Virus genome (UHGV): UHGV-0138535
Length of the DNA stretch: 53,721 nt
Strand: one strand, 5' to 3'
From: a virus
This document shows, one piece after another, positions 1 through 53,721 of this stretch. The position numbers and the translations under genes are program-made. Below the pieces are notes generated by a model. That model was not told where the DNA came from. It made no database searches and was given only the letters and a program-made list of their open reading frames with translations. Numbering within the stretch: position 1 is the first letter of the stretch; every line of letters starts with the position of its first letter.

Positions 1-441
1 ATCCGGTTTACGCCATAACGTTGACAGTGCGCCCACCGGATTTTCCACCATCCACGGCACGTTATGCATATTCGCCAGTTTTTCTACCAGTTTTGCGTTA
101 TGCGCCGCCTTCACCTGGAAGTCAGGGTCTTTTTTCCGTTTATCAGCGAACCAGCGAGCGCCTGAAACGGCGAGATTGTCGCATGGAGGAAAGCCCAAGA
201 TAATGTCAGGATCTGGATAAACAGACAATTCAGGGGAGAACATTACCAGGAAATGGCTGTCAATCCATACGTTAAGATATTCAATATTTGGATGAATTAT
301 TTTTACCCCGTCATAATCCCCGTGATTAGCGCCGTCATAGTTGAAGCAATAGCATTTATAACCAGCTTCCGCCCAATCTTTAACGGCGTACCCGCTTCCG
401 TCGTACAGCGACCAGATAACCCAATTTCTAAGCCCGCTCAT
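1..441 (-). CDS. C5-cytosine DNA methyltransferase-like protein, N-terminal part (open to left edge; in-frame continuation at 53398..53721 if circular)
   Basis: Minus-strand ATG at 441 overlapping upstream stop (ATGA); 147 codons open to position 1; SLYDGSGYAVKDW, GFPPCDNLAVSG and MVENPVG resemble C5-MTase motifs I, IV (PC) and VI (EN). Confidence 0.55.
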   Translation of the reverse strand, partial: MSGLRNWVIWSLYDGSGYAVKDWAEAGYKCYCFNYDGANHGDYDGVKIIHPNIEYLNVWIDSHFLVMFSPELSVYPDPDIILGFPPCDNLAVSGARWFADKRKKDPDFQVKAAHNAKLVEKLANMHNVPWMVENPVGALSTLWRKPD

Positions 442-941
442 TTTCTACCCTCAAACGTGAAATAGCGGCGCATGATGATAGTGATCACCGTTACCGCTGC
501 CATTTTTGAGATGAATTGCATAGCTGATATTTCCGGCATAAACGCCATAAACGATAGCGTAGGAAAAATTAACGCATCACCAATGGCGGACGCTATATTT
601 GCAGGCCAACGTTTAGAATCGAAATCACCAGGTAAAACCCGGTAAACGCCGCCAGAAATAAGCGCACCGGAAACAACCGCGACGAATGACGCGATCGCCA
701 CCATTCCGGCGTCGTAATTTATCAGCACCGTGATTGCGCCAGCGGCGGAGCATGTTGTAGCCGACCATTTAAGGCCGCCGCCATATAACAGAAAATCACG
801 AATCATCATATTGACACACACGGCGGCTACCGTGGTGATCGGAATTACCCACGGGCCACAGTGGTTAACAATAAGATTGATGATAACGAAAACGGCGACA
901 TAAACGCAGGCTAATAACCTGTCAATTGCCACCATCTTCAT
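438..941 (-). CDS. small integral membrane protein, tentatively VUT/YhhQ-like transporter family
   Basis: 167-aa track ORF, mostly hydrophobic with several predicted helices; weak recalled resemblance to YhhQ-type transporters; family assignment tentative. Confidence 0.4.
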   Translation of the reverse strand: MKMVAIDRLLACVYVAVFVIINLIVNHCGPWVIPITTVAAVCVNMMIRDFLLYGGGLKWSATTCSAAGAITVLINYDAGMVAIASFVAVVSGALISGGVYRVLPGDFDSKRWPANIASAIGDALIFPTLSFMAFMPEISAMQFISKMAAVTVITIIMRRYFTFEGRK

Positions 942-1260
942 TTAGCTCTCCCTCCCGATCCGCTAATATCTGTTCGGCCTTAAGCGCGTTATAAGCAATA
1001 AGGTCTATAAGAGTGTCGAGCGGATCAGTTCCATTAGCGAGAATAGCCCCTAAACGCGCTTCCTTGAGGCAAATCATTAGATCCCATACATCAAGTGGGG
1101 TTAAATTTGCATTCATCTTAGCGTTGAAAATAGCCGCTATTTTTGGCGCTGATTTTTCTTCTTTTCGATCGTATCCGTTTTGCTCCCCTCTTGCCTCGAT
1201 AGTTTCAGCCGCAAGTCTCAGCAATTCAGCCGCTTTATTCATTTTCTGCACCTCTTGCAT
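922..1260 (-). CDS. hypothetical protein
   Basis: 112-aa track ORF co-oriented in early-left operon; overlaps Dam 3' end by 26 nt. Confidence 0.45.
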   Translation of the reverse strand: MQEVQKMNKAAELLRLAAETIEARGEQNGYDRKEEKSAPKIAAIFNAKMNANLTPLDVWDLMICLKEARLGAILANGTDPLDTLIDLIAYNALKAEQILADREGELNEDGGN

Positions 1261-1774
1261 ATAGCTCTTTACGTGTTATCTGCGTGAAAATACATTCATG
1301 TCTGCATCGTGGATGCCAGATCAGGAACAAGCTCCCCTTATTGTTCCCGCTTACTGGTTTCCCTGTTGCAGCATTGATAAACGCCAGCCGCCCGCGCGTG
1401 ATTAATCGGCATTCGTTTGCCGTCTCCACGCCGTTCATAAACCAGCTAACAGAAATGTCAGCGGGCAATAACATTACGCATCCGATATGATTTCGGCGGT
1501 GTTCAAACGCCGCTTTATCAACGAATGGCCCCGGATTAGAATATGGCGGATTCATCCAGACATACTCACCAGGCATCGCCACCGCTCCCCACGGATAATG
1601 GAGCGTGTCCATTTCTTCGGTTATATATCGCGGTATTAATGCGTTTGCCTTGTTTGCCGCCACATCCGCGACGAACTCGAATTCTCGATCCATTCCTCTA
1701 AAAACGGGTTTTGGCGTTTGCCATAAGTCCTTTATTTCTTTCGGCGTATGGCTGCCGCCGTAATCATTTTTCAT
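1235..1774 (-). CDS. DNA N6-adenine methyltransferase (phage Dam-type)
   Basis: 179 aa; NPPY catalytic motif in WMNPPYSNPGPF typical of N6-adenine MTases. Confidence 0.8.
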   Translation of the reverse strand: MKNDYGGSHTPKEIKDLWQTPKPVFRGMDREFEFVADVAANKANALIPRYITEEMDTLHYPWGAVAMPGEYVWMNPPYSNPGPFVDKAAFEHRRNHIGCVMLLPADISVSWFMNGVETANECRLITRGRLAFINAATGKPVSGNNKGSLFLIWHPRCRHECIFTQITRKELYARGAENE

Positions 1775-1783
1775 TACGCCCCC

Positions 1784-2227
1784 TTAGAAATAATCCTGAT
1801 CTGTTCCCCAGCGGTTATTCAGATACCCCACCAACCACACAAAACGCTCAATACTGATTAGCGGGGCGACCTTGCGATAATGCTTATCTAATATCAGCCG
1901 CGTGGCTTTATCGCTGTAGCCGTTCTTCTCTACCTCCGCTTTGCAGGCCGAAAGCGCGGCGCGGGCGGCAGTCTTTACGGCGTTAAATTGCGGCTCTGAC
2001 ATATTGAATAAGGCCATAGGATCACCATGTGTCAGTCCAATCCGGCGCGGCAGTCCAGCAAAAACCAATGAATGCGCTAACAGCCAATAAAGCGCGGGCT
2101 GCAAAAAGAATATTCCCAATGTCGTTAAATTCAGGAAGCGACCACGTAATAAACATACCCCCCCAGCATAATAACACTGATAACAGTCAGGGCCGCCAGG
2201 AAAACAAAAAGCGTAGCCAAAAGCCAC
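1784..2227 (-). CDS. hypothetical protein (start uncertain)
   Basis: 147-aa track ORF in co-directional gene array; N-terminal third hydrophobic and Cys-rich, true start may be internal (MALFNMSEP). Confidence 0.4.
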   Translation of the reverse strand: MAFGYAFCFPGGPDCYQCYYAGGVCLLRGRFLNLTTLGIFFLQPALYWLLAHSLVFAGLPRRIGLTHGDPMALFNMSEPQFNAVKTAARAALSACKAEVEKNGYSDKATRLILDKHYRKVAPLISIERFVWLVGYLNNRWGTDQDYF

Positions 2228-2260
2228 GCCCCCAACCAGTTAAAAAAGCTCTTAAGCATT

Positions 2261-2464
2261 TTAAACGCCCTCAATTACCCCGCCTTTCACGCGCTCTTTA
2301 ATATCCCATACGTGAGGCTTGCATATTTCCTGATAATAGTGATCCGGCCTGCTGCCGAAATACCATTTGCCATCCATATAAAAATAAACGCCAGAATAAT
2401 TTCCTGGCGCTGCCTTTGTTGCTGCTTCTGGAATTTTCCATTCCATGTAATGTTTAAATTTCAT
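2261..2464 (-). CDS. hypothetical protein
   Basis: 67-aa track ORF, co-oriented, tight spacing. Confidence 0.4.
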   Translation of the reverse strand: MKFKHYMEWKIPEAATKAAPGNYSGVYFYMDGKWYFGSRPDHYYQEICKPHVWDIKERVKGGVIEGV

Positions 2465-2648
2465 GAGTTTTTAAATAACCCCTTCTGAATGCTTTGATGT
2501 AAATTCCTAGTCGCCTTATATGTTGAACGCCATCAATAAGACGTATTAAATAAATCGCTCCTTTTGCGTCAGATACAAATCTACACCCGAAACCAATGCC
2601 AACTAATTTTAGGTTATCAGGTATTCGATAATCAGTTTCTTGTTCCAT
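2454..2648 (-). CDS. hypothetical protein
   Basis: 64-aa track ORF overlapping neighbour by 11 nt. Confidence 0.35.
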   Translation of the reverse strand: MEQETDYRIPDNLKLVGIGFGCRFVSDAKGAIYLIRLIDGVQHIRRLGIYIKAFRRGYLKTHEI

Positions 2649-2746
2649 ACATTACCTCATATGGTATTCAATAAACCATCTGATAAACAGGCATAAGGCA
2701 ATAAAACCCCAGCAACAGCACATATAAAACAATGTGTCGTCCATAA

Positions 2747-3025
2747 TTAAGCCTCAATAACACCGTAATCAAACGTGCCTAAATACAGTTCGATACTTAC
2801 AACCTCAATACCATCAATGCACCGTTTCCACACAGACACCTGGCTTTCATTTTCTCTGAAGTGCATATTAGAAAGCACTTCATCGGCTGGGTAGCCTTTC
2901 CCGGCGACGTAGGCATCGTGACCTACGCCACCTTCTACACAGTAGAGCATCAATTCGCGTTCCATCTTGCTTCCTCCGCACCGTAAACCTTTTAATTTCG
3001 ACTTACAAAACGGATACGCAATCAC
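2747..3025 (-). CDS. hypothetical protein (start uncertain)
   Basis: 92-aa track ORF; internal Met (MERELMLYCVEGG) may be the true start. Confidence 0.35.
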   Translation of the reverse strand: MIAYPFCKSKLKGLRCGGSKMERELMLYCVEGGVGHDAYVAGKGYPADEVLSNMHFRENESQVSVWKRCIDGIEVVSIELYLGTFDYGVIEA

Positions 3026-3063
3026 AATACAAAGTGTATATTCATGTAATCGGAATCACTCGG

Positions 3064-3684
3064 TTAATGCAGTACACGTTTCCCCTGTTCAGGCATCGGC
3101 TGTGCGTTTTTCCGTGCGTCATTAAGCACAGCGATAGCCGCCTGTACACCGAAATCATTTGCACGCATATCATTGCCAACCATTTCACCGTAAAACAATG
3201 GCATGAGCGCTTTTACTTCTTCCTCTTTGTGGCCTTCCTCAATGAATTTCTGCAACATCTTAACCTCAAAGATATCTTTCATCAGGCCGCGCATAGAATG
3301 TAGTGAAACACTACCAAGCTGATCCTTGTTCAACGGAAAAATAACAGCACTTCCGAACGCGAGCGGTTCAACCTCTTCCGGCACTGGTACGCGTCCGAAT
3401 TCTTCCTCCATGCGCTTCACAAAAGTAAGAGAGAATACATAACGCGCCACCGATGTTTTTTCTTCCATACTTAAAGACACGTAATCGCGGATTGGCGCAC
3501 CCATCACAATATCAACAACCTGTAGCGCCAGATTCAAATCAGCGTCATACGCGCCAGCTTCCATATCTTTCAATACTTCGTGATAATCTTTAATTTCCAC
3601 TTCGTGAAAGTTTGCATCATCTGTATAGCGAGTGATCAACATACCTTCATTACCGAGAGAGTAAGCTGTTTTGATGTCGTTCAT
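3064..3684 (-). CDS. hypothetical early protein
   Basis: 206-aa track ORF in early-left operon. Confidence 0.5.
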   Translation of the reverse strand: MNDIKTAYSLGNEGMLITRYTDDANFHEVEIKDYHEVLKDMEAGAYDADLNLALQVVDIVMGAPIRDYVSLSMEEKTSVARYVFSLTFVKRMEEEFGRVPVPEEVEPLAFGSAVIFPLNKDQLGSVSLHSMRGLMKDIFEVKMLQKFIEEGHKEEEVKALMPLFYGEMVGNDMRANDFGVQAAIAVLNDARKNAQPMPEQGKRVLH

Positions 3685-3697
3685 GATATTTATCCTT

Positions 3698-4030
3698 TTA
3701 TAGTGGGTGATGCCATTTCATTTCTGTTTCTGAATTAAACGGGTTTCCTTCGCTTGAAAGGAATAAATCACGCTCCCGTTTCAGTTCTTCCGGGCTTATT
3801 TCTATTTCATCAATCTGACCGAACGATCCCGGCATCATTCGTTTTAAATCAGATAGCGGACGCATAAGGCCGCAGCCGCGTAACAGCATATCGACCGCGA
3901 ATTGTCTACGTCCGGCGGCGTCATTAAAGCGCCGTGCCCAGGGTACAACCACGATCCGGCGTTCGAATTCGATAAATAGTGATAGCTTATTTGTTTCGCT
4001 ATCATAGGCCTTATGTAATTTAATTTTCAT
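3698..4030 (-). CDS. hypothetical protein
   Basis: 110-aa track ORF; overlaps next gene by 11 nt. Confidence 0.45.
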   Translation of the reverse strand: MKIKLHKAYDSETNKLSLFIEFERRIVVVPWARRFNDAAGRRQFAVDMLLRGCGLMRPLSDLKRMMPGSFGQIDEIEISPEELKRERDLFLSSEGNPFNSETEMKWHHPL

Positions 4031-4211
4031 TTAACACCTCAACATATTGTTCAAGATGCCATTTACCCACCTCGTCGTCTTCTTCATCAAATAATGTTAC
4101 TTGACCCCCTGACCCGAAAGAAAAGGCAGCGACAATAAATTTATAGCCATACCACGTGCGGATCTTTTCTCCGCCTTTCAGGTCTTTAACTTTCACTAAT
4201 TTTATAGCCAT
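4020..4211 (-). CDS. hypothetical protein
   Basis: 63-aa track ORF, overlapping neighbours on both sides. Confidence 0.4.
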   Translation of the reverse strand: MAIKLVKVKDLKGGEKIRTWYGYKFIVAAFSFGSGGQVTLFDEEDDEVGKWHLEQYVEVLNEN

Positions 4212-4474
4212 ACGCCAAACATCCCATTCAGTCCGGCGAACAATTTCCGCCAGTGGTTTTCAACATAAGCACGGAACGGCTTAACGCGAACATTGTGGGC
4301 CTTTAGTTCAATCTCATCAAAGTAGCGCGGTTCTATGATTGTTCCGTCCAGGTATTTAACCACTAGCGGGCGCTCGAGATCGTTATATATCTTATTCAGT
4401 ACAACCAGGCCAGGGTCATCACGATATTCAGGCAACACAACAAGATCACCAGCCTTTGCATCCCATGTTTTCAT
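4202..4474 (-). CDS. hypothetical protein
   Basis: Track ORF 4202..4477 begins with GTG; first ATG at 4474 overlaps upstream micro-ORF stop (TGATGA). Confidence 0.45.
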   Translation of the reverse strand: MKTWDAKAGDLVVLPEYRDDPGLVVLNKIYNDLERPLVVKYLDGTIIEPRYFDEIELKAHNVRVKPFRAYVENHWRKLFAGLNGMFGVWL

Positions 4475-4593
4475 CACGGCAACCCTCTAAAAATAAAGCT
4501 AACCAACGCAGCAAATGCGCCACAAGAAACAACCACAAACAGGAAGCAAATAATGCAAAACGCGACAGTCACAATATCCTTACCGACTTTCAT
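4474..4593 (-). CDS. hydrophobic micro-protein (39 aa, single predicted TM helix)
   Basis: ATG preceded by GAGG; MKVGKDIVTVAFCIICFLFVVVSCGAFAALVSFIFRGLP; not in ORF track (<60 aa). Confidence 0.4.
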   Translation of the reverse strand: MKVGKDIVTVAFCIICFLFVVVSCGAFAALVSFIFRGLP

Positions 4594-4601
4594 GATTGGC
4601 C

Positions 4602-4715
4602 TCACATGTTAGTAATGAGTTTAATGATCGCTACCGTGATATAAAGAGATACACTGAGATACAGCACGGCGATAGATAAAGCCGCAAGCAATGCGGCAAT
4701 TTTTGCAAAGCTCAT
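4602..4715 (-). CDS. hydrophobic micro-protein (37 aa, single predicted TM helix)
   Basis: ATG overlaps upstream stop (ATGA), preceded by GGAGGGTGG; MSFAKIAALLAALSIAVLYLSVSLYITVAIIKLITNM. Confidence 0.4.
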   Translation of the reverse strand: MSFAKIAALLAALSIAVLYLSVSLYITVAIIKLITNM

Positions 4716-4936
4716 TTGCCACCCTCCGCAATTAACTTATCAAGCCATTTGTTATTAGCCAGCCGTTCGGCATCTTCGCCGAATGATTTACGGTCGCTTA
4801 ATTCCTGGCGAGTAGGCTTAGGCCATTTATCGTGCCACCCTGCAGACGTTTCGAACTCATACAGGCCGCCGTCAAAACAAATAAGCTCATCACAACCGTC
4901 AGGAATTTCCTTGTCTACTTCTTTTTCTTCAATCAT
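4712..4936 (-). CDS. hypothetical protein
   Basis: 74-aa track ORF. Confidence 0.45.
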   Translation of the reverse strand: MIEEKEVDKEIPDGCDELICFDGGLYEFETSAGWHDKWPKPTRQELSDRKSFGEDAERLANNKWLDKLIAEGGK

Positions 4937-4948
4937 GATAACACCTCA

Positions 4949-5227
4949 TTAATCGTTAATGACCTGGCCCATACGCCCGCGATATTTGCGCATACGTGGA
5001 TCGACATATTCAGGCCAGTGCATATCCGGTTTTCTTTGCAGCGGATAAAAACTTGCCTGCCAGTTGTCGAACCATATTTGTTTTGCGTACAGGTCACTAA
5101 ATCTTTTTGCCATCCGTTCCGCTGCCGTGCCGCATAAAAAAAGCCCGCGATCGATTTGATCACGGGCTTCTTTTAATACTTGCTCTTTTGTTCGTGGCGG
5201 TGGTGGCGGTTTTAGATAATCAACCAT
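4949..5227 (-). CDS. hypothetical protein
   Basis: 92-aa track ORF downstream of ssb. Confidence 0.45.
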   Translation of the reverse strand: MVDYLKPPPPPRTKEQVLKEARDQIDRGLFLCGTAAERMAKRFSDLYAKQIWFDNWQASFYPLQRKPDMHWPEYVDPRMRKYRGRMGQVIND

Positions 5228-5242
5228 CGCTAACCTATTGGA

Positions 5243-5647
5243 TCAAAACGGGATATCGTCATCAAAGTCCATCGGCGGATTATTCCCGTTATTATTCTGC
5301 TGCTGCGGAGGCGCTTTCTGCTGCTGGCCTTGTTGGTTAACGTTCATGAATTCAAATTCGTTAACCGCCACTTCTACCGCCGTTCCCTTCGTGCCGTCGT
5401 TCCGGTCATATTGCCGAACATCCAGGCGACCGCTTACCACTATTTTTCCACCCTTGCGGATATGTGGCGCTAATTTTTCCGCACGCTCACCAAATACCAG
5501 GCAAGTGACCCACATTGTCCGCTTATTATCGCCGTAGCCATTCGTTACAGCTAACGGAAAACTACCAATCGCTTTCCCGTTTTGTGTGTAGCGAACCTCC
5601 ATATCATTACCGATATTCCCGCCCAGCGTGATTGAATTTAAACTCAT
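5243..5647 (-). CDS. ssb: single-stranded DNA-binding protein
   Basis: 134 aa; OB-fold N-terminus (LGGNIGNDMEVRYTQNG), Gln/Pro-rich linker and acidic tail PPMDFDDDIPF typical of SSB. Confidence 0.85.
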   Translation of the reverse strand: MSLNSITLGGNIGNDMEVRYTQNGKAIGSFPLAVTNGYGDNKRTMWVTCLVFGERAEKLAPHIRKGGKIVVSGRLDVRQYDRNDGTKGTAVEVAVNEFEFMNVNQQGQQQKAPPQQQNNNGNNPPMDFDDDIPF

Positions 5648-6291
5648 TAACCCATCTCCCCGTTAAGCTCTGCTACCCGGATGTCATAAACATCTTTTGC
5701 CTTGATTCGATGTTCCGATCCTTCCGGTAGTAATTTCCAGCATTTGCCAAATATTTCACGCAGCTTGTTAGCGTCCTGCGCTTTCGCTGCTGCATCACAG
5801 AAACGTGCTAATACTTCATCAGGATTTGGCGGCGCTTTCTGCTGCTGTGGTTGTTGTTTTGGTGGGTTTTTCTGCTGGCGAGGCTGCTGGCCTGTCTGCT
5901 TAGCGTATGCGTCAGTATCAGGATCTCGCGCATCATCAATGCAGAATAAACCGTTCAAAGCATATTTTCGCGCGTAACTTGATGTCGCACCTGTTAGCTG
6001 GCTTGCGTCCATTCCCTTCTTGCTTTCTTCTTCCCTGGCGTAAGCCGTTACCGCTATTTCGTCTTCACCGTCGCTTAGCGTCGCCGTAGCTTTCACATAA
6101 TAGCGATTGCCGATCAGGACAATTTCATCGCTTACAGTCAGCGTAATACTTTGAAGCAGTGGTTTAACCGCCTCTAAAATATCCTCCGCCGACCTGTAAT
6201 TATATCCACCAAAATTATTACGCTGATTTTTCGGCGCGTTCAGCGTTTGCTGAATCGTCCATAGCTTTTTATGTAACTCTGTTTTCACCAT
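5647..6291 (-). CDS. erf: Erf-family single-strand annealing recombinase
   Basis: 214 aa; conserved block NAPKNQRNNFGGYNYRSAEDILEAVKPLL...DEIVLIGNRYYVKATATL...GATSSYARKYALNGLF matches P22 Erf family. Confidence 0.85.
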   Translation of the reverse strand: MVKTELHKKLWTIQQTLNAPKNQRNNFGGYNYRSAEDILEAVKPLLQSITLTVSDEIVLIGNRYYVKATATLSDGEDEIAVTAYAREEESKKGMDASQLTGATSSYARKYALNGLFCIDDARDPDTDAYAKQTGQQPRQQKNPPKQQPQQQKAPPNPDEVLARFCDAAAKAQDANKLREIFGKCWKLLPEGSEHRIKAKDVYDIRVAELNGEMG

Positions 6292-6407
6292 TTAATCTCC
6301 CGTGCTGTTAACACTATGTATAAGGCTTTATTCGCGGCGCTCCACATTTCGGCATCGTGAAGCATTTCCGCTACTGCCAGTTTGAATTGAAGCGCCTGAA
6401 TAACCAT
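6285..6407 (-). CDS. small hypothetical protein (40 aa)
   Basis: ATG preceded by GGAGAT; stop overlaps erf start; not in track. Confidence 0.35.
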   Translation of the reverse strand: MVIQALQFKLAVAEMLHDAEMWSAANKALYIVLTAREIKW

Positions 6408-6437
6408 AATGTCATCTCCGGATGTTTACATTTTGTA

Positions 6438-6728
6438 TTAATGGTAGCGGACTTTATCCAGGGGTTTTTCCCCTAAATGGCGTGGTTGCGTTGCGTGGTA
6501 GTAGCTGCCGCTTTCATTTTTCGTATACCATTTTACTGATCCTTTGCGACGTTCTTTAATGCTATTTGGTTTGCATCTTTCCTCGTTTGCAAATCGAATA
6601 GCTTTATCCACATTGTCTGTTTTATTGATTGCAGGTGATGATTTTCTTTCGTTTTCTCTTTTTATCCTTCTGCGTTCCCTGGCATTCATTTTGCTATCAC
6701 ATTTACCATATATAATTGTAACGCTCAT
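6438..6728 (-). CDS. putative N-like transcription antiterminator
   Basis: 96 aa; first gene downstream of cI; GGAG 7 nt before ATG; arginine-rich motif ARERRRIKRENERK near N-terminus like lambda/P22 N. Confidence 0.5.
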   Translation of the reverse strand: MSVTIIYGKCDSKMNARERRRIKRENERKSSPAINKTDNVDKAIRFANEERCKPNSIKERRKGSVKWYTKNESGSYYHATQPRHLGEKPLDKVRYH

Positions 6729-6788
6729 AATTTGATCTCCGTATATCCTTGATGATACTTAATAAAAAATCATCTTCGTTAATTGCCG

Positions 6789-6822
6789 CGCTTCCAGCGG
6801 CTGACCAGATTGTTAATGAGCG
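6789..6822 (-). promoter_or_regulatory. putative nutL (boxA-like CGCTCATTAACA plus boxB-like hairpin CGCTGGAAGCG)
   Basis: Minus-strand boxA-like element then small hairpin about 100 nt upstream of N-like gene; near-identical hairpin at nutR candidate. Confidence 0.3.
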
Positions 6823-7195
6823 GCTTAACATCTTTCAACTAATCCCGCAATCATCGCCGTTCCCGGCGTGACCTTGCTCACTCCAAGCAAGCTGACTCGT
6901 CGCCTTGCGTGCGGTTTCGTGGGGGATGTAACGCTTTAAACACCCCATGCGCCTTGTTATCAGTGCCGCTTTCGGTCCCCCATCGGGGAGTTACTCCACG
7001 GTTGACAAGGTGTTAAGCCTGATTTTTAAAGTGCCAGGAAGTTGCTTTTGTTACCTGCGCCCTTCCTTTGACTCGCAATATACGCCCCGTAAAACATCGA
7101 GTCAATCCATTTTGTATACTTTTTTTAAAATATTTTATATGCCATTGATATTTAAATAATAAATAACGTTTTCTGTTTACGTTTTGGTGTTTTCC

Positions 7196-7224
7196 AGGCA
7201 AAGAAAAGCCGCCATTCGGCGGCT
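7196..7224 (-). terminator. intrinsic terminator downstream of repressor gene
   Basis: Hairpin AGCCGCC-GAAT-GGCGGCT followed by TTTTCTTT on minus strand just after cI stop. Confidence 0.5.
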
Positions 7225-7229
7225 AATGT

Positions 7230-7877
7230 TTATGGCAGGTTTACGATCTTCGCATCAACCACCACGCCTATAATTTTTGATTCTGGATTCATAGGGATTG
7301 GCGGATACAGCGGATTGAGCGAACGTAAAAGCCTTTGACCTCCATCAATAATCAACTGTTTAAACGTCGGTATCTGCCCTTCCTCAAGCTGGGCTATAAC
7401 CAGTTTGCCGTCAATAGCTGGCGCGTGCGGGTCCACAAGTATCATCGTCCCCGCCGGGATGCTCAACCCCTGCGGCGCGTTCATTGATTCACCTTTGGCA
7501 ACCAGCCAGTAACTGTCATCTGAACAAATAACGCTAGTCGTAACGTGTCGTAATGCTGAACGCCTTGCGTCATCCATATTGTTTACTGTGTCCTTCCAGT
7601 CAATAACCGGGTAACTACCTAAATCACGCGGCGGCACGGCCTGAAGTGTATTAGAAACAGAATCATCAATGACCATGCCATCATGTGTAACAGTAAACTG
7701 CCGACGACCAAGCTCGCGCATAATCCGCGCAATATCTTCAAGATTTGGCTCTCGGCGACCGTTCAGCCAGTGTGACAGGCCGCCTTTAGTTATCCCCATA
7801 CGATCCGCGAGTGAATCCTGGCTCATGCCCTGCGCCCGCATGAGCTGCTTTGCTAAGTCATACCATTTTGTTTTCAT
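7230..7877 (-). CDS. CI-like prophage repressor (HTH plus S24 LexA-type peptidase domain)
   Basis: 215 aa; N-terminal HTH (SQDSLADRMGITKGGLSHWLNG), C-terminal peptidase with AKGESM serine motif. Confidence 0.85.
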   Translation of the reverse strand: MKTKWYDLAKQLMRAQGMSQDSLADRMGITKGGLSHWLNGRREPNLEDIARIMRELGRRQFTVTHDGMVIDDSVSNTLQAVPPRDLGSYPVIDWKDTVNNMDDARRSALRHVTTSVICSDDSYWLVAKGESMNAPQGLSIPAGTMILVDPHAPAIDGKLVIAQLEEGQIPTFKQLIIDGGQRLLRSLNPLYPPIPMNPESKIIGVVVDAKIVNLP

Positions 7878-8040
7878 GTCGCTACCCTATAACCTCAAAA
7901 AGTTTGATGCAAGTCACAAAACGTGTATTTTAAGCCTTGATCTTAAAATTCCATTTTGTAAACTTGCAGACAAGGTAAGGCCATACTTGCAAAGACGCAA
8001 GGAAAAAGATAACTGAAGGCACAAAAAGGCACTTACCTTA
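7878..8040. promoter_or_regulatory. immunity-region operator/promoter segment
   Basis: Divergent intergenic region with repeated TGCAAG/CTTGCA half-sites (CTTGCAAAGACGCAAG, CTTGCAGACAAG) and a CCATTTTGTAAACTT motif; no Cro-sized ORF found. Confidence 0.4.
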
Positions 8041-8073
8041 TGCTCTTTAAAAATCCGGTGTCGCTGCGAAGCG
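8041..8073 (+). promoter_or_regulatory. putative nutR (boxA-like TGCTCTTTAAAAA plus boxB-like hairpin CGCTGCGAAGCG)
   Basis: Plus-strand leader of right operon; hairpin nearly identical to nutL candidate. Confidence 0.3.
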
Positions 8074-8182
8074 AAAAACAAATATCACGCAACGGCGGGA
8101 TCTGTTGAGCGGTCAGTCACTGCTATCTAATGCTAATGGGATGCCCGCCCGCGCGTTCACTCTAACCATAGGAGAAAATGCG

Positions 8183-8440
8183 ATGAGTATGAACATGATT
8201 AGTAAAGCATGGAACGTAAAACTTAATAGCCCGATTCAAAAACTTGTCTTAATGGCTCTGGCTGAAAAGGCAGATAACAAAGGACGGGTACATGATGCAT
8301 CACGCAAAGAAGTAGCCGCAATGTGTGAACTTCCTGTTCATACGGTACATGATGCCTTCGCCGCGTTAATGGATAAAGGATTTGTTTGTCGTCTTGATGC
8401 ATTCAGTGATGTCTATGTAGTGATGTTGCCGGAGGGATGA
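8183..8440 (+). CDS. winged-helix DNA-binding protein (HTH_36-like)
   Basis: In-frame ATG at 8183 with GGAGAAAA RBS inside track ORF 8105..8440 (track start is TTG); LNSPIQKLVLMALAEKADNKGRV...VHTVHDAFAALMDKGFV. Confidence 0.6.
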   Translation: MSMNMISKAWNVKLNSPIQKLVLMALAEKADNKGRVHDASRKEVAAMCELPVHTVHDAFAALMDKGFVCRLDAFSDVYVVMLPEG

Positions 8441-8443
8441 TCT

Positions 8444-9496
8444 ATGAAGTGGTTTAAGCATGACAGCGATGCGAACCGCGATGAAAAACTTCAAAACGTT
8501 TTGTTAGATTATGGCCTGGAAGGGTACGGGCTTTATTGGTATTGCCTCGAACTAATAACTTATGACGTAGATCAGCACAATCTGAATTTTGACCTACGAC
8601 ATGACGCGAGAATCATTGCGCGAAACGTCGGATCTACTGAAAAACGTATAGAAGAAATGATGAAATACTTCATCGAAATTGGTTTGTTTGAATGTTCTCA
8701 AGGCCACATAACTTGTTTAAAGTTATTGAAAAGGCTGGACCAATCAATGACTTCTAAAAGCGCTTACAGGGCCGCCATAAACACAGCGAAGGAGCAATTA
8801 AAATTAGAAAAGTTAATCAATCCAACACAAAAAGGTCATGATAGGGTCATGACCGGGTCAGGAAAGGGTCATGAATTAGAATTAGAAGTAGAAAAAGAAA
8901 GAGAAAAAGATATATACACTTCGTGTATTGTCGAAAATGAACAAAAAATGGTCAATCAGGATGGCGTAAACGAAGCGGCATTGCGTTGCCTTGCCTTCTA
9001 CAACGACAAGGCAGGATGCAAATGTCGTGATGCTAAGCCATTCGTAGAACTACTGACAGAAACAAAAACACGTAAAGCGTATACGGAGAATGAGATCACG
9101 TTAGTAATTGAGTGGGCTTTAACCCAATGGCGTAGCCGTGGTGGAGTACCTAAGCCTATCAACATTTGCCGGGTAACTAAATTTGATGGGTATCTGACTG
9201 ATGCTGAACAATGGCGCAAACTGTCAGCCACTGTAAACGCTGCCGACGTGGTGGAAGCATTTAACAGCACGTTTGACGGCCTGTTACCACCTGCCGAACT
9301 GGATCGGGATCTTGAACGCAAGATCTATGCGTTCACTGACTACCTGAAAGACAAAAGCATTAACGGCTTTGTCGCCTACTTCGAAACGTTCAAAAACACG
9401 GCTTCAGATTTTTACTTCGGCGATGGCTTCACCGCGACACTTGATTTCCTGCTTAAACCAAAAACGCTACGTGATACGCGCGCTGGCGTTCTTTGA
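8444..9496 (+). CDS. replication initiation protein (DnaD-like N-terminal replisome organiser domain)
   Basis: 350 aa; N-terminus MKWFKHDSDANRDEKLQNVLLDYGLEGYGLYWYCLE typical of phage replisome organisers; precedes helicase. Confidence 0.7.
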   Translation: MKWFKHDSDANRDEKLQNVLLDYGLEGYGLYWYCLELITYDVDQHNLNFDLRHDARIIARNVGSTEKRIEEMMKYFIEIGLFECSQGHITCLKLLKRLDQSMTSKSAYRAAINTAKEQLKLEKLINPTQKGHDRVMTGSGKGHELELEVEKEREKDIYTSCIVENEQKMVNQDGVNEAALRCLAFYNDKAGCKCRDAKPFVELLTETKTRKAYTENEITLVIEWALTQWRSRGGVPKPINICRVTKFDGYLTDAEQWRKLSATVNAADVVEAFNSTFDGLLPPAELDRDLERKIYAFTDYLKDKSINGFVAYFETFKNTASDFYFGDGFTATLDFLLKPKTLRDTRAGVL

Positions 9497-9629
9497 CCAA
9501 TCACGATCCGCAAAAATCCAAAATTACCCACAAAACAACCTCACCAGCGAGCTAAATCGCATGTGGTGCTACACTTGCTTACCTTTTTGCGATTAGCTCG
9601 TTATAGAGCGTTACGGAGAGGATTTTAAA

Positions 9630-9731
9630 ATGGACGGTAAACACGTTTTCGCCCTGGCTTTTGCCATCGCTGCGGCAATCGCTGTTAACGTCGCCTTGTT
9701 CGGCGGTCTGTACCTGCTAATCAATCCATAA
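9630..9731 (+). CDS. hydrophobic micro-protein (33 aa, single predicted TM helix)
   Basis: ATG preceded by GGAGAGG; MDGKHVFALAFAIAAAIAVNVALFGGLYLLINP; not in track. Confidence 0.35.
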   Translation: MDGKHVFALAFAIAAAIAVNVALFGGLYLLINP

Positions 9732-9870
9732 CCTACCTACCATTCTGTAAATCGAAAATTAGCCACCTGATGGCGTCTCTGACGCAATAAGACACTGCAA
9801 CCTGTGCAAACGGGTGTCGCGGTGGGTTTTTGCGTTGTAGCGCGCATGATGTTCTTAAGGAGTTGGAGCG

Positions 9871-10407
9871 ATGCGCAAGTTAACACATGAAGAACAAGTT
9901 GCAGCTATCGCGAAAGTTAATCCTGATGTTGAAGTGCTGGTTGAAATAGTTAATAACAGTACAAAAGTATTATGCCGCTGCAAGGTTTGTGATCATGAGT
10001 GGTCGGCTAAACCTAGAGACATTAAGAGCGGGCGCGGTTGCCCGAAATGCGCTAAATACGGGTTTTTATCACACTACAACGGAAAACTTTACATCATGGT
10101 TGATGATCTTGAAGTGCCTACACAAATGAAAATTGGTGTAAGCGTAAAAGAGAACGAAAGGAGGAACAGAGTATTTAAAAGTGCTCGTAAGGCAGGTGTA
10201 AGGCTGACTGATTTACAGGTAGTTAAAACATGGAATGGGCCTACTGAGATTATGCAGGAAATAGAAAGCAAAATGCACGATGCTTTCAGTGACTATAAAA
10301 TAAACTTCCCTGTTAAGTTTGATGGTAGCACTGAATTTTTTTATTACAGGCCGGAAGTATTCGACATGGTAGAAGAAACATATAAAGAGATTGTTTGCTG
10401 TCAATAA
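9871..10407 (+). CDS. zinc-ribbon plus T5orf172/GIY-YIG-like domain protein
   Basis: 178 aa; CRCKVCDHEW...CPKCA zinc ribbon; GKLYIMVDD...KIGVS...ENERRNRV...HDAF...GSTEFFYY resembles T5orf172 motifs; AT-rich; own RBS AAGGAG. Confidence 0.55.
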   Translation: MRKLTHEEQVAAIAKVNPDVEVLVEIVNNSTKVLCRCKVCDHEWSAKPRDIKSGRGCPKCAKYGFLSHYNGKLYIMVDDLEVPTQMKIGVSVKENERRNRVFKSARKAGVRLTDLQVVKTWNGPTEIMQEIESKMHDAFSDYKINFPVKFDGSTEFFYYRPEVFDMVEETYKEIVCCQ

Positions 10408-10440
10408 ATATACAAAATGTAAACATGAGGAAATAACATT

Positions 10441-11559
10441 ATGTCGCAAAGAAAAATCAGCGATGAGCAATTGATCGCTGAATATAACAACGGTTTAACG
10501 TACAAGCAGATCGCTGAAAAATATGGCATGTCAAAACGCAACGTCGAGCGGCTGGGCGCAAAGCTGGCGAAACGCGGTTTATTATCAACGCGCCGCGCCC
10601 CTGGTTTTGGCGTTACTGGTGAGTCGGTTCTTGTCGATAAGGATGGGAATACAGTCATGCGCTGGATTAAAACAGCCCGTGATCGCGATGAAATGGAAAG
10701 GCTAATGGAAGCGGCCCGCGACGCTTTCACTGAAGAAATCCCACGCGCGGAGGCCGTGCCAGTGCCGGAAATTGATTTTCAAAAAAGCCTGGCCCTTTAT
10801 CCGGTATTTGATCTGCATATCGGGGCGCTTGCTCATAAAGCTGAATGCGGCGAGAGTTACGACACTGGGATCGCTGAGCGCGTATTGAATGAATTCTTTG
10901 ACTACGCTGTAGGCGCTGCGCCGATGTCTGAGAAAGCTGTTTTGCTTCTCGGTGGGGATGTTCTTCACACTGACGGGCTGTTGCCAGTTACGCCATCAAG
11001 CAATCACGTTCTTGATTGCGATTCGCGCTATGCAAAACTTGTCTATGTAGCGATCAGGTCGGTCCGGCGGGCTGTCGGGAAGATGTTGTTAAATCATAGG
11101 GATATTGAAATCCAGGTACTATCAGGCAATCACGACCAGTCTGGTATGATTTGGCTACGTGCTGCGCTGGCGGCTTTTTACGAAGACGAACCGCGCGTAA
11201 CTGTTGATGTGTCCCCTGCTATCGTCCACCACACACAGTACGGCAAAACATTCCTTGCTTACCACCACGGGCACACTATCAAAAAGCCGGAAAATTTATT
11301 GTCTGCTTGCGTAGCTGACTGGCGTGAGGATTTCGGCAAGTCTGCGGCGGTTTACGCTCATTGCGGGCACTGGCACCATCAACGGCTGATTGAATCATCG
11401 CTAGGCGTTGTTGAGTATCACGGCACATTAGCGGGCAAAGACGCTTATTCAACTAATGGCGGCTGGCGGTCGCGGCGTCTGGCAGCGGTGATTATTTACA
11501 GCCCGGATCATGGGGAGATCGGGCGCTTTGTTTATTACCCTGAACATTCCATTTTGTAA
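10441..11559 (+). CDS. HTH domain fused to calcineurin-like metallophosphoesterase
   Basis: 372 aa; N-terminal sigma-70 region 4-like HTH; phosphoesterase motifs FDLHIG, GGDVLHTDG, GNHD, HHGH, GHWHH. Confidence 0.6.
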   Translation: MSQRKISDEQLIAEYNNGLTYKQIAEKYGMSKRNVERLGAKLAKRGLLSTRRAPGFGVTGESVLVDKDGNTVMRWIKTARDRDEMERLMEAARDAFTEEIPRAEAVPVPEIDFQKSLALYPVFDLHIGALAHKAECGESYDTGIAERVLNEFFDYAVGAAPMSEKAVLLLGGDVLHTDGLLPVTPSSNHVLDCDSRYAKLVYVAIRSVRRAVGKMLLNHRDIEIQVLSGNHDQSGMIWLRAALAAFYEDEPRVTVDVSPAIVHHTQYGKTFLAYHHGHTIKKPENLLSACVADWREDFGKSAAVYAHCGHWHHQRLIESSLGVVEYHGTLAGKDAYSTNGGWRSRRLAAVIIYSPDHGEIGRFVYYPEHSIL

Positions 11560-11577
11560 ACAGGAGGCAATAACATA

Positions 11578-12999
11578 ATGGTAACTGAGCAAATAAACTC
11601 ACTACGGCAGGAACGTGAAGCGTCAGTTATCGGCGGGCTGCTGTTAGGTGGCCTTACTCCTAACGCTCAAGATGTTCTCGCCACACTTGATCCTGAAGTG
11701 TTCACGATCCCGCTTTATAAACGTGCGTTTGAAGTTATCCGGGCGCAAGCCAGAAACAGAAATCTTATCGACGCTTTATTGGTTGGCGATGAAATTGGCA
11801 ATGAAAACTTTGTACCACTGATGCAAACGGCGCGATCGTGTCCTTCTGCTGCCAACCTGAAGGGATACGCACAGCTACTACGTGAAGAGCACCAGCGGCG
11901 GCAGATGTTGGAACTCATCGACGATATGCGCTACAAACTGGAAACGGGGACGCTTGAAGTCGTCAGGGAGACGATGAAAGATTTTGATTCCCGGTATTCA
12001 AAATTAAAGGTAACAAAAGATCAAATTATCCCGGTGCTGTTGCGCGATGCGGTCCAGGAATACACGGAAGTGTTAAGTAAACGCATGGAGTGTGGCGTGA
12101 ACTCTGACAACATCAAAACAGGGATTGACCCACTCGACGAAATGTTAGGCGGCATTAACGCTACTGATCTGGTGCTTATCGCCGGACGCCCAGGGTCTGG
12201 TAAATCGGCGTTGGCGTTGGCAATTGCCCGCGCGGCGGCTGAACGTCCATACCCTGGAGGCGAAGGTCAGCGGGTCGGCGTTTTGCTGTTCACGCTTGAA
12301 ATGTCGCTCGATCAGATGACTGAACGCGCTATCGCTGGCGCGGGTAACTTATCAACGGATTGCCTACGTAATCCGGTAAAACTGGATGACGAAGGTTGGG
12401 CGCACGTAGCACAGGGAATGAGCGCCCTTGCCGATCTCGACGTGTGGATTGTTGACGCATCGCAGTTAACGGTCGAGGAAATACGCGCCACCGTCGAACG
12501 GATGAAACAGGACCATCCTAACCTGGGGATGGTAATGATTGACTACATCGGGTTAATGAAGCTGGCTAAGGCCGAGCGTCATGATCTCGCTGTAGGGCAA
12601 TTGTCGTGGTCATTGAAAATGATGGCGAAGGAGTTGCGCGTGCCAGTAGCGGCACTTGCGCAATTATCCCGCCGCGTTGAGGAACGACCGAACAAGCGCC
12701 CGAACAATTCTGATCTGCGTGATTCCGGTAATCTTGAACAAGACGCAGACCGGATCATCATGGTCTACCGCGACGGCTACTACAACGAACAATCTGTTGC
12801 CCGCGAATACATGGAGATTATCGTTTCAAAAAACCGTCACGGGAAAACGGGTACTGTTTACCAGCGGTTTGATGATAACGGCAACATTTTACCATGCGAC
12901 CAGGCCCGCGCGGCTTCGGCTTGCATTCAGTCTATGCAACAACGTCCGTCTGCAAGCCGATTCTCACCACGAAACAACCAGAATAACGCATCTTTTTAA
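11578..12999 (+). CDS. DnaB-family replicative helicase
   Basis: 473 aa; Walker A GRPGSGKS, DnaB-like N-terminal domain and RecA-like C-terminal motifs. Confidence 0.85.
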   Translation: MVTEQINSLRQEREASVIGGLLLGGLTPNAQDVLATLDPEVFTIPLYKRAFEVIRAQARNRNLIDALLVGDEIGNENFVPLMQTARSCPSAANLKGYAQLLREEHQRRQMLELIDDMRYKLETGTLEVVRETMKDFDSRYSKLKVTKDQIIPVLLRDAVQEYTEVLSKRMECGVNSDNIKTGIDPLDEMLGGINATDLVLIAGRPGSGKSALALAIARAAAERPYPGGEGQRVGVLLFTLEMSLDQMTERAIAGAGNLSTDCLRNPVKLDDEGWAHVAQGMSALADLDVWIVDASQLTVEEIRATVERMKQDHPNLGMVMIDYIGLMKLAKAERHDLAVGQLSWSLKMMAKELRVPVAALAQLSRRVEERPNKRPNNSDLRDSGNLEQDADRIIMVYRDGYYNEQSVAREYMEIIVSKNRHGKTGTVYQRFDDNGNILPCDQARAASACIQSMQQRPSASRFSPRNNQNNASF

Positions 13000-13077
13000 T
13001 TAACTTGAGAAACGGCTTACCGGAAAGTTTACCGCTTTCTGGTGGCTGTTTTCGCGCTTAAATCGAGGCTAGAAACA

Positions 13078-13605
13078 ATGAAAACCATTTATAAAACACA
13101 AATAGCGAAATTTTTACAGGATGCCACTGTTGCTGGTGAAGCAACAATTATTAAATCTATTCCAGGTCCTGAAATCGAGATCGTTAATAGTTTGCGTGAT
13201 ATGGTTTCTGACGGCGCTATTATTCCTGTGGAAATGGGAGGGCCGCGATTATCATATTGCTTGAAGTCAGTGCGCGAAATGGCAATAAAAAAAATCATGC
13301 CTTTATTTCTGAATAGTAGCAATTATTTTTCTGCTGAGGATGTTAAAAAAGAATTAAAACTCGAAATAAAACAGAGGAAAATTTGTCGGGTTTTAAAGAT
13401 GTTAGGCAGTGAAAATTTATTAACAGTTAATAAATTTGATGGGAAATACTTTTTTAGATCAGCTCGCTTCTATGGTTGTTCGAGTCCTATCGTATTTGAA
13501 TTTAACAACCGCCTGAATGAATACCGGAAAAATAACGGCCTGCTGCCGGATAAACCAGTATTTGAGATCGAAAAACTTAACGGTGAAACGGGGTTGGAAT
13601 TATGA
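13078..13605 (+). CDS. hypothetical protein (AT-rich moron)
   Basis: ATG at 13078 with GAGG RBS inside track ORF 13042..13605; markedly AT-rich versus flanks. Confidence 0.45.
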   Translation: MKTIYKTQIAKFLQDATVAGEATIIKSIPGPEIEIVNSLRDMVSDGAIIPVEMGGPRLSYCLKSVREMAIKKIMPLFLNSSNYFSAEDVKKELKLEIKQRKICRVLKMLGSENLLTVNKFDGKYFFRSARFYGCSSPIVFEFNNRLNEYRKNNGLLPDKPVFEIEKLNGETGLEL

Positions 13606-13808
13606 GACGGGTAATCTTTTATTCAGTTGAAACGTTTATTGACGATACGCGCGTTTATTATCCGTGGGAAGTATACGACGCAAAGGTGTATACACCGCCA
13701 CTGATGCGGAAATATAAACACGTAAAATTTAACCGGGTTTTTGTACCAATGCGTGATGCACTGCAGGCGCTGCGCGGTGAATTACGAAACACAATGCGTA
13801 TTGTGTGA
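13602..13808 (+). CDS. hypothetical protein
   Basis: 68-aa track ORF, start overlaps upstream stop. Confidence 0.4.
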   Translation: MRRVIFYSVETFIDDTRVYYPWEVYDAKVYTPPLMRKYKHVKFNRVFVPMRDALQALRGELRNTMRIV

Positions 13809-13817
13809 GGTGGCGTT

Positions 13818-14015
13818 ATGGATAAGGAATTAGATTTAACAGTTGAAGACCTGAGCACGATTGCGGAATACATGCGCGACGATGATCCTGATCGTCCTGT
13901 CGTCGTTGATATGAAAAAACTAAAAAACGACCATATGGCTAGTTCAAGGCTCATTTCTTTATGGGCGATCATGTATGCGCGGGCGCAATGGAAAAATAGC
14001 AACGGTGTATTATGA
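13818..14015 (+). CDS. hypothetical protein
   Basis: 65-aa track ORF; stop overlaps ninB start. Confidence 0.4.
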   Translation: MDKELDLTVEDLSTIAEYMRDDDPDRPVVVDMKKLKNDHMASSRLISLWAIMYARAQWKNSNGVL

Positions 14016-14443
14016 GGCAAATTAGATTTGAGATAGTCAACGACGCCGTGAAAGAAAATGCTATCAGGCAGATAAGGGAAATACAGCCTGATAGCAAAAG
14101 CCCGCTGATAATCACCATCCAGGAGAAAACCCGCTCGCTAAGCCAAAATAGCCTTCTATGGGCGTTGCTAACCGACATTAGTGATCAGGTTAATTGGTAC
14201 GGTAAGAGGCTGTCGCCGGAAGACTGGAAGGCGGTATTCACTGCCGGGCTTAAGAAATATGGCGTTGTCCCTAACCTGGACAAATCAGGCTTTGTTGTGC
14301 TGGGAACATCAACCAGCCGGATGAGTAAAGCGGAATTTAGCGAATTAATCGAACTGATCTACTCGTTCGGCGCTGAGCATGGCGTTCAGTGGTCAGGTGA
14401 TACGAAATTAAACGAGGAATTTATAAAACGCTGGGGGCAATAA
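14012..14443 (+). CDS. ninB: NinB recombination protein
   Basis: 143 aa; closely parallels lambda NinB (TIQEKTRSLSQNSLLWALLTDISDQVNWYGKRL...VVPNL...GFVVLGTSTSRMSKAEFSELIELI). Confidence 0.8.
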   Translation: MRQIRFEIVNDAVKENAIRQIREIQPDSKSPLIITIQEKTRSLSQNSLLWALLTDISDQVNWYGKRLSPEDWKAVFTAGLKKYGVVPNLDKSGFVVLGTSTSRMSKAEFSELIELIYSFGAEHGVQWSGDTKLNEEFIKRWGQ

Positions 14444-14619
14444 TGGTTGAGTATTTTAAAGCTAAACCGACCGGGATTTATTACAAGGTAGAAAATGGTA
14501 ATGTGTTTTATCTTAATCGCGCGGCTAATGAGTGGCGAGAGTGTCAGTGCTACTACCTGAGAGATATTAGAAATCATCCACATTATTTTATTAAAGTTGA
14601 CGATGTACCAGTGGCATAA
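14443..14619 (+). CDS. small hypothetical protein (58 aa)
   Basis: ATG overlapping ninB stop (TAATG); not in track. Confidence 0.35.
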   Translation: MVEYFKAKPTGIYYKVENGNVFYLNRAANEWRECQCYYLRDIRNHPHYFIKVDDVPVA

Positions 14620-14633
14620 TTGAGGATAAACAA

Positions 14634-15290
14634 ATGAGTAAATCAAAAGCAATCGGTGTGATTAGCCATCGCACTAACCCTGAATGCTACCCATCGTTTG
14701 AAGTATCGACATGCAGGGAAGAATATAATTTTGGATCATGTTATTTAGTTGGTGTTCGCGCTGATCGCGGCACTTATTCTGTTATGGCGGCAAGCTGGAA
14801 GTTTGATAAATATGCCAATTTATCTAATAAAGATGATGATGGCATGAACAAAGAAAGTGAAATCATTGACGAATTAATCGAAGATGAGCGGCATGATTGC
14901 GATACGCCAGAAGTTACGGAATGGATGGCAGGAGAAAAGCCTCCATGCGGAGTATGGCTTGAGCTTCTAGATCCTGTCGATGGTCGGAAATATGTTATTC
15001 TGAAATACAAGTATATAAGTGATCGCCTTGCTCTTTTTGTAGAAATGGATGCGCCTGATTTTGAACAAGCCGGGGAATGGAAGCATTTCGCTCATAAGTT
15101 GTATGTAGATCCGAAAGAAAAAATACTGGCTGAAATTGCGTTTGCACTTGCTACTAAGGTTATCGGTGAAGATGCTGCAAAAGAAATTGATTTTAACCGC
15201 GACAACGAATTTTCGTGCGATTATCGCAATATGGCGCAAGCTATTATAGACGGATGTATAGGACACGTTGAATACACGGGGGGTGAATAA
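14634..15290 (+). CDS. hypothetical protein (AT-rich)
   Basis: 218-aa track ORF; AT-rich. Confidence 0.5.
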   Translation: MSKSKAIGVISHRTNPECYPSFEVSTCREEYNFGSCYLVGVRADRGTYSVMAASWKFDKYANLSNKDDDGMNKESEIIDELIEDERHDCDTPEVTEWMAGEKPPCGVWLELLDPVDGRKYVILKYKYISDRLALFVEMDAPDFEQAGEWKHFAHKLYVDPKEKILAEIAFALATKVIGEDAAKEIDFNRDNEFSCDYRNMAQAIIDGCIGHVEYTGGE

Positions 15291-15520
15291 TGGATAAAAC
15301 GGCAACAATTCTTCTTAGTCGCCCTGCCATCTGCCGTATGCTGGGGGGAATTAGCAGGGGAACGTTTTACTTATGGCGTAAAAAGTGGGAACGGAACGGA
15401 ACTCCGTTCCCGGCCCCTGTTGATGTACTTGGTACCGGGCGTGGCGTTATGTACCGCTATCAGGACGTAATGCAGTTCTTTGATCAGATTGGTTTAACGT
15501 CAGCCAAAGATAATACATAA
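15290..15520 (+). CDS. AlpA-family HTH regulator / putative excisionase
   Basis: 76 aa; ICRMLGGISRGTFYLWRKKWERNGTPFPAPVDVLGTGRGVMYRYQDVMQFF matches AlpA/Xis-type HTH; overlaps integrase 3' end convergently by 37 nt. Confidence 0.65.
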   Translation: MDKTATILLSRPAICRMLGGISRGTFYLWRKKWERNGTPFPAPVDVLGTGRGVMYRYQDVMQFFDQIGLTSAKDNT

Positions 15521-16674
15521 TCCGCAAACTTATTTAGTGCCTCCTTTTGTTCATCAAGATAATCATATTTGTCGTACACCGCCAGTATCCCCCTTAATGA
15601 ATGGCCTAAGACCTTTTCTGCAATATGTACCGGAACACCTATAGCTGAAAGGTGTGTCCGGCACGTCCTGCGGAGGTCGTGACAGGACCATGATTTACCG
15701 CCCATCCTTTTACGCACGAATATTGCAGCTACTTTTATCACTGATGCGTTTACTGGCCTGTTGCCGCCGTTAATCACTGGCGGGAATACATAATCATACT
15801 CATGGGAGGTTAAAACCTCCCTGAGCATTTTTATCGACAAGTCAGATAATCCCCGCCTGATTTCACTTCTTGTCTTCGCCACCGCCGCCGGAACGGTCCA
15901 TACACCGTTGTCCAGGTCTAGGTGTTCCCTTCTCATTTTCTGCAATTCACCAACCCTACACCCGGTTAGCAATAATAGCTTTAAGGCTATTTTGTTCTGC
16001 GGATAGATCTGCGAACTGTCTACCGTGCGCCAGAAGTGGCCTATCTCCTCACATGAAAGGTAACGCTCCCCCACCGCATAATGCTCGCCAACGTCAGCTA
16101 CACGGATATTGTTTATCGCCGTGTTAGTCATTAGCCCGCGCCTGATTGCGCTGTTAACGATGATTTTCATTCGCTTCAATATCAAACCAGCCGTAACCGC
16201 GTGACCCGCCGCAGTGATCTCGCCAAATATATCCATCCACTGTTTTGTCGTTACGTCGTCAGCTATGTAGTCGCCGTACTTGTTGACAACATGGCGCATC
16301 AATGCGCTTTTGACTTCTTTATATGCCACCAGCTTAATGACGTTCGGCAGGGATAGATAGTCTTCCACTACGTCTGTTATCGATCTCTTGCCCTGTTCAA
16401 AGGCTATGGCCTGCTTTACGCACAGTGCCGGATTCTTCCCTTTCGTAAGCAACTCCCTGTATTCAGCCACCGCGTAGCGGGCGTCTTTCAGACTCATTTT
16501 CCCGTACTCGCCGATCTTCATTCGCACTGGCTTACCGTTGAATCTGTAACGGTACTGGAAAGTAATTTTTCCTTTTGGACTTATCCTGGCTGACAGGCCG
16601 TCACGATCAGCTATCTCGCTTGGGCCGTCGTATGGCTTGTTGGCGATGGTCCTTAACCTGGTATCCGTAAGCAT
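15484..16674 (-). CDS. int: tyrosine integrase (P4-like, with N-terminal arm-binding domain)
   Basis: Track ORF 15484..16776; likely start ATG 16674 (GGGGG upstream); N-terminal arm-binding-like region, C-terminal catalytic region with HDLRRT and VLGHS. Confidence 0.85.
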   Translation of the reverse strand: MLTDTRLRTIANKPYDGPSEIADRDGLSARISPKGKITFQYRYRFNGKPVRMKIGEYGKMSLKDARYAVAEYRELLTKGKNPALCVKQAIAFEQGKRSITDVVEDYLSLPNVIKLVAYKEVKSALMRHVVNKYGDYIADDVTTKQWMDIFGEITAAGHAVTAGLILKRMKIIVNSAIRRGLMTNTAINNIRVADVGEHYAVGERYLSCEEIGHFWRTVDSSQIYPQNKIALKLLLLTGCRVGELQKMRREHLDLDNGVWTVPAAVAKTRSEIRRGLSDLSIKMLREVLTSHEYDYVFPPVINGGNRPVNASVIKVAAIFVRKRMGGKSWSCHDLRRTCRTHLSAIGVPVHIAEKVLGHSLRGILAVYDKYDYLDEQKEALNKFADYVLSLADVKPI

Positions 16675-16685
16675 GTTGCCCCCAT

Positions 16686-16950
16686 TTTTGGTCACGTTTT
16701 GGTACACAGTTTTTGTTGTACGGATATTAACAGTATTGTACGGAATTAGAAACGTGATGCCGGATTTTGGTTGCAACCGAATGATTTTTAAGTGATTTTA
16801 GTGGCGTAATTGAACGGGGTTAAACACCTTTAAACATAGTGCGCAGGTCCTGTCTGGAATGATTAGTGTAACTAATAATCATTTATAAAACAGAATGTTA
16901 TGTTGTTTTTGATTTTGGTTTTTGATATTTGGTCACTATTTGGTACACAA
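16686..16950. other. candidate attP / integrase arm-site region
   Basis: AT-rich non-coding segment upstream of int flanked by near-identical 24-bp direct repeats (TTTTGGTCACGTTTTGGTACACAG / ATTTGGTCACTATTTGGTACACAA) plus TTGTACGGA and TTTTGGTT repeats. Confidence 0.35.
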
Positions 16951-16977
16951 AAAGAAACGAGGCGTTAGCCTCGTTTC
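16946..16977 (-). terminator. intrinsic terminator at end of tail-fibre operon
   Basis: Hairpin GAAACGAGGC-GTTA-GCCTCGTTTC followed by TTTTT on minus strand. Confidence 0.6.
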
Positions 16978-17020
16978 TCGGCGATGCTTTCAACATCACC
17001 ATGCTATCACTGCCGCATCA

Positions 17021-17305
17021 TTAAGCCCATGCGCGGACGCCTGGATCTGGAACGATGAAAGGCTCAAGCTGAGAAATATCAACATCGTCACCAGTTATAC
17101 GCACGTTGACGTAATAACCTTTTTTCCCAATAAGTACAGGTGTCTCGCTTTCTGGATCGTCGAATACAAGGACAAAACCGATATCATCAATAAACACGGT
17201 TGACCAATTGGCATCCAGCCAGCCGCTATTAATCACAATGTCGTTGTATTGCTGTTTGTCAGTAAATTGCAAGCTAACGTCTTTCATGTTAACCACCTTA
17301 AACAA
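17021..17305 (-). CDS. hypothetical protein downstream of tail fibre
   Basis: 94-aa track ORF overlapping fibre gene 3' end by 8 nt. Confidence 0.4.
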   Translation of the reverse strand: MFKVVNMKDVSLQFTDKQQYNDIVINSGWLDANWSTVFIDDIGFVLVFDDPESETPVLIGKKGYYVNVRITGDDVDISQLEPFIVPDPGVRAWA

Positions 17306-27291: not shown

Positions 27292-27546
27292 ATGAAACTG
27301 GTAGCGATTGACAGAAATCTGAAAGCACAGAAAAACGCACAGGACCGGATCATCAAGAAAGGTAAGGAATTACTTAAAGCCTTTCTGAGAAAAGAAGTTT
27401 ACCCCAAAAAGTTACGCGACGGTTACGGATACAAAATGGATATCAATCTTGATTGGAGGCTGTTTAGCGAAGATTTGAAGGTTTGGTTAATTGTTGAGCA
27501 CCATGCCTATAACAAGTTATGTGGCGTGAAAGGCACTCATAAGTGA
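27292..27546 (+). CDS. small hypothetical basic protein (84 aa; moron)
   Basis: Track ORF with AAGGA RBS; followed by terminator hairpin. Confidence 0.45.
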   Translation: MKLVAIDRNLKAQKNAQDRIIKKGKELLKAFLRKEVYPKKLRDGYGYKMDINLDWRLFSEDLKVWLIVEHHAYNKLCGVKGTHK

Positions 27547-27597
27547 GTCGAGATATTCGAAAGGGGATATATCGCGCGGAATGGTCGTTTATAAATA

Positions 27598-27638
27598 CGA
27601 AAAATAACCCCGGCATTGCACCGGGGTTTAGTTTATTT
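27598..27638. terminator. bidirectional intrinsic terminator
   Basis: Hairpin CCCCGG-CATTGCA-CCGGGG flanked by A-rich and T-rich runs; overlaps 3' end of tape-measure gene. Confidence 0.5.
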
Positions 27639-29975
27639 GCGGCGAGGTTGCAACATTCCGCCTGGTCTTTGAGATTCCCTTGTTATCATTTTCATGGCTA
27701 CACGTTCCATTGTTAATTCAAGTCTGCGGCTGTCTTCGTCGCTGAATCCGTTCGTGGTCTGAATGCTGATACTGACAGGCATACTAATACCGCCACCGCC
27801 GCCAATATCACGGCCCGGAATAACTCTGCCGTTCTCGCCAGGGATCATATATTGATTGCCGTTAGATGTCTGGAATAGCTCCGGCCTGTTGTGTTCCCCT
27901 ACGCGGTACATATTACCACCAATGACGCTACCACCATTAAAGCGACCGCCGCCGAAAATTGACGTAGCCAGCGACATGATCGCAGTGAGCGCCGCCGAAC
28001 CAGCCGCCGCCCAGCTACCGCCAGTTGACGCCGCAGTTGCCGCCGCTGCTGGGGCCGCCGCCGCAGCAATGCTTCCCTGAGCTGCTACCGCGCTTGCTGT
28101 TGTACTTGTTTGCGTGGCCTTGCTTTGTGTCTCCATCATGATCTGATCTGCTATCCAGTTTGCAGCTATGTCTGAGAGTCTGTTACCGATATTGCCGAGT
28201 ATATTGCTTCCTAAGTTAGCAAAAACATCACTCAATGATTGAGTGCCGTTTAACAGGCCAACAAGCGCATTACTCATTCCGCCTTTAAGGCCATTAACAC
28301 AATCACCGATAAGGCCGTTTGTGTCGCTTTGCGCCTGCCATTGTTCCCATTTCAGATCGCGGATCTGTTGCTCATAGGCTAACAATTCCTGTTTCTGTTG
28401 CGCTTCAGTAGCGCCCAGGTCTATAAGCATTTGCTTACGGATGGCCCATTCATTTTGCGCCTGCTGGATGGGGTCAACTTCGCCTTTTAGCTGATCCATC
28501 GGGCTTACTATTTGTGACCATTTATCACGCAATTCATCTACCGGAATTTGTGCTAATTCTTCTTTCAGTTCCTTGCCGATCCCTTTTTGCGCGGCGCGGT
28601 ACTCAAGGAGCGTGATTTTACCCTGGGCAAATGCAGCATCAATGGCCTTGCCGTTCTCCAACGCTTTGCGCATGGCGGCGGCGTCTTTGTTGTACTGATC
28701 AGAAACGCTTATACCTTTGTCACCAAGCCGATCAGCTTCCGATTTCTTCTCTTTTTTCTGTTTTTTCGGCTTGTCTACTGGCTTGTCGAATCCGGTAATC
28801 GCTCCGTCATTGGCAGCATTCTGTTCATTTTTCCTTGCTTCTTCTGTAGCCTGGATTGCTGCGGTCAGATCATCCTGTAGTTGCATGACCTTGCCAACGG
28901 TCTTCCCGTATTTCTTCTCGTAGTTGCTGTTATATTCGTCGGTTTGCTCTCCTACTACCTCCTTCATCCATTTATAGCCATCCATTAGCGCCTTGATTGG
29001 CGTCACCATTGCGATGATCTTCTCTGCCACCTCTCCAGCCTTAACAGCCACATCATCAAACATGTCGATAAATTCGCTACCAGCCGTTTTGAGTGTGTCG
29101 AAGCAGGTTTTAGCGAATTTAGCGCCATCGCCAAGCCCTTTAACGCCTTTCGTGATCAAGTCGATAGCTGAAACAACGCCATCTGACACGCCAAAAAGAT
29201 CATCCAACTGCTCAACAAGGCCCATAATTTCTACTTTAAGCTCATTGATAGCCATGCCGGATGTGCGCGGCAACTGAGCAAACTTATCGTTTGTTTCCTG
29301 CGTAGCCGCCTGTATTGCGTTAACCATCCTTTCAGCCGTGATCTTGCCGTCCAGCATTTCGGCGCGGAACTGGCCCATTGATAATCCCATATGGCGGGCC
29401 ATTGTTTGTACGATGGTCGGCGTATTTTCAAGCAGGCTGTTAAATTCTTCGGCACGAAGAACACCGCCGTCGATAGACTGACGGAATTGACGCATTGAGT
29501 TAGACATCTGTTCCGCTGACGCGCCGCCTAATGCACCCATTTTCTGAATAGTGCCAACCAGGTTAAGCAATTGCCCTTCCGTAGCGGAGGTGTTTTTTAG
29601 TGAGATAGCCAGGCCTTGCCATAATTCGCCAGTATCTTTCAGGCTCTGCCCCGTCTCCCTGGATATTGCTTTCAGGCCGTCGAAAACCCGTCCGGCGGAC
29701 TCCGCATCGCCCGTAAGCATTTTGATTTTTACGCGAAGCATTTTTGCTTGCTCCGCCATATCCATAAATTGGCGCACAGCCTCCGCAGCAATTAGCAGAT
29801 GGATAACCCTGGTCAGTGCCTTGATGGATGTTTTCAGGGTGTTTACCTGGCGGTCAGCCTGTTTTGCGCCGCGCTCTATACGATCAAAGGCCTGGTCTGC
29901 CTGTCGTTGTGCAACGAGAAGTTGACCAGTTTTCGCATCAACTTCGTAATAAATTGTACCTACACTGGTAGCCAT
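27633..29975 (-). CDS. tail tape measure protein
   Basis: 780 aa; largely alpha-helical, Ala/Gly/Gln-rich, upstream of M-L-K-I-J. Confidence 0.8.
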   Translation of the reverse strand: MATSVGTIYYEVDAKTGQLLVAQRQADQAFDRIERGAKQADRQVNTLKTSIKALTRVIHLLIAAEAVRQFMDMAEQAKMLRVKIKMLTGDAESAGRVFDGLKAISRETGQSLKDTGELWQGLAISLKNTSATEGQLLNLVGTIQKMGALGGASAEQMSNSMRQFRQSIDGGVLRAEEFNSLLENTPTIVQTMARHMGLSMGQFRAEMLDGKITAERMVNAIQAATQETNDKFAQLPRTSGMAINELKVEIMGLVEQLDDLFGVSDGVVSAIDLITKGVKGLGDGAKFAKTCFDTLKTAGSEFIDMFDDVAVKAGEVAEKIIAMVTPIKALMDGYKWMKEVVGEQTDEYNSNYEKKYGKTVGKVMQLQDDLTAAIQATEEARKNEQNAANDGAITGFDKPVDKPKKQKKEKKSEADRLGDKGISVSDQYNKDAAAMRKALENGKAIDAAFAQGKITLLEYRAAQKGIGKELKEELAQIPVDELRDKWSQIVSPMDQLKGEVDPIQQAQNEWAIRKQMLIDLGATEAQQKQELLAYEQQIRDLKWEQWQAQSDTNGLIGDCVNGLKGGMSNALVGLLNGTQSLSDVFANLGSNILGNIGNRLSDIAANWIADQIMMETQSKATQTSTTASAVAAQGSIAAAAAPAAAATAASTGGSWAAAGSAALTAIMSLATSIFGGGRFNGGSVIGGNMYRVGEHNRPELFQTSNGNQYMIPGENGRVIPGRDIGGGGGISMPVSISIQTTNGFSDEDSRRLELTMERVAMKMITRESQRPGGMLQPRRK

Positions 29976-30102
29976 GATTTAACCTCATGCAAAAATGTGA
30001 TCTGTGTATCTATTTTATACAAAATGGCTTTACTTCAACGACTCCATTTTGTATAAGGAAGCTAAAGGGAATGGTCAGTAAATCAAGTTAGCGTGGTGGG
30101 TT

Positions 30103-30762
30103 ATGAAACGGTTAGCAAAAGTGGCAATGATTGCGGCGGTATTGGGTCTGGTTGGTTGCAATGAGGATAATGAAAAAGCGCCTATAGTGACCAATCAAGA
30201 GCAACAAGCATTAGCAGAGAAAAATGCTAAATGGCTTGCAGAACAACAAGCAAAACAAGCCGCATACGATGCACAGTTAGAAAAAGAAAATGCTGGTAAA
30301 CAGTGGCTTGTAGTTGAAAGAAAAGATGATATGCAGGACGCAAAAAACGTATTCCTTTTTGTGAAAGCAGAACAATTCAGCGGAAGTCTTGATGCTTTCC
30401 CGACACTGAAGGCACAGGATAAGAATAAACCGGTATTAACAATCGCTTGCCAGGGTAATAAAACAAAAATGTTCGTAGCATGGTCACACCATGTAACTGA
30501 CGCCGGGGACACTACTTATATTAACTACCGGATCGGCGTTCACAAAGCTGTAGCTACTGAGTGGTGGCGGTCAACTAATTATAAAGCTCTTGGATTATGG
30601 GACGGCAAAAAAGCCATCCCAATGATTAAAAAACTGGTTAACGAAAAACAATTCATCATTGAAGTAGTGCCGGAAGCTGGCGACATTGAGAAAGCAGTGT
30701 TTAACATTGATGGTCTTTATAACCACATCGACAAAGTGAAAAACGCTTGCAACTGGAATTAA
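30103..30762 (+). CDS. lipoprotein (moron, opposite strand within tail operon)
   Basis: 219 aa; signal peptide with lipobox LVGC (MKRLAKVAMIAAVLGLVGC). Confidence 0.6.
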   Translation: MKRLAKVAMIAAVLGLVGCNEDNEKAPIVTNQEQQALAEKNAKWLAEQQAKQAAYDAQLEKENAGKQWLVVERKDDMQDAKNVFLFVKAEQFSGSLDAFPTLKAQDKNKPVLTIACQGNKTKMFVAWSHHVTDAGDTTYINYRIGVHKAVATEWWRSTNYKALGLWDGKKAIPMIKKLVNEKQFIIEVVPEAGDIEKAVFNIDGLYNHIDKVKNACNWN

Positions 30763-30772
30763 GGGGTAAATC

Positions 30773-31147
30773 ATGAAAAAAATAATCAAAGCGGTTCTCA
30801 TTGGTGTTATGGCTTTAGCTCTTACAGGGTGCGCAAGATCAACTGATTTCGTTAAGTTAGCTGATAAAAATTTGCAAGTTGGAATGACTTGTGAGCAAGT
30901 GAATAAAATAATGGGGGAACCACAAAGAATCGAGCATGACGGTAATTATAGTTATCACGTATGGTATTCAGTAACCAGCACGATAGGATTTACTTACATG
31001 GATGTTGAAGAATTATCCCCTTCAAGGGTTATCGCAAAGTTTGATAACTGCATCCTAAAAGAATGGAAAGATCGCAGTAAGGCAAAGTCTGTATACAATA
31101 CAATCACACACAGTTCACCAGGTACAGCAATTAAAGATTTCAATTAG
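30773..31147 (+). CDS. lipoprotein, BamE/SmpA-OmlA-like domain (moron)
   Basis: 124 aa; signal peptide with lipobox LTGC; GMTCEQVNKIMGEPQRIEHDGNYSYHVWY resembles BamE-like fold. Confidence 0.55.
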   Translation: MKKIIKAVLIGVMALALTGCARSTDFVKLADKNLQVGMTCEQVNKIMGEPQRIEHDGNYSYHVWYSVTSTIGFTYMDVEELSPSRVIAKFDNCILKEWKDRSKAKSVYNTITHSSPGTAIKDFN

Positions 31148-31847
31148 CAAAACGCCCGGATCTACCGGGCTTTTCTTGCTCACGATTTTTCATTCTTTCT
31201 AGTGCCTTTTTAGCGGCCTCCATTTGCTCGTCATAAGCACGTTTATTTATGTGAATGTTTGGCTTGCTTCTCTCGTTTCTTTCGTCTGGCGGCGTTTTAG
31301 CGCGTACAACGGCCCTATATCCGGTCATTGTCATATTCCATGCTTCTGATTCTGATAACCCCAGGTGAGCTACGGCAGAATAAACGAATTCCAGCACGTT
31401 AAAAGTCGGCTTATATTCCCCTTCCCGGCTCTCTCCGGCGTCTTCTTCTGGCCCGTCACCGATTAAACCGTGGTACATGCAATGTTGTGCCAGCGTGATA
31501 ACGTCACTGGTCGGCATCAGTCCGGGTTTTAGTCGTAACTTGCCGGAAGAAGTTAACCTACATTCACCCAATAACGGGGCTATTTCGTCGTCTGAGCAAC
31601 ATTTCAGGATGCGCATTGACGTTTGTACTATCTCACCATAACACCGCGCCATAATGCGATTGCGGAGGTCTGGATCTGTAGGCAATCGTGATGGGTATTT
31701 GCTGCCGTGGATAAGTGCGAAATATTCGACAAGCTCACTATCGTTGCCAATTTTAGCCATCGCAGCAAAGCAAGGATTAAACTCATAGCGCTTACCGTTC
31801 ACCACAGCCGCAAATTGTCCTGTACGAACATGGATCATAGTATTCAC
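31140..31847 (-). CDS. putative tail assembly chaperone
   Basis: 235-aa track ORF; only co-oriented gene between major tail and tape-measure genes; assignment by position. Confidence 0.4.
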   Translation of the reverse strand: MNTMIHVRTGQFAAVVNGKRYEFNPCFAAMAKIGNDSELVEYFALIHGSKYPSRLPTDPDLRNRIMARCYGEIVQTSMRILKCCSDDEIAPLLGECRLTSSGKLRLKPGLMPTSDVITLAQHCMYHGLIGDGPEEDAGESREGEYKPTFNVLEFVYSAVAHLGLSESEAWNMTMTGYRAVVRAKTPPDERNERSKPNIHINKRAYDEQMEAAKKALERMKNREQEKPGRSGRFAN

Positions 31848-31893
31848 CTTAAAAGAAAAGGGGCCAAATGGCCCCGATTGTTAATATTGGCTG

Positions 31894-32370
31894 TTATGCT
31901 GGCGGAACGTCGCCTACCGTTACCTTGCCAGCGCTTTCGCACTCAATGGACCAGGTGGAAACATTATCGTGTGGATCTTCTTCTTTAAAGGAAGTGCAAA
32001 GGAATGGGCCTTCAGTTACGTCTACAGGAGAAACGATCTTCAGCCATACATAAGGTTGTGATCCGGTGGTTTCACCTGGCGTAATTACGTGGCGTTTCAG
32101 CGCTTTCTGATTATGGATTTCTTCAGTGCGGGACACACCGTCGCCGGAGAAAGAAACGGATTTGTAAGTAACCATTGATTCTTTCGTGTAATCGGCTGAT
32201 TTATCGGCGGTGGCGTCAGCGGTTTCCCATTCAACGGAAAGTGTTTTACCACGCATCATGCCTAACGCTTTGTACGCTCCAGTTTCCGGCTTCGCATTTG
32301 GACAAGCGATAGCGAAGAATACAGCAACGTCACGGCCTGTAAACGTGCCTTTTTCGCAAGTCTGAGACAT
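31894..32370 (-). CDS. putative major tail protein
   Basis: 158 aa; position upstream of chaperone and TMP. Confidence 0.5.
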   Translation of the reverse strand: MSQTCEKGTFTGRDVAVFFAIACPNAKPETGAYKALGMMRGKTLSVEWETADATADKSADYTKESMVTYKSVSFSGDGVSRTEEIHNQKALKRHVITPGETTGSQPYVWLKIVSPVDVTEGPFLCTSFKEEDPHDNVSTWSIECESAGKVTVGDVPPA

Positions 32371-32383
32371 GTTAATTTACCTC

Positions 32384-32770
32384 TTATCTTGATATGATGG
32401 TTTGAAAAGCTACGGTAAAAATAAAGCGCCCTTCTCTTGTCTGCATTGCAGGGATAGCGCCAACTGGCTTCATGTGTGTAATTTTATCAGTTTTATATTC
32501 TGTTAACATACTTTGACGGATGGCATCGGCAAGGTCTTCCACTTCACTGATATTTGTATCATTACGCGTTGAAATAACCAGGATGCGGAAATAATCACGG
32601 GTTATTGCTTCCTCACCAGCCGCGCCGCCGTTTTGCTGGATCACGATGTATCTGTCATTATTCGAATTACTTCGCTCATTCCAGAAACGGGCCTGCAAAA
32701 TATAGCCTTCATCGTATCCGTGGGATTGAATCCAATCCCTTATTTCGTCGTAAACTTCGCTGCGTTTCAT
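32384..32770 (-). CDS. putative tail terminator / tail completion protein
   Basis: 128-aa track ORF; position between head-tail joining genes and major tail gene. Confidence 0.4.
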   Translation of the reverse strand: MKRSEVYDEIRDWIQSHGYDEGYILQARFWNERSNSNNDRYIVIQQNGGAAGEEAITRDYFRILVISTRNDTNISEVEDLADAIRQSMLTEYKTDKITHMKPVGAIPAMQTREGRFIFTVAFQTIISR

Positions 32771-33231
32771 ACTTTGTAACCTTCTACAATTTCTTTATAA
32801 ATATCATCGGCGTGGTTAGGATCTTCGAATGCCTTACGCAAGAATCCAGGCTCCGCATTTGGATCCCAGTAATTACCCTTTCCAGTACCACCACCAAAAC
32901 TAATTACCTGTTTCGGTCCGAAATCTGAAAGGTTATTCGTTTTGCCGAAATCTTCGCGCGGCTGGCCTTTTAATGTACCCGGCATATTGTGCACCCATTC
33001 AGCGTAGCGGGCCGTATATCCCAGGCGTAATTGCATACCGTCCGCCGTGTTCCCTATGTACTGGAACTGACTGTTAATTAAGAAGCCCGTATCGACTGGC
33101 GTCATATTAGCCGCGAAGCCACCAGCCAGCATACCGACGCGCCATAAAACTTCGTGCGTCTTTTTATCGGTGATTTCCTTTAGTTCCTGCTTTAATCTCT
33201 CACGGACGCGTTTAACCCCCTTGATAGGCAT
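32767..33231 (-). CDS. putative head-tail joining protein (HK97 gp10-like)
   Basis: 154-aa track ORF; synteny. Confidence 0.45.
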   Translation of the reverse strand: MPIKGVKRVRERLKQELKEITDKKTHEVLWRVGMLAGGFAANMTPVDTGFLINSQFQYIGNTADGMQLRLGYTARYAEWVHNMPGTLKGQPREDFGKTNNLSDFGPKQVISFGGGTGKGNYWDPNAEPGFLRKAFEDPNHADDIYKEIVEGYKV

Positions 33232-33233
33232 GA

Positions 33234-33602
33234 TTAACCCCCTGTCACGATCTTATAATCCGGCGTGTCGTTAAACATGCTCATATCCCATTCAACGATC
33301 CCGGTAATAACGTTGGCCCCAGCCACCAGCGGGTCGGAAATATTAGTGGTGTCGCCAGTGGCAATCATCCAGCCGTTTTTCGGGCGCTGCACTGGCTGCA
33401 TATTATGAAGCAGTTCGGTAAATACGGTTATTGTATTGCTAACCTCATTACCGTTTGTGTCTGTTGCAGTGCCGTCGGTGCGCTCCCATGCGCAGTTAAT
33501 CAGGTATGGTGCGCCGTATACGTCGGCGTTTGTCCAGTCGTCATGCGTTACGGGGTAGATAGTGGCTAATGCCTTGTAACTGAATCGCGCAATCTTACTC
33601 AT
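33234..33602 (-). CDS. putative head closure / head-tail adaptor protein
   Basis: 122-aa track ORF; synteny. Confidence 0.4.
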   Translation of the reverse strand: MSKIARFSYKALATIYPVTHDDWTNADVYGAPYLINCAWERTDGTATDTNGNEVSNTITVFTELLHNMQPVQRPKNGWMIATGDTTNISDPLVAGANVITGIVEWDMSMFNDTPDYKIVTGG

Positions 33603-33786
33603 AGCCGTAACTCCAGCTAATGACCTTTGGATGAGTTTTCGCCACGCGCGGGCAAAGAATTACCCATAAGCCAGCATCATTGAGGTAGGCCGCCACCTGG
33701 CGTCCGCTATCCGTTTTAACCCACACGCGGGTAAATGGTTTCGGCAATACTGGATTTGGTAATGTCAGGTCGTTCCACATTGTCAC
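33595..33786 (-). CDS. small hypothetical protein
   Basis: 63-aa track ORF overlapping both neighbours. Confidence 0.3.
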   Translation of the reverse strand: MTMWNDLTLPNPVLPKPFTRVWVKTDSGRQVAAYLNDAGLWVILCPRVAKTHPKVISWSYGYE

Positions 33787-34169
33787 ATCCTCCTGCTCTT
33801 ACCAATCCACAGCCCGGCGTGCGCGGTGTTTTCTGGATCTGGTGGAATTAGTTCGGCTGTACAATGGTGTTTGTCCAGTGAGTAAAGCAACGAATAGGCC
33901 GCCTTCCATCGCTTATTAAAATCGACATAGCGGTAAGACTGGCTTGCACCGTTCGGACCAGTCTGCGAGGAAACGTATTTATCAGCCTGGCTTAGTCCTA
34001 ACAGGCCAATCAGATAAAGCTGAATCAATGTTGCAGTGGAGGCCGGATAGTTGGCATCAAGGCATTCATTAACGCTATTTGCCTGCTCCACCAGCAAAGA
34101 TAAGATAACGTCTGGCAGGTCAATACCCTGGCTTTCAATATATTCCCGCGCCTGTTCTGTAGTGACCAT
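33783..34169 (-). CDS. putative head-tail connector protein (gp6-like)
   Basis: ATG at 34169 with GGAGAAAA RBS inside track ORF 33783..34229; MVTTEQAREYIES start. Confidence 0.45.
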   Translation of the reverse strand: MVTTEQAREYIESQGIDLPDVILSLLVEQANSVNECLDANYPASTATLIQLYLIGLLGLSQADKYVSSQTGPNGASQSYRYVDFNKRWKAAYSLLYSLDKHHCTAELIPPDPENTAHAGLWIGKSRRM

Positions 34170-34234
34170 TTTGTTTTCTCCACATACAAAAAAATCCCCG
34201 GCATCGCGCCGGGGAGTTACAGGAAACATATCAA

Positions 34235-35299
34235 TCAGGTATTGCTGCCGTAGACCACACCTGAACGACCTTTCATATCACAGGTGATCTGAAGACCCTC
34301 AGCAGACATAATACGGAAGTTGTAGTTATCGGTCGGCATCATGCGCGGTAACGGAACTACGCCAGTGGTCATGCCAATCAGCGGGGTGATGACGCTGCGA
34401 CTACGCTGATAAGCGATAAATTCGTTGTCAGTCAGCGCATAGGTCTGGCGAATATCATCAACCGGGACAAACGGCTTGATAACATCCAGTACACTACCAA
34501 CAATTACGCCATTAACGATGTGTGGGCGTGCCAGGTTAGCCATGATTTCTGGCGATACCCACATTACATCGTATTTAGCTACGAAGTTGGCGCGGGCCAG
34601 TTTCCCGAACTCACCAGTGGTAAAGAATTCAATAATCTTATCGAAAGTCGCGGTGGTCAGGTCGATTTTAGCGACAGTTTTCAGTTTAAGTTGCTGGGTG
34701 TTTTTGTGGTTTTTAAGACCCATTGCTTTATGACCATCAACCACGATGCGATCGTTACCATTCAGGTAGAACTGGACGCGTGCTTTGTTGAATTTTTTCA
34801 GTTTAAGGCGCTGGCTGTCTAATGCAAGGTCGATGCCTACAGTATTTAAGCCCTGAGCTAAACGCCAGTTAACACCGTAACCCGCTGCGAACATCGGGAT
34901 CGGGTCGCCATCGCTGCCGTATTCGGTGTGATCAAAGCCGTGTGGCGCTTGACCATCCATAGACATCACAACTTCATCATCGATGTCACCGGATACGTTG
35001 TACATTTTCAGCGTTTTACCGATTGGCAGTACGGTTTGCACACCCATCAGGTCGTTTACGATCTCAATACCGATTTCTTCGGTGTTCAGTTCGATAATCT
35101 GGTTATCGATTTCTTTCCAGAATTCTTTTGCGAAGCCGCCGACGGCGTTACAGGTCAACATTTCAGCGGTCATATTTGCCTGATTTGCAGCAATCATGGC
35201 GTTGTGCTGCTCGTTGAAGATATTGCGTTGCGCCCACAGTTCTTTCCAATGGCCCTGCATACGGGCGTTGGTGGCAAGGTTTTCTTTTGTAAAGTACAT
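34235..35299 (-). CDS. major capsid protein
   Basis: 354 aa; position after scaffold and decoration genes. Confidence 0.6.
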   Translation of the reverse strand: MYFTKENLATNARMQGHWKELWAQRNIFNEQHNAMIAANQANMTAEMLTCNAVGGFAKEFWKEIDNQIIELNTEEIGIEIVNDLMGVQTVLPIGKTLKMYNVSGDIDDEVVMSMDGQAPHGFDHTEYGSDGDPIPMFAAGYGVNWRLAQGLNTVGIDLALDSQRLKLKKFNKARVQFYLNGNDRIVVDGHKAMGLKNHKNTQQLKLKTVAKIDLTTATFDKIIEFFTTGEFGKLARANFVAKYDVMWVSPEIMANLARPHIVNGVIVGSVLDVIKPFVPVDDIRQTYALTDNEFIAYQRSRSVITPLIGMTTGVVPLPRMMPTDNYNFRIMSAEGLQITCDMKGRSGVVYGSNT

Positions 35300-35316
35300 G
35301 TTTTTCCCCTTTTAAA

Positions 35317-35745
35317 TTAAGCAACGCGAACGCGGATAAAATCTTCCGCCTCCAGGGTTACGTCTTCCTGGCAGTATGCGATGATCGGATCTGGCGCTGC
35401 CTGTTCACTTGGCGCAACAAACAGTTTCACCCCGTCGGCTGCGAGAGCAATAGCTGCACCCTTAACATAAGCGGCTGCAGGAACAAGGAGAGCAAACTCT
35501 CGGCCCTGTTCCACATAATCAGCAACAACAGTTTCATTTGCAGCGATTGCATCAGTAATGGTTTTGCCTTCGTGGAATGCCGGGTTGACGATGTACAACT
35601 GAGCTGCACCGACATCAGCACTGGTTGCTTTTGCAAACTTACCTCCGTCCAGTTTTACCAGTTCACCTGGTTTTACTGCGACCTTAGCAGTGTAGGTTTC
35701 GGTAATGGATTTACCATCAATATTTACACGACGAAAACGAGACAT
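35317..35745 (-). CDS. putative head decoration / capsid accessory protein
   Basis: 142 aa, Ala-rich; between scaffold-like and capsid genes. Confidence 0.4.
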   Translation of the reverse strand: MSRFRRVNIDGKSITETYTAKVAVKPGELVKLDGGKFAKATSADVGAAQLYIVNPAFHEGKTITDAIAANETVVADYVEQGREFALLVPAAAYVKGAAIALAADGVKLFVAPSEQAAPDPIIAYCQEDVTLEAEDFIRVRVA

Positions 35746-35759
35746 TGTATTCCCTCCAG

Positions 35760-37064
35760 TTAGAAATAAGTGTTAAAGTCAGGGACTTCGCCTTTTTTGT
35801 CTTCACTTGCTGTGTTGGCAGCTAGCGGAGTTGCTTTACCCAGGGATTTAAACATTGCCTCTAATGCTTCACCGCTTAATGCGTTAGCAACAATTTCGCC
35901 GTGAACTTTTGCTACTGCGGCGCGTTTTTCTGCTACTTCTTTATTTGCGTTTGCTGCAATTTCTTCTTTAATTGCTTTCTGGTTGGTCTGTAATTCTTCT
36001 TGGTTGGTCTGCAATTCTTCTACGCTTGCCTGTACTGGTTTTAATGCCTCTGCTACTGCATTAGCGATATTGGCGGCTAAGCCTTCGTTAATTTCTTTTA
36101 CCAGTTCGGCGCGTTCTTCTTTTGTCAAAGGCATGGGATCGTCCTCCGATTTATTGGCCTTAATTTTTTCATTCAGGGAGAAAAGATTAGAAAGGTGTTC
36201 AGCGAACTGAGCAAACCATGATTTACTTTCCTCGTTGGTTGCAAGCTCGCCATTATTGAGAATAATTTTATCAGCCTGTTTTTCGTAGTTGTATCTTTCC
36301 GCACAGTTTTCATTAGTGGCGATCGTCACCTCTCTATCAGTGAAGTCCACCACGTATACGTAATCAGCGTCAGGGAACATTTCCCGCGCGGCAGCGGTTA
36401 ACTGTTTTTCAAGTGTGCGATAGCTATTTTCTTTCATTGCCACCGCCATTAACGGCTTCGCCTGGTCGGTATTAACCATTAAGCCTACGCCCTGTTCCGG
36501 CGAAGCGGCTGGCGGCTCATGCAGCAAGATAGCATCATGGTCGATCGACATGATTTTCACTACATGGTCAGCACCCTGGGCTTTCATTTTTTCGGTGGCT
36601 GGCATACGCTGGCGATATACAGCGACGGACGACCAGATAGGATCTTTGCTTTCTCCTTTCTCCAGTGCTTCCAGTCGGGCTAATAATTCGCGGCCCTGGC
36701 TTGAATGGCTGGCGGTTTCCACATCCACCCATTTTTCCACATAAACACGGTTGCCGCGTAACTCAACGTTTCTGTTCCACGCACCACAAAAACCCGTGTT
36801 TAATCCTTCCGGGCTAAATGCTGAAACAAATTTACCGTCAACGGTAGGATGGCCCAGCGGGGCAAGCGTACCCTCCAGTGACTGGTAATTAGCGATAATT
36901 TCAGCTTCCGGGTAATATTCCCGGTTCATTACGATGTTAAAGGGTAACGTGTAGGACGGAACAACAATATGTTCCCGCCCGTTATACGTTTCCCGGCGTA
37001 TGGTATTAGCGGTTAATTTGGTATTAACCTGAATTAATTCTTTACTCACGGTTTTTACTCCCAA
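35760..37064 (-). CDS. putative prohead scaffolding protein (possibly with N-terminal protease domain)
   Basis: 434 aa; C-terminal coiled coil with repeated EELQTNQ; position between MuF-like and capsid genes. Confidence 0.45.
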   Translation of the reverse strand: MGVKTVSKELIQVNTKLTANTIRRETYNGREHIVVPSYTLPFNIVMNREYYPEAEIIANYQSLEGTLAPLGHPTVDGKFVSAFSPEGLNTGFCGAWNRNVELRGNRVYVEKWVDVETASHSSQGRELLARLEALEKGESKDPIWSSVAVYRQRMPATEKMKAQGADHVVKIMSIDHDAILLHEPPAASPEQGVGLMVNTDQAKPLMAVAMKENSYRTLEKQLTAAAREMFPDADYVYVVDFTDREVTIATNENCAERYNYEKQADKIILNNGELATNEESKSWFAQFAEHLSNLFSLNEKIKANKSEDDPMPLTKEERAELVKEINEGLAANIANAVAEALKPVQASVEELQTNQEELQTNQKAIKEEIAANANKEVAEKRAAVAKVHGEIVANALSGEALEAMFKSLGKATPLAANTASEDKKGEVPDFNTYF

Positions 37065-45200: not shown

Positions 45201-45507
45201 TTTCCCCCCCTCCGTTTTCGCCTTCAGTCACTTTGTATTCTGCCGCCAGTTCAGCGCCAAGCAATTCCACTTCCATATTAGCGATACCCTGGAACATCAG
45301 ATAGGCAAAAACTAGGCTTTTAATTCTATCCGGGTCTTCAAGATGGTCTGCATTAAAAGGCGGTTCCGATACGTGGAAGCATTTAACATGCGCATCGTCT
45401 TCAGTGGCTACACGGAAACATGCACTAGGTTGCCCGGCAAATTGTCCTAATCTTTCTTCGTTCGGTAAAGTGCCACGGAAAACTTTAACGCTGATAAATT
45501 TAGACAT
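45184..45507 (-). CDS. hypothetical protein
   Basis: 107-aa track ORF in accessory array. Confidence 0.45.
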   Translation of the reverse strand: MSKFISVKVFRGTLPNEERLGQFAGQPSACFRVATEDDAHVKCFHVSEPPFNADHLEDPDRIKSLVFAYLMFQGIANMEVELLGAELAAEYKVTEGENGGGEIERIK

Positions 45508-45510
45508 TGT

Positions 45511-45765
45511 CTATTCTCCTTCGTAAAAAATAGCTACCAGTTCAGGATTGTTTAATGGGTTAGGGCAAGAATAAAAACCACTTCGCAATAACCCCCTAAG
45601 CGCCTTTATTTTTCTGTGCACCGGGATTGACTCGCTTAAATAGAAATCATCTTTCCTTTTGTCATAAGGTAGCTCGTAAAACCTACCATAATTTACGAAT
45701 TGAACGACGCGGCAAAACTCACCGTCAGCCTTACTGTTGCCGCGCCATATTTTGATTATTTCCAT
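45511..45765 (-). CDS. hypothetical protein
   Basis: 84-aa track ORF. Confidence 0.45.
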   Translation of the reverse strand: MEIIKIWRGNSKADGEFCRVVQFVNYGRFYELPYDKRKDDFYLSESIPVHRKIKALRGLLRSGFYSCPNPLNNPELVAIFYEGE

Positions 45766-45768
45766 AAA

Positions 45769-46068
45769 TTAAAACTCCGCACCAGGTAAGCTACGCGCTT
45801 TGTTTACCGTATCGTGCTTTAACAATAAACCAGCGTGATAATTCATAATCCCCATATTACCTACTGGTATTTCATCATTTTCTGCCTTTATTATTAACAA
45901 CTGGTTTTTAGTGAAGATCCTGTCTCCATCAGTGATATATAACCAGTCGCCGCGCTTACCAACAACAACATGAGATCTGCCTAAGCTGTCTTTAAATTCA
46001 TAATTACAGAAAACATCATCGTTAGGAACTTCAACAAAACAGCAAGCAATAAATTTAGCGCTTTTCAT
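45769..46068 (-). CDS. hypothetical protein
   Basis: Start MKSAKF at 46068 with AAGGGTG RBS inside track ORF 45769..46098. Confidence 0.45.
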   Translation of the reverse strand: MKSAKFIACCFVEVPNDDVFCNYEFKDSLGRSHVVVGKRGDWLYITDGDRIFTKNQLLIIKAENDEIPVGNMGIMNYHAGLLLKHDTVNKARSLPGAEF

Positions 46069-46111
46069 GATTACACCCTTCTGATTTGATGGGGCCATCC
46101 GGTCCCGTGTT

Positions 46112-46252
46112 TTATGCTTCTTCGTCTCCTTTAAACCCTAAGCACTCCGCGTACTCGTCAATGCTTAATGCTTCTTCACCTTGTGCCAGTAATTCAAAGT
46201 ATCTTGCGTACAGTTCGAAAACCCAGGCCGGATATTTAGCGTTAGCGTTCAT
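46112..46252 (-). CDS. small hypothetical acidic protein (46 aa)
   Basis: ATG preceded by GGGGGAAACC; not in track. Confidence 0.3.
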   Translation of the reverse strand: MNANAKYPAWVFELYARYFELLAQGEEALSIDEYAECLGFKGDEEA

Positions 46253-46262
46253 GGTTTCCCCC

Positions 46263-46541
46263 TTATGCCATACGTGCGAATTCAAGTGATTTGCATTCGT
46301 AGTCTTCCTCTGCCTGTTCGATGACTGCCATCATCATTTCGTTTGCGTTGTTGAATGCGTTGCTTTGTGCGAACTTGTCGGCTCCACCTTCTTCTTCGAA
46401 CTCCGCGTTGTTTGCTGCAATGTAGTGATATTCGATGTTGTTCAGGTAAGGGCTTGCAGCGTGTGCTGGGTCTTCTTTCTCCACCATCTCCCAAAATGCG
46501 TTTAAGCGAGATTCGACTTCTTTGTTAATCCAGCGTTTCAT
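46263..46541 (-). CDS. hypothetical protein
   Basis: 92-aa track ORF. Confidence 0.45.
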   Translation of the reverse strand: MKRWINKEVESRLNAFWEMVEKEDPAHAASPYLNNIEYHYIAANNAEFEEEGGADKFAQSNAFNNANEMMMAVIEQAEEDYECKSLEFARMA

Positions 46542-46622
46542 TTTTCTACCCTCCGCATCGTTCTCTCTTCAGCTTCTTTATAACAAAATGGCACTGCCGA
46601 AACAATGCCATTTCGTAAACCT

Positions 46623-46638
46623 TGTGATACAGATCACA
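46623..46638. promoter_or_regulatory. near-consensus CRP-type palindrome TGTGATACAGATCACA
   Basis: Perfect TGTGA-N6-TCACA with flanks TTGTGATACAGATCACATTT in 98-bp intergenic gap, next to AAATGGCA...TGCCATTT hairpin. Confidence 0.4.
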
Positions 46639-46639
46639 T

Positions 46640-46864
46640 TTACGTTTCTTCCGTAAAAGTAACCTTCATCGCCCCATCCGAACTACGGACAACATAACGA
46701 CCAATACCGCCTAGCGGCCCTGCATACCATAAGTGACCGTAAGTGTCAGTCACGACGATAAACGGAAATTTAGGAGACAATCCCATCGGTTTTTCAGCCG
46801 TGTACTGTACGCCTTCCTCAAAACAGCCCAATTTCGATTCGTTACACGTTAAAATCATTTTCAT
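46640..46864 (-). CDS. small protein, member of FxxG..Y/TDxxGxLW paralog family
   Basis: Start MKMILT at 46864 with AGGGGT RBS; FEEGVQY...VTDTYGHLWYAG. Confidence 0.45.
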   Translation of the reverse strand: MKMILTCNESKLGCFEEGVQYTAEKPMGLSPKFPFIVVTDTYGHLWYAGPLGGIGRYVVRSSDGAMKVTFTEET

Positions 46865-47100
46865 ACCCCTACATACGAAAACGCAGCAAAAGCACCACCA
46901 CCAGCACGCGCATAAACAAGCGCCGTGCCACAACCCATCTTATAAAATCGCCATAACTGCCCCTGGTCGTCAGTAATGGCATGAATATATTCCTGATCCT
47001 TTGCGTCAACCAATGCCGCGTCAACCTCGTAGATCTTGCCATTCTTAAAAAACGCGCTGCATCGTGAGTATGTGCACTGGTATCTATGTTTCCGATTCAT
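46861..47100 (-). CDS. small protein, member of same paralog family
   Basis: 79 aa; FKNGKIYEV...AITDDQGQLW. Confidence 0.45.
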   Translation of the reverse strand: MNRKHRYQCTYSRCSAFFKNGKIYEVDAALVDAKDQEYIHAITDDQGQLWRFYKMGCGTALVYARAGGGAFAAFSYVGV

Positions 47101-47110
47101 AGCACCTCAC

Positions 47111-47368
47111 TTATTCCGGTTTACTGCCTTCGCGGGCGCAAAACTCCGCGATCTCACGGAAATCATGCACTATGCGATAAATATACAAACCAGCGGCGTT
47201 ATTGATATGGCTAACATAAGCGAAATAAACTTTATCATCATCGCCAGTTATCGCCATTGCACCATCACCGCCCGGTGCGCCGTGGAGTTGAACGCCGCAA
47301 TAGATCTTCCCTTCTTCAAAAATATTGCGGTCGCGCGTCTGCAATACCTCAAAATATAAATGTTTCAT
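47111..47368 (-). CDS. small protein, member of same paralog family
   Basis: Start MKHLYF at 47368 with AAAGGGG RBS; FEEGKIY...AITGDDDKVY. Confidence 0.45.
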   Translation of the reverse strand: MKHLYFEVLQTRDRNIFEEGKIYCGVQLHGAPGGDGAMAITGDDDKVYFAYVSHINNAAGLYIYRIVHDFREIAEFCAREGSKPE

Positions 47369-47378
47369 TGTTGCCCCT

Positions 47379-47591
47379 TTAATAACGTTCAAAGCTGGCA
47401 GCAAAACCTACACCGGATATTTCACCGCCTTCATAGCTCGGCCTGAATACCCATATTTCGTCATGATTATCAATCAAGGCAAGGCAATTACTCATTGTGT
47501 GTGCTTCATTGCCATAAACGATGTGAACGTCATAAATACTCCCAATCGTGAAAACACTGTCATTGCTTGAGTATGAGCATTTAACTTGCAT
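47379..47591 (-). CDS. small protein, member of same paralog family
   Basis: 70 aa; FTIGSIYDV...LIDNHDEIWVF. Confidence 0.45.
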   Translation of the reverse strand: MQVKCSYSSNDSVFTIGSIYDVHIVYGNEAHTMSNCLALIDNHDEIWVFRPSYEGGEISGVGFAASFERY

Positions 47592-47836
47592 CAGAAAACC
47601 CCTTTATAATCGACCGTGTATTTTGCTATCAGATTCCAGTCGCAGTAATTAAGCATGTCGCGAGGCTGCCAGCCTTTCATCCCGACCGCCCGCCGCGCAG
47701 CGTGACGGCGATAATCATCGTTATAGTCAGCTATGCACCACGTCTGGAGAACAAACATATAATTTGCTTCATTAACCAGGATAGCCACCCGCTTTCCTGT
47801 TGCCTTGTCTTTTGCCCTGAAATAATTCACTTTCAT
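47591..47836 (-). CDS. hypothetical protein
   Basis: 81-aa track ORF. Confidence 0.45.
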   Translation of the reverse strand: MKVNYFRAKDKATGKRVAILVNEANYMFVLQTWCIADYNDDYRRHAARRAVGMKGWQPRDMLNYCDWNLIAKYTVDYKGVF

Positions 47837-48048
47837 TTTAATACCTCGTCGATCAGCATTTCTTCTTCCAGGTTAGCCGGACGTTTACGGAATATCCCGG
47901 CAAAAACCAGGTCATCAAGTAGGTCTTTGCGTTTAAATAGCCACTCTTTCATTATTACCCCGTCATCGCTGCGATATACGACGCCGTTTTTCAAAAAATA
48001 AAAAGTGCTGGTATTTGTTTGAAGGTATAAATCTTCGTAAACGTCCAT
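47833..48048 (-). CDS. hypothetical protein
   Basis: 71-aa track ORF; FLKNGVVYRSDDG resembles paralog-family motif. Confidence 0.45.
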   Translation of the reverse strand: MDVYEDLYLQTNTSTFYFLKNGVVYRSDDGVIMKEWLFKRKDLLDDLVFAGIFRKRPANLEEEMLIDEVLK

Positions 48049-48052
48049 GATA

Positions 48053-48280
48053 TTAACCCTCGACTACTTGCAAGCCGCGCCCCTTATCGCCTACGAAGTC
48101 GCCCAGGCTAAACGTATATGACCACGCCGGGTTAATGTAGTAATCATCAGCACCGTGAGCGATAAGGTCTTTACCCAAAATGACGCAGGTCACATCATCA
48201 GAATGAACAACGTCTACCGTTTCCCCTACCACGCGTTTTAATGATGGGTAGCCGTGATCGTGCAAGAATTTAACTTTCAT
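48053..48280 (-). CDS. hypothetical protein
   Basis: 75-aa track ORF. Confidence 0.45.
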   Translation of the reverse strand: MKVKFLHDHGYPSLKRVVGETVDVVHSDDVTCVILGKDLIAHGADDYYINPAWSYTFSLGDFVGDKGRGLQVVEG

Positions 48281-48564
48281 ATTTCTTTCCCTTTATAAGT
48301 AACAGCATCAGCGATCAACAATACCGCCAGCAATTCACCGTCATGTAACGGGTCTGGAATAACAAAAAATATGTCGCTGTTTTTGTCCGGCACTACTACG
48401 CGCATATTTCCCTGTTTGTCTTCATGCACGAACCACGGCTTTTTGTGTGGCTCAAACATGCCGAAAAGTAATTTAAGATCTATTTCTTCACCCTTCGTGA
48501 ATAACGACACATCAGTTGTAGTGATAACTAACGCTTTCTGATCTGCTGTTTTCTTCGCTCTCAT
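48277..48564 (-). CDS. hypothetical protein
   Basis: 95-aa track ORF. Confidence 0.45.
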   Translation of the reverse strand: MRAKKTADQKALVITTTDVSLFTKGEEIDLKLLFGMFEPHKKPWFVHEDKQGNMRVVVPDKNSDIFFVIPDPLHDGELLAVLLIADAVTYKGKEI

Positions 48565-48794
48565 TCCTCTGTCTCCCAGCGGTCTATGCTGATTAAAAAG
48601 TCCCGGATAGCGTGTCGCTCGTCGCGCGTCGGTTTACGCTTCCGGTAAATTTTGAAATCGAACCATTCTTTTTCTTGTTCGAAGTCCAGATCGTAAGCAA
48701 GCGCCTCGATATATCCGCAGTCGTGATACTGGTAAGCCACGCCAGCACGAACAAAAAAGCGGGTTTTATCCCGCTTGTGTTCATAGATACACAT
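48561..48794 (-). CDS. hypothetical protein
   Basis: 77-aa track ORF. Confidence 0.45.
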   Translation of the reverse strand: MCIYEHKRDKTRFFVRAGVAYQYHDCGYIEALAYDLDFEQEKEWFDFKIYRKRKPTRDERHAIRDFLISIDRWETEE

Positions 48795-48804
48795 ATTTGC
48801 CCCG

Positions 48805-49035
48805 CTATGCAGTTGTGTAGCTGTCTACCAGCTTTTCATCCTTCATTCTGGCAAGCTGTGCGATGTTCATCGTGTAGCCGCCATCAGAGAAAAGCCACTC
48901 CGCAGCCTTGCGACGAAAAACAATATCATCATGGTTGTGCGTCCATGTAGCGATAACCACTCGCTTTCCGTCAGTGGCAAACATAGATAATTCATTATCA
49001 ACTACGTCGATAGCTTGCCAGATCTTTAACTCCAT
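48805..49035 (-). CDS. hypothetical protein
   Basis: 76-aa track ORF. Confidence 0.45.
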   Translation of the reverse strand: MELKIWQAIDVVDNELSMFATDGKRVVIATWTHNHDDIVFRRKAAEWLFSDGGYTMNIAQLARMKDEKLVDSYTTA

Positions 49036-49391
49036 TGTTTACCCCCGTAAATTTTGGATAGCTCCCGCGCTTCCTGATCTTCAAATATATTTATATGCAG
49101 GTTATGCAGGCGGCGCATTGTGCGGAAGCGTGGTCGGAATTCTTGACCCCTTTTAATGTATTTATCGCCAATTGAATAAATATGACCGTATGAATACCAT
49201 CTATTCCCGACCCAAATTAGATAAATTTCACCCTCATAATTAAATTTGATTGTAAACTTGTCAACCTCCATTATTAATCCTTTGTCGAGGATGTCATTTA
49301 GCATTTCATCCCATTCTTTCAGGAATGGTTGTTGATAAAAACCAAAAAGCGTATTTGCAGCATGGCAAAGATAATCAATGATTATTTGCAT
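49026..49391 (-). CDS. hypothetical protein
   Basis: 121-aa track ORF. Confidence 0.45.
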   Translation of the reverse strand: MQIIIDYLCHAANTLFGFYQQPFLKEWDEMLNDILDKGLIMEVDKFTIKFNYEGEIYLIWVGNRWYSYGHIYSIGDKYIKRGQEFRPRFRTMRRLHNLHINIFEDQEARELSKIYGGKQWS

Positions 49392-49395
49392 ATTA

Positions 49396-49596
49396 TCACC
49401 ACATCATATAGTAAACGTTATCATCTGCTAATTCGTCTGCGTCTCTTTGACAGTCGATTGTCGCATCATCTTCGTGCCATTCTTTAGCAAATAAACGCGC
49501 CCATTTACGACGCTCACGTTTATTGTGCTGCAGGTCACTAAAAACCATTAAAGCCTTGTCGTAAGCTCTTACCAGGCGTTTCATTCTACTTTTCAT
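49396..49596 (-). CDS. hypothetical basic protein
   Basis: 66-aa track ORF. Confidence 0.4.
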   Translation of the reverse strand: MKSRMKRLVRAYDKALMVFSDLQHNKRERRKWARLFAKEWHEDDATIDCQRDADELADDNVYYMMW

Positions 49597-49802
49597 TTTT
49601 CACCCTTCCTTAATTCCTTAATTTCAATATTGCGTAACCGGACGTTGCACGGCGTTTCAGATTTACCAGTAAGCGCCAGCGTCAGGTTTTCAGGTGTCGT
49701 GTAAAGAATTATCTCTTTACCAGTGCTAAATTTAATTTCTATGCGGATCTCGTTTTCATCACCGCACAATACGCGGCTAATTGACAGGCCAGCTTTTTTC
49801 AT
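49593..49802 (-). CDS. hypothetical protein
   Basis: 69-aa track ORF. Confidence 0.4.
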   Translation of the reverse strand: MKKAGLSISRVLCGDENEIRIEIKFSTGKEIILYTTPENLTLALTGKSETPCNVRLRNIEIKELRKGEK

Positions 49803-49830
49803 TGCTCAACAAACCTTAAAATCTGTATTG

Positions 49831-50115
49831 CTAGTAAATATCACACTTTATTGCGAATACCTTCACCGGATCAGGGCCGAATAGTGGATGTTGAATCAAC
49901 TTGATTTCGTACCCCATGTAAGGCAATACGATAATCCGGTCTTTCTCATCATCCGATGGATAACCCCATTTAATGATTAATCTTGTGTACTCCCGCCCCT
50001 CCAGGCGTTTACGCCAGTATTCATTGTAAAGCCGGTATTCCTCAACCTTCTTCCCCGCCCGGATAGCGTGGAAGTATTCTCCTTTTAAATTCAAATGCAG
50101 GTGTTTATTTGCCAT
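49831..50115 (-). CDS. ASCH/DUF3850-like small protein
   Basis: Start MANKHLHLNLKGEYFHAIRAGKKVEEYRL with AAGGGTGA RBS inside track ORF 49831..50148; pattern resembles DUF3850/ASCH N-termini. Confidence 0.45.
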   Translation of the reverse strand: MANKHLHLNLKGEYFHAIRAGKKVEEYRLYNEYWRKRLEGREYTRLIIKWGYPSDDEKDRIIVLPYMGYEIKLIQHPLFGPDPVKVFAIKCDIY

Positions 50116-50452
50116 CACTATCACCCTTAAAATATTGCTCAAGCGCACGTTTGACGTTCATTTCACGCTGATAATTATTATCTGCATAGATTGCTGCTGC
50201 CGATATGTGATCGATAATTTGCTGCAATAAATCAGGATGAATTTTTATTTTTTCGTCAAGAACAATGCGCTCCGGCTCTGGTGCTGTAGCACTATCTTCA
50301 ATAATTTCTATCTCACCATGACCACCGCATCGCGGACAAACAAACTTATCGCCTTGATACAAAAAGAAGCCGCAACCTTTTTCAGTCTTAACAACCATGC
50401 CGTCGTCGTCGCAGTTTTCGCAATATAACCACCCGATATTAATTATTTTCAT
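50105..50452 (-). CDS. zinc-ribbon protein
   Basis: Start MKIINIGW at 50452 with GGGAGG RBS (track start is TTG at 50488); CENC...CPRC Cys pairs. Confidence 0.45.
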   Translation of the reverse strand: MKIINIGWLYCENCDDDGMVVKTEKGCGFFLYQGDKFVCPRCGGHGEIEIIEDSATAPEPERIVLDEKIKIHPDLLQQIIDHISAAAIYADNNYQREMNVKRALEQYFKGDSDGK

Positions 50453-50642
50453 CTTCTCTATTCCTCCCGTAAATGTGAACTGGCTCAATAGGTACGGCTG
50501 GCAATTCGCCTTCGTTTAATGCGCTTGCCATACCCAATATCAATCGCGCTTCTGCACCAGTTACTTTCTTACACCACGCGCCGCCCGTTTTATCTTCGAA
50601 CAAGATAACGGCAAACTGATCGTTTATTTCTAACTTGTCCAT
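50439..50642 (-). CDS. hypothetical protein
   Basis: 67-aa track ORF immediately downstream of Q-like gene. Confidence 0.4.
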   Translation of the reverse strand: MDKLEINDQFAVILFEDKTGGAWCKKVTGAEARLILGMASALNEGELPAVPIEPVHIYGRNREDENN

Positions 50643-51364
50643 TATTCACCCCGTGTCACTCGTTTAATTTCGCTTTCCGCGCGGGCCTCTTCTTTGAATA
50701 GCTCCGCTATGGCGTCTTCATAGAAAACCCGGTATTTCTTCCACCATGTTGATCTGCTTACCGGGAAAACAAGCTGGTTAACGGCCTGCCGGACGAGATC
50801 TACCGGGAAACGCGAGTACCCGCGCCCGCCGCAATGCTGGCACGTTTTGAATACTGGCATTTCCGCCGCTTCGCTGGCTGTTTTATCCGGTATCTCGCCA
50901 CGCCCCTTGCATTGTTTACAATGATTGCGAACCTTTCCATGCCCCTTGCATTTTTTGCAAAGATGTTTTTCTCCGTAGTCGTCAAACGTAAATTTATATC
51001 CGCCGCACTCCATACAAGTTTTTTCCGTCGCGGCGCTTTGGCAATAATCCCGAAACGCGAAAACGGCAACAAGAATAATAAGATCATTGCGTTGTTCTTC
51101 ATTTAATTCCATCACATATTCGTAATCTTTCGCCATAGCTCTTAAACGCTCTGTAAGCAATACTACAGCCCTGTGTTTTTCGGCTTGCGATAGCTCCATC
51201 TTCCCTAAAAAAGCACTATAGCCAAGCTCTACGCGCGATTGCGCCATACCCGCAGCGGTTAGCGCATCAGTCGTATTAAGCGCATCCGGGGATGTGCCCC
51301 GGCTTTCGTCTGATAATCGCGGTGATTTGGGAAAGTGGAATTTCAGAATGGATTCTAAATTCAT
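50642..51364 (-). CDS. putative late-gene antitermination protein Q-like (zinc-finger)
   Basis: 240 aa; follows NinG-RusA as Q does in lambdoid nin regions; multiple CxxC pairs. Confidence 0.6.
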   Translation of the reverse strand: MNLESILKFHFPKSPRLSDESRGTSPDALNTTDALTAAGMAQSRVELGYSAFLGKMELSQAEKHRAVVLLTERLRAMAKDYEYVMELNEEQRNDLIILVAVFAFRDYCQSAATEKTCMECGGYKFTFDDYGEKHLCKKCKGHGKVRNHCKQCKGRGEIPDKTASEAAEMPVFKTCQHCGGRGYSRFPVDLVRQAVNQLVFPVSRSTWWKKYRVFYEDAIAELFKEEARAESEIKRVTRGE

Positions 51365-51546
51365 TATTTCCCCCCGTAACGAGCAATAAGTTGTTTACGA
51401 TCAGAAATAGACTGGACTAACTTTTTCTCAAGCTCTTTCAATGCAAGCAATTCGCGCATATGAAAAGCCTGGATTTGTCGGACTGTAGCTAAATCATGCT
51501 CATCGCGCTGAATATCTATTTGCAGATCTTTAACTTCATTTTTCAT
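51364..51546 (-). CDS. small hypothetical coiled-coil protein
   Basis: ATG at 51546 with GGGAGGTG RBS inside track ORF 51364..51561. Confidence 0.4.
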   Translation of the reverse strand: MKNEVKDLQIDIQRDEHDLATVRQIQAFHMRELLALKELEKKLVQSISDRKQLIARYGGK

Positions 51547-51548
51547 TG

Positions 51549-51956
51549 TCACACCTCCCAATAATTCTGAATATATTCGTTAATATCAGGTAACACCCCT
51601 GAATGTTCTTTCACTTTTACGAATATCTGGCCGTTTTTTATTTTATGGCACTTTACAACCTTAAGACTAAAAACCTGCCTATCATCAACCCAAAAATGAG
51701 CGTAAGTAAGACTATCGAATATTGCTTTTAAGCAATTATCAATATCGTGTGGGCGTAGTGTAGGTGGCGCTACATATATATAAACGGAAACATTAAAATC
51801 AATATTAAGATCAAGTTTTAGTGATTCTATTATTTCTTTGACTTTTTTTTGGAAATCCTTGCCTTTGTTTGTTACATACTTACTACCCCTTTTATTGTTG
51901 CCGTAATAAGAATTAACCGATGGTGCCCAGGGTAACGTGAATTCAAATTCACGCAT
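51549..51956 (-). CDS. rusA: RusA-family Holliday junction resolvase
   Basis: Internal ATG at 51956 with AAGGAG RBS; LPWAPSVNSYY...RPHDIDNCLKAIFDSLTYAHFWVDDRQV matches RusA motifs. Confidence 0.75.
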   Translation of the reverse strand: MREFEFTLPWAPSVNSYYGNNKRGSKYVTNKGKDFQKKVKEIIESLKLDLNIDFNVSVYIYVAPPTLRPHDIDNCLKAIFDSLTYAHFWVDDRQVFSLKVVKCHKIKNGQIFVKVKEHSGVLPDINEYIQNYWEV

Positions 51957-52445
51957 CAAAATCTCCTTGCTTACACCATTGTTTTCATGGAAACAATATT
52001 TTTTTTCTCCTTTTTTTCTGACATCCACTGCATCTTCAAAATTATCAAACTGACCAAGATACACATTTTTACCATTAACACATATTTCCGCTCTATAGTA
52101 TCCGTTAGAAAGTTTATGAACCCCAGGCTGCCCACTTTTATTATTTTTTGGTTTTGCCTGATTTCTTCCGTTTTGCTTATGAGTAACAAGGCGTAAATTT
52201 TCTATCCTGTTATCATTTCTGTTGTGCCAAATATGATCTATCTCGCATCCTTTCGGAATTGGTCCGTTATGCATTTCCCATATAATTCTATGTACTTTAT
52301 GTAATTTATCGTTAACACGAACAACCCAATAACCACTATTTTTATGGATGCAACCAGCCAAATCACCAGCGTTACACTTTCCTTTCTTTCCCTTCCAATA
52401 TAAAAAACCGTTGTCGTATTCAAATATATCATGCCAATTATTCAT
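51957..52445 (-). CDS. HNH homing endonuclease with AP2-like DNA-binding domain (no own stop; in frame with rusA)
   Basis: N-terminal 163 codons of track ORF 51549..52445; HNH motif CEIDHIWHNRNDNRIENLRLVTHKQN and AP2-like GVHKLSNGYYRAEI; AT-rich. Confidence 0.65.
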
Positions 52446-53047
52446 GCTACCTTTCTCCTTAAGGCGTCCAATTTCGCCTGATAGATGTTTATTAGCTCCT
52501 TACATTCTGCAATCGTCCATTTATGCGTATCGTTGTTGTTCTCCAGAGCTACCACCCTGGCGAGGCCAATTTTTCGAATTAGCGCCGGGCGATACCCTCC
52601 TATGTTTCCGTCTAATGTCTGGTTGCAGTGCCTGCATTGTTTATGGCAATTCTCCTCGTTAAAGCGAAGGTGTCCTGCGGCGGCAACCGTCCTGTAATGG
52701 CCCGCATCCCACCCGCATTGCTCACCGTAGTAAGTCCCGCAGGATATACACGGCAAGCGCGCGTCACGTTCGCGGATATAGGCGTTGAATACGTTTTGAA
52801 CTTGCTTGATCCAGTAGCTGCGCGGATTTAACTGTTTCCGCTTCCGGTTGCGTTCTTCCCGCTGGCTATCGCGGCGTTTCTTCCGTTCCATAGCCTTCAT
52901 AGCCTTTTCACGGTCGCGGCATAGCTGGTCAAACTTCAGTTCTTCCAGACATTCATCGCTGCACCACGTTTGATTATGATATTTAGGCTCAAAAAAAACG
53001 CCGCAGCACTTGCAACGGCGTCTTATGGGTTTTTTAGGGTTTTGCAT
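52442..53047 (-). CDS. ninG: NinG recombination protein
   Basis: Start MQNPKK at 53047 inside track ORF 52442..53137; closely parallels lambda NinG (PRSYWIKQ...RERD..LPCISCGT...WDAGHYRT.AAA..LRFNE.N.HKQC..CNQ). Confidence 0.8.
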   Translation of the reverse strand: MQNPKKPIRRRCKCCGVFFEPKYHNQTWCSDECLEELKFDQLCRDREKAMKAMERKKRRDSQREERNRKRKQLNPRSYWIKQVQNVFNAYIRERDARLPCISCGTYYGEQCGWDAGHYRTVAAAGHLRFNEENCHKQCRHCNQTLDGNIGGYRPALIRKIGLARVVALENNNDTHKWTIAECKELINIYQAKLDALRRKVA

Positions 53048-53061
53048 AAAAACCACCCCGA

Positions 53062-53238
53062 TTATTTTTGATTCTCTGTTTCGTTCAGCCTTTCGGCGTG
53101 TCCGGCCCTTAGCCAATGTTCTAAGCATTCGTTGCACTCGTTACAGCCTCCTTTCTTCGTGCTGCATACATTGCACATTGCACGCATAACGCTTTCTCGT
53201 TCATAGTCGTCATGCCATTGGTAATTATCAAAAGGCAT
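53062..53238 (-). CDS. ninF: NinF-like small zinc-binding protein (58 aa)
   Basis: ATG with GGAGAG RBS; YERESVMRAMCNVC...CNECNEC resembles lambda NinF; not in track. Confidence 0.55.
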   Translation of the reverse strand: MPFDNYQWHDDYERESVMRAMCNVCSTKKGGCNECNECLEHWLRAGHAERLNETENQK

Positions 53239-53358
53239 AATGCTCTCTCCTTTTCAGGTGATTTCTACGCATTTCAGCGCTGCCGGATTTTTAAAGAGCA
53301 TTTTGTTTGCTTGAAGTATACAAAATGGATACGTGCTAACAAGGTGCAAAGCGCCATT

Positions 53359-53374
53359 ATGTGACATTCATCAC
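53359..53374. promoter_or_regulatory. CRP-type palindrome TGTGACATTCATCACA
   Basis: Perfect TGTGA-N6-TCACA flanked by inverted CCATTTTGT / ACAAAATGG motifs. Confidence 0.35.

Positions 53375-53721: not shown

Follow-up and report, generated by a model that had tools for sequence, protein, structure and literature searches.

How does a temperate E. coli phage of this kind enter and leave its host chromosome, and what is contributed by two converging genes and by the repeat-bracketed segment upstream of int? The window, by which we mean the whole 53,721-nt stretch analysed here, is a phage of the mEp021 group ("mEpimmI"), with 84% nucleotide identity to mEp021. Its integration/excision module is that of a temperate E. 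coli phage and is an ordinary case of a known kind. The best overall explanation, to which we give a probability of roughly 0.8, is that the region is the site-specific recombination module of an mEp021-group coliphage, seen here as an unintegrated attP.

Integration of mEp021-group phages at ydaM was published in 2025 (Front Microbiol, PMC11893012), with verification by PCR for mEp021, and the loss of DgcM in lysogens was remarked on in the same paper. That account gives short att motifs and integrase types only; attP arms, an excisionase and a gene overlap are unmentioned. The list of integrase type I (ydaM) strains used below was taken from its Table 2, and the present phage belongs with mEpimmI type I, sharing both the integrase sequence type and the ydaM insertion. 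In layout, int runs opposite to the early operon, attP lies upstream of int, and the xis position is that of the distal early gene, at the int 3' end; Phi24B, mEp234 and WGPS8 have the same int/attP/xis layout. A search of 15000-17400 against Rfam at E-values up to 1 found no RNA family.

The attP core and the host target

16675-16951, unstranded: attP region (P arm, core, P' arm), 35% G+C
16847-16858, unstranded: attP core GTCCTGTCTGGA, an exact match to codons 13-17 of dgcM (..S P V W I..)
16858-16883, unstranded: imperfect palindrome AATGATTAgtgtaacTAATaATCATT, abutting the core on its P' side

Where does strand exchange take place? Among closely related E. coli lysogens, homology on the fibre side begins at 16847 in 24, and homology on the int side ends at 16858 in at least 10, so that the core is GTCCTGTCTGGA; it is defined by attL and attR of E. 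coli MS 21-1 together with the unoccupied K-12 site. Because the lysogen junctions bound that core, strand exchange must fall within it. The first-pass annotation had placed an attP core between two bracketing repeats and looked for core identity with a host locus; the junctions do map inside that segment, and the identity is the 12 bp shared with dgcM. It had proposed tRNA and tmRNA 3' ends as the place to look for the core, but the target is the 5' region of the protein-coding gene dgcM/ydaM; ARAGORN finds no tRNA or tmRNA in the 53.7-kb window. Across the HTH gene (described below), int and the P arm, nucleotide identity is 91-98.7% to MS21-1, M1/5, FAH, PAR, KKa019 and Ecol_244, in all of which dgcM stands at the junction.

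The integrase recombines the 12-bp core with the identical codons of dgcM (ydaM). After integration the promoter and the first 17 codons of dgcM are cut off from the rest of the gene, whose reading frame the phage leaves unrestored. We considered restoration of dgcM by phage sequence and rejected it, as the core has in-frame stops to either side: a TAG at 16837-16839 toward int, and on the fibre side the DgcM remnant ends MITHNFNTLDLLTSPVW-ND-stop. The palindrome next to the core supplies the TAG that ends this 19-aa remnant after integration; it is kept between integrase types Ia and Ib and is absent from type II.

The integrase

15484-16674, minus strand: integrase, 396 aa, P4-like heterobivalent tyrosine integrase with N-terminal arm-binding and catalytic domains

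The int reading frame runs from a likely ATG at 16674 (MLTDTRL...) to a TGA at 15484-15486. Residues 2-84 match Pfam Arm-DNA-bind_3 (DUF4102, PF13356; E 9.1e-20, 71 bits against a cut-off of 27) and residues 207-367 match Phage_integrase (PF00589, E 1e-20); the protein falls in PHROG 1, integrase. The translation carries TGCRVGE, HDLRRT, LGHS and AVYDKYDY, which hold the R...HxxR...H/W...Y residues as picked by eye, without alignment to a solved structure. An upstream TTG start at 16776, called by the ORF tool and giving 430 aa, was rejected on domain boundaries and homologue N-termini; ATG 16674 is preferred because the arm-binding domain starts at residue 2 and the homologues begin there.

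At the nucleotide level int is 98.7% identical to its counterpart in MS 21-1, an E. coli strain that carries the prophage in dgcM; the mEp021 integrase has 89.6% amino-acid identity and is 8 aa longer at the tail. Across related elements the N-domain (residues 1-85) is 50-67% identical, and the core-binding domain 17-40%. Genome scans by integrase locus added little: in GTDB they gave only two distant, uninformative island integrases, and in IMG/VR only near-identical phages.

A candidate excisionase at the end of the early operon

14634-15290, plus strand: ORF of 218 aa, second-to-last gene of the early (replication/NinB) operon
15290-15520, plus strand: HTH gene, 76 aa, winged-helix, closing the early operon; candidate excisionase (recombination directionality factor)

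The 218-aa ORF has no match in Pfam and PHROG searches, and its homologues occupy the same position in mEp021, MS 21-1 and LSU61. Its stop and the start of the HTH gene share the sequence TAATG, which suggests that the two are translationally coupled. The HTH gene ends with a TAA at 15518-15520. In the LSU61 prophage, PGAP overlooks this gene entirely.

Is the small protein an AlpA relative, as was first thought? The winged-helix excisionase fold of solved AlpA proteins is there in the prediction; the family assignment by profile is not. Against PF05930 (Phage_AlpA) the window protein gives no match at E-values up to 10, and none of 16 family members matches at E up to 1; the type II homologue reaches E 0.2, with 12 bits against a cut-off of 21. 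No excisionase profile is matched by sequence anywhere in the family, whose nearest profiles, both far below their cut-offs, are NCBIfam Xis_Gifsy_1 (E 0.031) and Pfam HTH_17 (E 0.11), and sequence searches of Pfam, NCBIfam, PHROGs and the PDB returned only generic HTH or sub-threshold matches. The predicted fold resembles known excisionases, with Foldseek E-values that are weak for so small a protein. A wider homologue search in a word-indexed protein index found only close E. coli relatives, and an exhaustive one gave 18 representative clusters.

The HTH gene is convergent with int and overlaps it in types Ia, Ib, II and III, the linkage is also kept in three unrelated phage backbones, and between types the HTH protein and Int diverge in step (44% and 50% identity); two homologues (P0017 and P0021) have no adjoining integrase. 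From the fold, the linkage and the Phi24B precedent we infer that the 76-aa protein is the excisionase. Because its gene is the last, translationally coupled gene of the early operon, the excisionase would be made only once that operon is derepressed.

The convergent overlap

15484-15520, unstranded: overlap of the HTH gene and int, 37 bp, encoding the final 11 residues of both proteins together with their stop codons
15378-15411, minus strand: terminator-like hairpin with T-run, int sense, lying within the HTH reading frame (scan match)

The 37-bp overlap of the two 3' ends (ORFs 15290-15520 and 15484-16674) had been read from the sequence at the outset and is correct. In seven HTH-int modules the overlap is 37, 61, 43, 61, 34, 25 and 73 bp long, and it is 20 bp in mEp234, 20 bp in WGPS8 and 17 bp in Phi24B. 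A convergent, overlapping xis-int pair is a trait of the clade, inherited with the module.

Does the overlap control anything? The first-pass annotation raised antisense interference between excision and integration, and antisense control by the overlap is plausible. A fuller version makes the overlap a functional analogue of λ sib retroregulation. In a lysogen, int mRNA would end at the hairpin within the HTH gene, and its antisense 3' end would damp leaky excisionase expression; after induction, antiterminated early transcription running antisense through int would lower integrase by collision or duplex formation. The parts for such a scheme can be pointed to. The int-sense hairpin has an 11-pair stem with 6 G-C pairs, is followed by ACTTTTT, folds at -17.4 kcal/mol and lies about 75-105 nt downstream of the int stop, so that, if it is used, int mRNA would be antisense to a final stretch of about 140 nt in the HTH mRNA. 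On the other strand nothing downstream of the HTH gene makes a convincing terminator, the one match being a weak hairpin of 6 pairs within int (16293-16308), and N-like antitermination is used by the mEp021 phage group (PMC11893012). A convergent overlap is retained in every module examined (17-73 bp), and the int-sense hairpin with its T-run occurs inside the HTH gene in five of the seven modules, standing at +66 to +104 nt in mEp021, mEp010 (type II, with a different stem register), LSU61 and L021.

Several observations nevertheless speak against a regulatory overlap, which we regard as possible and rather doubtful. Its length is not conserved, and it covers only protein tails that are variable (Int) or disordered (HTH residues 72-76, pLDDT <50). 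L026 and L027 have no detectable hairpin and T-run after int. Where present, the hairpin coincides with the codons of the conserved KKW...GTPFP stretch, and conservation of the protein may be what preserves it. Excision requires both proteins together, which limits the usefulness of mutual repression. Finally, the Phi24B study reports no antisense effect (PMC3064807; the words 'antisense' and 'overlap' are absent from it).

Probable arm-type sites

16686-16709, plus strand: P-arm pair, TGGTCAC at 16689-16695 and TGGTACAC at 16700-16707, 11 bp from start to start
16927-16950, plus strand: P'-arm pair, TGGTCAC at 16930-16936 and TGGTACAC at 16941-16948, 71 bp from the core
16716-16744, plus strand: two copies of TTGTACGGA, at 16716 and 16736, 20-bp spacing
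16952-16979, minus strand: intrinsic terminator of the tail-fibre (late) operon, 12-pair stem, then TTTGTGT

The two 24-bp direct repeats that drew attention to this segment, TTTTGGTCACGTTTTGGTACACAG on the int side and ATTTGGTCACTATTTGGTACACAA on the fibre side, are present as described; they agree at 20 of 24 positions and span 265 bp from first to last base. The segment is AT-rich, as had been said (35.0% G+C, against 45.7% for the whole window). Beyond it stands the fibre-operon terminator that had been noted as its boundary, a perfect 11-nt inverted repeat (16953-16963 / 16968-16978) whose minus-strand T-run goes directly into the P' arm sites; this terminator is conserved in all integrase types and is annotated as such in mEp010.

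Each repeat appears to be made up of two TGGT(A)CAC arm-type sites in tandem, which would be bound by the conserved N-terminal domain of Int. Counted from the int ATG, the P-arm pair starts at 14 bp, directly upstream of the GGGGG run described below, and the P'-arm pair has the same orientation. The core is 139 bp from the int-side pair and 71 bp from the pair on the far side, so that Int could bridge arms and core in the λ manner. The attP is of the λ type in its composition, having a core identical to attB, with junctions, and repeated arm sites distinct from the core on both sides. The exact IHF consensus WATCAANNNNTTR is absent from the attP region, and its five matches elsewhere are at chance level.

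Comparison bears out the arm-site reading: other integrase types, with cores that are unrelated, keep the motif and its spacing. All seven HTH-int modules, and likewise mEp234, WGPS8 and Salmonella phage Oslo, have a tandem TGGTAC(A/G)C-type pair no more than about 60 bp upstream of the int start. The P'-arm pair is conserved in types Ib, II and III (as the variant TGGTACAC/TGGTGCAC), in mEp234 and in Oslo. In the type II phage mEp010 the same pair surrounds the core ACTTATCTTTTGAATGG in abgT, at 127 and 68 bp, in mEp234 pairs stand on both sides of the annotated sbcB-type core, and in Oslo the second pair is at the matching distance upstream of int.

Might the repeats instead be excisionase or repressor sites, bound by the HTH protein and not by the Int N-domain? 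Since int and the HTH gene are inherited as one, a motif beside int could belong to either protein, and the position of the P-arm pair, just upstream of the int ribosome-binding site, would suit a repressor of int. Yet the motif is unchanged in mEp234, WGPS8 and Oslo. The mEp234 Xis is only remotely related to the HTH protein (hhalign probability 59%) and reads GVSSRQTIW in the recognition-helix region against GGISRGTFY, while the Int N-domain is still 58-66% identical. Persistence of the motif beside so remote an excisionase favours Int as the binder. Across the elements compared, the motif follows conservation of the Int N-domain, and not likeness of the excisionase. Identical pairs on both arms at λ-like distances are, moreover, typical of arm-type Int sites, and in λ attP the excisionase sites are usually on one arm only. 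We therefore hold binding by the HTH protein to be quite improbable.

A chance origin in AT-rich intergenic DNA, or descent from terminator leftovers with no part in recombination, draws on the 35% G+C and on the lack of conservation of several shorter repeats noted earlier, and is effectively refuted, as a search of the window for the 22-nt pattern TTTGGTCACNNTTTGGTACACA, allowing 3 mismatches, gives these two places and no other, with no match in any of 100 shuffles (0.00 expected), and as three unrelated cores are enclosed by the pair in conserved sequence, orientation and spacing, the intervening DNA being unalignable.

The smaller repeats are another matter. The TTGTACGGA copies are candidate sites for the excisionase or an accessory factor, or may be part of the int control region; mEp021 has ACGGA(T/A) twice at the same spacing, and GGATAnTAACA is common to types Ia, Ib and II, with different local repeats (ACACGATrGAA) in type II. 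Of the other repeats in the first-pass annotation, GATTTTGGTT does occur twice (16763 and 16911) but is unconserved in mEp021 or mEp010 and may be chance in AT-rich DNA, and TTTTGGTT finds no comparative support.

Expression of int

16795-16823, minus strand: sigma-70-type promoter-like site (TTAACC, 17 nt, TAAAAT), from a consensus scan only

The candidate int promoter lies between the core and the P arm and is directed toward int. It is a weak match, with 9 of 12 consensus positions, and promoter-like matches in the region are fewer than in its shuffles. A GGGGG run at 16678-16682 on the minus strand resembles a Shine-Dalgarno sequence for int. With a promoter of its own inside the P arm, from which it would be read convergently, int would be uncoupled from the early operon. 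Since the arm sites sit between the candidate promoter and the ribosome-binding site, int is probably autoregulated; in KplE1, where the intS promoter overlaps attL, Int and the directionality factor are known to exert negative autoregulation (PMC2951348). The candidate promoter would remain linked to int in the prophage. On the plus strand the P arm has no promoter-like site, hence none directed outward to dgcM.

Comparison with known systems

How does the module compare with those already described? The phage mEp021 has the same gene order and the same host target, the ydaM/dgcM 5' region, and differs in the extent of attP/attB identity, which is 9 bp (CTGTCTGGA) there and 12 bp here. The Phi24B or type-2851 module (mEp234, HK140, Stx2a_WGPS8) likewise has a P4-like int read away from attP from its own promoter, which in our phage is only predicted, and Phi24B, mEp234 and WGPS8 carry a small xis at the end of the early operon, convergent with int and overlapping its 3' end, as here. 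The integrases of that module are 58-63% identical to ours in the N-domain, but only 34-35% over the whole length, with 17% for the core-binding domain. In mEp234 the annotated core has the same TGGTAC(A/G)C pairs to either side, although the type 2851 core and its host target, sbcB, differ from those of our phage; the arm-region motif given for Phi24B is shorter, TGTAC(A/T/G)C. The Xis of the type-2851 group is a recognisable AlpA/HTH_17 protein, to which our HTH protein is only remotely similar. In Phi24B, Xis function and CI-independent expression of int have been shown experimentally (PMC3064807).

The IntS/TorI system of KplE1 (CPS-53) offers a likeness in control: its int promoter lies in the attL/P-arm region and int is uncoupled from the directionality factor, both as predicted for our phage. 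On that model one would expect negative autoregulation here, with Int and the factor binding over the promoter and leader. KplE1 itself has the tRNA gene argW as its integration site, and TAAA is part of its arm-type consensus (PMC2951348).

With λ the module shares a heterobivalent integrase, arm sites on both sides of a short core and an attP of about 265 bp, as well as an excisionase that would set direction and an early antiterminated transcript that could modulate int. In λ, int and xis are co-directional with a head-to-tail overlap and have pL as their common promoter, and attP is found downstream of int. Our phage differs in that int is inverted, attP is upstream of int and xis converges on int.

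Implications

What does the locus mean for the mEp021 group and its relatives? The value of these findings is chiefly for annotation. The attP core of this phage is now placed at 16847-16858, and a gene labelled merely 'helix-turn-helix' in records is given a likely role as the excisionase. A simple signature for attP in a wide clade of P4-like phage integrases is given by tandem TGGTAC(A/G)C pairs that enclose the core, at a distance of about 240 bp from each other; it also covers Stx-converting phages, whose arm sites are undescribed in the literature cited here.

The comparisons point to a modular change of integration specificity, in which arm sites and arm-binding domain are retained while core and core-binding domain are swapped, with targets exchanged among dgcM, abgT and mppA. 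For the host, the consequence is that lysogens are without an intact dgcM, a biofilm-regulator gene that controls curli expression. Two further readings, taken jointly, we think unlikely. Were the overlap a clade-wide antisense or collision switch, with the int terminator within the excisionase gene, the ratio of Int to Xis would differ between lysogens and induced cells throughout the Phi24B/mEp021 integrase clade. And because insertion cuts dgcM after codon 17 without repair, these prophages might, if the second reading is true, be reversible switches of the DgcM-dependent curli and biofilm pathway, a case of 'active lysogeny'.

Integration into dgcM

At the nucleotide level the window is 84% identical to mEp021, mEp515 and mEp554, and it belongs to the mEp021 group of temperate coliphages. 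Phage DNA lies on both sides of the intergenic region next to int, and the window is therefore the unintegrated, attP form. The features that frame this region are as follows.

15290-15520, plus strand: HTH ORF, 76 codons
15484-16674, minus strand: int, 396 aa, ATG at 16674, stop at 15484-15486
16952-16979, minus strand: fibre-operon terminator, perfect 11-bp stem

When complete E. coli genomes were searched, ten prophages matched the DNA running from the HTH gene across int at 91-98.7%, and all ten of these int-side alignments break off at window 16858, where the genome annotation has dgcM; the fibre-side alignment begins at 16847 in 24 E. coli genomes. We defined the core by comparing the two ends of the MS 21-1 prophage with the unoccupied locus of K-12. 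The K-12 attB reads ...CTCACCAGTCCTGTCTGGATCGTTTCG..., the attP of the window reads ...GTGCGCAGGTCCTGTCTGGAATGATTAG..., and the two have in common the 12 bp GTCCTGTCTGGA, at 16847-16858. An attP core had been predicted upstream of int, between two repeats, and the lysogen junctions place it there, with a sequence identical to dgcM (also called ydaM). The core occupies codons 13-17 of that gene (MITHNFNTLDLLTSPVW, then IVSPFEEQ). After integration the promoter-proximal piece of dgcM reads MITHNFNTLDLLTSPVWND-stop and the distal piece has an in-frame TAG ahead of it, at 16837-16839, so that dgcM is split and not repaired. A tRNA or tmRNA target is rejected, as the host target is the coding region of dgcM; neither kind of gene was found in the window.

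A 2025 paper reported that phages of this group insert into the 5' region of ydaM, with PCR verification for mEp021 (PMC11893012). The same paper assigns type II integrases to abgT and type III integrases to mppA, and mentions neither attP arms, nor an excisionase, nor the gene overlap. The window's type (Ia) matches attB over 12 bp, versus 9 bp for mEp021, type Ib (CTGTCTGGA; mEp021 attP taken from the end of L001 plus L006, both from that phage). In size this 3-bp difference fits PMC11893012, a paper that types mEp021 both as Ia and, elsewhere in the text, as Ib. The genes abgT, dgcM and mppA (our loci L003, L002/L004 and L009) lie in one small neighbourhood of the E. coli chromosome and are targeted by three integrase types of one phage group, all with arm sites and the arm-binding domain in common; the roughly 7-kb spacing of the targets was already noted (PMC11893012). 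In the type II insertion, abgT is annotated as lacking its C-terminus.

Probable arm sites around the core

An ORF tool listed a TTG at 16776 as the start of int. We reject this start, and take int to be 15484-16674, because the arm-binding Pfam domain begins at residue 2 from the ATG at 16674 and homologous integrases all begin at the matching point (MLTDT.../MALSDT...). The deposited integrase start of mEp010 (L007 150-185, PP180001.1) adds 12 codons that run through the P-arm sites; judging from the homologues, which begin at the downstream MLTDT, it is probably annotated too far upstream.

Two 24-mers, at 16686-16709 and 16927-16950, are identical at 20 of 24 positions and bracket an AT-rich segment (35% G+C over 16675-16951, versus 45.7% for the window), just as the first-pass annotation had described. 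Within the window, a 22-nt pattern built from the two matches only at these places, and it had no match in 100 shuffles. Each 24-mer is a tandem pair, TGGTCAC plus TGGTACAC, 11 bp from start to start, and all four copies are co-oriented. The layout of attP is thus the int ATG, 14 bp, the P-arm pair, 139 bp, the 12-bp core, 71 bp, the P'-arm pair and the terminator.

The attP sites of mEp021 and mEp010 (type II), rebuilt by joining record ends, have the same tandem pair on each side of the core. The mEp010 integrase is 50% identical to the window's, its core, ACTTATCTTTTGAATGG at the 3' end of abgT, is unrelated, and its arm-core DNA cannot be aligned with the window's, yet the arm-to-core spacings are 127 and 68 bp. 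In the type III prophage of LSU61 the pairs are variants, TGGCGCAC/TGGTACAC beside int and TGGTACAC/TGGTGCAC on the side away from it, and in three other phage backbones, reached through distant HTH homologues, two or three tandem copies of TGGTACAC or TGTACAC precede an Arm-DNA-bind_3 integrase. A protein search of deposited phages found further cases: Salmonella phage Oslo, with pairs 29/41 and 260/272 bp from the ATG; the type-2851 module (mEp234, Stx2a_WGPS8), where pairs flank the annotated sbcB-type core; and Phi24B, with a shorter form of the motif. Across these elements integrase residues 1-85 are 50-67% identical and the next, core-binding domain 17-40%; conservation of the N-terminal region in particular was already noted (PMC11893012). 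Motif and spacing are therefore conserved around unrelated cores and track the integrase N-domain, which upholds the earlier proposal that the repeats are integrase arm sites. Because the motif is retained even alongside a scarcely related excisionase, binding of the arm pairs by the integrase N-domain is the better reading of these sequences.

The smaller repeats reported in the same segment fared unequally. The TTGTACGGA pair, with 20-bp spacing, is conserved in type Ib as ACGGA(T/A), whereas the GATTTTGGTT pair is not conserved. GGATAnTAACA, in the TTGTACGGA-pair stretch, is common to types Ia, Ib and II, the local repeats of type II being otherwise different. On these grounds we regard the TTGTACGGA pair as a candidate site for an accessory factor. 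No exact IHF consensus was found in 16675-16951. An IHF-independent integrase is reported for Phi24B (PMC7581858), and by analogy the integrases of this clade may rely on a different bending factor or do without one.

Directly next to the core, on its P' side, is an imperfect palindrome of 26 bp, AATGATTAgtgtaacTAATaATCATT (16858-16883), which types Ia and Ib keep and type II lacks; it may be a core-type site, a bending-protein site or something else. Distant HTH-int modules have copies of the motif AAACAGAATGG(A)AT at 120-190 bp upstream of int, and a shortened form lies in the P' arm of the window, at 16889-16898. The copies in the distant modules are at these approximate positions.

L021: 4520-4545
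L026: 3527-3550 and 3592-3620
L027: 2935-2955

The HTH gene and its overlap with int

The HTH gene is the last of the early operon (replication genes through NinB) and has a TAATG in common with the preceding ORF. Its product had been called AlpA-like. The predicted fold is AlpA-like, but membership of the Pfam AlpA family does not hold: PF05930 matched neither this protein nor any of 16 family members. HTH_23 is its only Pfam assignment, and the scores of the family for HTH_17 and NCBIfam Xis_Gifsy_1 are far below cut-offs. An exhaustive search found a small family, of 18 representative clusters. In types Ib, II and III, and likewise in three unrelated backbones, homologous HTH genes converge on int and overlap it, and between types the two proteins diverge in step (44% identity for the HTH protein, 50% for the integrase). 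The HTH protein is most likely the excisionase.

Three further ORFs deserve mention. The LSU61 prophage encodes a 77-aa HTH homologue (L031 8373-8606; NZ_CP038336.1 about 2946372-2946605), unannotated by PGAP, that overlaps the integrase gene by 61 bp. The ORF preceding the HTH gene (218 aa, 14634-15290) has the same position in all integrase types, with TAATG as overlapping stop and start; it had no match in Pfam and PHROG searches. A small plus-strand ORF at 19235-19537, between minus-strand tail-fibre genes, has an internal start giving MKKLIVACILSALSFGAFAS..., which resembles a signal peptide, and may encode a lysogenic-conversion or exclusion protein.

The 37-bp overlap at the 3' ends of the HTH gene and int agrees with the ORF coordinates, and a convergent overlap was found in every module examined.

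Length of the HTH/int overlap
Types Ia, Ib, II and III: 37, 61, 43 and 61 bp
Three other backbones: 34, 25 and 73 bp
mEp234 and WGPS8: 20 bp each
Phi24B: 17 bp

Is this overlap regulatory, through the antisense interference that the first-pass annotation supposed or through collision? We think it rather unlikely, since its length is variable and the residues it encodes are confined to protein tails that are variable or predicted with low confidence. A plus-strand scan showed no good terminator after the HTH gene, which would suit such control, as would a strong int-sense hairpin plus T-run within the HTH gene (15411-15378), with equivalents in five of seven modules, though in a different pairing register in type II. 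The int-sense hairpin falls, however, in a conserved coding motif.

How the module may work

Precedents exist for this arrangement. In Phi24B, int is inverted relative to lambda and has its own promoter, not repressed by CI, and the ORF at the int 3' end, controlled with the early operon, encodes a working excisionase (Fogg et al., PMC3064807). In KplE1 the int promoter lies inside attL and is repressed by Int and the directionality factor (PMC2951348). KplE1 is the matching paradigm for int, although in the window the int promoter is only predicted. The arrangement is thus of a known kind.

The core position, the dgcM target and its disruption, the conserved arm pairs with their geometry, the domain content of Int and the linkage of the HTH gene to int are established; how they work together is proposed here. 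Int would use residues 1-85 to contact the arm pairs and its C-terminal domains to contact the core. Transcription of int would start between the core and the P arm, where a weak promoter candidate lies at 16823-16795. The arm sites sit between this candidate and the ribosome-binding site, so int expression is probably held down by its own product. The HTH protein would be made only upon derepression of the early operon, and would then direct excision.

The first-pass annotation described the locus accurately, and its main reading was correct. What we see is a well-formed, ordinary example of a class already known, and earlier work has published where it inserts; what can be reused elsewhere is the arm-site signature and the assignment of the HTH protein as the most likely excisionase.

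Follow-up and report, generated by a model that had tools for sequence, protein, structure and literature searches.

An exchangeable cassette of two predicted envelope lipoproteins, one with a VasI/TagO domain, within the tail operon of an mEpimmI-group prophage of E. coli

Accessory cassettes encoding envelope proteins within phage tail operons are an already known kind of element. The closest positional counterpart is gp15 of phage HK97, the archetypal moron and an exclusion protein, whose gene is flanked by those of the tail chaperone and the tape measure; for gp15, a block of genome entry that does not touch the outer-membrane receptor was proven (Cumby et al. 2012, summarized in PMC3594210). 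According to this summary, gp15 is small, belongs to the YebO family and resides in the inner membrane; it is the single protein encoded there, on the strand of the tail genes, in an independent transcription unit of deviating GC content. Within the mEpimmI phages, the lipoproteins Lpp021 (type A) and Lpp010 (type C) were experimentally proven to cause phage exclusion; their genes encode precursors of 72-82 aa, are located just downstream of the tail-tip gene J, follow the receptor class and are expressed independently of the tail genes (PMC11893012). Both are phage-encoded lipoproteins, as are Cor of phages phi80 and N15 and Llp of T5. A related logic is known for Imm and Sp (spackle) of phage T4, two small envelope proteins that block a second phage at the crossing of the envelope and are encoded by early lytic genes of this virulent phage. 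[quoted passage not shown]

The DNA analyzed here (UHGV-0138535; 53,721 nucleotides, hereafter the window) contains an mEpimmI-group (mEp021-like) siphovirus prophage of E. coli, in which two genes, ORF1 and ORF2, occupy a slot within the tail operon:

27633..29975, minus strand: tape-measure gene, left flank of the slot (PF20155 TMP_3, E 1e-49; phrog_1538, E 2e-159)
30103..30762, plus strand: ORF1, 219 aa, lipobox LVGC
30773..31147, plus strand: ORF2, 124 aa, lipobox LTGC
31140..31847, minus strand: DUF6246/phrog_791 gene, right flank of the slot (PF19759, E 4e-55)
31894..32370, minus strand: tail-tube gene, next after the DUF6246 gene

The original prediction had described two plus-strand lipobox genes between a tape-measure gene and a putative chaperone gene on the minus strand. 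The coordinates of both genes were confirmed, and their neighbors matched the profiles PF20155 (tape measure) and PF19759 (DUF6246). Since the DUF6246 gene lies between the tail-tube and tape-measure genes, i.e., at the position of a tail-assembly chaperone, it is regarded as a putative tail chaperone on positional grounds only; a sequence search with its product against the PDB yielded no matches. ORF1 and ORF2 are separated by 10 nt and preceded by separate Shine-Dalgarno sequences (GGTGG and GGGG, respectively), and the last 8 nt of ORF2 are shared with the 3' end of the convergent DUF6246 gene. With 38-41%, the GC content of the insert is approximately 10 points lower than that of its flanks (~49%).

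Both deduced proteins feature signal peptides in which a basic n-region precedes a hydrophobic core and a canonical lipobox. The N-terminus of ORF1 reads MKRLAKVAMIAAVLGLVGC, with the lipobox LVGC at residues 16-19 and the codon of Cys19 at positions 30157-30159, while ORF2 starts with MKKIIKAVLIGVMALALTGC and carries LTGC at residues 17-20 (Cys20 codon at 30830-30832). Lipoproteins were defined by a lipobox of the form [LVI][ASTVI][GAS]C whose spacing from the N-terminus is plausible and which is kept in homologues, as observed for both proteins: Gly-Cys was invariant in 9/9 sequences of the ORF1 alignment and in 9/9 of the ORF2 alignment. A six-frame regular-expression search over the whole window returned eight lipobox loci, among which only ORF1, ORF2 and the Rz1-like o-spanin (43224..43418) resembled true lipoproteins upon inspection of their N-termini by eye. 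In E. coli, the residue at position +2 after the lipidated Cys decides on membrane sorting by the Lol system. As this residue is Asn in ORF1 and Ala in ORF2, sorting to the outer membrane is predicted, and both proteins are expected to be outer-membrane lipoproteins. An ORF1 homologue (P0007) carries Asp-Glu at +2/+3.

The cassette is framed by a control region on its left side and a terminator on its right side, for which the following features were recorded:

29976..30102, plus strand: conserved control region, from the tape-measure start codon to ORF1
30015-30027 and 30044-30056: perfect 13-nt inverted repeat, TTATACAAAATGG / CCATTTTGTATAA, flanking the -35 element
30029-30034, plus strand: candidate -35 element TTTACT, read by eye, 17-nt spacer to the -10 element
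30052-30057, plus strand: candidate -10 element TATAAG, read by eye
31154..31170, bidirectional: intrinsic-terminator hairpin, GCCCGGATCTACCGGGC followed by a T run, from a terminator scan

The candidate promoter, a 9/12 sigma-70-like match, was found through conservation and reading by eye; a strict consensus scan upstream of ORF1 returned no promoter, because the -10 element ends in G. The control region is near-invariant in seven relatives carrying four different cargos, and the inverted repeat, whose second arm overlaps the spacer and the -10 element, is kept in 7/7 of them. On the right, the cassette is delimited by the terminator hairpin, which falls within the final codons of the DUF6246 reading frame: cargo-specific sequence stops just before it, and its GCCCGG/CCGGGC stems and T run are invariant in six relatives with different cargo. 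Neither operator sequences nor descriptions of ORF1 and ORF2 were found in the mEpimmI paper or its supplements (PMC11893012).

Comparison of related phages revealed that the slot is subject to exchange. Slots of 300 nt or less were counted as empty, which applies to 12 distant relatives; there the slot spans -12 to 160 nt, and the DUF6246 gene directly adjoins the tape-measure gene. Within the E. coli group, the slot measures 650-1285 nt, and close relatives show ten or more different cargos, almost all of which are exported or membrane proteins. In the lysogen E. coli MS 21-1, positions 29900-31300 are matched at 100% identity. Cargos were cataloged for 64 IMG/VR loci, the counts of which do not represent independent events since many of these loci are near-identical prophages. 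A VasI lipoprotein was encoded in 16/64 loci (eight with ORF2, seven with an unrelated 106-aa protein and one alone), ORF2 in 9/64 (in one of the nine together with a gp63-like protein) and a gp63-like Sec-exported protein in 15/64; the remaining loci featured other Sec-exported, lipoprotein or two-transmembrane-segment cargos. The corresponding cargo of mEp021, gp63, has no virion-protein annotation, unlike its neighbors, and a Pfam search with ten alternative slot cargos gave nothing informative. An obligate two-component system of ORF1 and ORF2 was rejected, as each gene occurs without the other (ORF1 alone in L011; ORF2 without ORF1 in mEp013 and L092) and with other partners.

Based on its absence from distant relatives, its replacement in close ones and its deviating GC content, the ORF1-ORF2 pair is a horizontally exchanged moron cassette residing in a dedicated slot between a promoter-like region and a terminator. 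The moron status proposed by the original prediction is thus well supported, also by the opposite strand, the promoter-like region and the invariant terminator. Since HK97 gp15 is described at the same position in PMC3594210, the cassette architecture itself is unsurprising. New is the recognition of the slot as a defined exchange site with conserved promoter region and terminator and almost exclusively exported cargo, which makes it a natural catalog of candidate envelope-acting phage factors.

ORF1 matched the Pfam family VasI (PF11319) with 58.1 bits (cut-off 26.5; E 1.2e-15), its residues 55-218 being aligned to profile positions 25-184 of 184, and the same profile was matched by 101/101 aligned relatives. 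PF11319 as a whole counts roughly 1900 representatives. This domain had been missed in the earlier sequence-based description. Following the lipobox, ORF1 comprises a short tether, a long helix (residues 31-63) and a VasI/IalB-like beta-sandwich (residues ~60-218; nt 30280-30756), for which the structure model shows a confident fold; Cys116 and Cys216 are invariant. In a BFVD fold search, only uncharacterized phage proteins shared this fold, and the ORF1 family profile returned no sequence matches among solved structures.

For ORF2, the predicted resemblance to BamE/SmpA-OmlA may hold at the level of the fold and fails at that of the sequence. Its core (residues 26-100) is predicted to adopt a BamE/OsmE/BLIP-like fold by a pLDDT-70 model built on nine close sequences, whereas Pfam BamE (PF04355) scored 18.9 bits, below the cut-off of 23.2 and for residues 33-51 only, and NCBIfam OsmE (NF008423) scored 17.8 bits, below 65. 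Membership of ORF2 in the BamE family was accordingly rejected. ORF2 would share with this group the small alpha-alpha-beta-beta...beta-beta arrangement and, with BamE and OsmE, its predicted nature as a lipoprotein; it differs by the additional pair Cys40-Cys93, which is invariant, and by a C-terminal tail. BamE/OsmE/BLIP folds often serve protein binding or inhibition. Homologues of ORF2 are almost confined to the tape-measure/DUF6246 slot of phages.

VasI-domain genes were also found in other phages. In a related Carnimonas siphophage, the same DUF6246-tape-measure slot encodes a T4 Imm domain (PF14373, E 1.7e-14) fused to VasI. A recurrent Imm-VasI architecture was rejected, since it was present in only 1/18 relatives of the fusion protein; among ORF1 relatives, PF14373 was restricted to the distant P0086. 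Furthermore, in Brucella phage BiPBO1 the repressor gene is immediately followed by a VasI-domain gene of the same orientation. Such genes are also located 13 nt after a co-oriented repressor gene (HTH_3 and Peptidase_S24) in a lambdoid contig, near CI in a Labrenzia phage, at the prophage end in P2-like phages and beside a defense-like ATPase-nuclease gene in Pasteurella phage Pmp14. As judged from gene content and position, the VasI domain is a recurrent accessory-position cargo of unrelated phages, a novel setting for a domain that has remained functionless after 15 years of T6SS work. Should phage versions of VasI confer a phenotype that is easy to score, exclusion for example, a simple genetic handle on the binding partner of this domain would become available.

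Among phages of the group, mEp021 uses OmpA as its receptor, and mEp010 and mEp013 use LamB. ORF1 and ORF2 lie ~5.5 kb from the start codon of J and are found together with no fewer than three C-terminal types of J. Free assortment with these types was observed for the slot cargo, whereas the gene downstream of J was linked to the J type in 12/12 cases. This lack of linkage favors receptor independence of the slot cargo, a style that was proven for gp15 according to PMC3594210 and is deduced from J-type assortment for ORF1 and ORF2. With Lpp021 and Lpp010, the two proteins have in common the phage group, a location in the structural-gene region and, as predicted from the sequence, expression independent of the tail genes. 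They differ from them in occupying another slot, in being independent of the J type and in their mature parts, which are without similarity; the alignments are limited to the signal peptides (E 7e-5 and 2e-4, residues 1-26 and 1-21). A tblastn search of the window for Lpp021 and Lpp010 homologues yielded no matches, and the Lpp position encodes a different, J-linked secreted protein (19292-19537). The idea that ORF1 and ORF2 stand in for a missing Lpp was rejected, as the window has this J-linked protein of its own and VasI cargo occurs together with Lpp010 in three contigs.

Searches for similarity to defense and exclusion proteins gave no matches to PADLOC models for ORF1 or ORF2, none to characterized exclusion proteins for their mature parts and none to YebO or Imm_superinfect (PF14373) at E values up to 1. 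Likewise, T4 Imm has no sequence similarity to either protein, its likeness lying in the proposed logic. In comparison to gp15 as summarized in PMC3594210, the cassette shares the identical tail-operon position, a putative organization as an independent transcription unit, the deviating GC content and the predicted envelope location. It differs in that two predicted outer-membrane lipoproteins, modeled with VasI/IalB and BamE/BLIP folds, are encoded opposite to the tail genes, and exclusion, demonstrated for gp15 in that account, is an inferred property of ORF1 and ORF2.

The genomic context favors a host-protecting envelope function and argues against classical receptor masking, as far as function can be inferred from it. 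The explanation that accounts best for the data, and which is put forward tentatively, is that of an exchangeable cassette of two envelope lipoproteins conferring separate, periplasmic and receptor-independent protection on the carrying cell. Both products would leave the cytoplasm through Sec and receive a lipid anchor at Cys19 (ORF1) or Cys20 (ORF2), after which Lol would deliver them to the outer membrane, into its inner leaflet. In ORF1, a helical stalk of ~33 residues would extend into the periplasm and carry a disulfide-stabilized beta-sandwich of the VasI/IalB fold, and ORF2 would be a small BamE/OsmE/BLIP-fold module. In the least certain step, which is derived from context, the two proteins would act separately in the periplasm and protect the phage-carrying cell, most likely by interfering with the tail tip, tape measure, ejection proteins or wall-degrading enzymes of an incoming phage. 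Such exclusion would be of the HK97 gp15 or T4 Imm-Sp type and not of the receptor-masking type represented by Cor, Llp and Lpp. A protective role is favored by the position shared with gp15, the Imm-VasI fusion in the same slot and the VasI genes located beside repressors. Against it speak the findings that VasI of V. cholerae promotes T6SS killing and blocks nothing (PMC3166118), and that the Imm-VasI fusion represents a single case.

Alternatively, the pair may encode general lysogenic-conversion or envelope-fitness factors that are not directed against phages and benefit the lysogen in the gut by altering adhesion or invasion, osmotic or envelope-stress tolerance, or outer-membrane protein assembly. 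Such properties could be suggested by the fold relatives IalB, OsmE and BamE, but fold similarity does not equal function, and these proteins share only 9-15% identity with the fold-matched ORF1 or ORF2. Since repressor-adjacent VasI genes and the Imm fusion moreover point to phage-phage conflict, and the slot corresponds to that of a proven exclusion moron, this explanation is considered unlikely.

A lytic-cycle or early-infection function, for which the genes would be kept off by the repressor in the lysogen and switched on after infection or induction to alter the envelope of the infected cell, appears somewhat less likely again. ORF1 and ORF2 could then exclude secondary infection during the latent period or spare progeny inactivation on debris; the latter is the role of T5 Llp, which keeps progeny from being inactivated in this way. 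The perfect 13-nt repeat flanking the -35 element, with its second arm over the spacer and -10 element, is in line with such control. A 12-nt motif of this repeat recurs between cI and cro as well as beside a PL-like promoter that lies shortly after cI and is directed leftward, with 12 matches in the window versus 3.5 expected, and the layout of motif, -35 element, 17 nt and -10 element is repeated in front of a second slot for accessory genes and alongside the cI region. As the promoter lies within a repeat whose motif recurs at these sites, the phage repressor might silence the cassette in the lysogen and restrict its action to infection or induction; one immunity common to all mEpimmI phages (PMC11893012) and the retention of the repeat in 7/7 relatives agree with this. 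However, the motif is directional and placed at approximately -38 to -48, the position of a proximal UP element or activator site, and may therefore enhance rather than repress transcription. Late tail-operon transcription, moreover, runs antisense through the cassette and would oppose its expression, and the VasI genes right after repressor genes in other phages argue for lysogenic expression. The repeat over the promoter may be read either way, as compatible with expression in the lysogen or as restricting it to infected or induced cells.

A T6SS-related role, with ORF1 as an accessory of a host T6SS or the pair as periplasmic orphan immunity against T6SS attack, is improbable. ORF1 shares with T6SS VasI/TagO (VCA0118; PF11319, TIGR03360) the Pfam family, export, the C-terminal ...ACxW motif and two Cys residues, and PGAP names it TagO ('T6SS-associated protein TagO'). 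However, the T6SS equivalog model TIGR03360 scored 47.4 bits, below the NCBIfam cut-off of 124.2, and the signal peptide and N-terminal C...RLxCYD motif of the family consensus are replaced in ORF1 and its close relatives by a lipobox and a Gln/Ala/Lys-rich helix, the predicted stalk. The genomic setting of ORF1 is a siphovirus tail operon without a T6SS cluster, and T6SS genes were found in 0/7 homologue contexts with readable flanks, all of which are phages or small islands. A VasI-domain gene even resides in a phage of Brucella, a genus not known to have a T6SS. Since cut-off, genomic context and N-terminal motif all fail, ORF1 was rejected as a T6SS component, and the label TagO on prophage genes of this kind is probably misleading. 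The lack of a known TagO function (PMC13584744) and the finding that V. cholerae VasI is not an immunity protein (PMC3166118) likewise weaken this explanation.

A broader idea, regarded as doubtful, is that the VasI/IalB-fold domain represents a general periplasmic module recognizing membrane-puncturing injection devices. Temperate phages of many lineages would deploy it in lipid-, transmembrane- or Imm-anchored form to stop incoming phage tails or T6SS spikes, and T6SS clusters would use it to guide or tolerate their own spike. If so, the labeling of TagO as 'T6SS-associated' would have arisen as a by-product of a wider function in phage conflict, for which the ORF1-ORF2 cassette would provide a tractable model in E. 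coli.

Finally, the notion that ORF1 and ORF2 are mis-called or non-functional reading frames within an extended intergenic spacer is effectively refuted by the conservation pattern and retains hardly any probability: dN/dS values over both ORFs ranged from 0.07 to 0.26 (~0.2 for ORF1, 0.07-0.10 for ORF2), homologues with identities as low as 54-64% retain the lipobox and the Cys pairs, ORF1 combines a confident fold with a significant Pfam match, and both proteins matched PHROG families with E values below 1e-57. As far as such patterns of sequence conservation indicate, ORF1 and ORF2 are real conserved genes under purifying selection.

The lipoprotein gene pair, here termed ORF1 and ORF2, is carried by a prophage of the mEpimmI group, i.e., the mEp021-like, Nus-dependent E. 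coli siphoviruses, and interrupts the tail operon between the DUF6246 gene, which occupies the tail-chaperone position, and the tape-measure gene. The relevant genes are:

19577..24547, minus strand, J (tail-tip protein); gene order after the tape measure M, L, K, I, J
27633..29975, minus strand, tape-measure gene
30103..30762, plus strand, ORF1, 219 aa
30773..31147, plus strand, ORF2, 124 aa, its last 8 nt shared with the 3' end of the DUF6246 gene
31140..31847, minus strand, DUF6246 gene
31894..32370, minus strand, tail tube gene

The E. coli MS 21-1 chromosome is 100% identical over 1.4 kb around the cassette, and the flanks of the cassette share 86-94% identity with phages mEp021, mEp010, mEp044, mEp554 and MagusPhagus. 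Left of approximately 17 kb (about 1-17000), no match to the MS 21-1 neighbourhood zntB, dbpA and ttcA was observed (L154 comparison). This part instead harbors early phage genes, namely a cI-like repressor gene (7230-7877), a replication-type gene and a DnaB-like gene (11578-12999), and the window hence cannot be taken simply as the MS 21-1 prophage at its chromosomal site.

Both predicted proteins begin with textbook lipoprotein signal peptides (MKRLAKVAMIAAVLGLVGC for ORF1 and MKKIIKAVLIGVMALALTGC for ORF2), and the lipobox Gly-Cys of each is invariant across all homologues found. Furthermore, dN/dS values of ~0.2 for ORF1 and 0.07-0.10 for ORF2 indicate purifying selection on both genes. 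These results confirm the original prediction of a plus-strand lipobox gene pair between minus-strand tail genes. We infer that both proteins are anchored at the outer membrane facing the periplasm, the two acting independently. A third true lipoprotein of the window (43224-43418, minus strand) is an Rz1-like o-spanin of the lysis module and is unrelated to ORF1 and ORF2.

The distance between the DUF6246 and tape-measure genes was measured in 76 IMG/VR loci encoding DUF6246 relatives. In 12 distant relatives both genes abut (-12 to 160 nt), which is the layout expected of a chaperone-tape-measure pair, whereas a cargo-filled gap of 650-1285 nt was found in the E. coli group. Among the 64 IMG/VR loci featuring both slot flanks, the ORF1-type lipoprotein with a VasI domain was present in 16 (8 with ORF2, 7 with an unrelated 106-aa protein, one alone), ORF2 in nine (8 with ORF1, one with a gp63-like protein), a 138-aa Sec-exported protein resembling gp63 of mEp021 in 15, and a 100-aa protein with two predicted transmembrane segments in nine; several other Sec-signal proteins and lipoproteins complete the catalogue. 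Nearly all slot cargos are exported or membrane-bound, and none of the ten alternative cargos searched matched a Pfam family. ORF1 without ORF2 was also encountered in an E. coli prophage, whereas mEp013 carries ORF2 but not ORF1, and in contig L092 ORF2 is paired with a further, different partner. This separate occurrence with other partners rules out an obligate pair and identifies the two genes as independent modules.

The slot is conserved at both ends. On the left, a stretch of ~125 nt from the tape-measure start to the cargo start is near-invariant across four cargo types, and this near-invariance extends to the opening codons of several cargos (MKRLAK...). On the right, the sequence specific to each cargo stops just before an invariant GC-rich hairpin with a T run (31154-31170), which is located inside the last DUF6246 codons and scores as a terminator on both strands. 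The GC content amounts to 38-41% in the insert versus ~49% in the flanks. Structurally, the insert corresponds to a moron, with the exception of the promoter, for which the candidate is a conserved sigma-70-like match. Taken together, the locus is shown to be a genuine two-gene cassette encoding exported lipoproteins, which is conserved, shuffled horizontally and housed in a dedicated slot of the tail operon. Cassettes with this architecture are already known; what is new are the cargo families and how widely VasI-domain proteins occur in phages independently of T6SS.

An equivalent genomic position is occupied in HK97 by gp15, which blocks genome entry and leaves the receptor untouched (PMC3594210). 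Moreover, the mEpimmI group encodes the proven exclusion lipoproteins Lpp021 and Lpp010 (PMC11893012), the genes of which are located just downstream of J. No homologue of either was found in the window. To analyze linkage, loci anchored on the J N-terminus were cross-tabulated by slot cargo, C-terminal type of J and J-downstream gene. The slot cargo assorts freely relative to J type: the VasI lipoprotein occurred in nine loci with window-type J, in three with Lpp010-type phages and with two other J types, and the gp63-like cargo accompanied both main J types. Since many contigs are near-identical prophages, these counts overstate independence; nevertheless, the mixing is clear. Free assortment argues against a role of ORF1/ORF2 matched to the phage's own receptor. 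The best-supported, still tentative reading, given somewhat less than an even chance, is that the cassette would protect the phage-carrying cell independently of the receptor, acting while an incoming phage crosses the envelope. That the cassette instead supplies general envelope or virulence fitness factors is regarded as unlikely.

A better candidate for a receptor-matched exclusion factor is a small secreted protein of 81 aa (MKKLIVACILSALSFGAFA/S...; 19235-19537, plus strand, likeliest start 19292), whose gene converges on J immediately downstream of it, in the place that the exclusion lipoprotein genes take in mEp021 and mEp010. This preference is based on its 12/12 link to the window-type J C-terminus; the J types that accompany Lpp010 are different ones. 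Its 'IVAC' fits the lipobox regex of PMC11893012 but, at a distance of only four residues from the N-terminus, is unlikely to be a genuine lipobox. A Pfam search of this protein gave no match.

Upstream of ORF1, a conserved sigma-70-like promoter candidate was read by eye (TTTACT 30029-34, 17 nt, TATAAG 30052-57); a strict promoter scan rejects it, the -10 ending in G. A perfect 13-nt inverted repeat (TTATACAAAATGG at 30015-27, CCATTTTGTATAA at 30044-56) surrounds the -35, its second arm overlapping spacer and -10. The window is enriched in the corresponding 12-nt motif T[AT]TACAAAATGG (positions 30016, 30044, 26968, 27037, 7107, 7951, 10409, 11549, 53317 and 53384), and a 15-nt version with <=3 mismatches yielded 12 matches versus 3.5 +/- 1.7 expected. 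Inverted pairs are present at both tail-operon cargo slots (26968 and 27037 at the second) and near 53.3 kb. Just downstream of the cI-like repressor gene (7230..7877), copy 7107 directly precedes a PL-like promoter that reads leftward; copy 7951 and two related ones are situated between cI and cro. Three promoter-like sites have their elements in the order motif, 1 nt, -35, 17 nt, -10. Candidate roles for the motif are a proximal UP-like element, an activator site and an operator half-site of the shared mEpimmI repressor, for which a literature search returned no published operator definition. Which of these applies would determine if the lysogen expresses the cassette or if expression is restricted to the time after infection or induction; action in the lytic phase or early is considered doubtful, less probable than a fitness role.

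The second plus-strand cargo slot (26952-27632), between the minor-tail and tape-measure genes, again shows a lower GC content (39-41%), and its promoter-like region has the same layout (motif, -35, 17 nt, -10) as that of ORF1. It contains two ORFs:

27119-27274, plus strand, 51-aa ORF, which could be the antitoxin of the following gene
27292-27546, plus strand, 84-aa ORF with a ParE-like toxin domain (PF24732, E 9e-12)

Near the ORF1 promoter candidate, TGTGAT (29996-30001) within AAATGTGATCT represents a perfect CRP left half-site that is invariant in seven relatives; the right half-site is poor. The predicted ORF1 transcription start is ~60 nt downstream of the centre of this site; in the opposite direction, the site precedes the start codon of the minus-strand tape-measure gene by 21 nt.

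ORF1 passed the Pfam threshold for the VasI domain (PF11319; 58.1 versus 26.5 bits), an identity the original prediction had missed. This match accounts for the PGAP label "type VI secretion system-associated protein TagO"; for the T6SS equivalog model TIGR03360, ORF1 remained below the cut-off (47.4 versus 124.2 bits). When 1.84 billion representative proteins were searched with a profile, 1900 relatives were identified at E up to 1e-3, aligning to ORF1 residues ~60-218. In an alignment of 101 of these, C116, T121, R143, C216 and W218 are invariant, and the cysteines suggest a conserved disulfide, as expected of a periplasmic domain. Typical members possess a signal peptide followed by a C...RLxCYD motif, which is replaced in ORF1 and close relatives by the lipobox and a Gln/Ala/Lys-rich segment. 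The confident AlphaFold2 model (pLDDT 90, pTM 0.78) features a long helix spanning residues 31-63 that leads into a beta-sandwich. Foldseek matches in BFVD (E 1e-5 to 7e-3) were ~200-aa uncharacterised proteins of the virulent T4-like phages Klebsiella KP15, Escherichia RB16, Aeromonas 65.2, and Vibrio nt-1 and VH7D; the fold is thus not confined to temperate phages.

VasI-domain genes recur in unrelated phages at accessory positions outside structural and replication modules: directly after the repressor gene and co-oriented in Brucella phage BiPBO1; 13 nt after an HTH_3 and Peptidase_S24 repressor gene in a lambdoid contig, where the VasI domain is accompanied by a zinc ribbon and a transmembrane anchor; two genes from CI in a Labrenzia phage; and, at the integrase end of P2-like phages, following the gene of a zinc-ribbon membrane protein. 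In Pasteurella phage Pmp14 (Pmp14_0014), the gene resides within the tail module in a cargo island after the tail-chaperone genes; the adjoining 652-aa protein with HATPase_c_3 and HSDR_N/PD-(D/E)XK nuclease domains (L153 4082-6040) is probably encoded by a defence gene. One of the 101 relatives, P0086 of Carnimonas bestiolae, has a T4 Imm "superinfection immunity" domain (PF14373, E 1.7e-14) at its N-terminus. Its gene occupies the same DUF6246-to-tape-measure slot of a related siphophage (L010 6242-8846), after a KilA-N/ORF6C gene and two Arc-type repressor genes, a set resembling P22 immI. The fusion is unique among 18 relatives of P0086 and hence represents a pointer, not a pattern. No T6SS genes were found in the homologue contexts read. 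Brucella is not known to possess a T6SS. A T6SS-related role of the cassette is considered improbable, slightly more so than a lytic-phase or early role. TagO/VasI was assigned no function in a 2026 review (PMC13584744).

ORF2 belongs to phrog_18614, a family of unassigned function. Its proposed BamE-like character may hold for the fold but not for family membership, as matches to the BamE, OsmE and DUF7738 sequence models were all below cut-off and covered the first helices only. Cys40 and Cys93 of ORF2 are invariant.

Follow-up and report, generated by a model that had tools for sequence, protein, structure and literature searches.

Free-standing homing endonuclease genes (HEGs) of phages are thought to persist by slipping between host genes harmlessly. 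Among HEGs of the HNH_3 type, I-HmuI, a monomeric homing enzyme that nicks one strand, is the structural reference, and MobE of T4 and MobE of Aeh1 are functional examples. RusA is a Holliday-junction resolvase and an obligate dimer, whose catalytic residues in E. coli are D70, D72, K76 and D90 (PMC1636454). An engineered N-terminal fusion, FokI-(d)RusA, retains junction targeting (PMC12120656), which indicates that RusA tolerates an N-terminal fusion. In Gram-positive phages, DUF968 (an Orf-like domain with a zinc-finger HNH) is found fused to recombinases including RusA, as seen in CDD architectures (PMC4118853).

We analysed a locus of an mEp021-like E. coli lambdoid prophage, in which an HNH-AP2 module runs into RusA; the whole stretch of DNA analysed (53,721 nt) is called the window here. 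In common with the free-standing HNH(-AP2) HEGs of phages, the locus has the catalytic motif, the AP2 fold and an AT-rich coding region of ~160 aa, is squeezed between conserved genes, with start and stop codons that overlap, and coincides with a genetic-exchange boundary (PMC10448857). However, it lacks its own stop codon, and its product extends into the adjacent host gene. The RusA half has the same full-length fold and catalytic Asp and Lys residues as lambdoid RusA (E. coli DLP12, PDB 1Q8R/2H8C), sits between ninG and Q in the nin operon, as lambdoid and mEp-type rusA do, and shares the C-terminal '...LPDIxEYxxNxW' tail with the 135-aa mEp-type RusA, whereas the 163-residue N-terminal nuclease extension, a GC content of 34% rather than 46% and H233 in place of R69 distinguish it. 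DUF968-RusA proteins are likewise natural fusions of an HNH module with RusA, but they belong to another HNH family than HNH_3/AP2 and to other hosts, and neither PF06147 nor an Orf domain was detected in the present protein; moreover, DUF968-RusA is a family-wide architecture, whereas the fusion in the window is a recent stop loss in one allele cluster. In Vibrio phage 1.176.O, an unrelated marine phage, an HNH-AP2 gene of the same family (168 aa, 44.5% aa identity) lies directly 5' of rusA (119 aa), but the two are separate genes with a stop/start overlap TAATG, and the canonical end '...HENHGRG' followed by the stop codon is kept.

Architecture of the fused reading frame

The operon order is that of a delayed-early nin region, ending in ninG, HNH-rusA, a small ORF and Q, with the following features.

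52442..53137, minus strand: ninG/rap recombination endonuclease gene, immediately upstream; longest ORF 231 aa with a GTG start
52455..52460, minus strand: AAGGAG Shine-Dalgarno (SD) sequence of the fusion ORF, 9 nt 5' of its ATG
51549..52445, minus strand: HNH-AP2-RusA fusion ORF, 298 aa plus stop, 897 bp, ATG start
52164..52298, minus strand: HNH (His-Me finger) catalytic motif, aa 50-94
51993..52127, minus strand: AP2-fold DNA-binding domain, aa 107-151
51957..51992, minus strand: linker, aa 152-163, FHENNG-VSKEIL, with the former HNH-rusA spacer in its last six codons
51971-51973, minus strand: relic out-of-frame TAA inside the linker
51968-51954, minus strand: internal RusA start, with AAGGAG at 51968-51963, the spacer ATTTTG at 51962-51957 and the ATG (M164) at 51956-51954
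51549..51956, minus strand: complete RusA module (Holliday-junction resolvase), aa 164-298 and its stop codon, with the internal ATG start
51364..51561, minus strand: small conserved ORF (60-65 aa, phrog_18514), overlapping the 3' end of RusA by 13 nt
50642..51364, minus strand: antiterminator Q gene (Pfam Antiterm, E=1.7e-29; phrog_127)

The upstream gene matches Pfam NinG (E=4e-66) and phrog_171, and the 201-aa length annotated in its relatives corresponds to a start at the ATG at 53047. The ninG stop codon overlaps the ATG of the fusion ORF as ATGA at 52442-52445. The original prediction described a 298-aa ORF with an N-terminal HNH endonuclease and a complete C-terminal RusA, and both the ORF listing and Pfam, which detected only HNH_3 and RusA in this ORF, bear it out; as it also claimed, no stop codon separates the HNH part from RusA, and the reading frame is continuous. 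Three parts can be distinguished: an HNH_3 plus AP2-fold domain at aa 1-151, a linker of ~12 residues and a complete RusA from M164. A match to phrog_374 spans aa 53-278. The exact protein is already present in NCBI, e.g. as EQQ76891.1. In pipeline annotations the protein goes under 'HNH endonuclease' or under 'RusA family resolvase', each name concealing the other half. PHROGs and PADLOC label the HNH part as a homing or HNH endonuclease; we considered membership of a defence system and rejected it, as PADLOC gave 'homing endonuclease' models only. Pfam detected no Hint (splicing) domains of an intein, and the HNH does not lie inside RusA; because it is wholly N-terminal to an intact RusA, splicing is unnecessary.

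The HNH_3 domain (PF13392) was matched at aa 50-94 with E=8e-21 and 73.9 bits against a cut-off of 24.8. The motif CEIDHIWHNRNDNRIENLRLVTHKQN is at aa 67-92, where it had been quoted from the sequence, D70, H71, N79, N83, N92 and N95 are conserved, and the catalytic His and Asn residues of a ββα-metal motif are thus in place. The solved HNH structure closest to the HNH part is I-HmuI. The second quoted motif, GVHKLSNGYYRAEI, is at aa 108-121, within the region that had been called an AP2-type DNA-binding domain. The fold stood: β-strands at 109-111, 117-123 and 126-133 followed by a helix at 136-149 make up a three-stranded antiparallel sheet against a single helix, and Pfam AP2 (PF00847) matches 35 of 65 aligned homologues in the same region (E≤0.001). 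The Pfam profile itself misses the fusion sequence, with no match to aa 93-163 at a limit of E=10, although HMMER filters discard most matches above ~E=0.1. The nearest free HNH homologues occupy unrelated gene contexts. Family resemblance and distribution support the HNH-AP2 part as a predicted homing endonuclease.

Pfam RusA (PF05866) was matched at aa 173-278 (E=6e-12, 46.7 bits against a cut-off of 22.8), and the PDB structure 1Q8R aligns to aa 165-280 with E=8e-21, covering residues 2-116 of 120; NCBIfam PRK09786 scored 79.9 bits, under its 200-bit equivalog cut-off. The catalytic residues of the E. coli enzyme correspond to D234, D236, K240 and D254 (or D255) of the fusion, and D234, D236, N237, K240, D244 and D255 are invariant across 53 sequences. 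The position of E. coli R69 is His here, and R or Q also occur in this column in other RusA sequences. In the alignment, all RusA relatives start at or a few residues from the position of M164, and the N-terminal peptide of the module from M164 is MREFEFTLPWAPSVNSYYGNNK. For structure prediction the HNH half was modelled alone, and in the full-length model, which had alignment depth for RusA only, the RusA half (pLDDT 79-98) is confidently modelled as an independent domain after a linker whose residues 152-162 have pLDDT <50 and are predicted to be disordered.

The ninG-rusA junction and the lost stop codon

HEG-less relatives were found in MagusPhagus, mEp554, mEp013 and ~40 E. coli prophages, in which ninG abuts a 135-aa rusA, and M1 of this RusA aligns with M164 of the fusion. 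This alignment with phages having ninG directly adjacent to rusA is the check that the original prediction proposed. Presence and absence at one fixed locus, a mark of HEGs, is here seen among close relatives. At this junction the E. coli N921 prophage (NZ_CP176484.1, locus L001) carries a related HNH as a clean insertion of 491 bp, which, together with the HEG-less relatives, bears out the predicted placement of an HNH-AP2 gene between ninG and rusA. No RusA relative carries an N-terminal HNH domain (none of the 97 found in a search from the RusA side), contrary to what an ancestral N-terminal domain would predict.

The N921 HNH (175 aa) starts at the same site after ATGAAT, its first 10 residues are identical to those of the fusion, and the two share 48-50% aa identity. 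It likewise has no canonical '...HGK' end with a stop codon and reads on into rusA. However, its frame is not that of rusA and it stops 47 nt inside, so that N921 has two overlapping genes whereas the window has one frame. The rusA genes differ also: N921 has a resident-type rusA, with 92% identity to the HEG-less allele, and the window has an AT-rich one that is 47% identical. Six of the 10 RusA differences between N921 and the HEG-less allele fall in the first 16 residues, a clustering beside the insertion that resembles target-site immunity or a co-conversion tract. A further HNH, of a 158-aa type, is inserted at the ninG-rusA junction in L016; the junction has been invaded at least three times by different members of the HNH family (window, N921 and L016 types).

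Over the 40 nt upstream, the window and the other fusion carriers have almost the same sequence as N921 and the HEG-less MagusPhagus. Because the upstream SD and ATGAAT serve rusA in HEG-less phages, the HNH ORF has taken over the ninG-coupled start of rusA, and its SD pairs with the anti-SD at a ΔG of -9.2 kcal/mol. With no in-frame stop codon, each ribosome starting at 52445 must produce the 298-aa HNH-AP2-linker-RusA polypeptide.

It had been left undecided whether the HNH gene lost its own stop codon or never had one, and the linker indicates loss. The junction reads GGT G TAA GC AAGGAG ATTTTG ATG. The free-standing homologues L016 and L011 end in '...FHENHGK' and a stop codon, the Vibrio phage 1.176.O homologue ends as given above, and the relic TAA sits exactly at the homologues' stop position, shifted 2 nt out of frame. 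The fusion would thus be explained by deletion of 2 nt from the final Lys codon: the HEG would originally have ended '...HENxGK-TAA', followed by a 14-nt spacer with AAGGAG and then the rusA ATG. With the deletion the TAA would have fallen out of frame and the HEG would have joined the rusA frame; what was the SD spacer is today translated as VSKEIL. The reconstructed unfused ancestor would read ...AATGGNAARTAAGCAARGAG... This step is a reconstruction, because neither an unfused ancestor nor a HEG-less copy of the allele was found. Neither was present among GTDB representative genomes, a word-indexed search for a HEG-less copy of the rusA allele gave just two 41%-identical proteins, the unfused pattern with 1-7 nt before the relic TAA did not occur in JGI metagenomes, and in IMG/VR the fused form alone was found.

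The original prediction also placed an internal AAGGAG and an ATG at 51956, and they are found there as AAGGAG-N6-ATG. This internal SD is strong in four of eight alleles, including the window, whereas the other four (e.g. the L009 type) have AAAGAG, with SD:anti-SD ΔG of -8.5 and -2.9 kcal/mol, respectively. Thus free RusA alongside the fusion is less secure than was implied, and, as judged from these ribosome-binding sites, its predicted production is not a conserved feature across alleles. A search of the coding strand for an internal σ70-like promoter for rusA found none, which is weak negative evidence.

An AT-rich cassette and its spread between phages

The original prediction took the HNH gene to be inserted beside rusA, and this held for the HNH at the junction, but the RusA half is not the resident rusA; by GC content and identity it is part of an AT-rich cassette. 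Both halves of the fusion have 34% GC against 46% in the resident rusA, 50% in ninG and 48-50% in the flanks, and the halves share their GC3 too. The RusA half is 44-48% identical to its nearest relatives and has 47% aa identity to the resident rusA. DNA similarity to HEG-less relatives, which is 96-98% in ninG, ends at 52440 and resumes at 51547 (51592 for MagusPhagus), and the small downstream ORF marks the return of backbone homology and lies outside the cassette. Carriers share 95.5-99.8% identity over the cassette but only 81-97% over ninG and Q, with incongruent patterns of similarity. By these comparisons the whole 897-bp ORF is shown to behave as a single cassette that replaces the resident rusA and moves between diverged backbones.

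We consider it probable that a HEG entered the ninG|rusA junction, lost its stop codon by the 2-nt deletion and now spreads between phages as a fused cassette. A free-standing HNH-AP2 HEG would first have occupied the junction, using the SD and ATGAAT of rusA. After the deletion, the HNH-AP2 module would cut or nick the ninG-rusA junction in co-infecting HEG-less relatives, into which the cassette would then be copied by recombinational repair. The fusion protein itself would supply RusA activity, the short disordered linker leaving the RusA dimer free to form, and in alleles with the strong internal SD, the window included, free RusA from M164 would add to the fusion.

The conservation of the cassette above its flanks could also stem from ordinary exchange of lambdoid modules. 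The HNH-rusA unit would then be an alternative allele of the nin region, exchanged by general or Red-mediated recombination, and its HNH would not be a homing enzyme but may have another role, e.g. in interference with competing phages or in DNA processing. The cassette boundaries coincide exactly with the ORF ends, as is typical of lambdoid module junctions, and recombination has occurred within the cassette and at its tail: identity in the HNH half and in the RusA half varies from one allele pair to another, and the C-terminal tail of P0133 is like that of the resident rusA type. The cassette is also rare (none in 5,426 complete E. coli genomes, none in 50,697 phage records and one IMG/VR contig), unlike what would be expected from efficient homing drive. 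However, the repeated invasion of the same junction by different HNH-family members and the clustering of the N921 substitutions in the RusA codons beside the insertion argue against mosaicism alone, as does the scattered occurrence of the HNH family in phage contexts that are unrelated, as is usual for free-standing HEGs, and HEGs are themselves known to mark phage recombination boundaries (PMC10448857). We regard module exchange without homing as possible but doubtful.

Selection on both halves and the status of the fusion

We collected eight distinct DNA alleles from E. coli assemblies, drawn from independent NCBI, ENA, Logan and IMG/VR assemblies; all are 897 nt long with zero indels. Of the 62 sites that segregate among them, 45 are third codon positions, and the whole-gene dN/dS is 0.05-0.23. 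For the RusA half the ratio is 0.06-0.15, with dS up to 0.22, and for the HNH half it is 0.04-0.29, staying ≤0.13 in all comparisons with dS ≥0.05; the value of 0.29 comes from the closest allele pair, with 3 synonymous and 4 non-synonymous differences. The catalytic residues are all intact. These substitution patterns show both halves as kept functional by selection. In seven of the eight alleles no in-frame stop codon precedes that of rusA, and in the remaining one (L005/L006) a nonsense mutation is present at codon 132, within the AP2 domain; a stop codon between the domains, which would have spoken against the original prediction, is present in no allele.

Both halves diverge by ~50% from their nearest relatives, which, with their shared GC, also fits an older, possibly functional association. 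The protein may be a domesticated bifunctional enzyme, the fusion being kept for the benefit of the joined activities. Dimerization of RusA could place two monomeric nicking HNH-AP2 modules side by side, yielding a double-strand break, or the AP2 module could deliver the resolvase to the site and so couple break formation with junction resolution, and one polypeptide would both start and finish the gene conversion that spreads it. This is consistent with the obligate dimerization of RusA and the monomeric state of I-HmuI, and with purifying selection on both halves, the frame being kept in seven of eight alleles over a dS of up to 0.22. Moreover, the weak internal SD in half the alleles means that RusA activity probably comes mainly from the fusion, and this rusA allele, with GC and GC3 equal to those of the HNH half, is found only fused. 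However, two halves acting independently would be expected to be under selection just as much, the linker is merely a translated RBS spacer with a relic stop, and the natural nonsense allele kills the AP2 domain and abolishes the full-length fusion. The fusion is also limited to one 90%-identity cluster of 19 sequences, in which 12 of the 15 listed members carry the complete fusion, at 298 aa in 11 cases and 300 aa in one. We therefore think a domesticated enzyme improbable, and a working one that itself completes its own gene conversion equally so; if true, the engineered FokI-dRusA nucleases would have a naturally occurring equivalent.

Searches outside the cluster agree with its narrow distribution. 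In an HMMER search of 1.84 billion representative proteins, only the protein's own cluster spans both halves among the 150 best matches. The long matches in two stretches that were checked proved to be tandem HNH-AP2 duplications rather than HNH-RusA fusions, and single-piece tblastn alignments of Klebsiella and Escherichia phages that extended as far as aa 228-243 were rejected as ordinary HNH genes of ~165-170 aa in which the alignment ran past stop codons. Among 80 viral RusA loci of IMG/VR none is fused, and four have an HNH within 2 kb. In the literature we found no description of an HNH-RusA fusion or of the HNH genes of the mEp021 group.

That the fusion is a frameshift error of one assembly or a decaying HEG remnant might be suggested by the 2-nt difference between the fused and unfused readings and by the allele with a nonsense mutation, but this is hardly credible and is refuted as far as sequence data can, since the eight alleles from independent assemblies share length and frame without indels and the HNH half has a low dN/dS with intact catalytic residues.

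The fusion is thus a real but rare variant of familiar phage gene parasitism. It goes one step beyond harmless insertion between host genes, and the intermediates are visible, from the HEG-less junction through the N921 overlap and the in-frame fusion to the nonsense derivative; the in-frame form has been stable enough for ~0.2 synonymous substitutions per site. The locus bears on whether RusA tolerates, or gains from, an N-terminal site-specific nuclease, which is relevant to engineered RusA-nuclease fusions, and it offers a compact natural example of a selfish nuclease becoming a domain of a host recombination protein.

Anatomy and conservation of the fused reading frame

The window is an mEp021-like lambdoid phage (~87% DNA identity to mEp515, mEp554, mEp010 and MagusPhagus), and its ORF listing gave a single ORF of 298 aa whose ATG overlaps the ninG stop (ATGA) and which is followed by a conserved 60–65-aa ORF and then the Q antiterminator gene.

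52442-53137 (-), ninG, longest ORF
51549-52445 (-), HNH-AP2-linker-RusA fusion ORF
51968-51963 (-), internal Shine-Dalgarno (SD) sequence AAGGAG
51956-51954 (-), internal ATG (M164) after a 6-nt spacer
50642-51364 (-), Q

An HNH-AP2 ORF running without a stop into a complete RusA, as the original prediction had it, was confirmed by this ORF, by Pfam matches well over the curated cut-offs to HNH_3 (aa 50–94, E=8e-21) and RusA (aa 173–278, E=6e-12), and by the solved E. coli RusA (1Q8R), residues 2–116 of 120 of which align with the RusA part (E=8e-21). The RusA catalytic residues D70, D72, K76 and D90 (E. coli numbering; PMC1636454) are equivalent to D234, D236, K240 and D254 of the fusion, most of them invariant in a 53-sequence alignment. 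The AP2 assignment needed qualification: the Pfam AP2 model does not match the window sequence itself, whereas it matches 35 of 65 aligned homologues, and an AF2 model of aa 1–163 (pLDDT 91.9) has a three-strand-plus-helix unit at aa 109–149. The AP2 identity thus holds by homology and predicted fold, though not by the Pfam model. In the full-length AF2 model linker residues 152–162 have pLDDT <50, and the first strand of the RusA half (pLDDT 79–98) begins at residue 166.

Two observations concern the flanking genes. Besides its Antiterm domain, Q resembles the DnaJ-type CXXCXGXG zinc finger, but only weakly (PF00684; its 26.2 bits fall short of the cut-off). The longest ninG ORF has 231 aa from GTG; relatives are annotated with 201 aa from an ATG equivalent to 53047, which is probably the true start.

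An identical protein is already in public databases (e.g. EQQ76891.1), where the fusion goes by the name 'HNH endonuclease' in some entries and 'RusA family crossover junction endodeoxyribonuclease' in others; its 90%-identity cluster has 19 members, and among the 15 listed 11 have 298 aa and one has 300 aa. We compared the DNA of eight distinct fusion alleles from independent E. coli assemblies and metagenomes. All are 897 nt long with zero indels, and 45 of their 62 variable sites are at third codon positions. Pairwise dN/dS, at dS values reaching ~0.22, was 0.04–0.29 in the HNH-AP2 half and 0.06–0.15 in the RusA half; the value of 0.29 comes from the closest allele pair only (3 synonymous versus 4 non-synonymous changes), and dN/dS was ≤0.13 wherever dS was ≥0.05. 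Because selection is purifying in both halves, both are translated and constrained. A sequencing frameshift or a decaying remnant was ruled out by the survival of the fused frame through appreciable divergence. In one allele (L005/L006) CAG->TAG at codon 132 truncates the AP2 domain, and annotation there gives an HNH fragment of 131 aa plus a RusA of 135 aa that starts at M164.

Origin of the cassette and probable loss of the HNH stop codon

Phages having ninG beside rusA were compared, as originally proposed. In MagusPhagus, mEp554, mEp013 and ~40 complete E. coli genomes, a rusA of 133–142 aa comes straight after ninG with no homing-endonuclease gene (HEG) between them. This rusA starts with the SD and ATGAAT used by the HNH ORF in the window, and its M1 aligns exactly with fusion M164 (45–47% identity). 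DNA similarity between the window and these relatives ends at 52440 and restarts at 51547 (51592 for MagusPhagus), so the whole ORF is one replaced block. GC content is 34% in both halves of the block (GC3 28–30%), compared with 50% in ninG, 48% in Q and 45–46% in resident-type rusA; hence the RusA half does not derive from the resident gene by insertion of an HNH ahead of it. Judged from composition and breakpoints, HNH and rusA came together as one cassette. The proposed homing-type endonuclease between ninG and rusA was supported, but the unit is an HNH-rusA cassette and not an insertion before resident rusA. Between carriers, identity is 95.5–99.8% in the cassette against just 81–98% in ninG, the small ORF and Q, and the most similar carrier pairs differ between cassette and flanks; at the sequence level, these identities show that the cassette has moved between diverged backbones.

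The extreme C-termini vary among cluster members (including P0133, of 300 aa, and P0123): …NYWEV, …NYWEG, …NYLEW and …NYWGGEQ, the last resembling the resident-type tail …NMWGEQ. The position of the right-hand recombination junction therefore varies inside the RusA tail, where rusA and the small downstream ORF overlap. Some relatives (GF66.2, E. coli N921 and others, with a query-matching span of ~1137 bp) have an extra AT-rich spacer (37–38% GC, ~200–235 bp, no annotated gene) separating rusA from the small ORF, as at L003 2184–2390 and at 2639–2873 of L001, the N921 prophage locus (NZ_CP176484.1); the window and MagusPhagus are without it.

Free-standing HNH-AP2 homologues (~157–175 aa) end in '...(Y/F)HENHG(K/R)' with the stop directly after. 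The window junction reads TTC CAT GAA AAC AAT GGT GTA AGC AAG GAG ATT TTG ATG (F H E N N G V S K E I L M), and a TAA in the +1 frame immediately follows GGT-G, two nucleotides off the homologues' stop position. Putting two bases back in the terminal Lys codon gives '...GGT AAG TAA GCAAGGAGATTTTG ATG', in which the HNH ends normally and a 14-nt spacer holding a consensus SD leads to the start of rusA; thus the six linker residues VSKEIL are a translated ribosome-binding spacer. The HNH had been supposed to have lost its stop or never to have had one; the out-of-frame TAA argues for the former, and in this reconstruction the stop would have been lost through a 2-nt shift in the terminal Lys codon. 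No unfused ancestor was found in JGI metagenomes, IMG/VR or GTDB representative genomes.

The ninG–rusA junction as an insertion site of HNH genes

In E. coli N921 a related HNH (48–50% aa identity, first ten residues identical) is a clean 491-bp insertion in an otherwise resident-type junction; it also lacks a canonical stop and runs 47 nt into rusA in another frame. The N921 RusA is 92% identical to the HEG-less MagusPhagus allele, and six of the ten differences fall in the first 16 residues, beside the insertion (L001 2237–2290). Such a pattern would be expected from a target-site immunity change or from a co-conversion tract, and the clustering suggests that the HEG recognition site overlaps the rusA 5′ end. 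Moreover, a Logan contig (SRR21034889, L016) carries a second, different 158-aa HNH (2511–2987; 48% identical to that of the window) between ninG and the fusion gene (3001–3897), followed by a copy of the 16-nt ninG-end/SD sequence TAAGGAGAAAGGCAGC. Members of this HEG family have thus landed at the junction repeatedly, and can stand there in tandem.

The nearest free homologues have unrelated surroundings (after a helicase, before a primase-polymerase, beside a DUF3987 gene) and overlap tightly with neighbour genes; in a Vibrio phage a separate HNH gene of this family immediately precedes rusA. In phages, boundaries of genetic exchange are known locations of free-standing HEGs (PMC10448857), and the distribution of the window HNH and its relatives would fit such a family. 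No second copy of the HNH family was found in the window by tblastn. In several prophages that carry the fusion, an additional HNH_3 gene, of 175 aa, lies at a different place in the nin region (L011/L012 830–1357, L015 1421–1948, L016 903–1430), ~42% identical to the window HNH and preceded by a conserved 167-aa ORF.

Predicted products and significance

The start at 52445 has an SD:anti-SD ΔG of -9.2 kcal/mol, and since no stop intervenes before 51549, the 298-aa fusion is the predicted obligatory product of ribosomes starting there. Free RusA requires de novo initiation at M164. The internal AAGGAG and the ATG at 51956 are located exactly as predicted; this SD is strong in the window and three other alleles (-8.5 kcal/mol), but in the other four a synonymous AAG->AAA weakens it to -2.9 kcal/mol. 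No σ70-like promoter was found inside the gene on the coding strand. Purifying selection on the RusA half in every allele leads us to infer that resolvase activity comes from the fusion protein itself; free RusA would be an extra that depends on the allele. Junction targeting is kept by an engineered protein with FokI fused to the N-terminus of (d)RusA (PMC12120656), which shows by analogy that RusA can tolerate a bulky N-terminal nuclease.

Directly after the internal ATG, codons 165–170 (R-E-F-E-F-T; 51936–51953, minus strand) form a near-palindrome, CGTGAATTTGAATTCACG, which becomes perfect over 18 bp in the four L009-type alleles, CGTGAATTCGAATTCACG, and there contains two EcoRI sites; an 8-bp hairpin is predicted from +4 of the internal start.

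No other HNH_3-RusA fusion was found in the best 150 matches when 1.84 billion representatives were searched exhaustively with HMMER, among 97 RusA relatives, among 80 IMG/VR RusA loci, or in 50,697 phage records and 5,426 complete E. coli genomes. One IMG/VR contig has the window's fusion. The long HMMER matches checked were tandem HNH-AP2 proteins. Phages of Gram-positive bacteria have RusA fusions with DUF968, a different HNH-containing module (PMC4118853), and our literature search found no published description of the window's fusion.

A bifunctional enzyme, in which RusA dimerization or junction targeting cooperates with the HNH-AP2 module, seems unlikely. The locus is read as a putative free-standing HEG turned N-terminal domain of a neighbouring host gene via stop-codon loss, and it provides a clean natural series from insertion to fusion, which does not imply a new function for the fusion.
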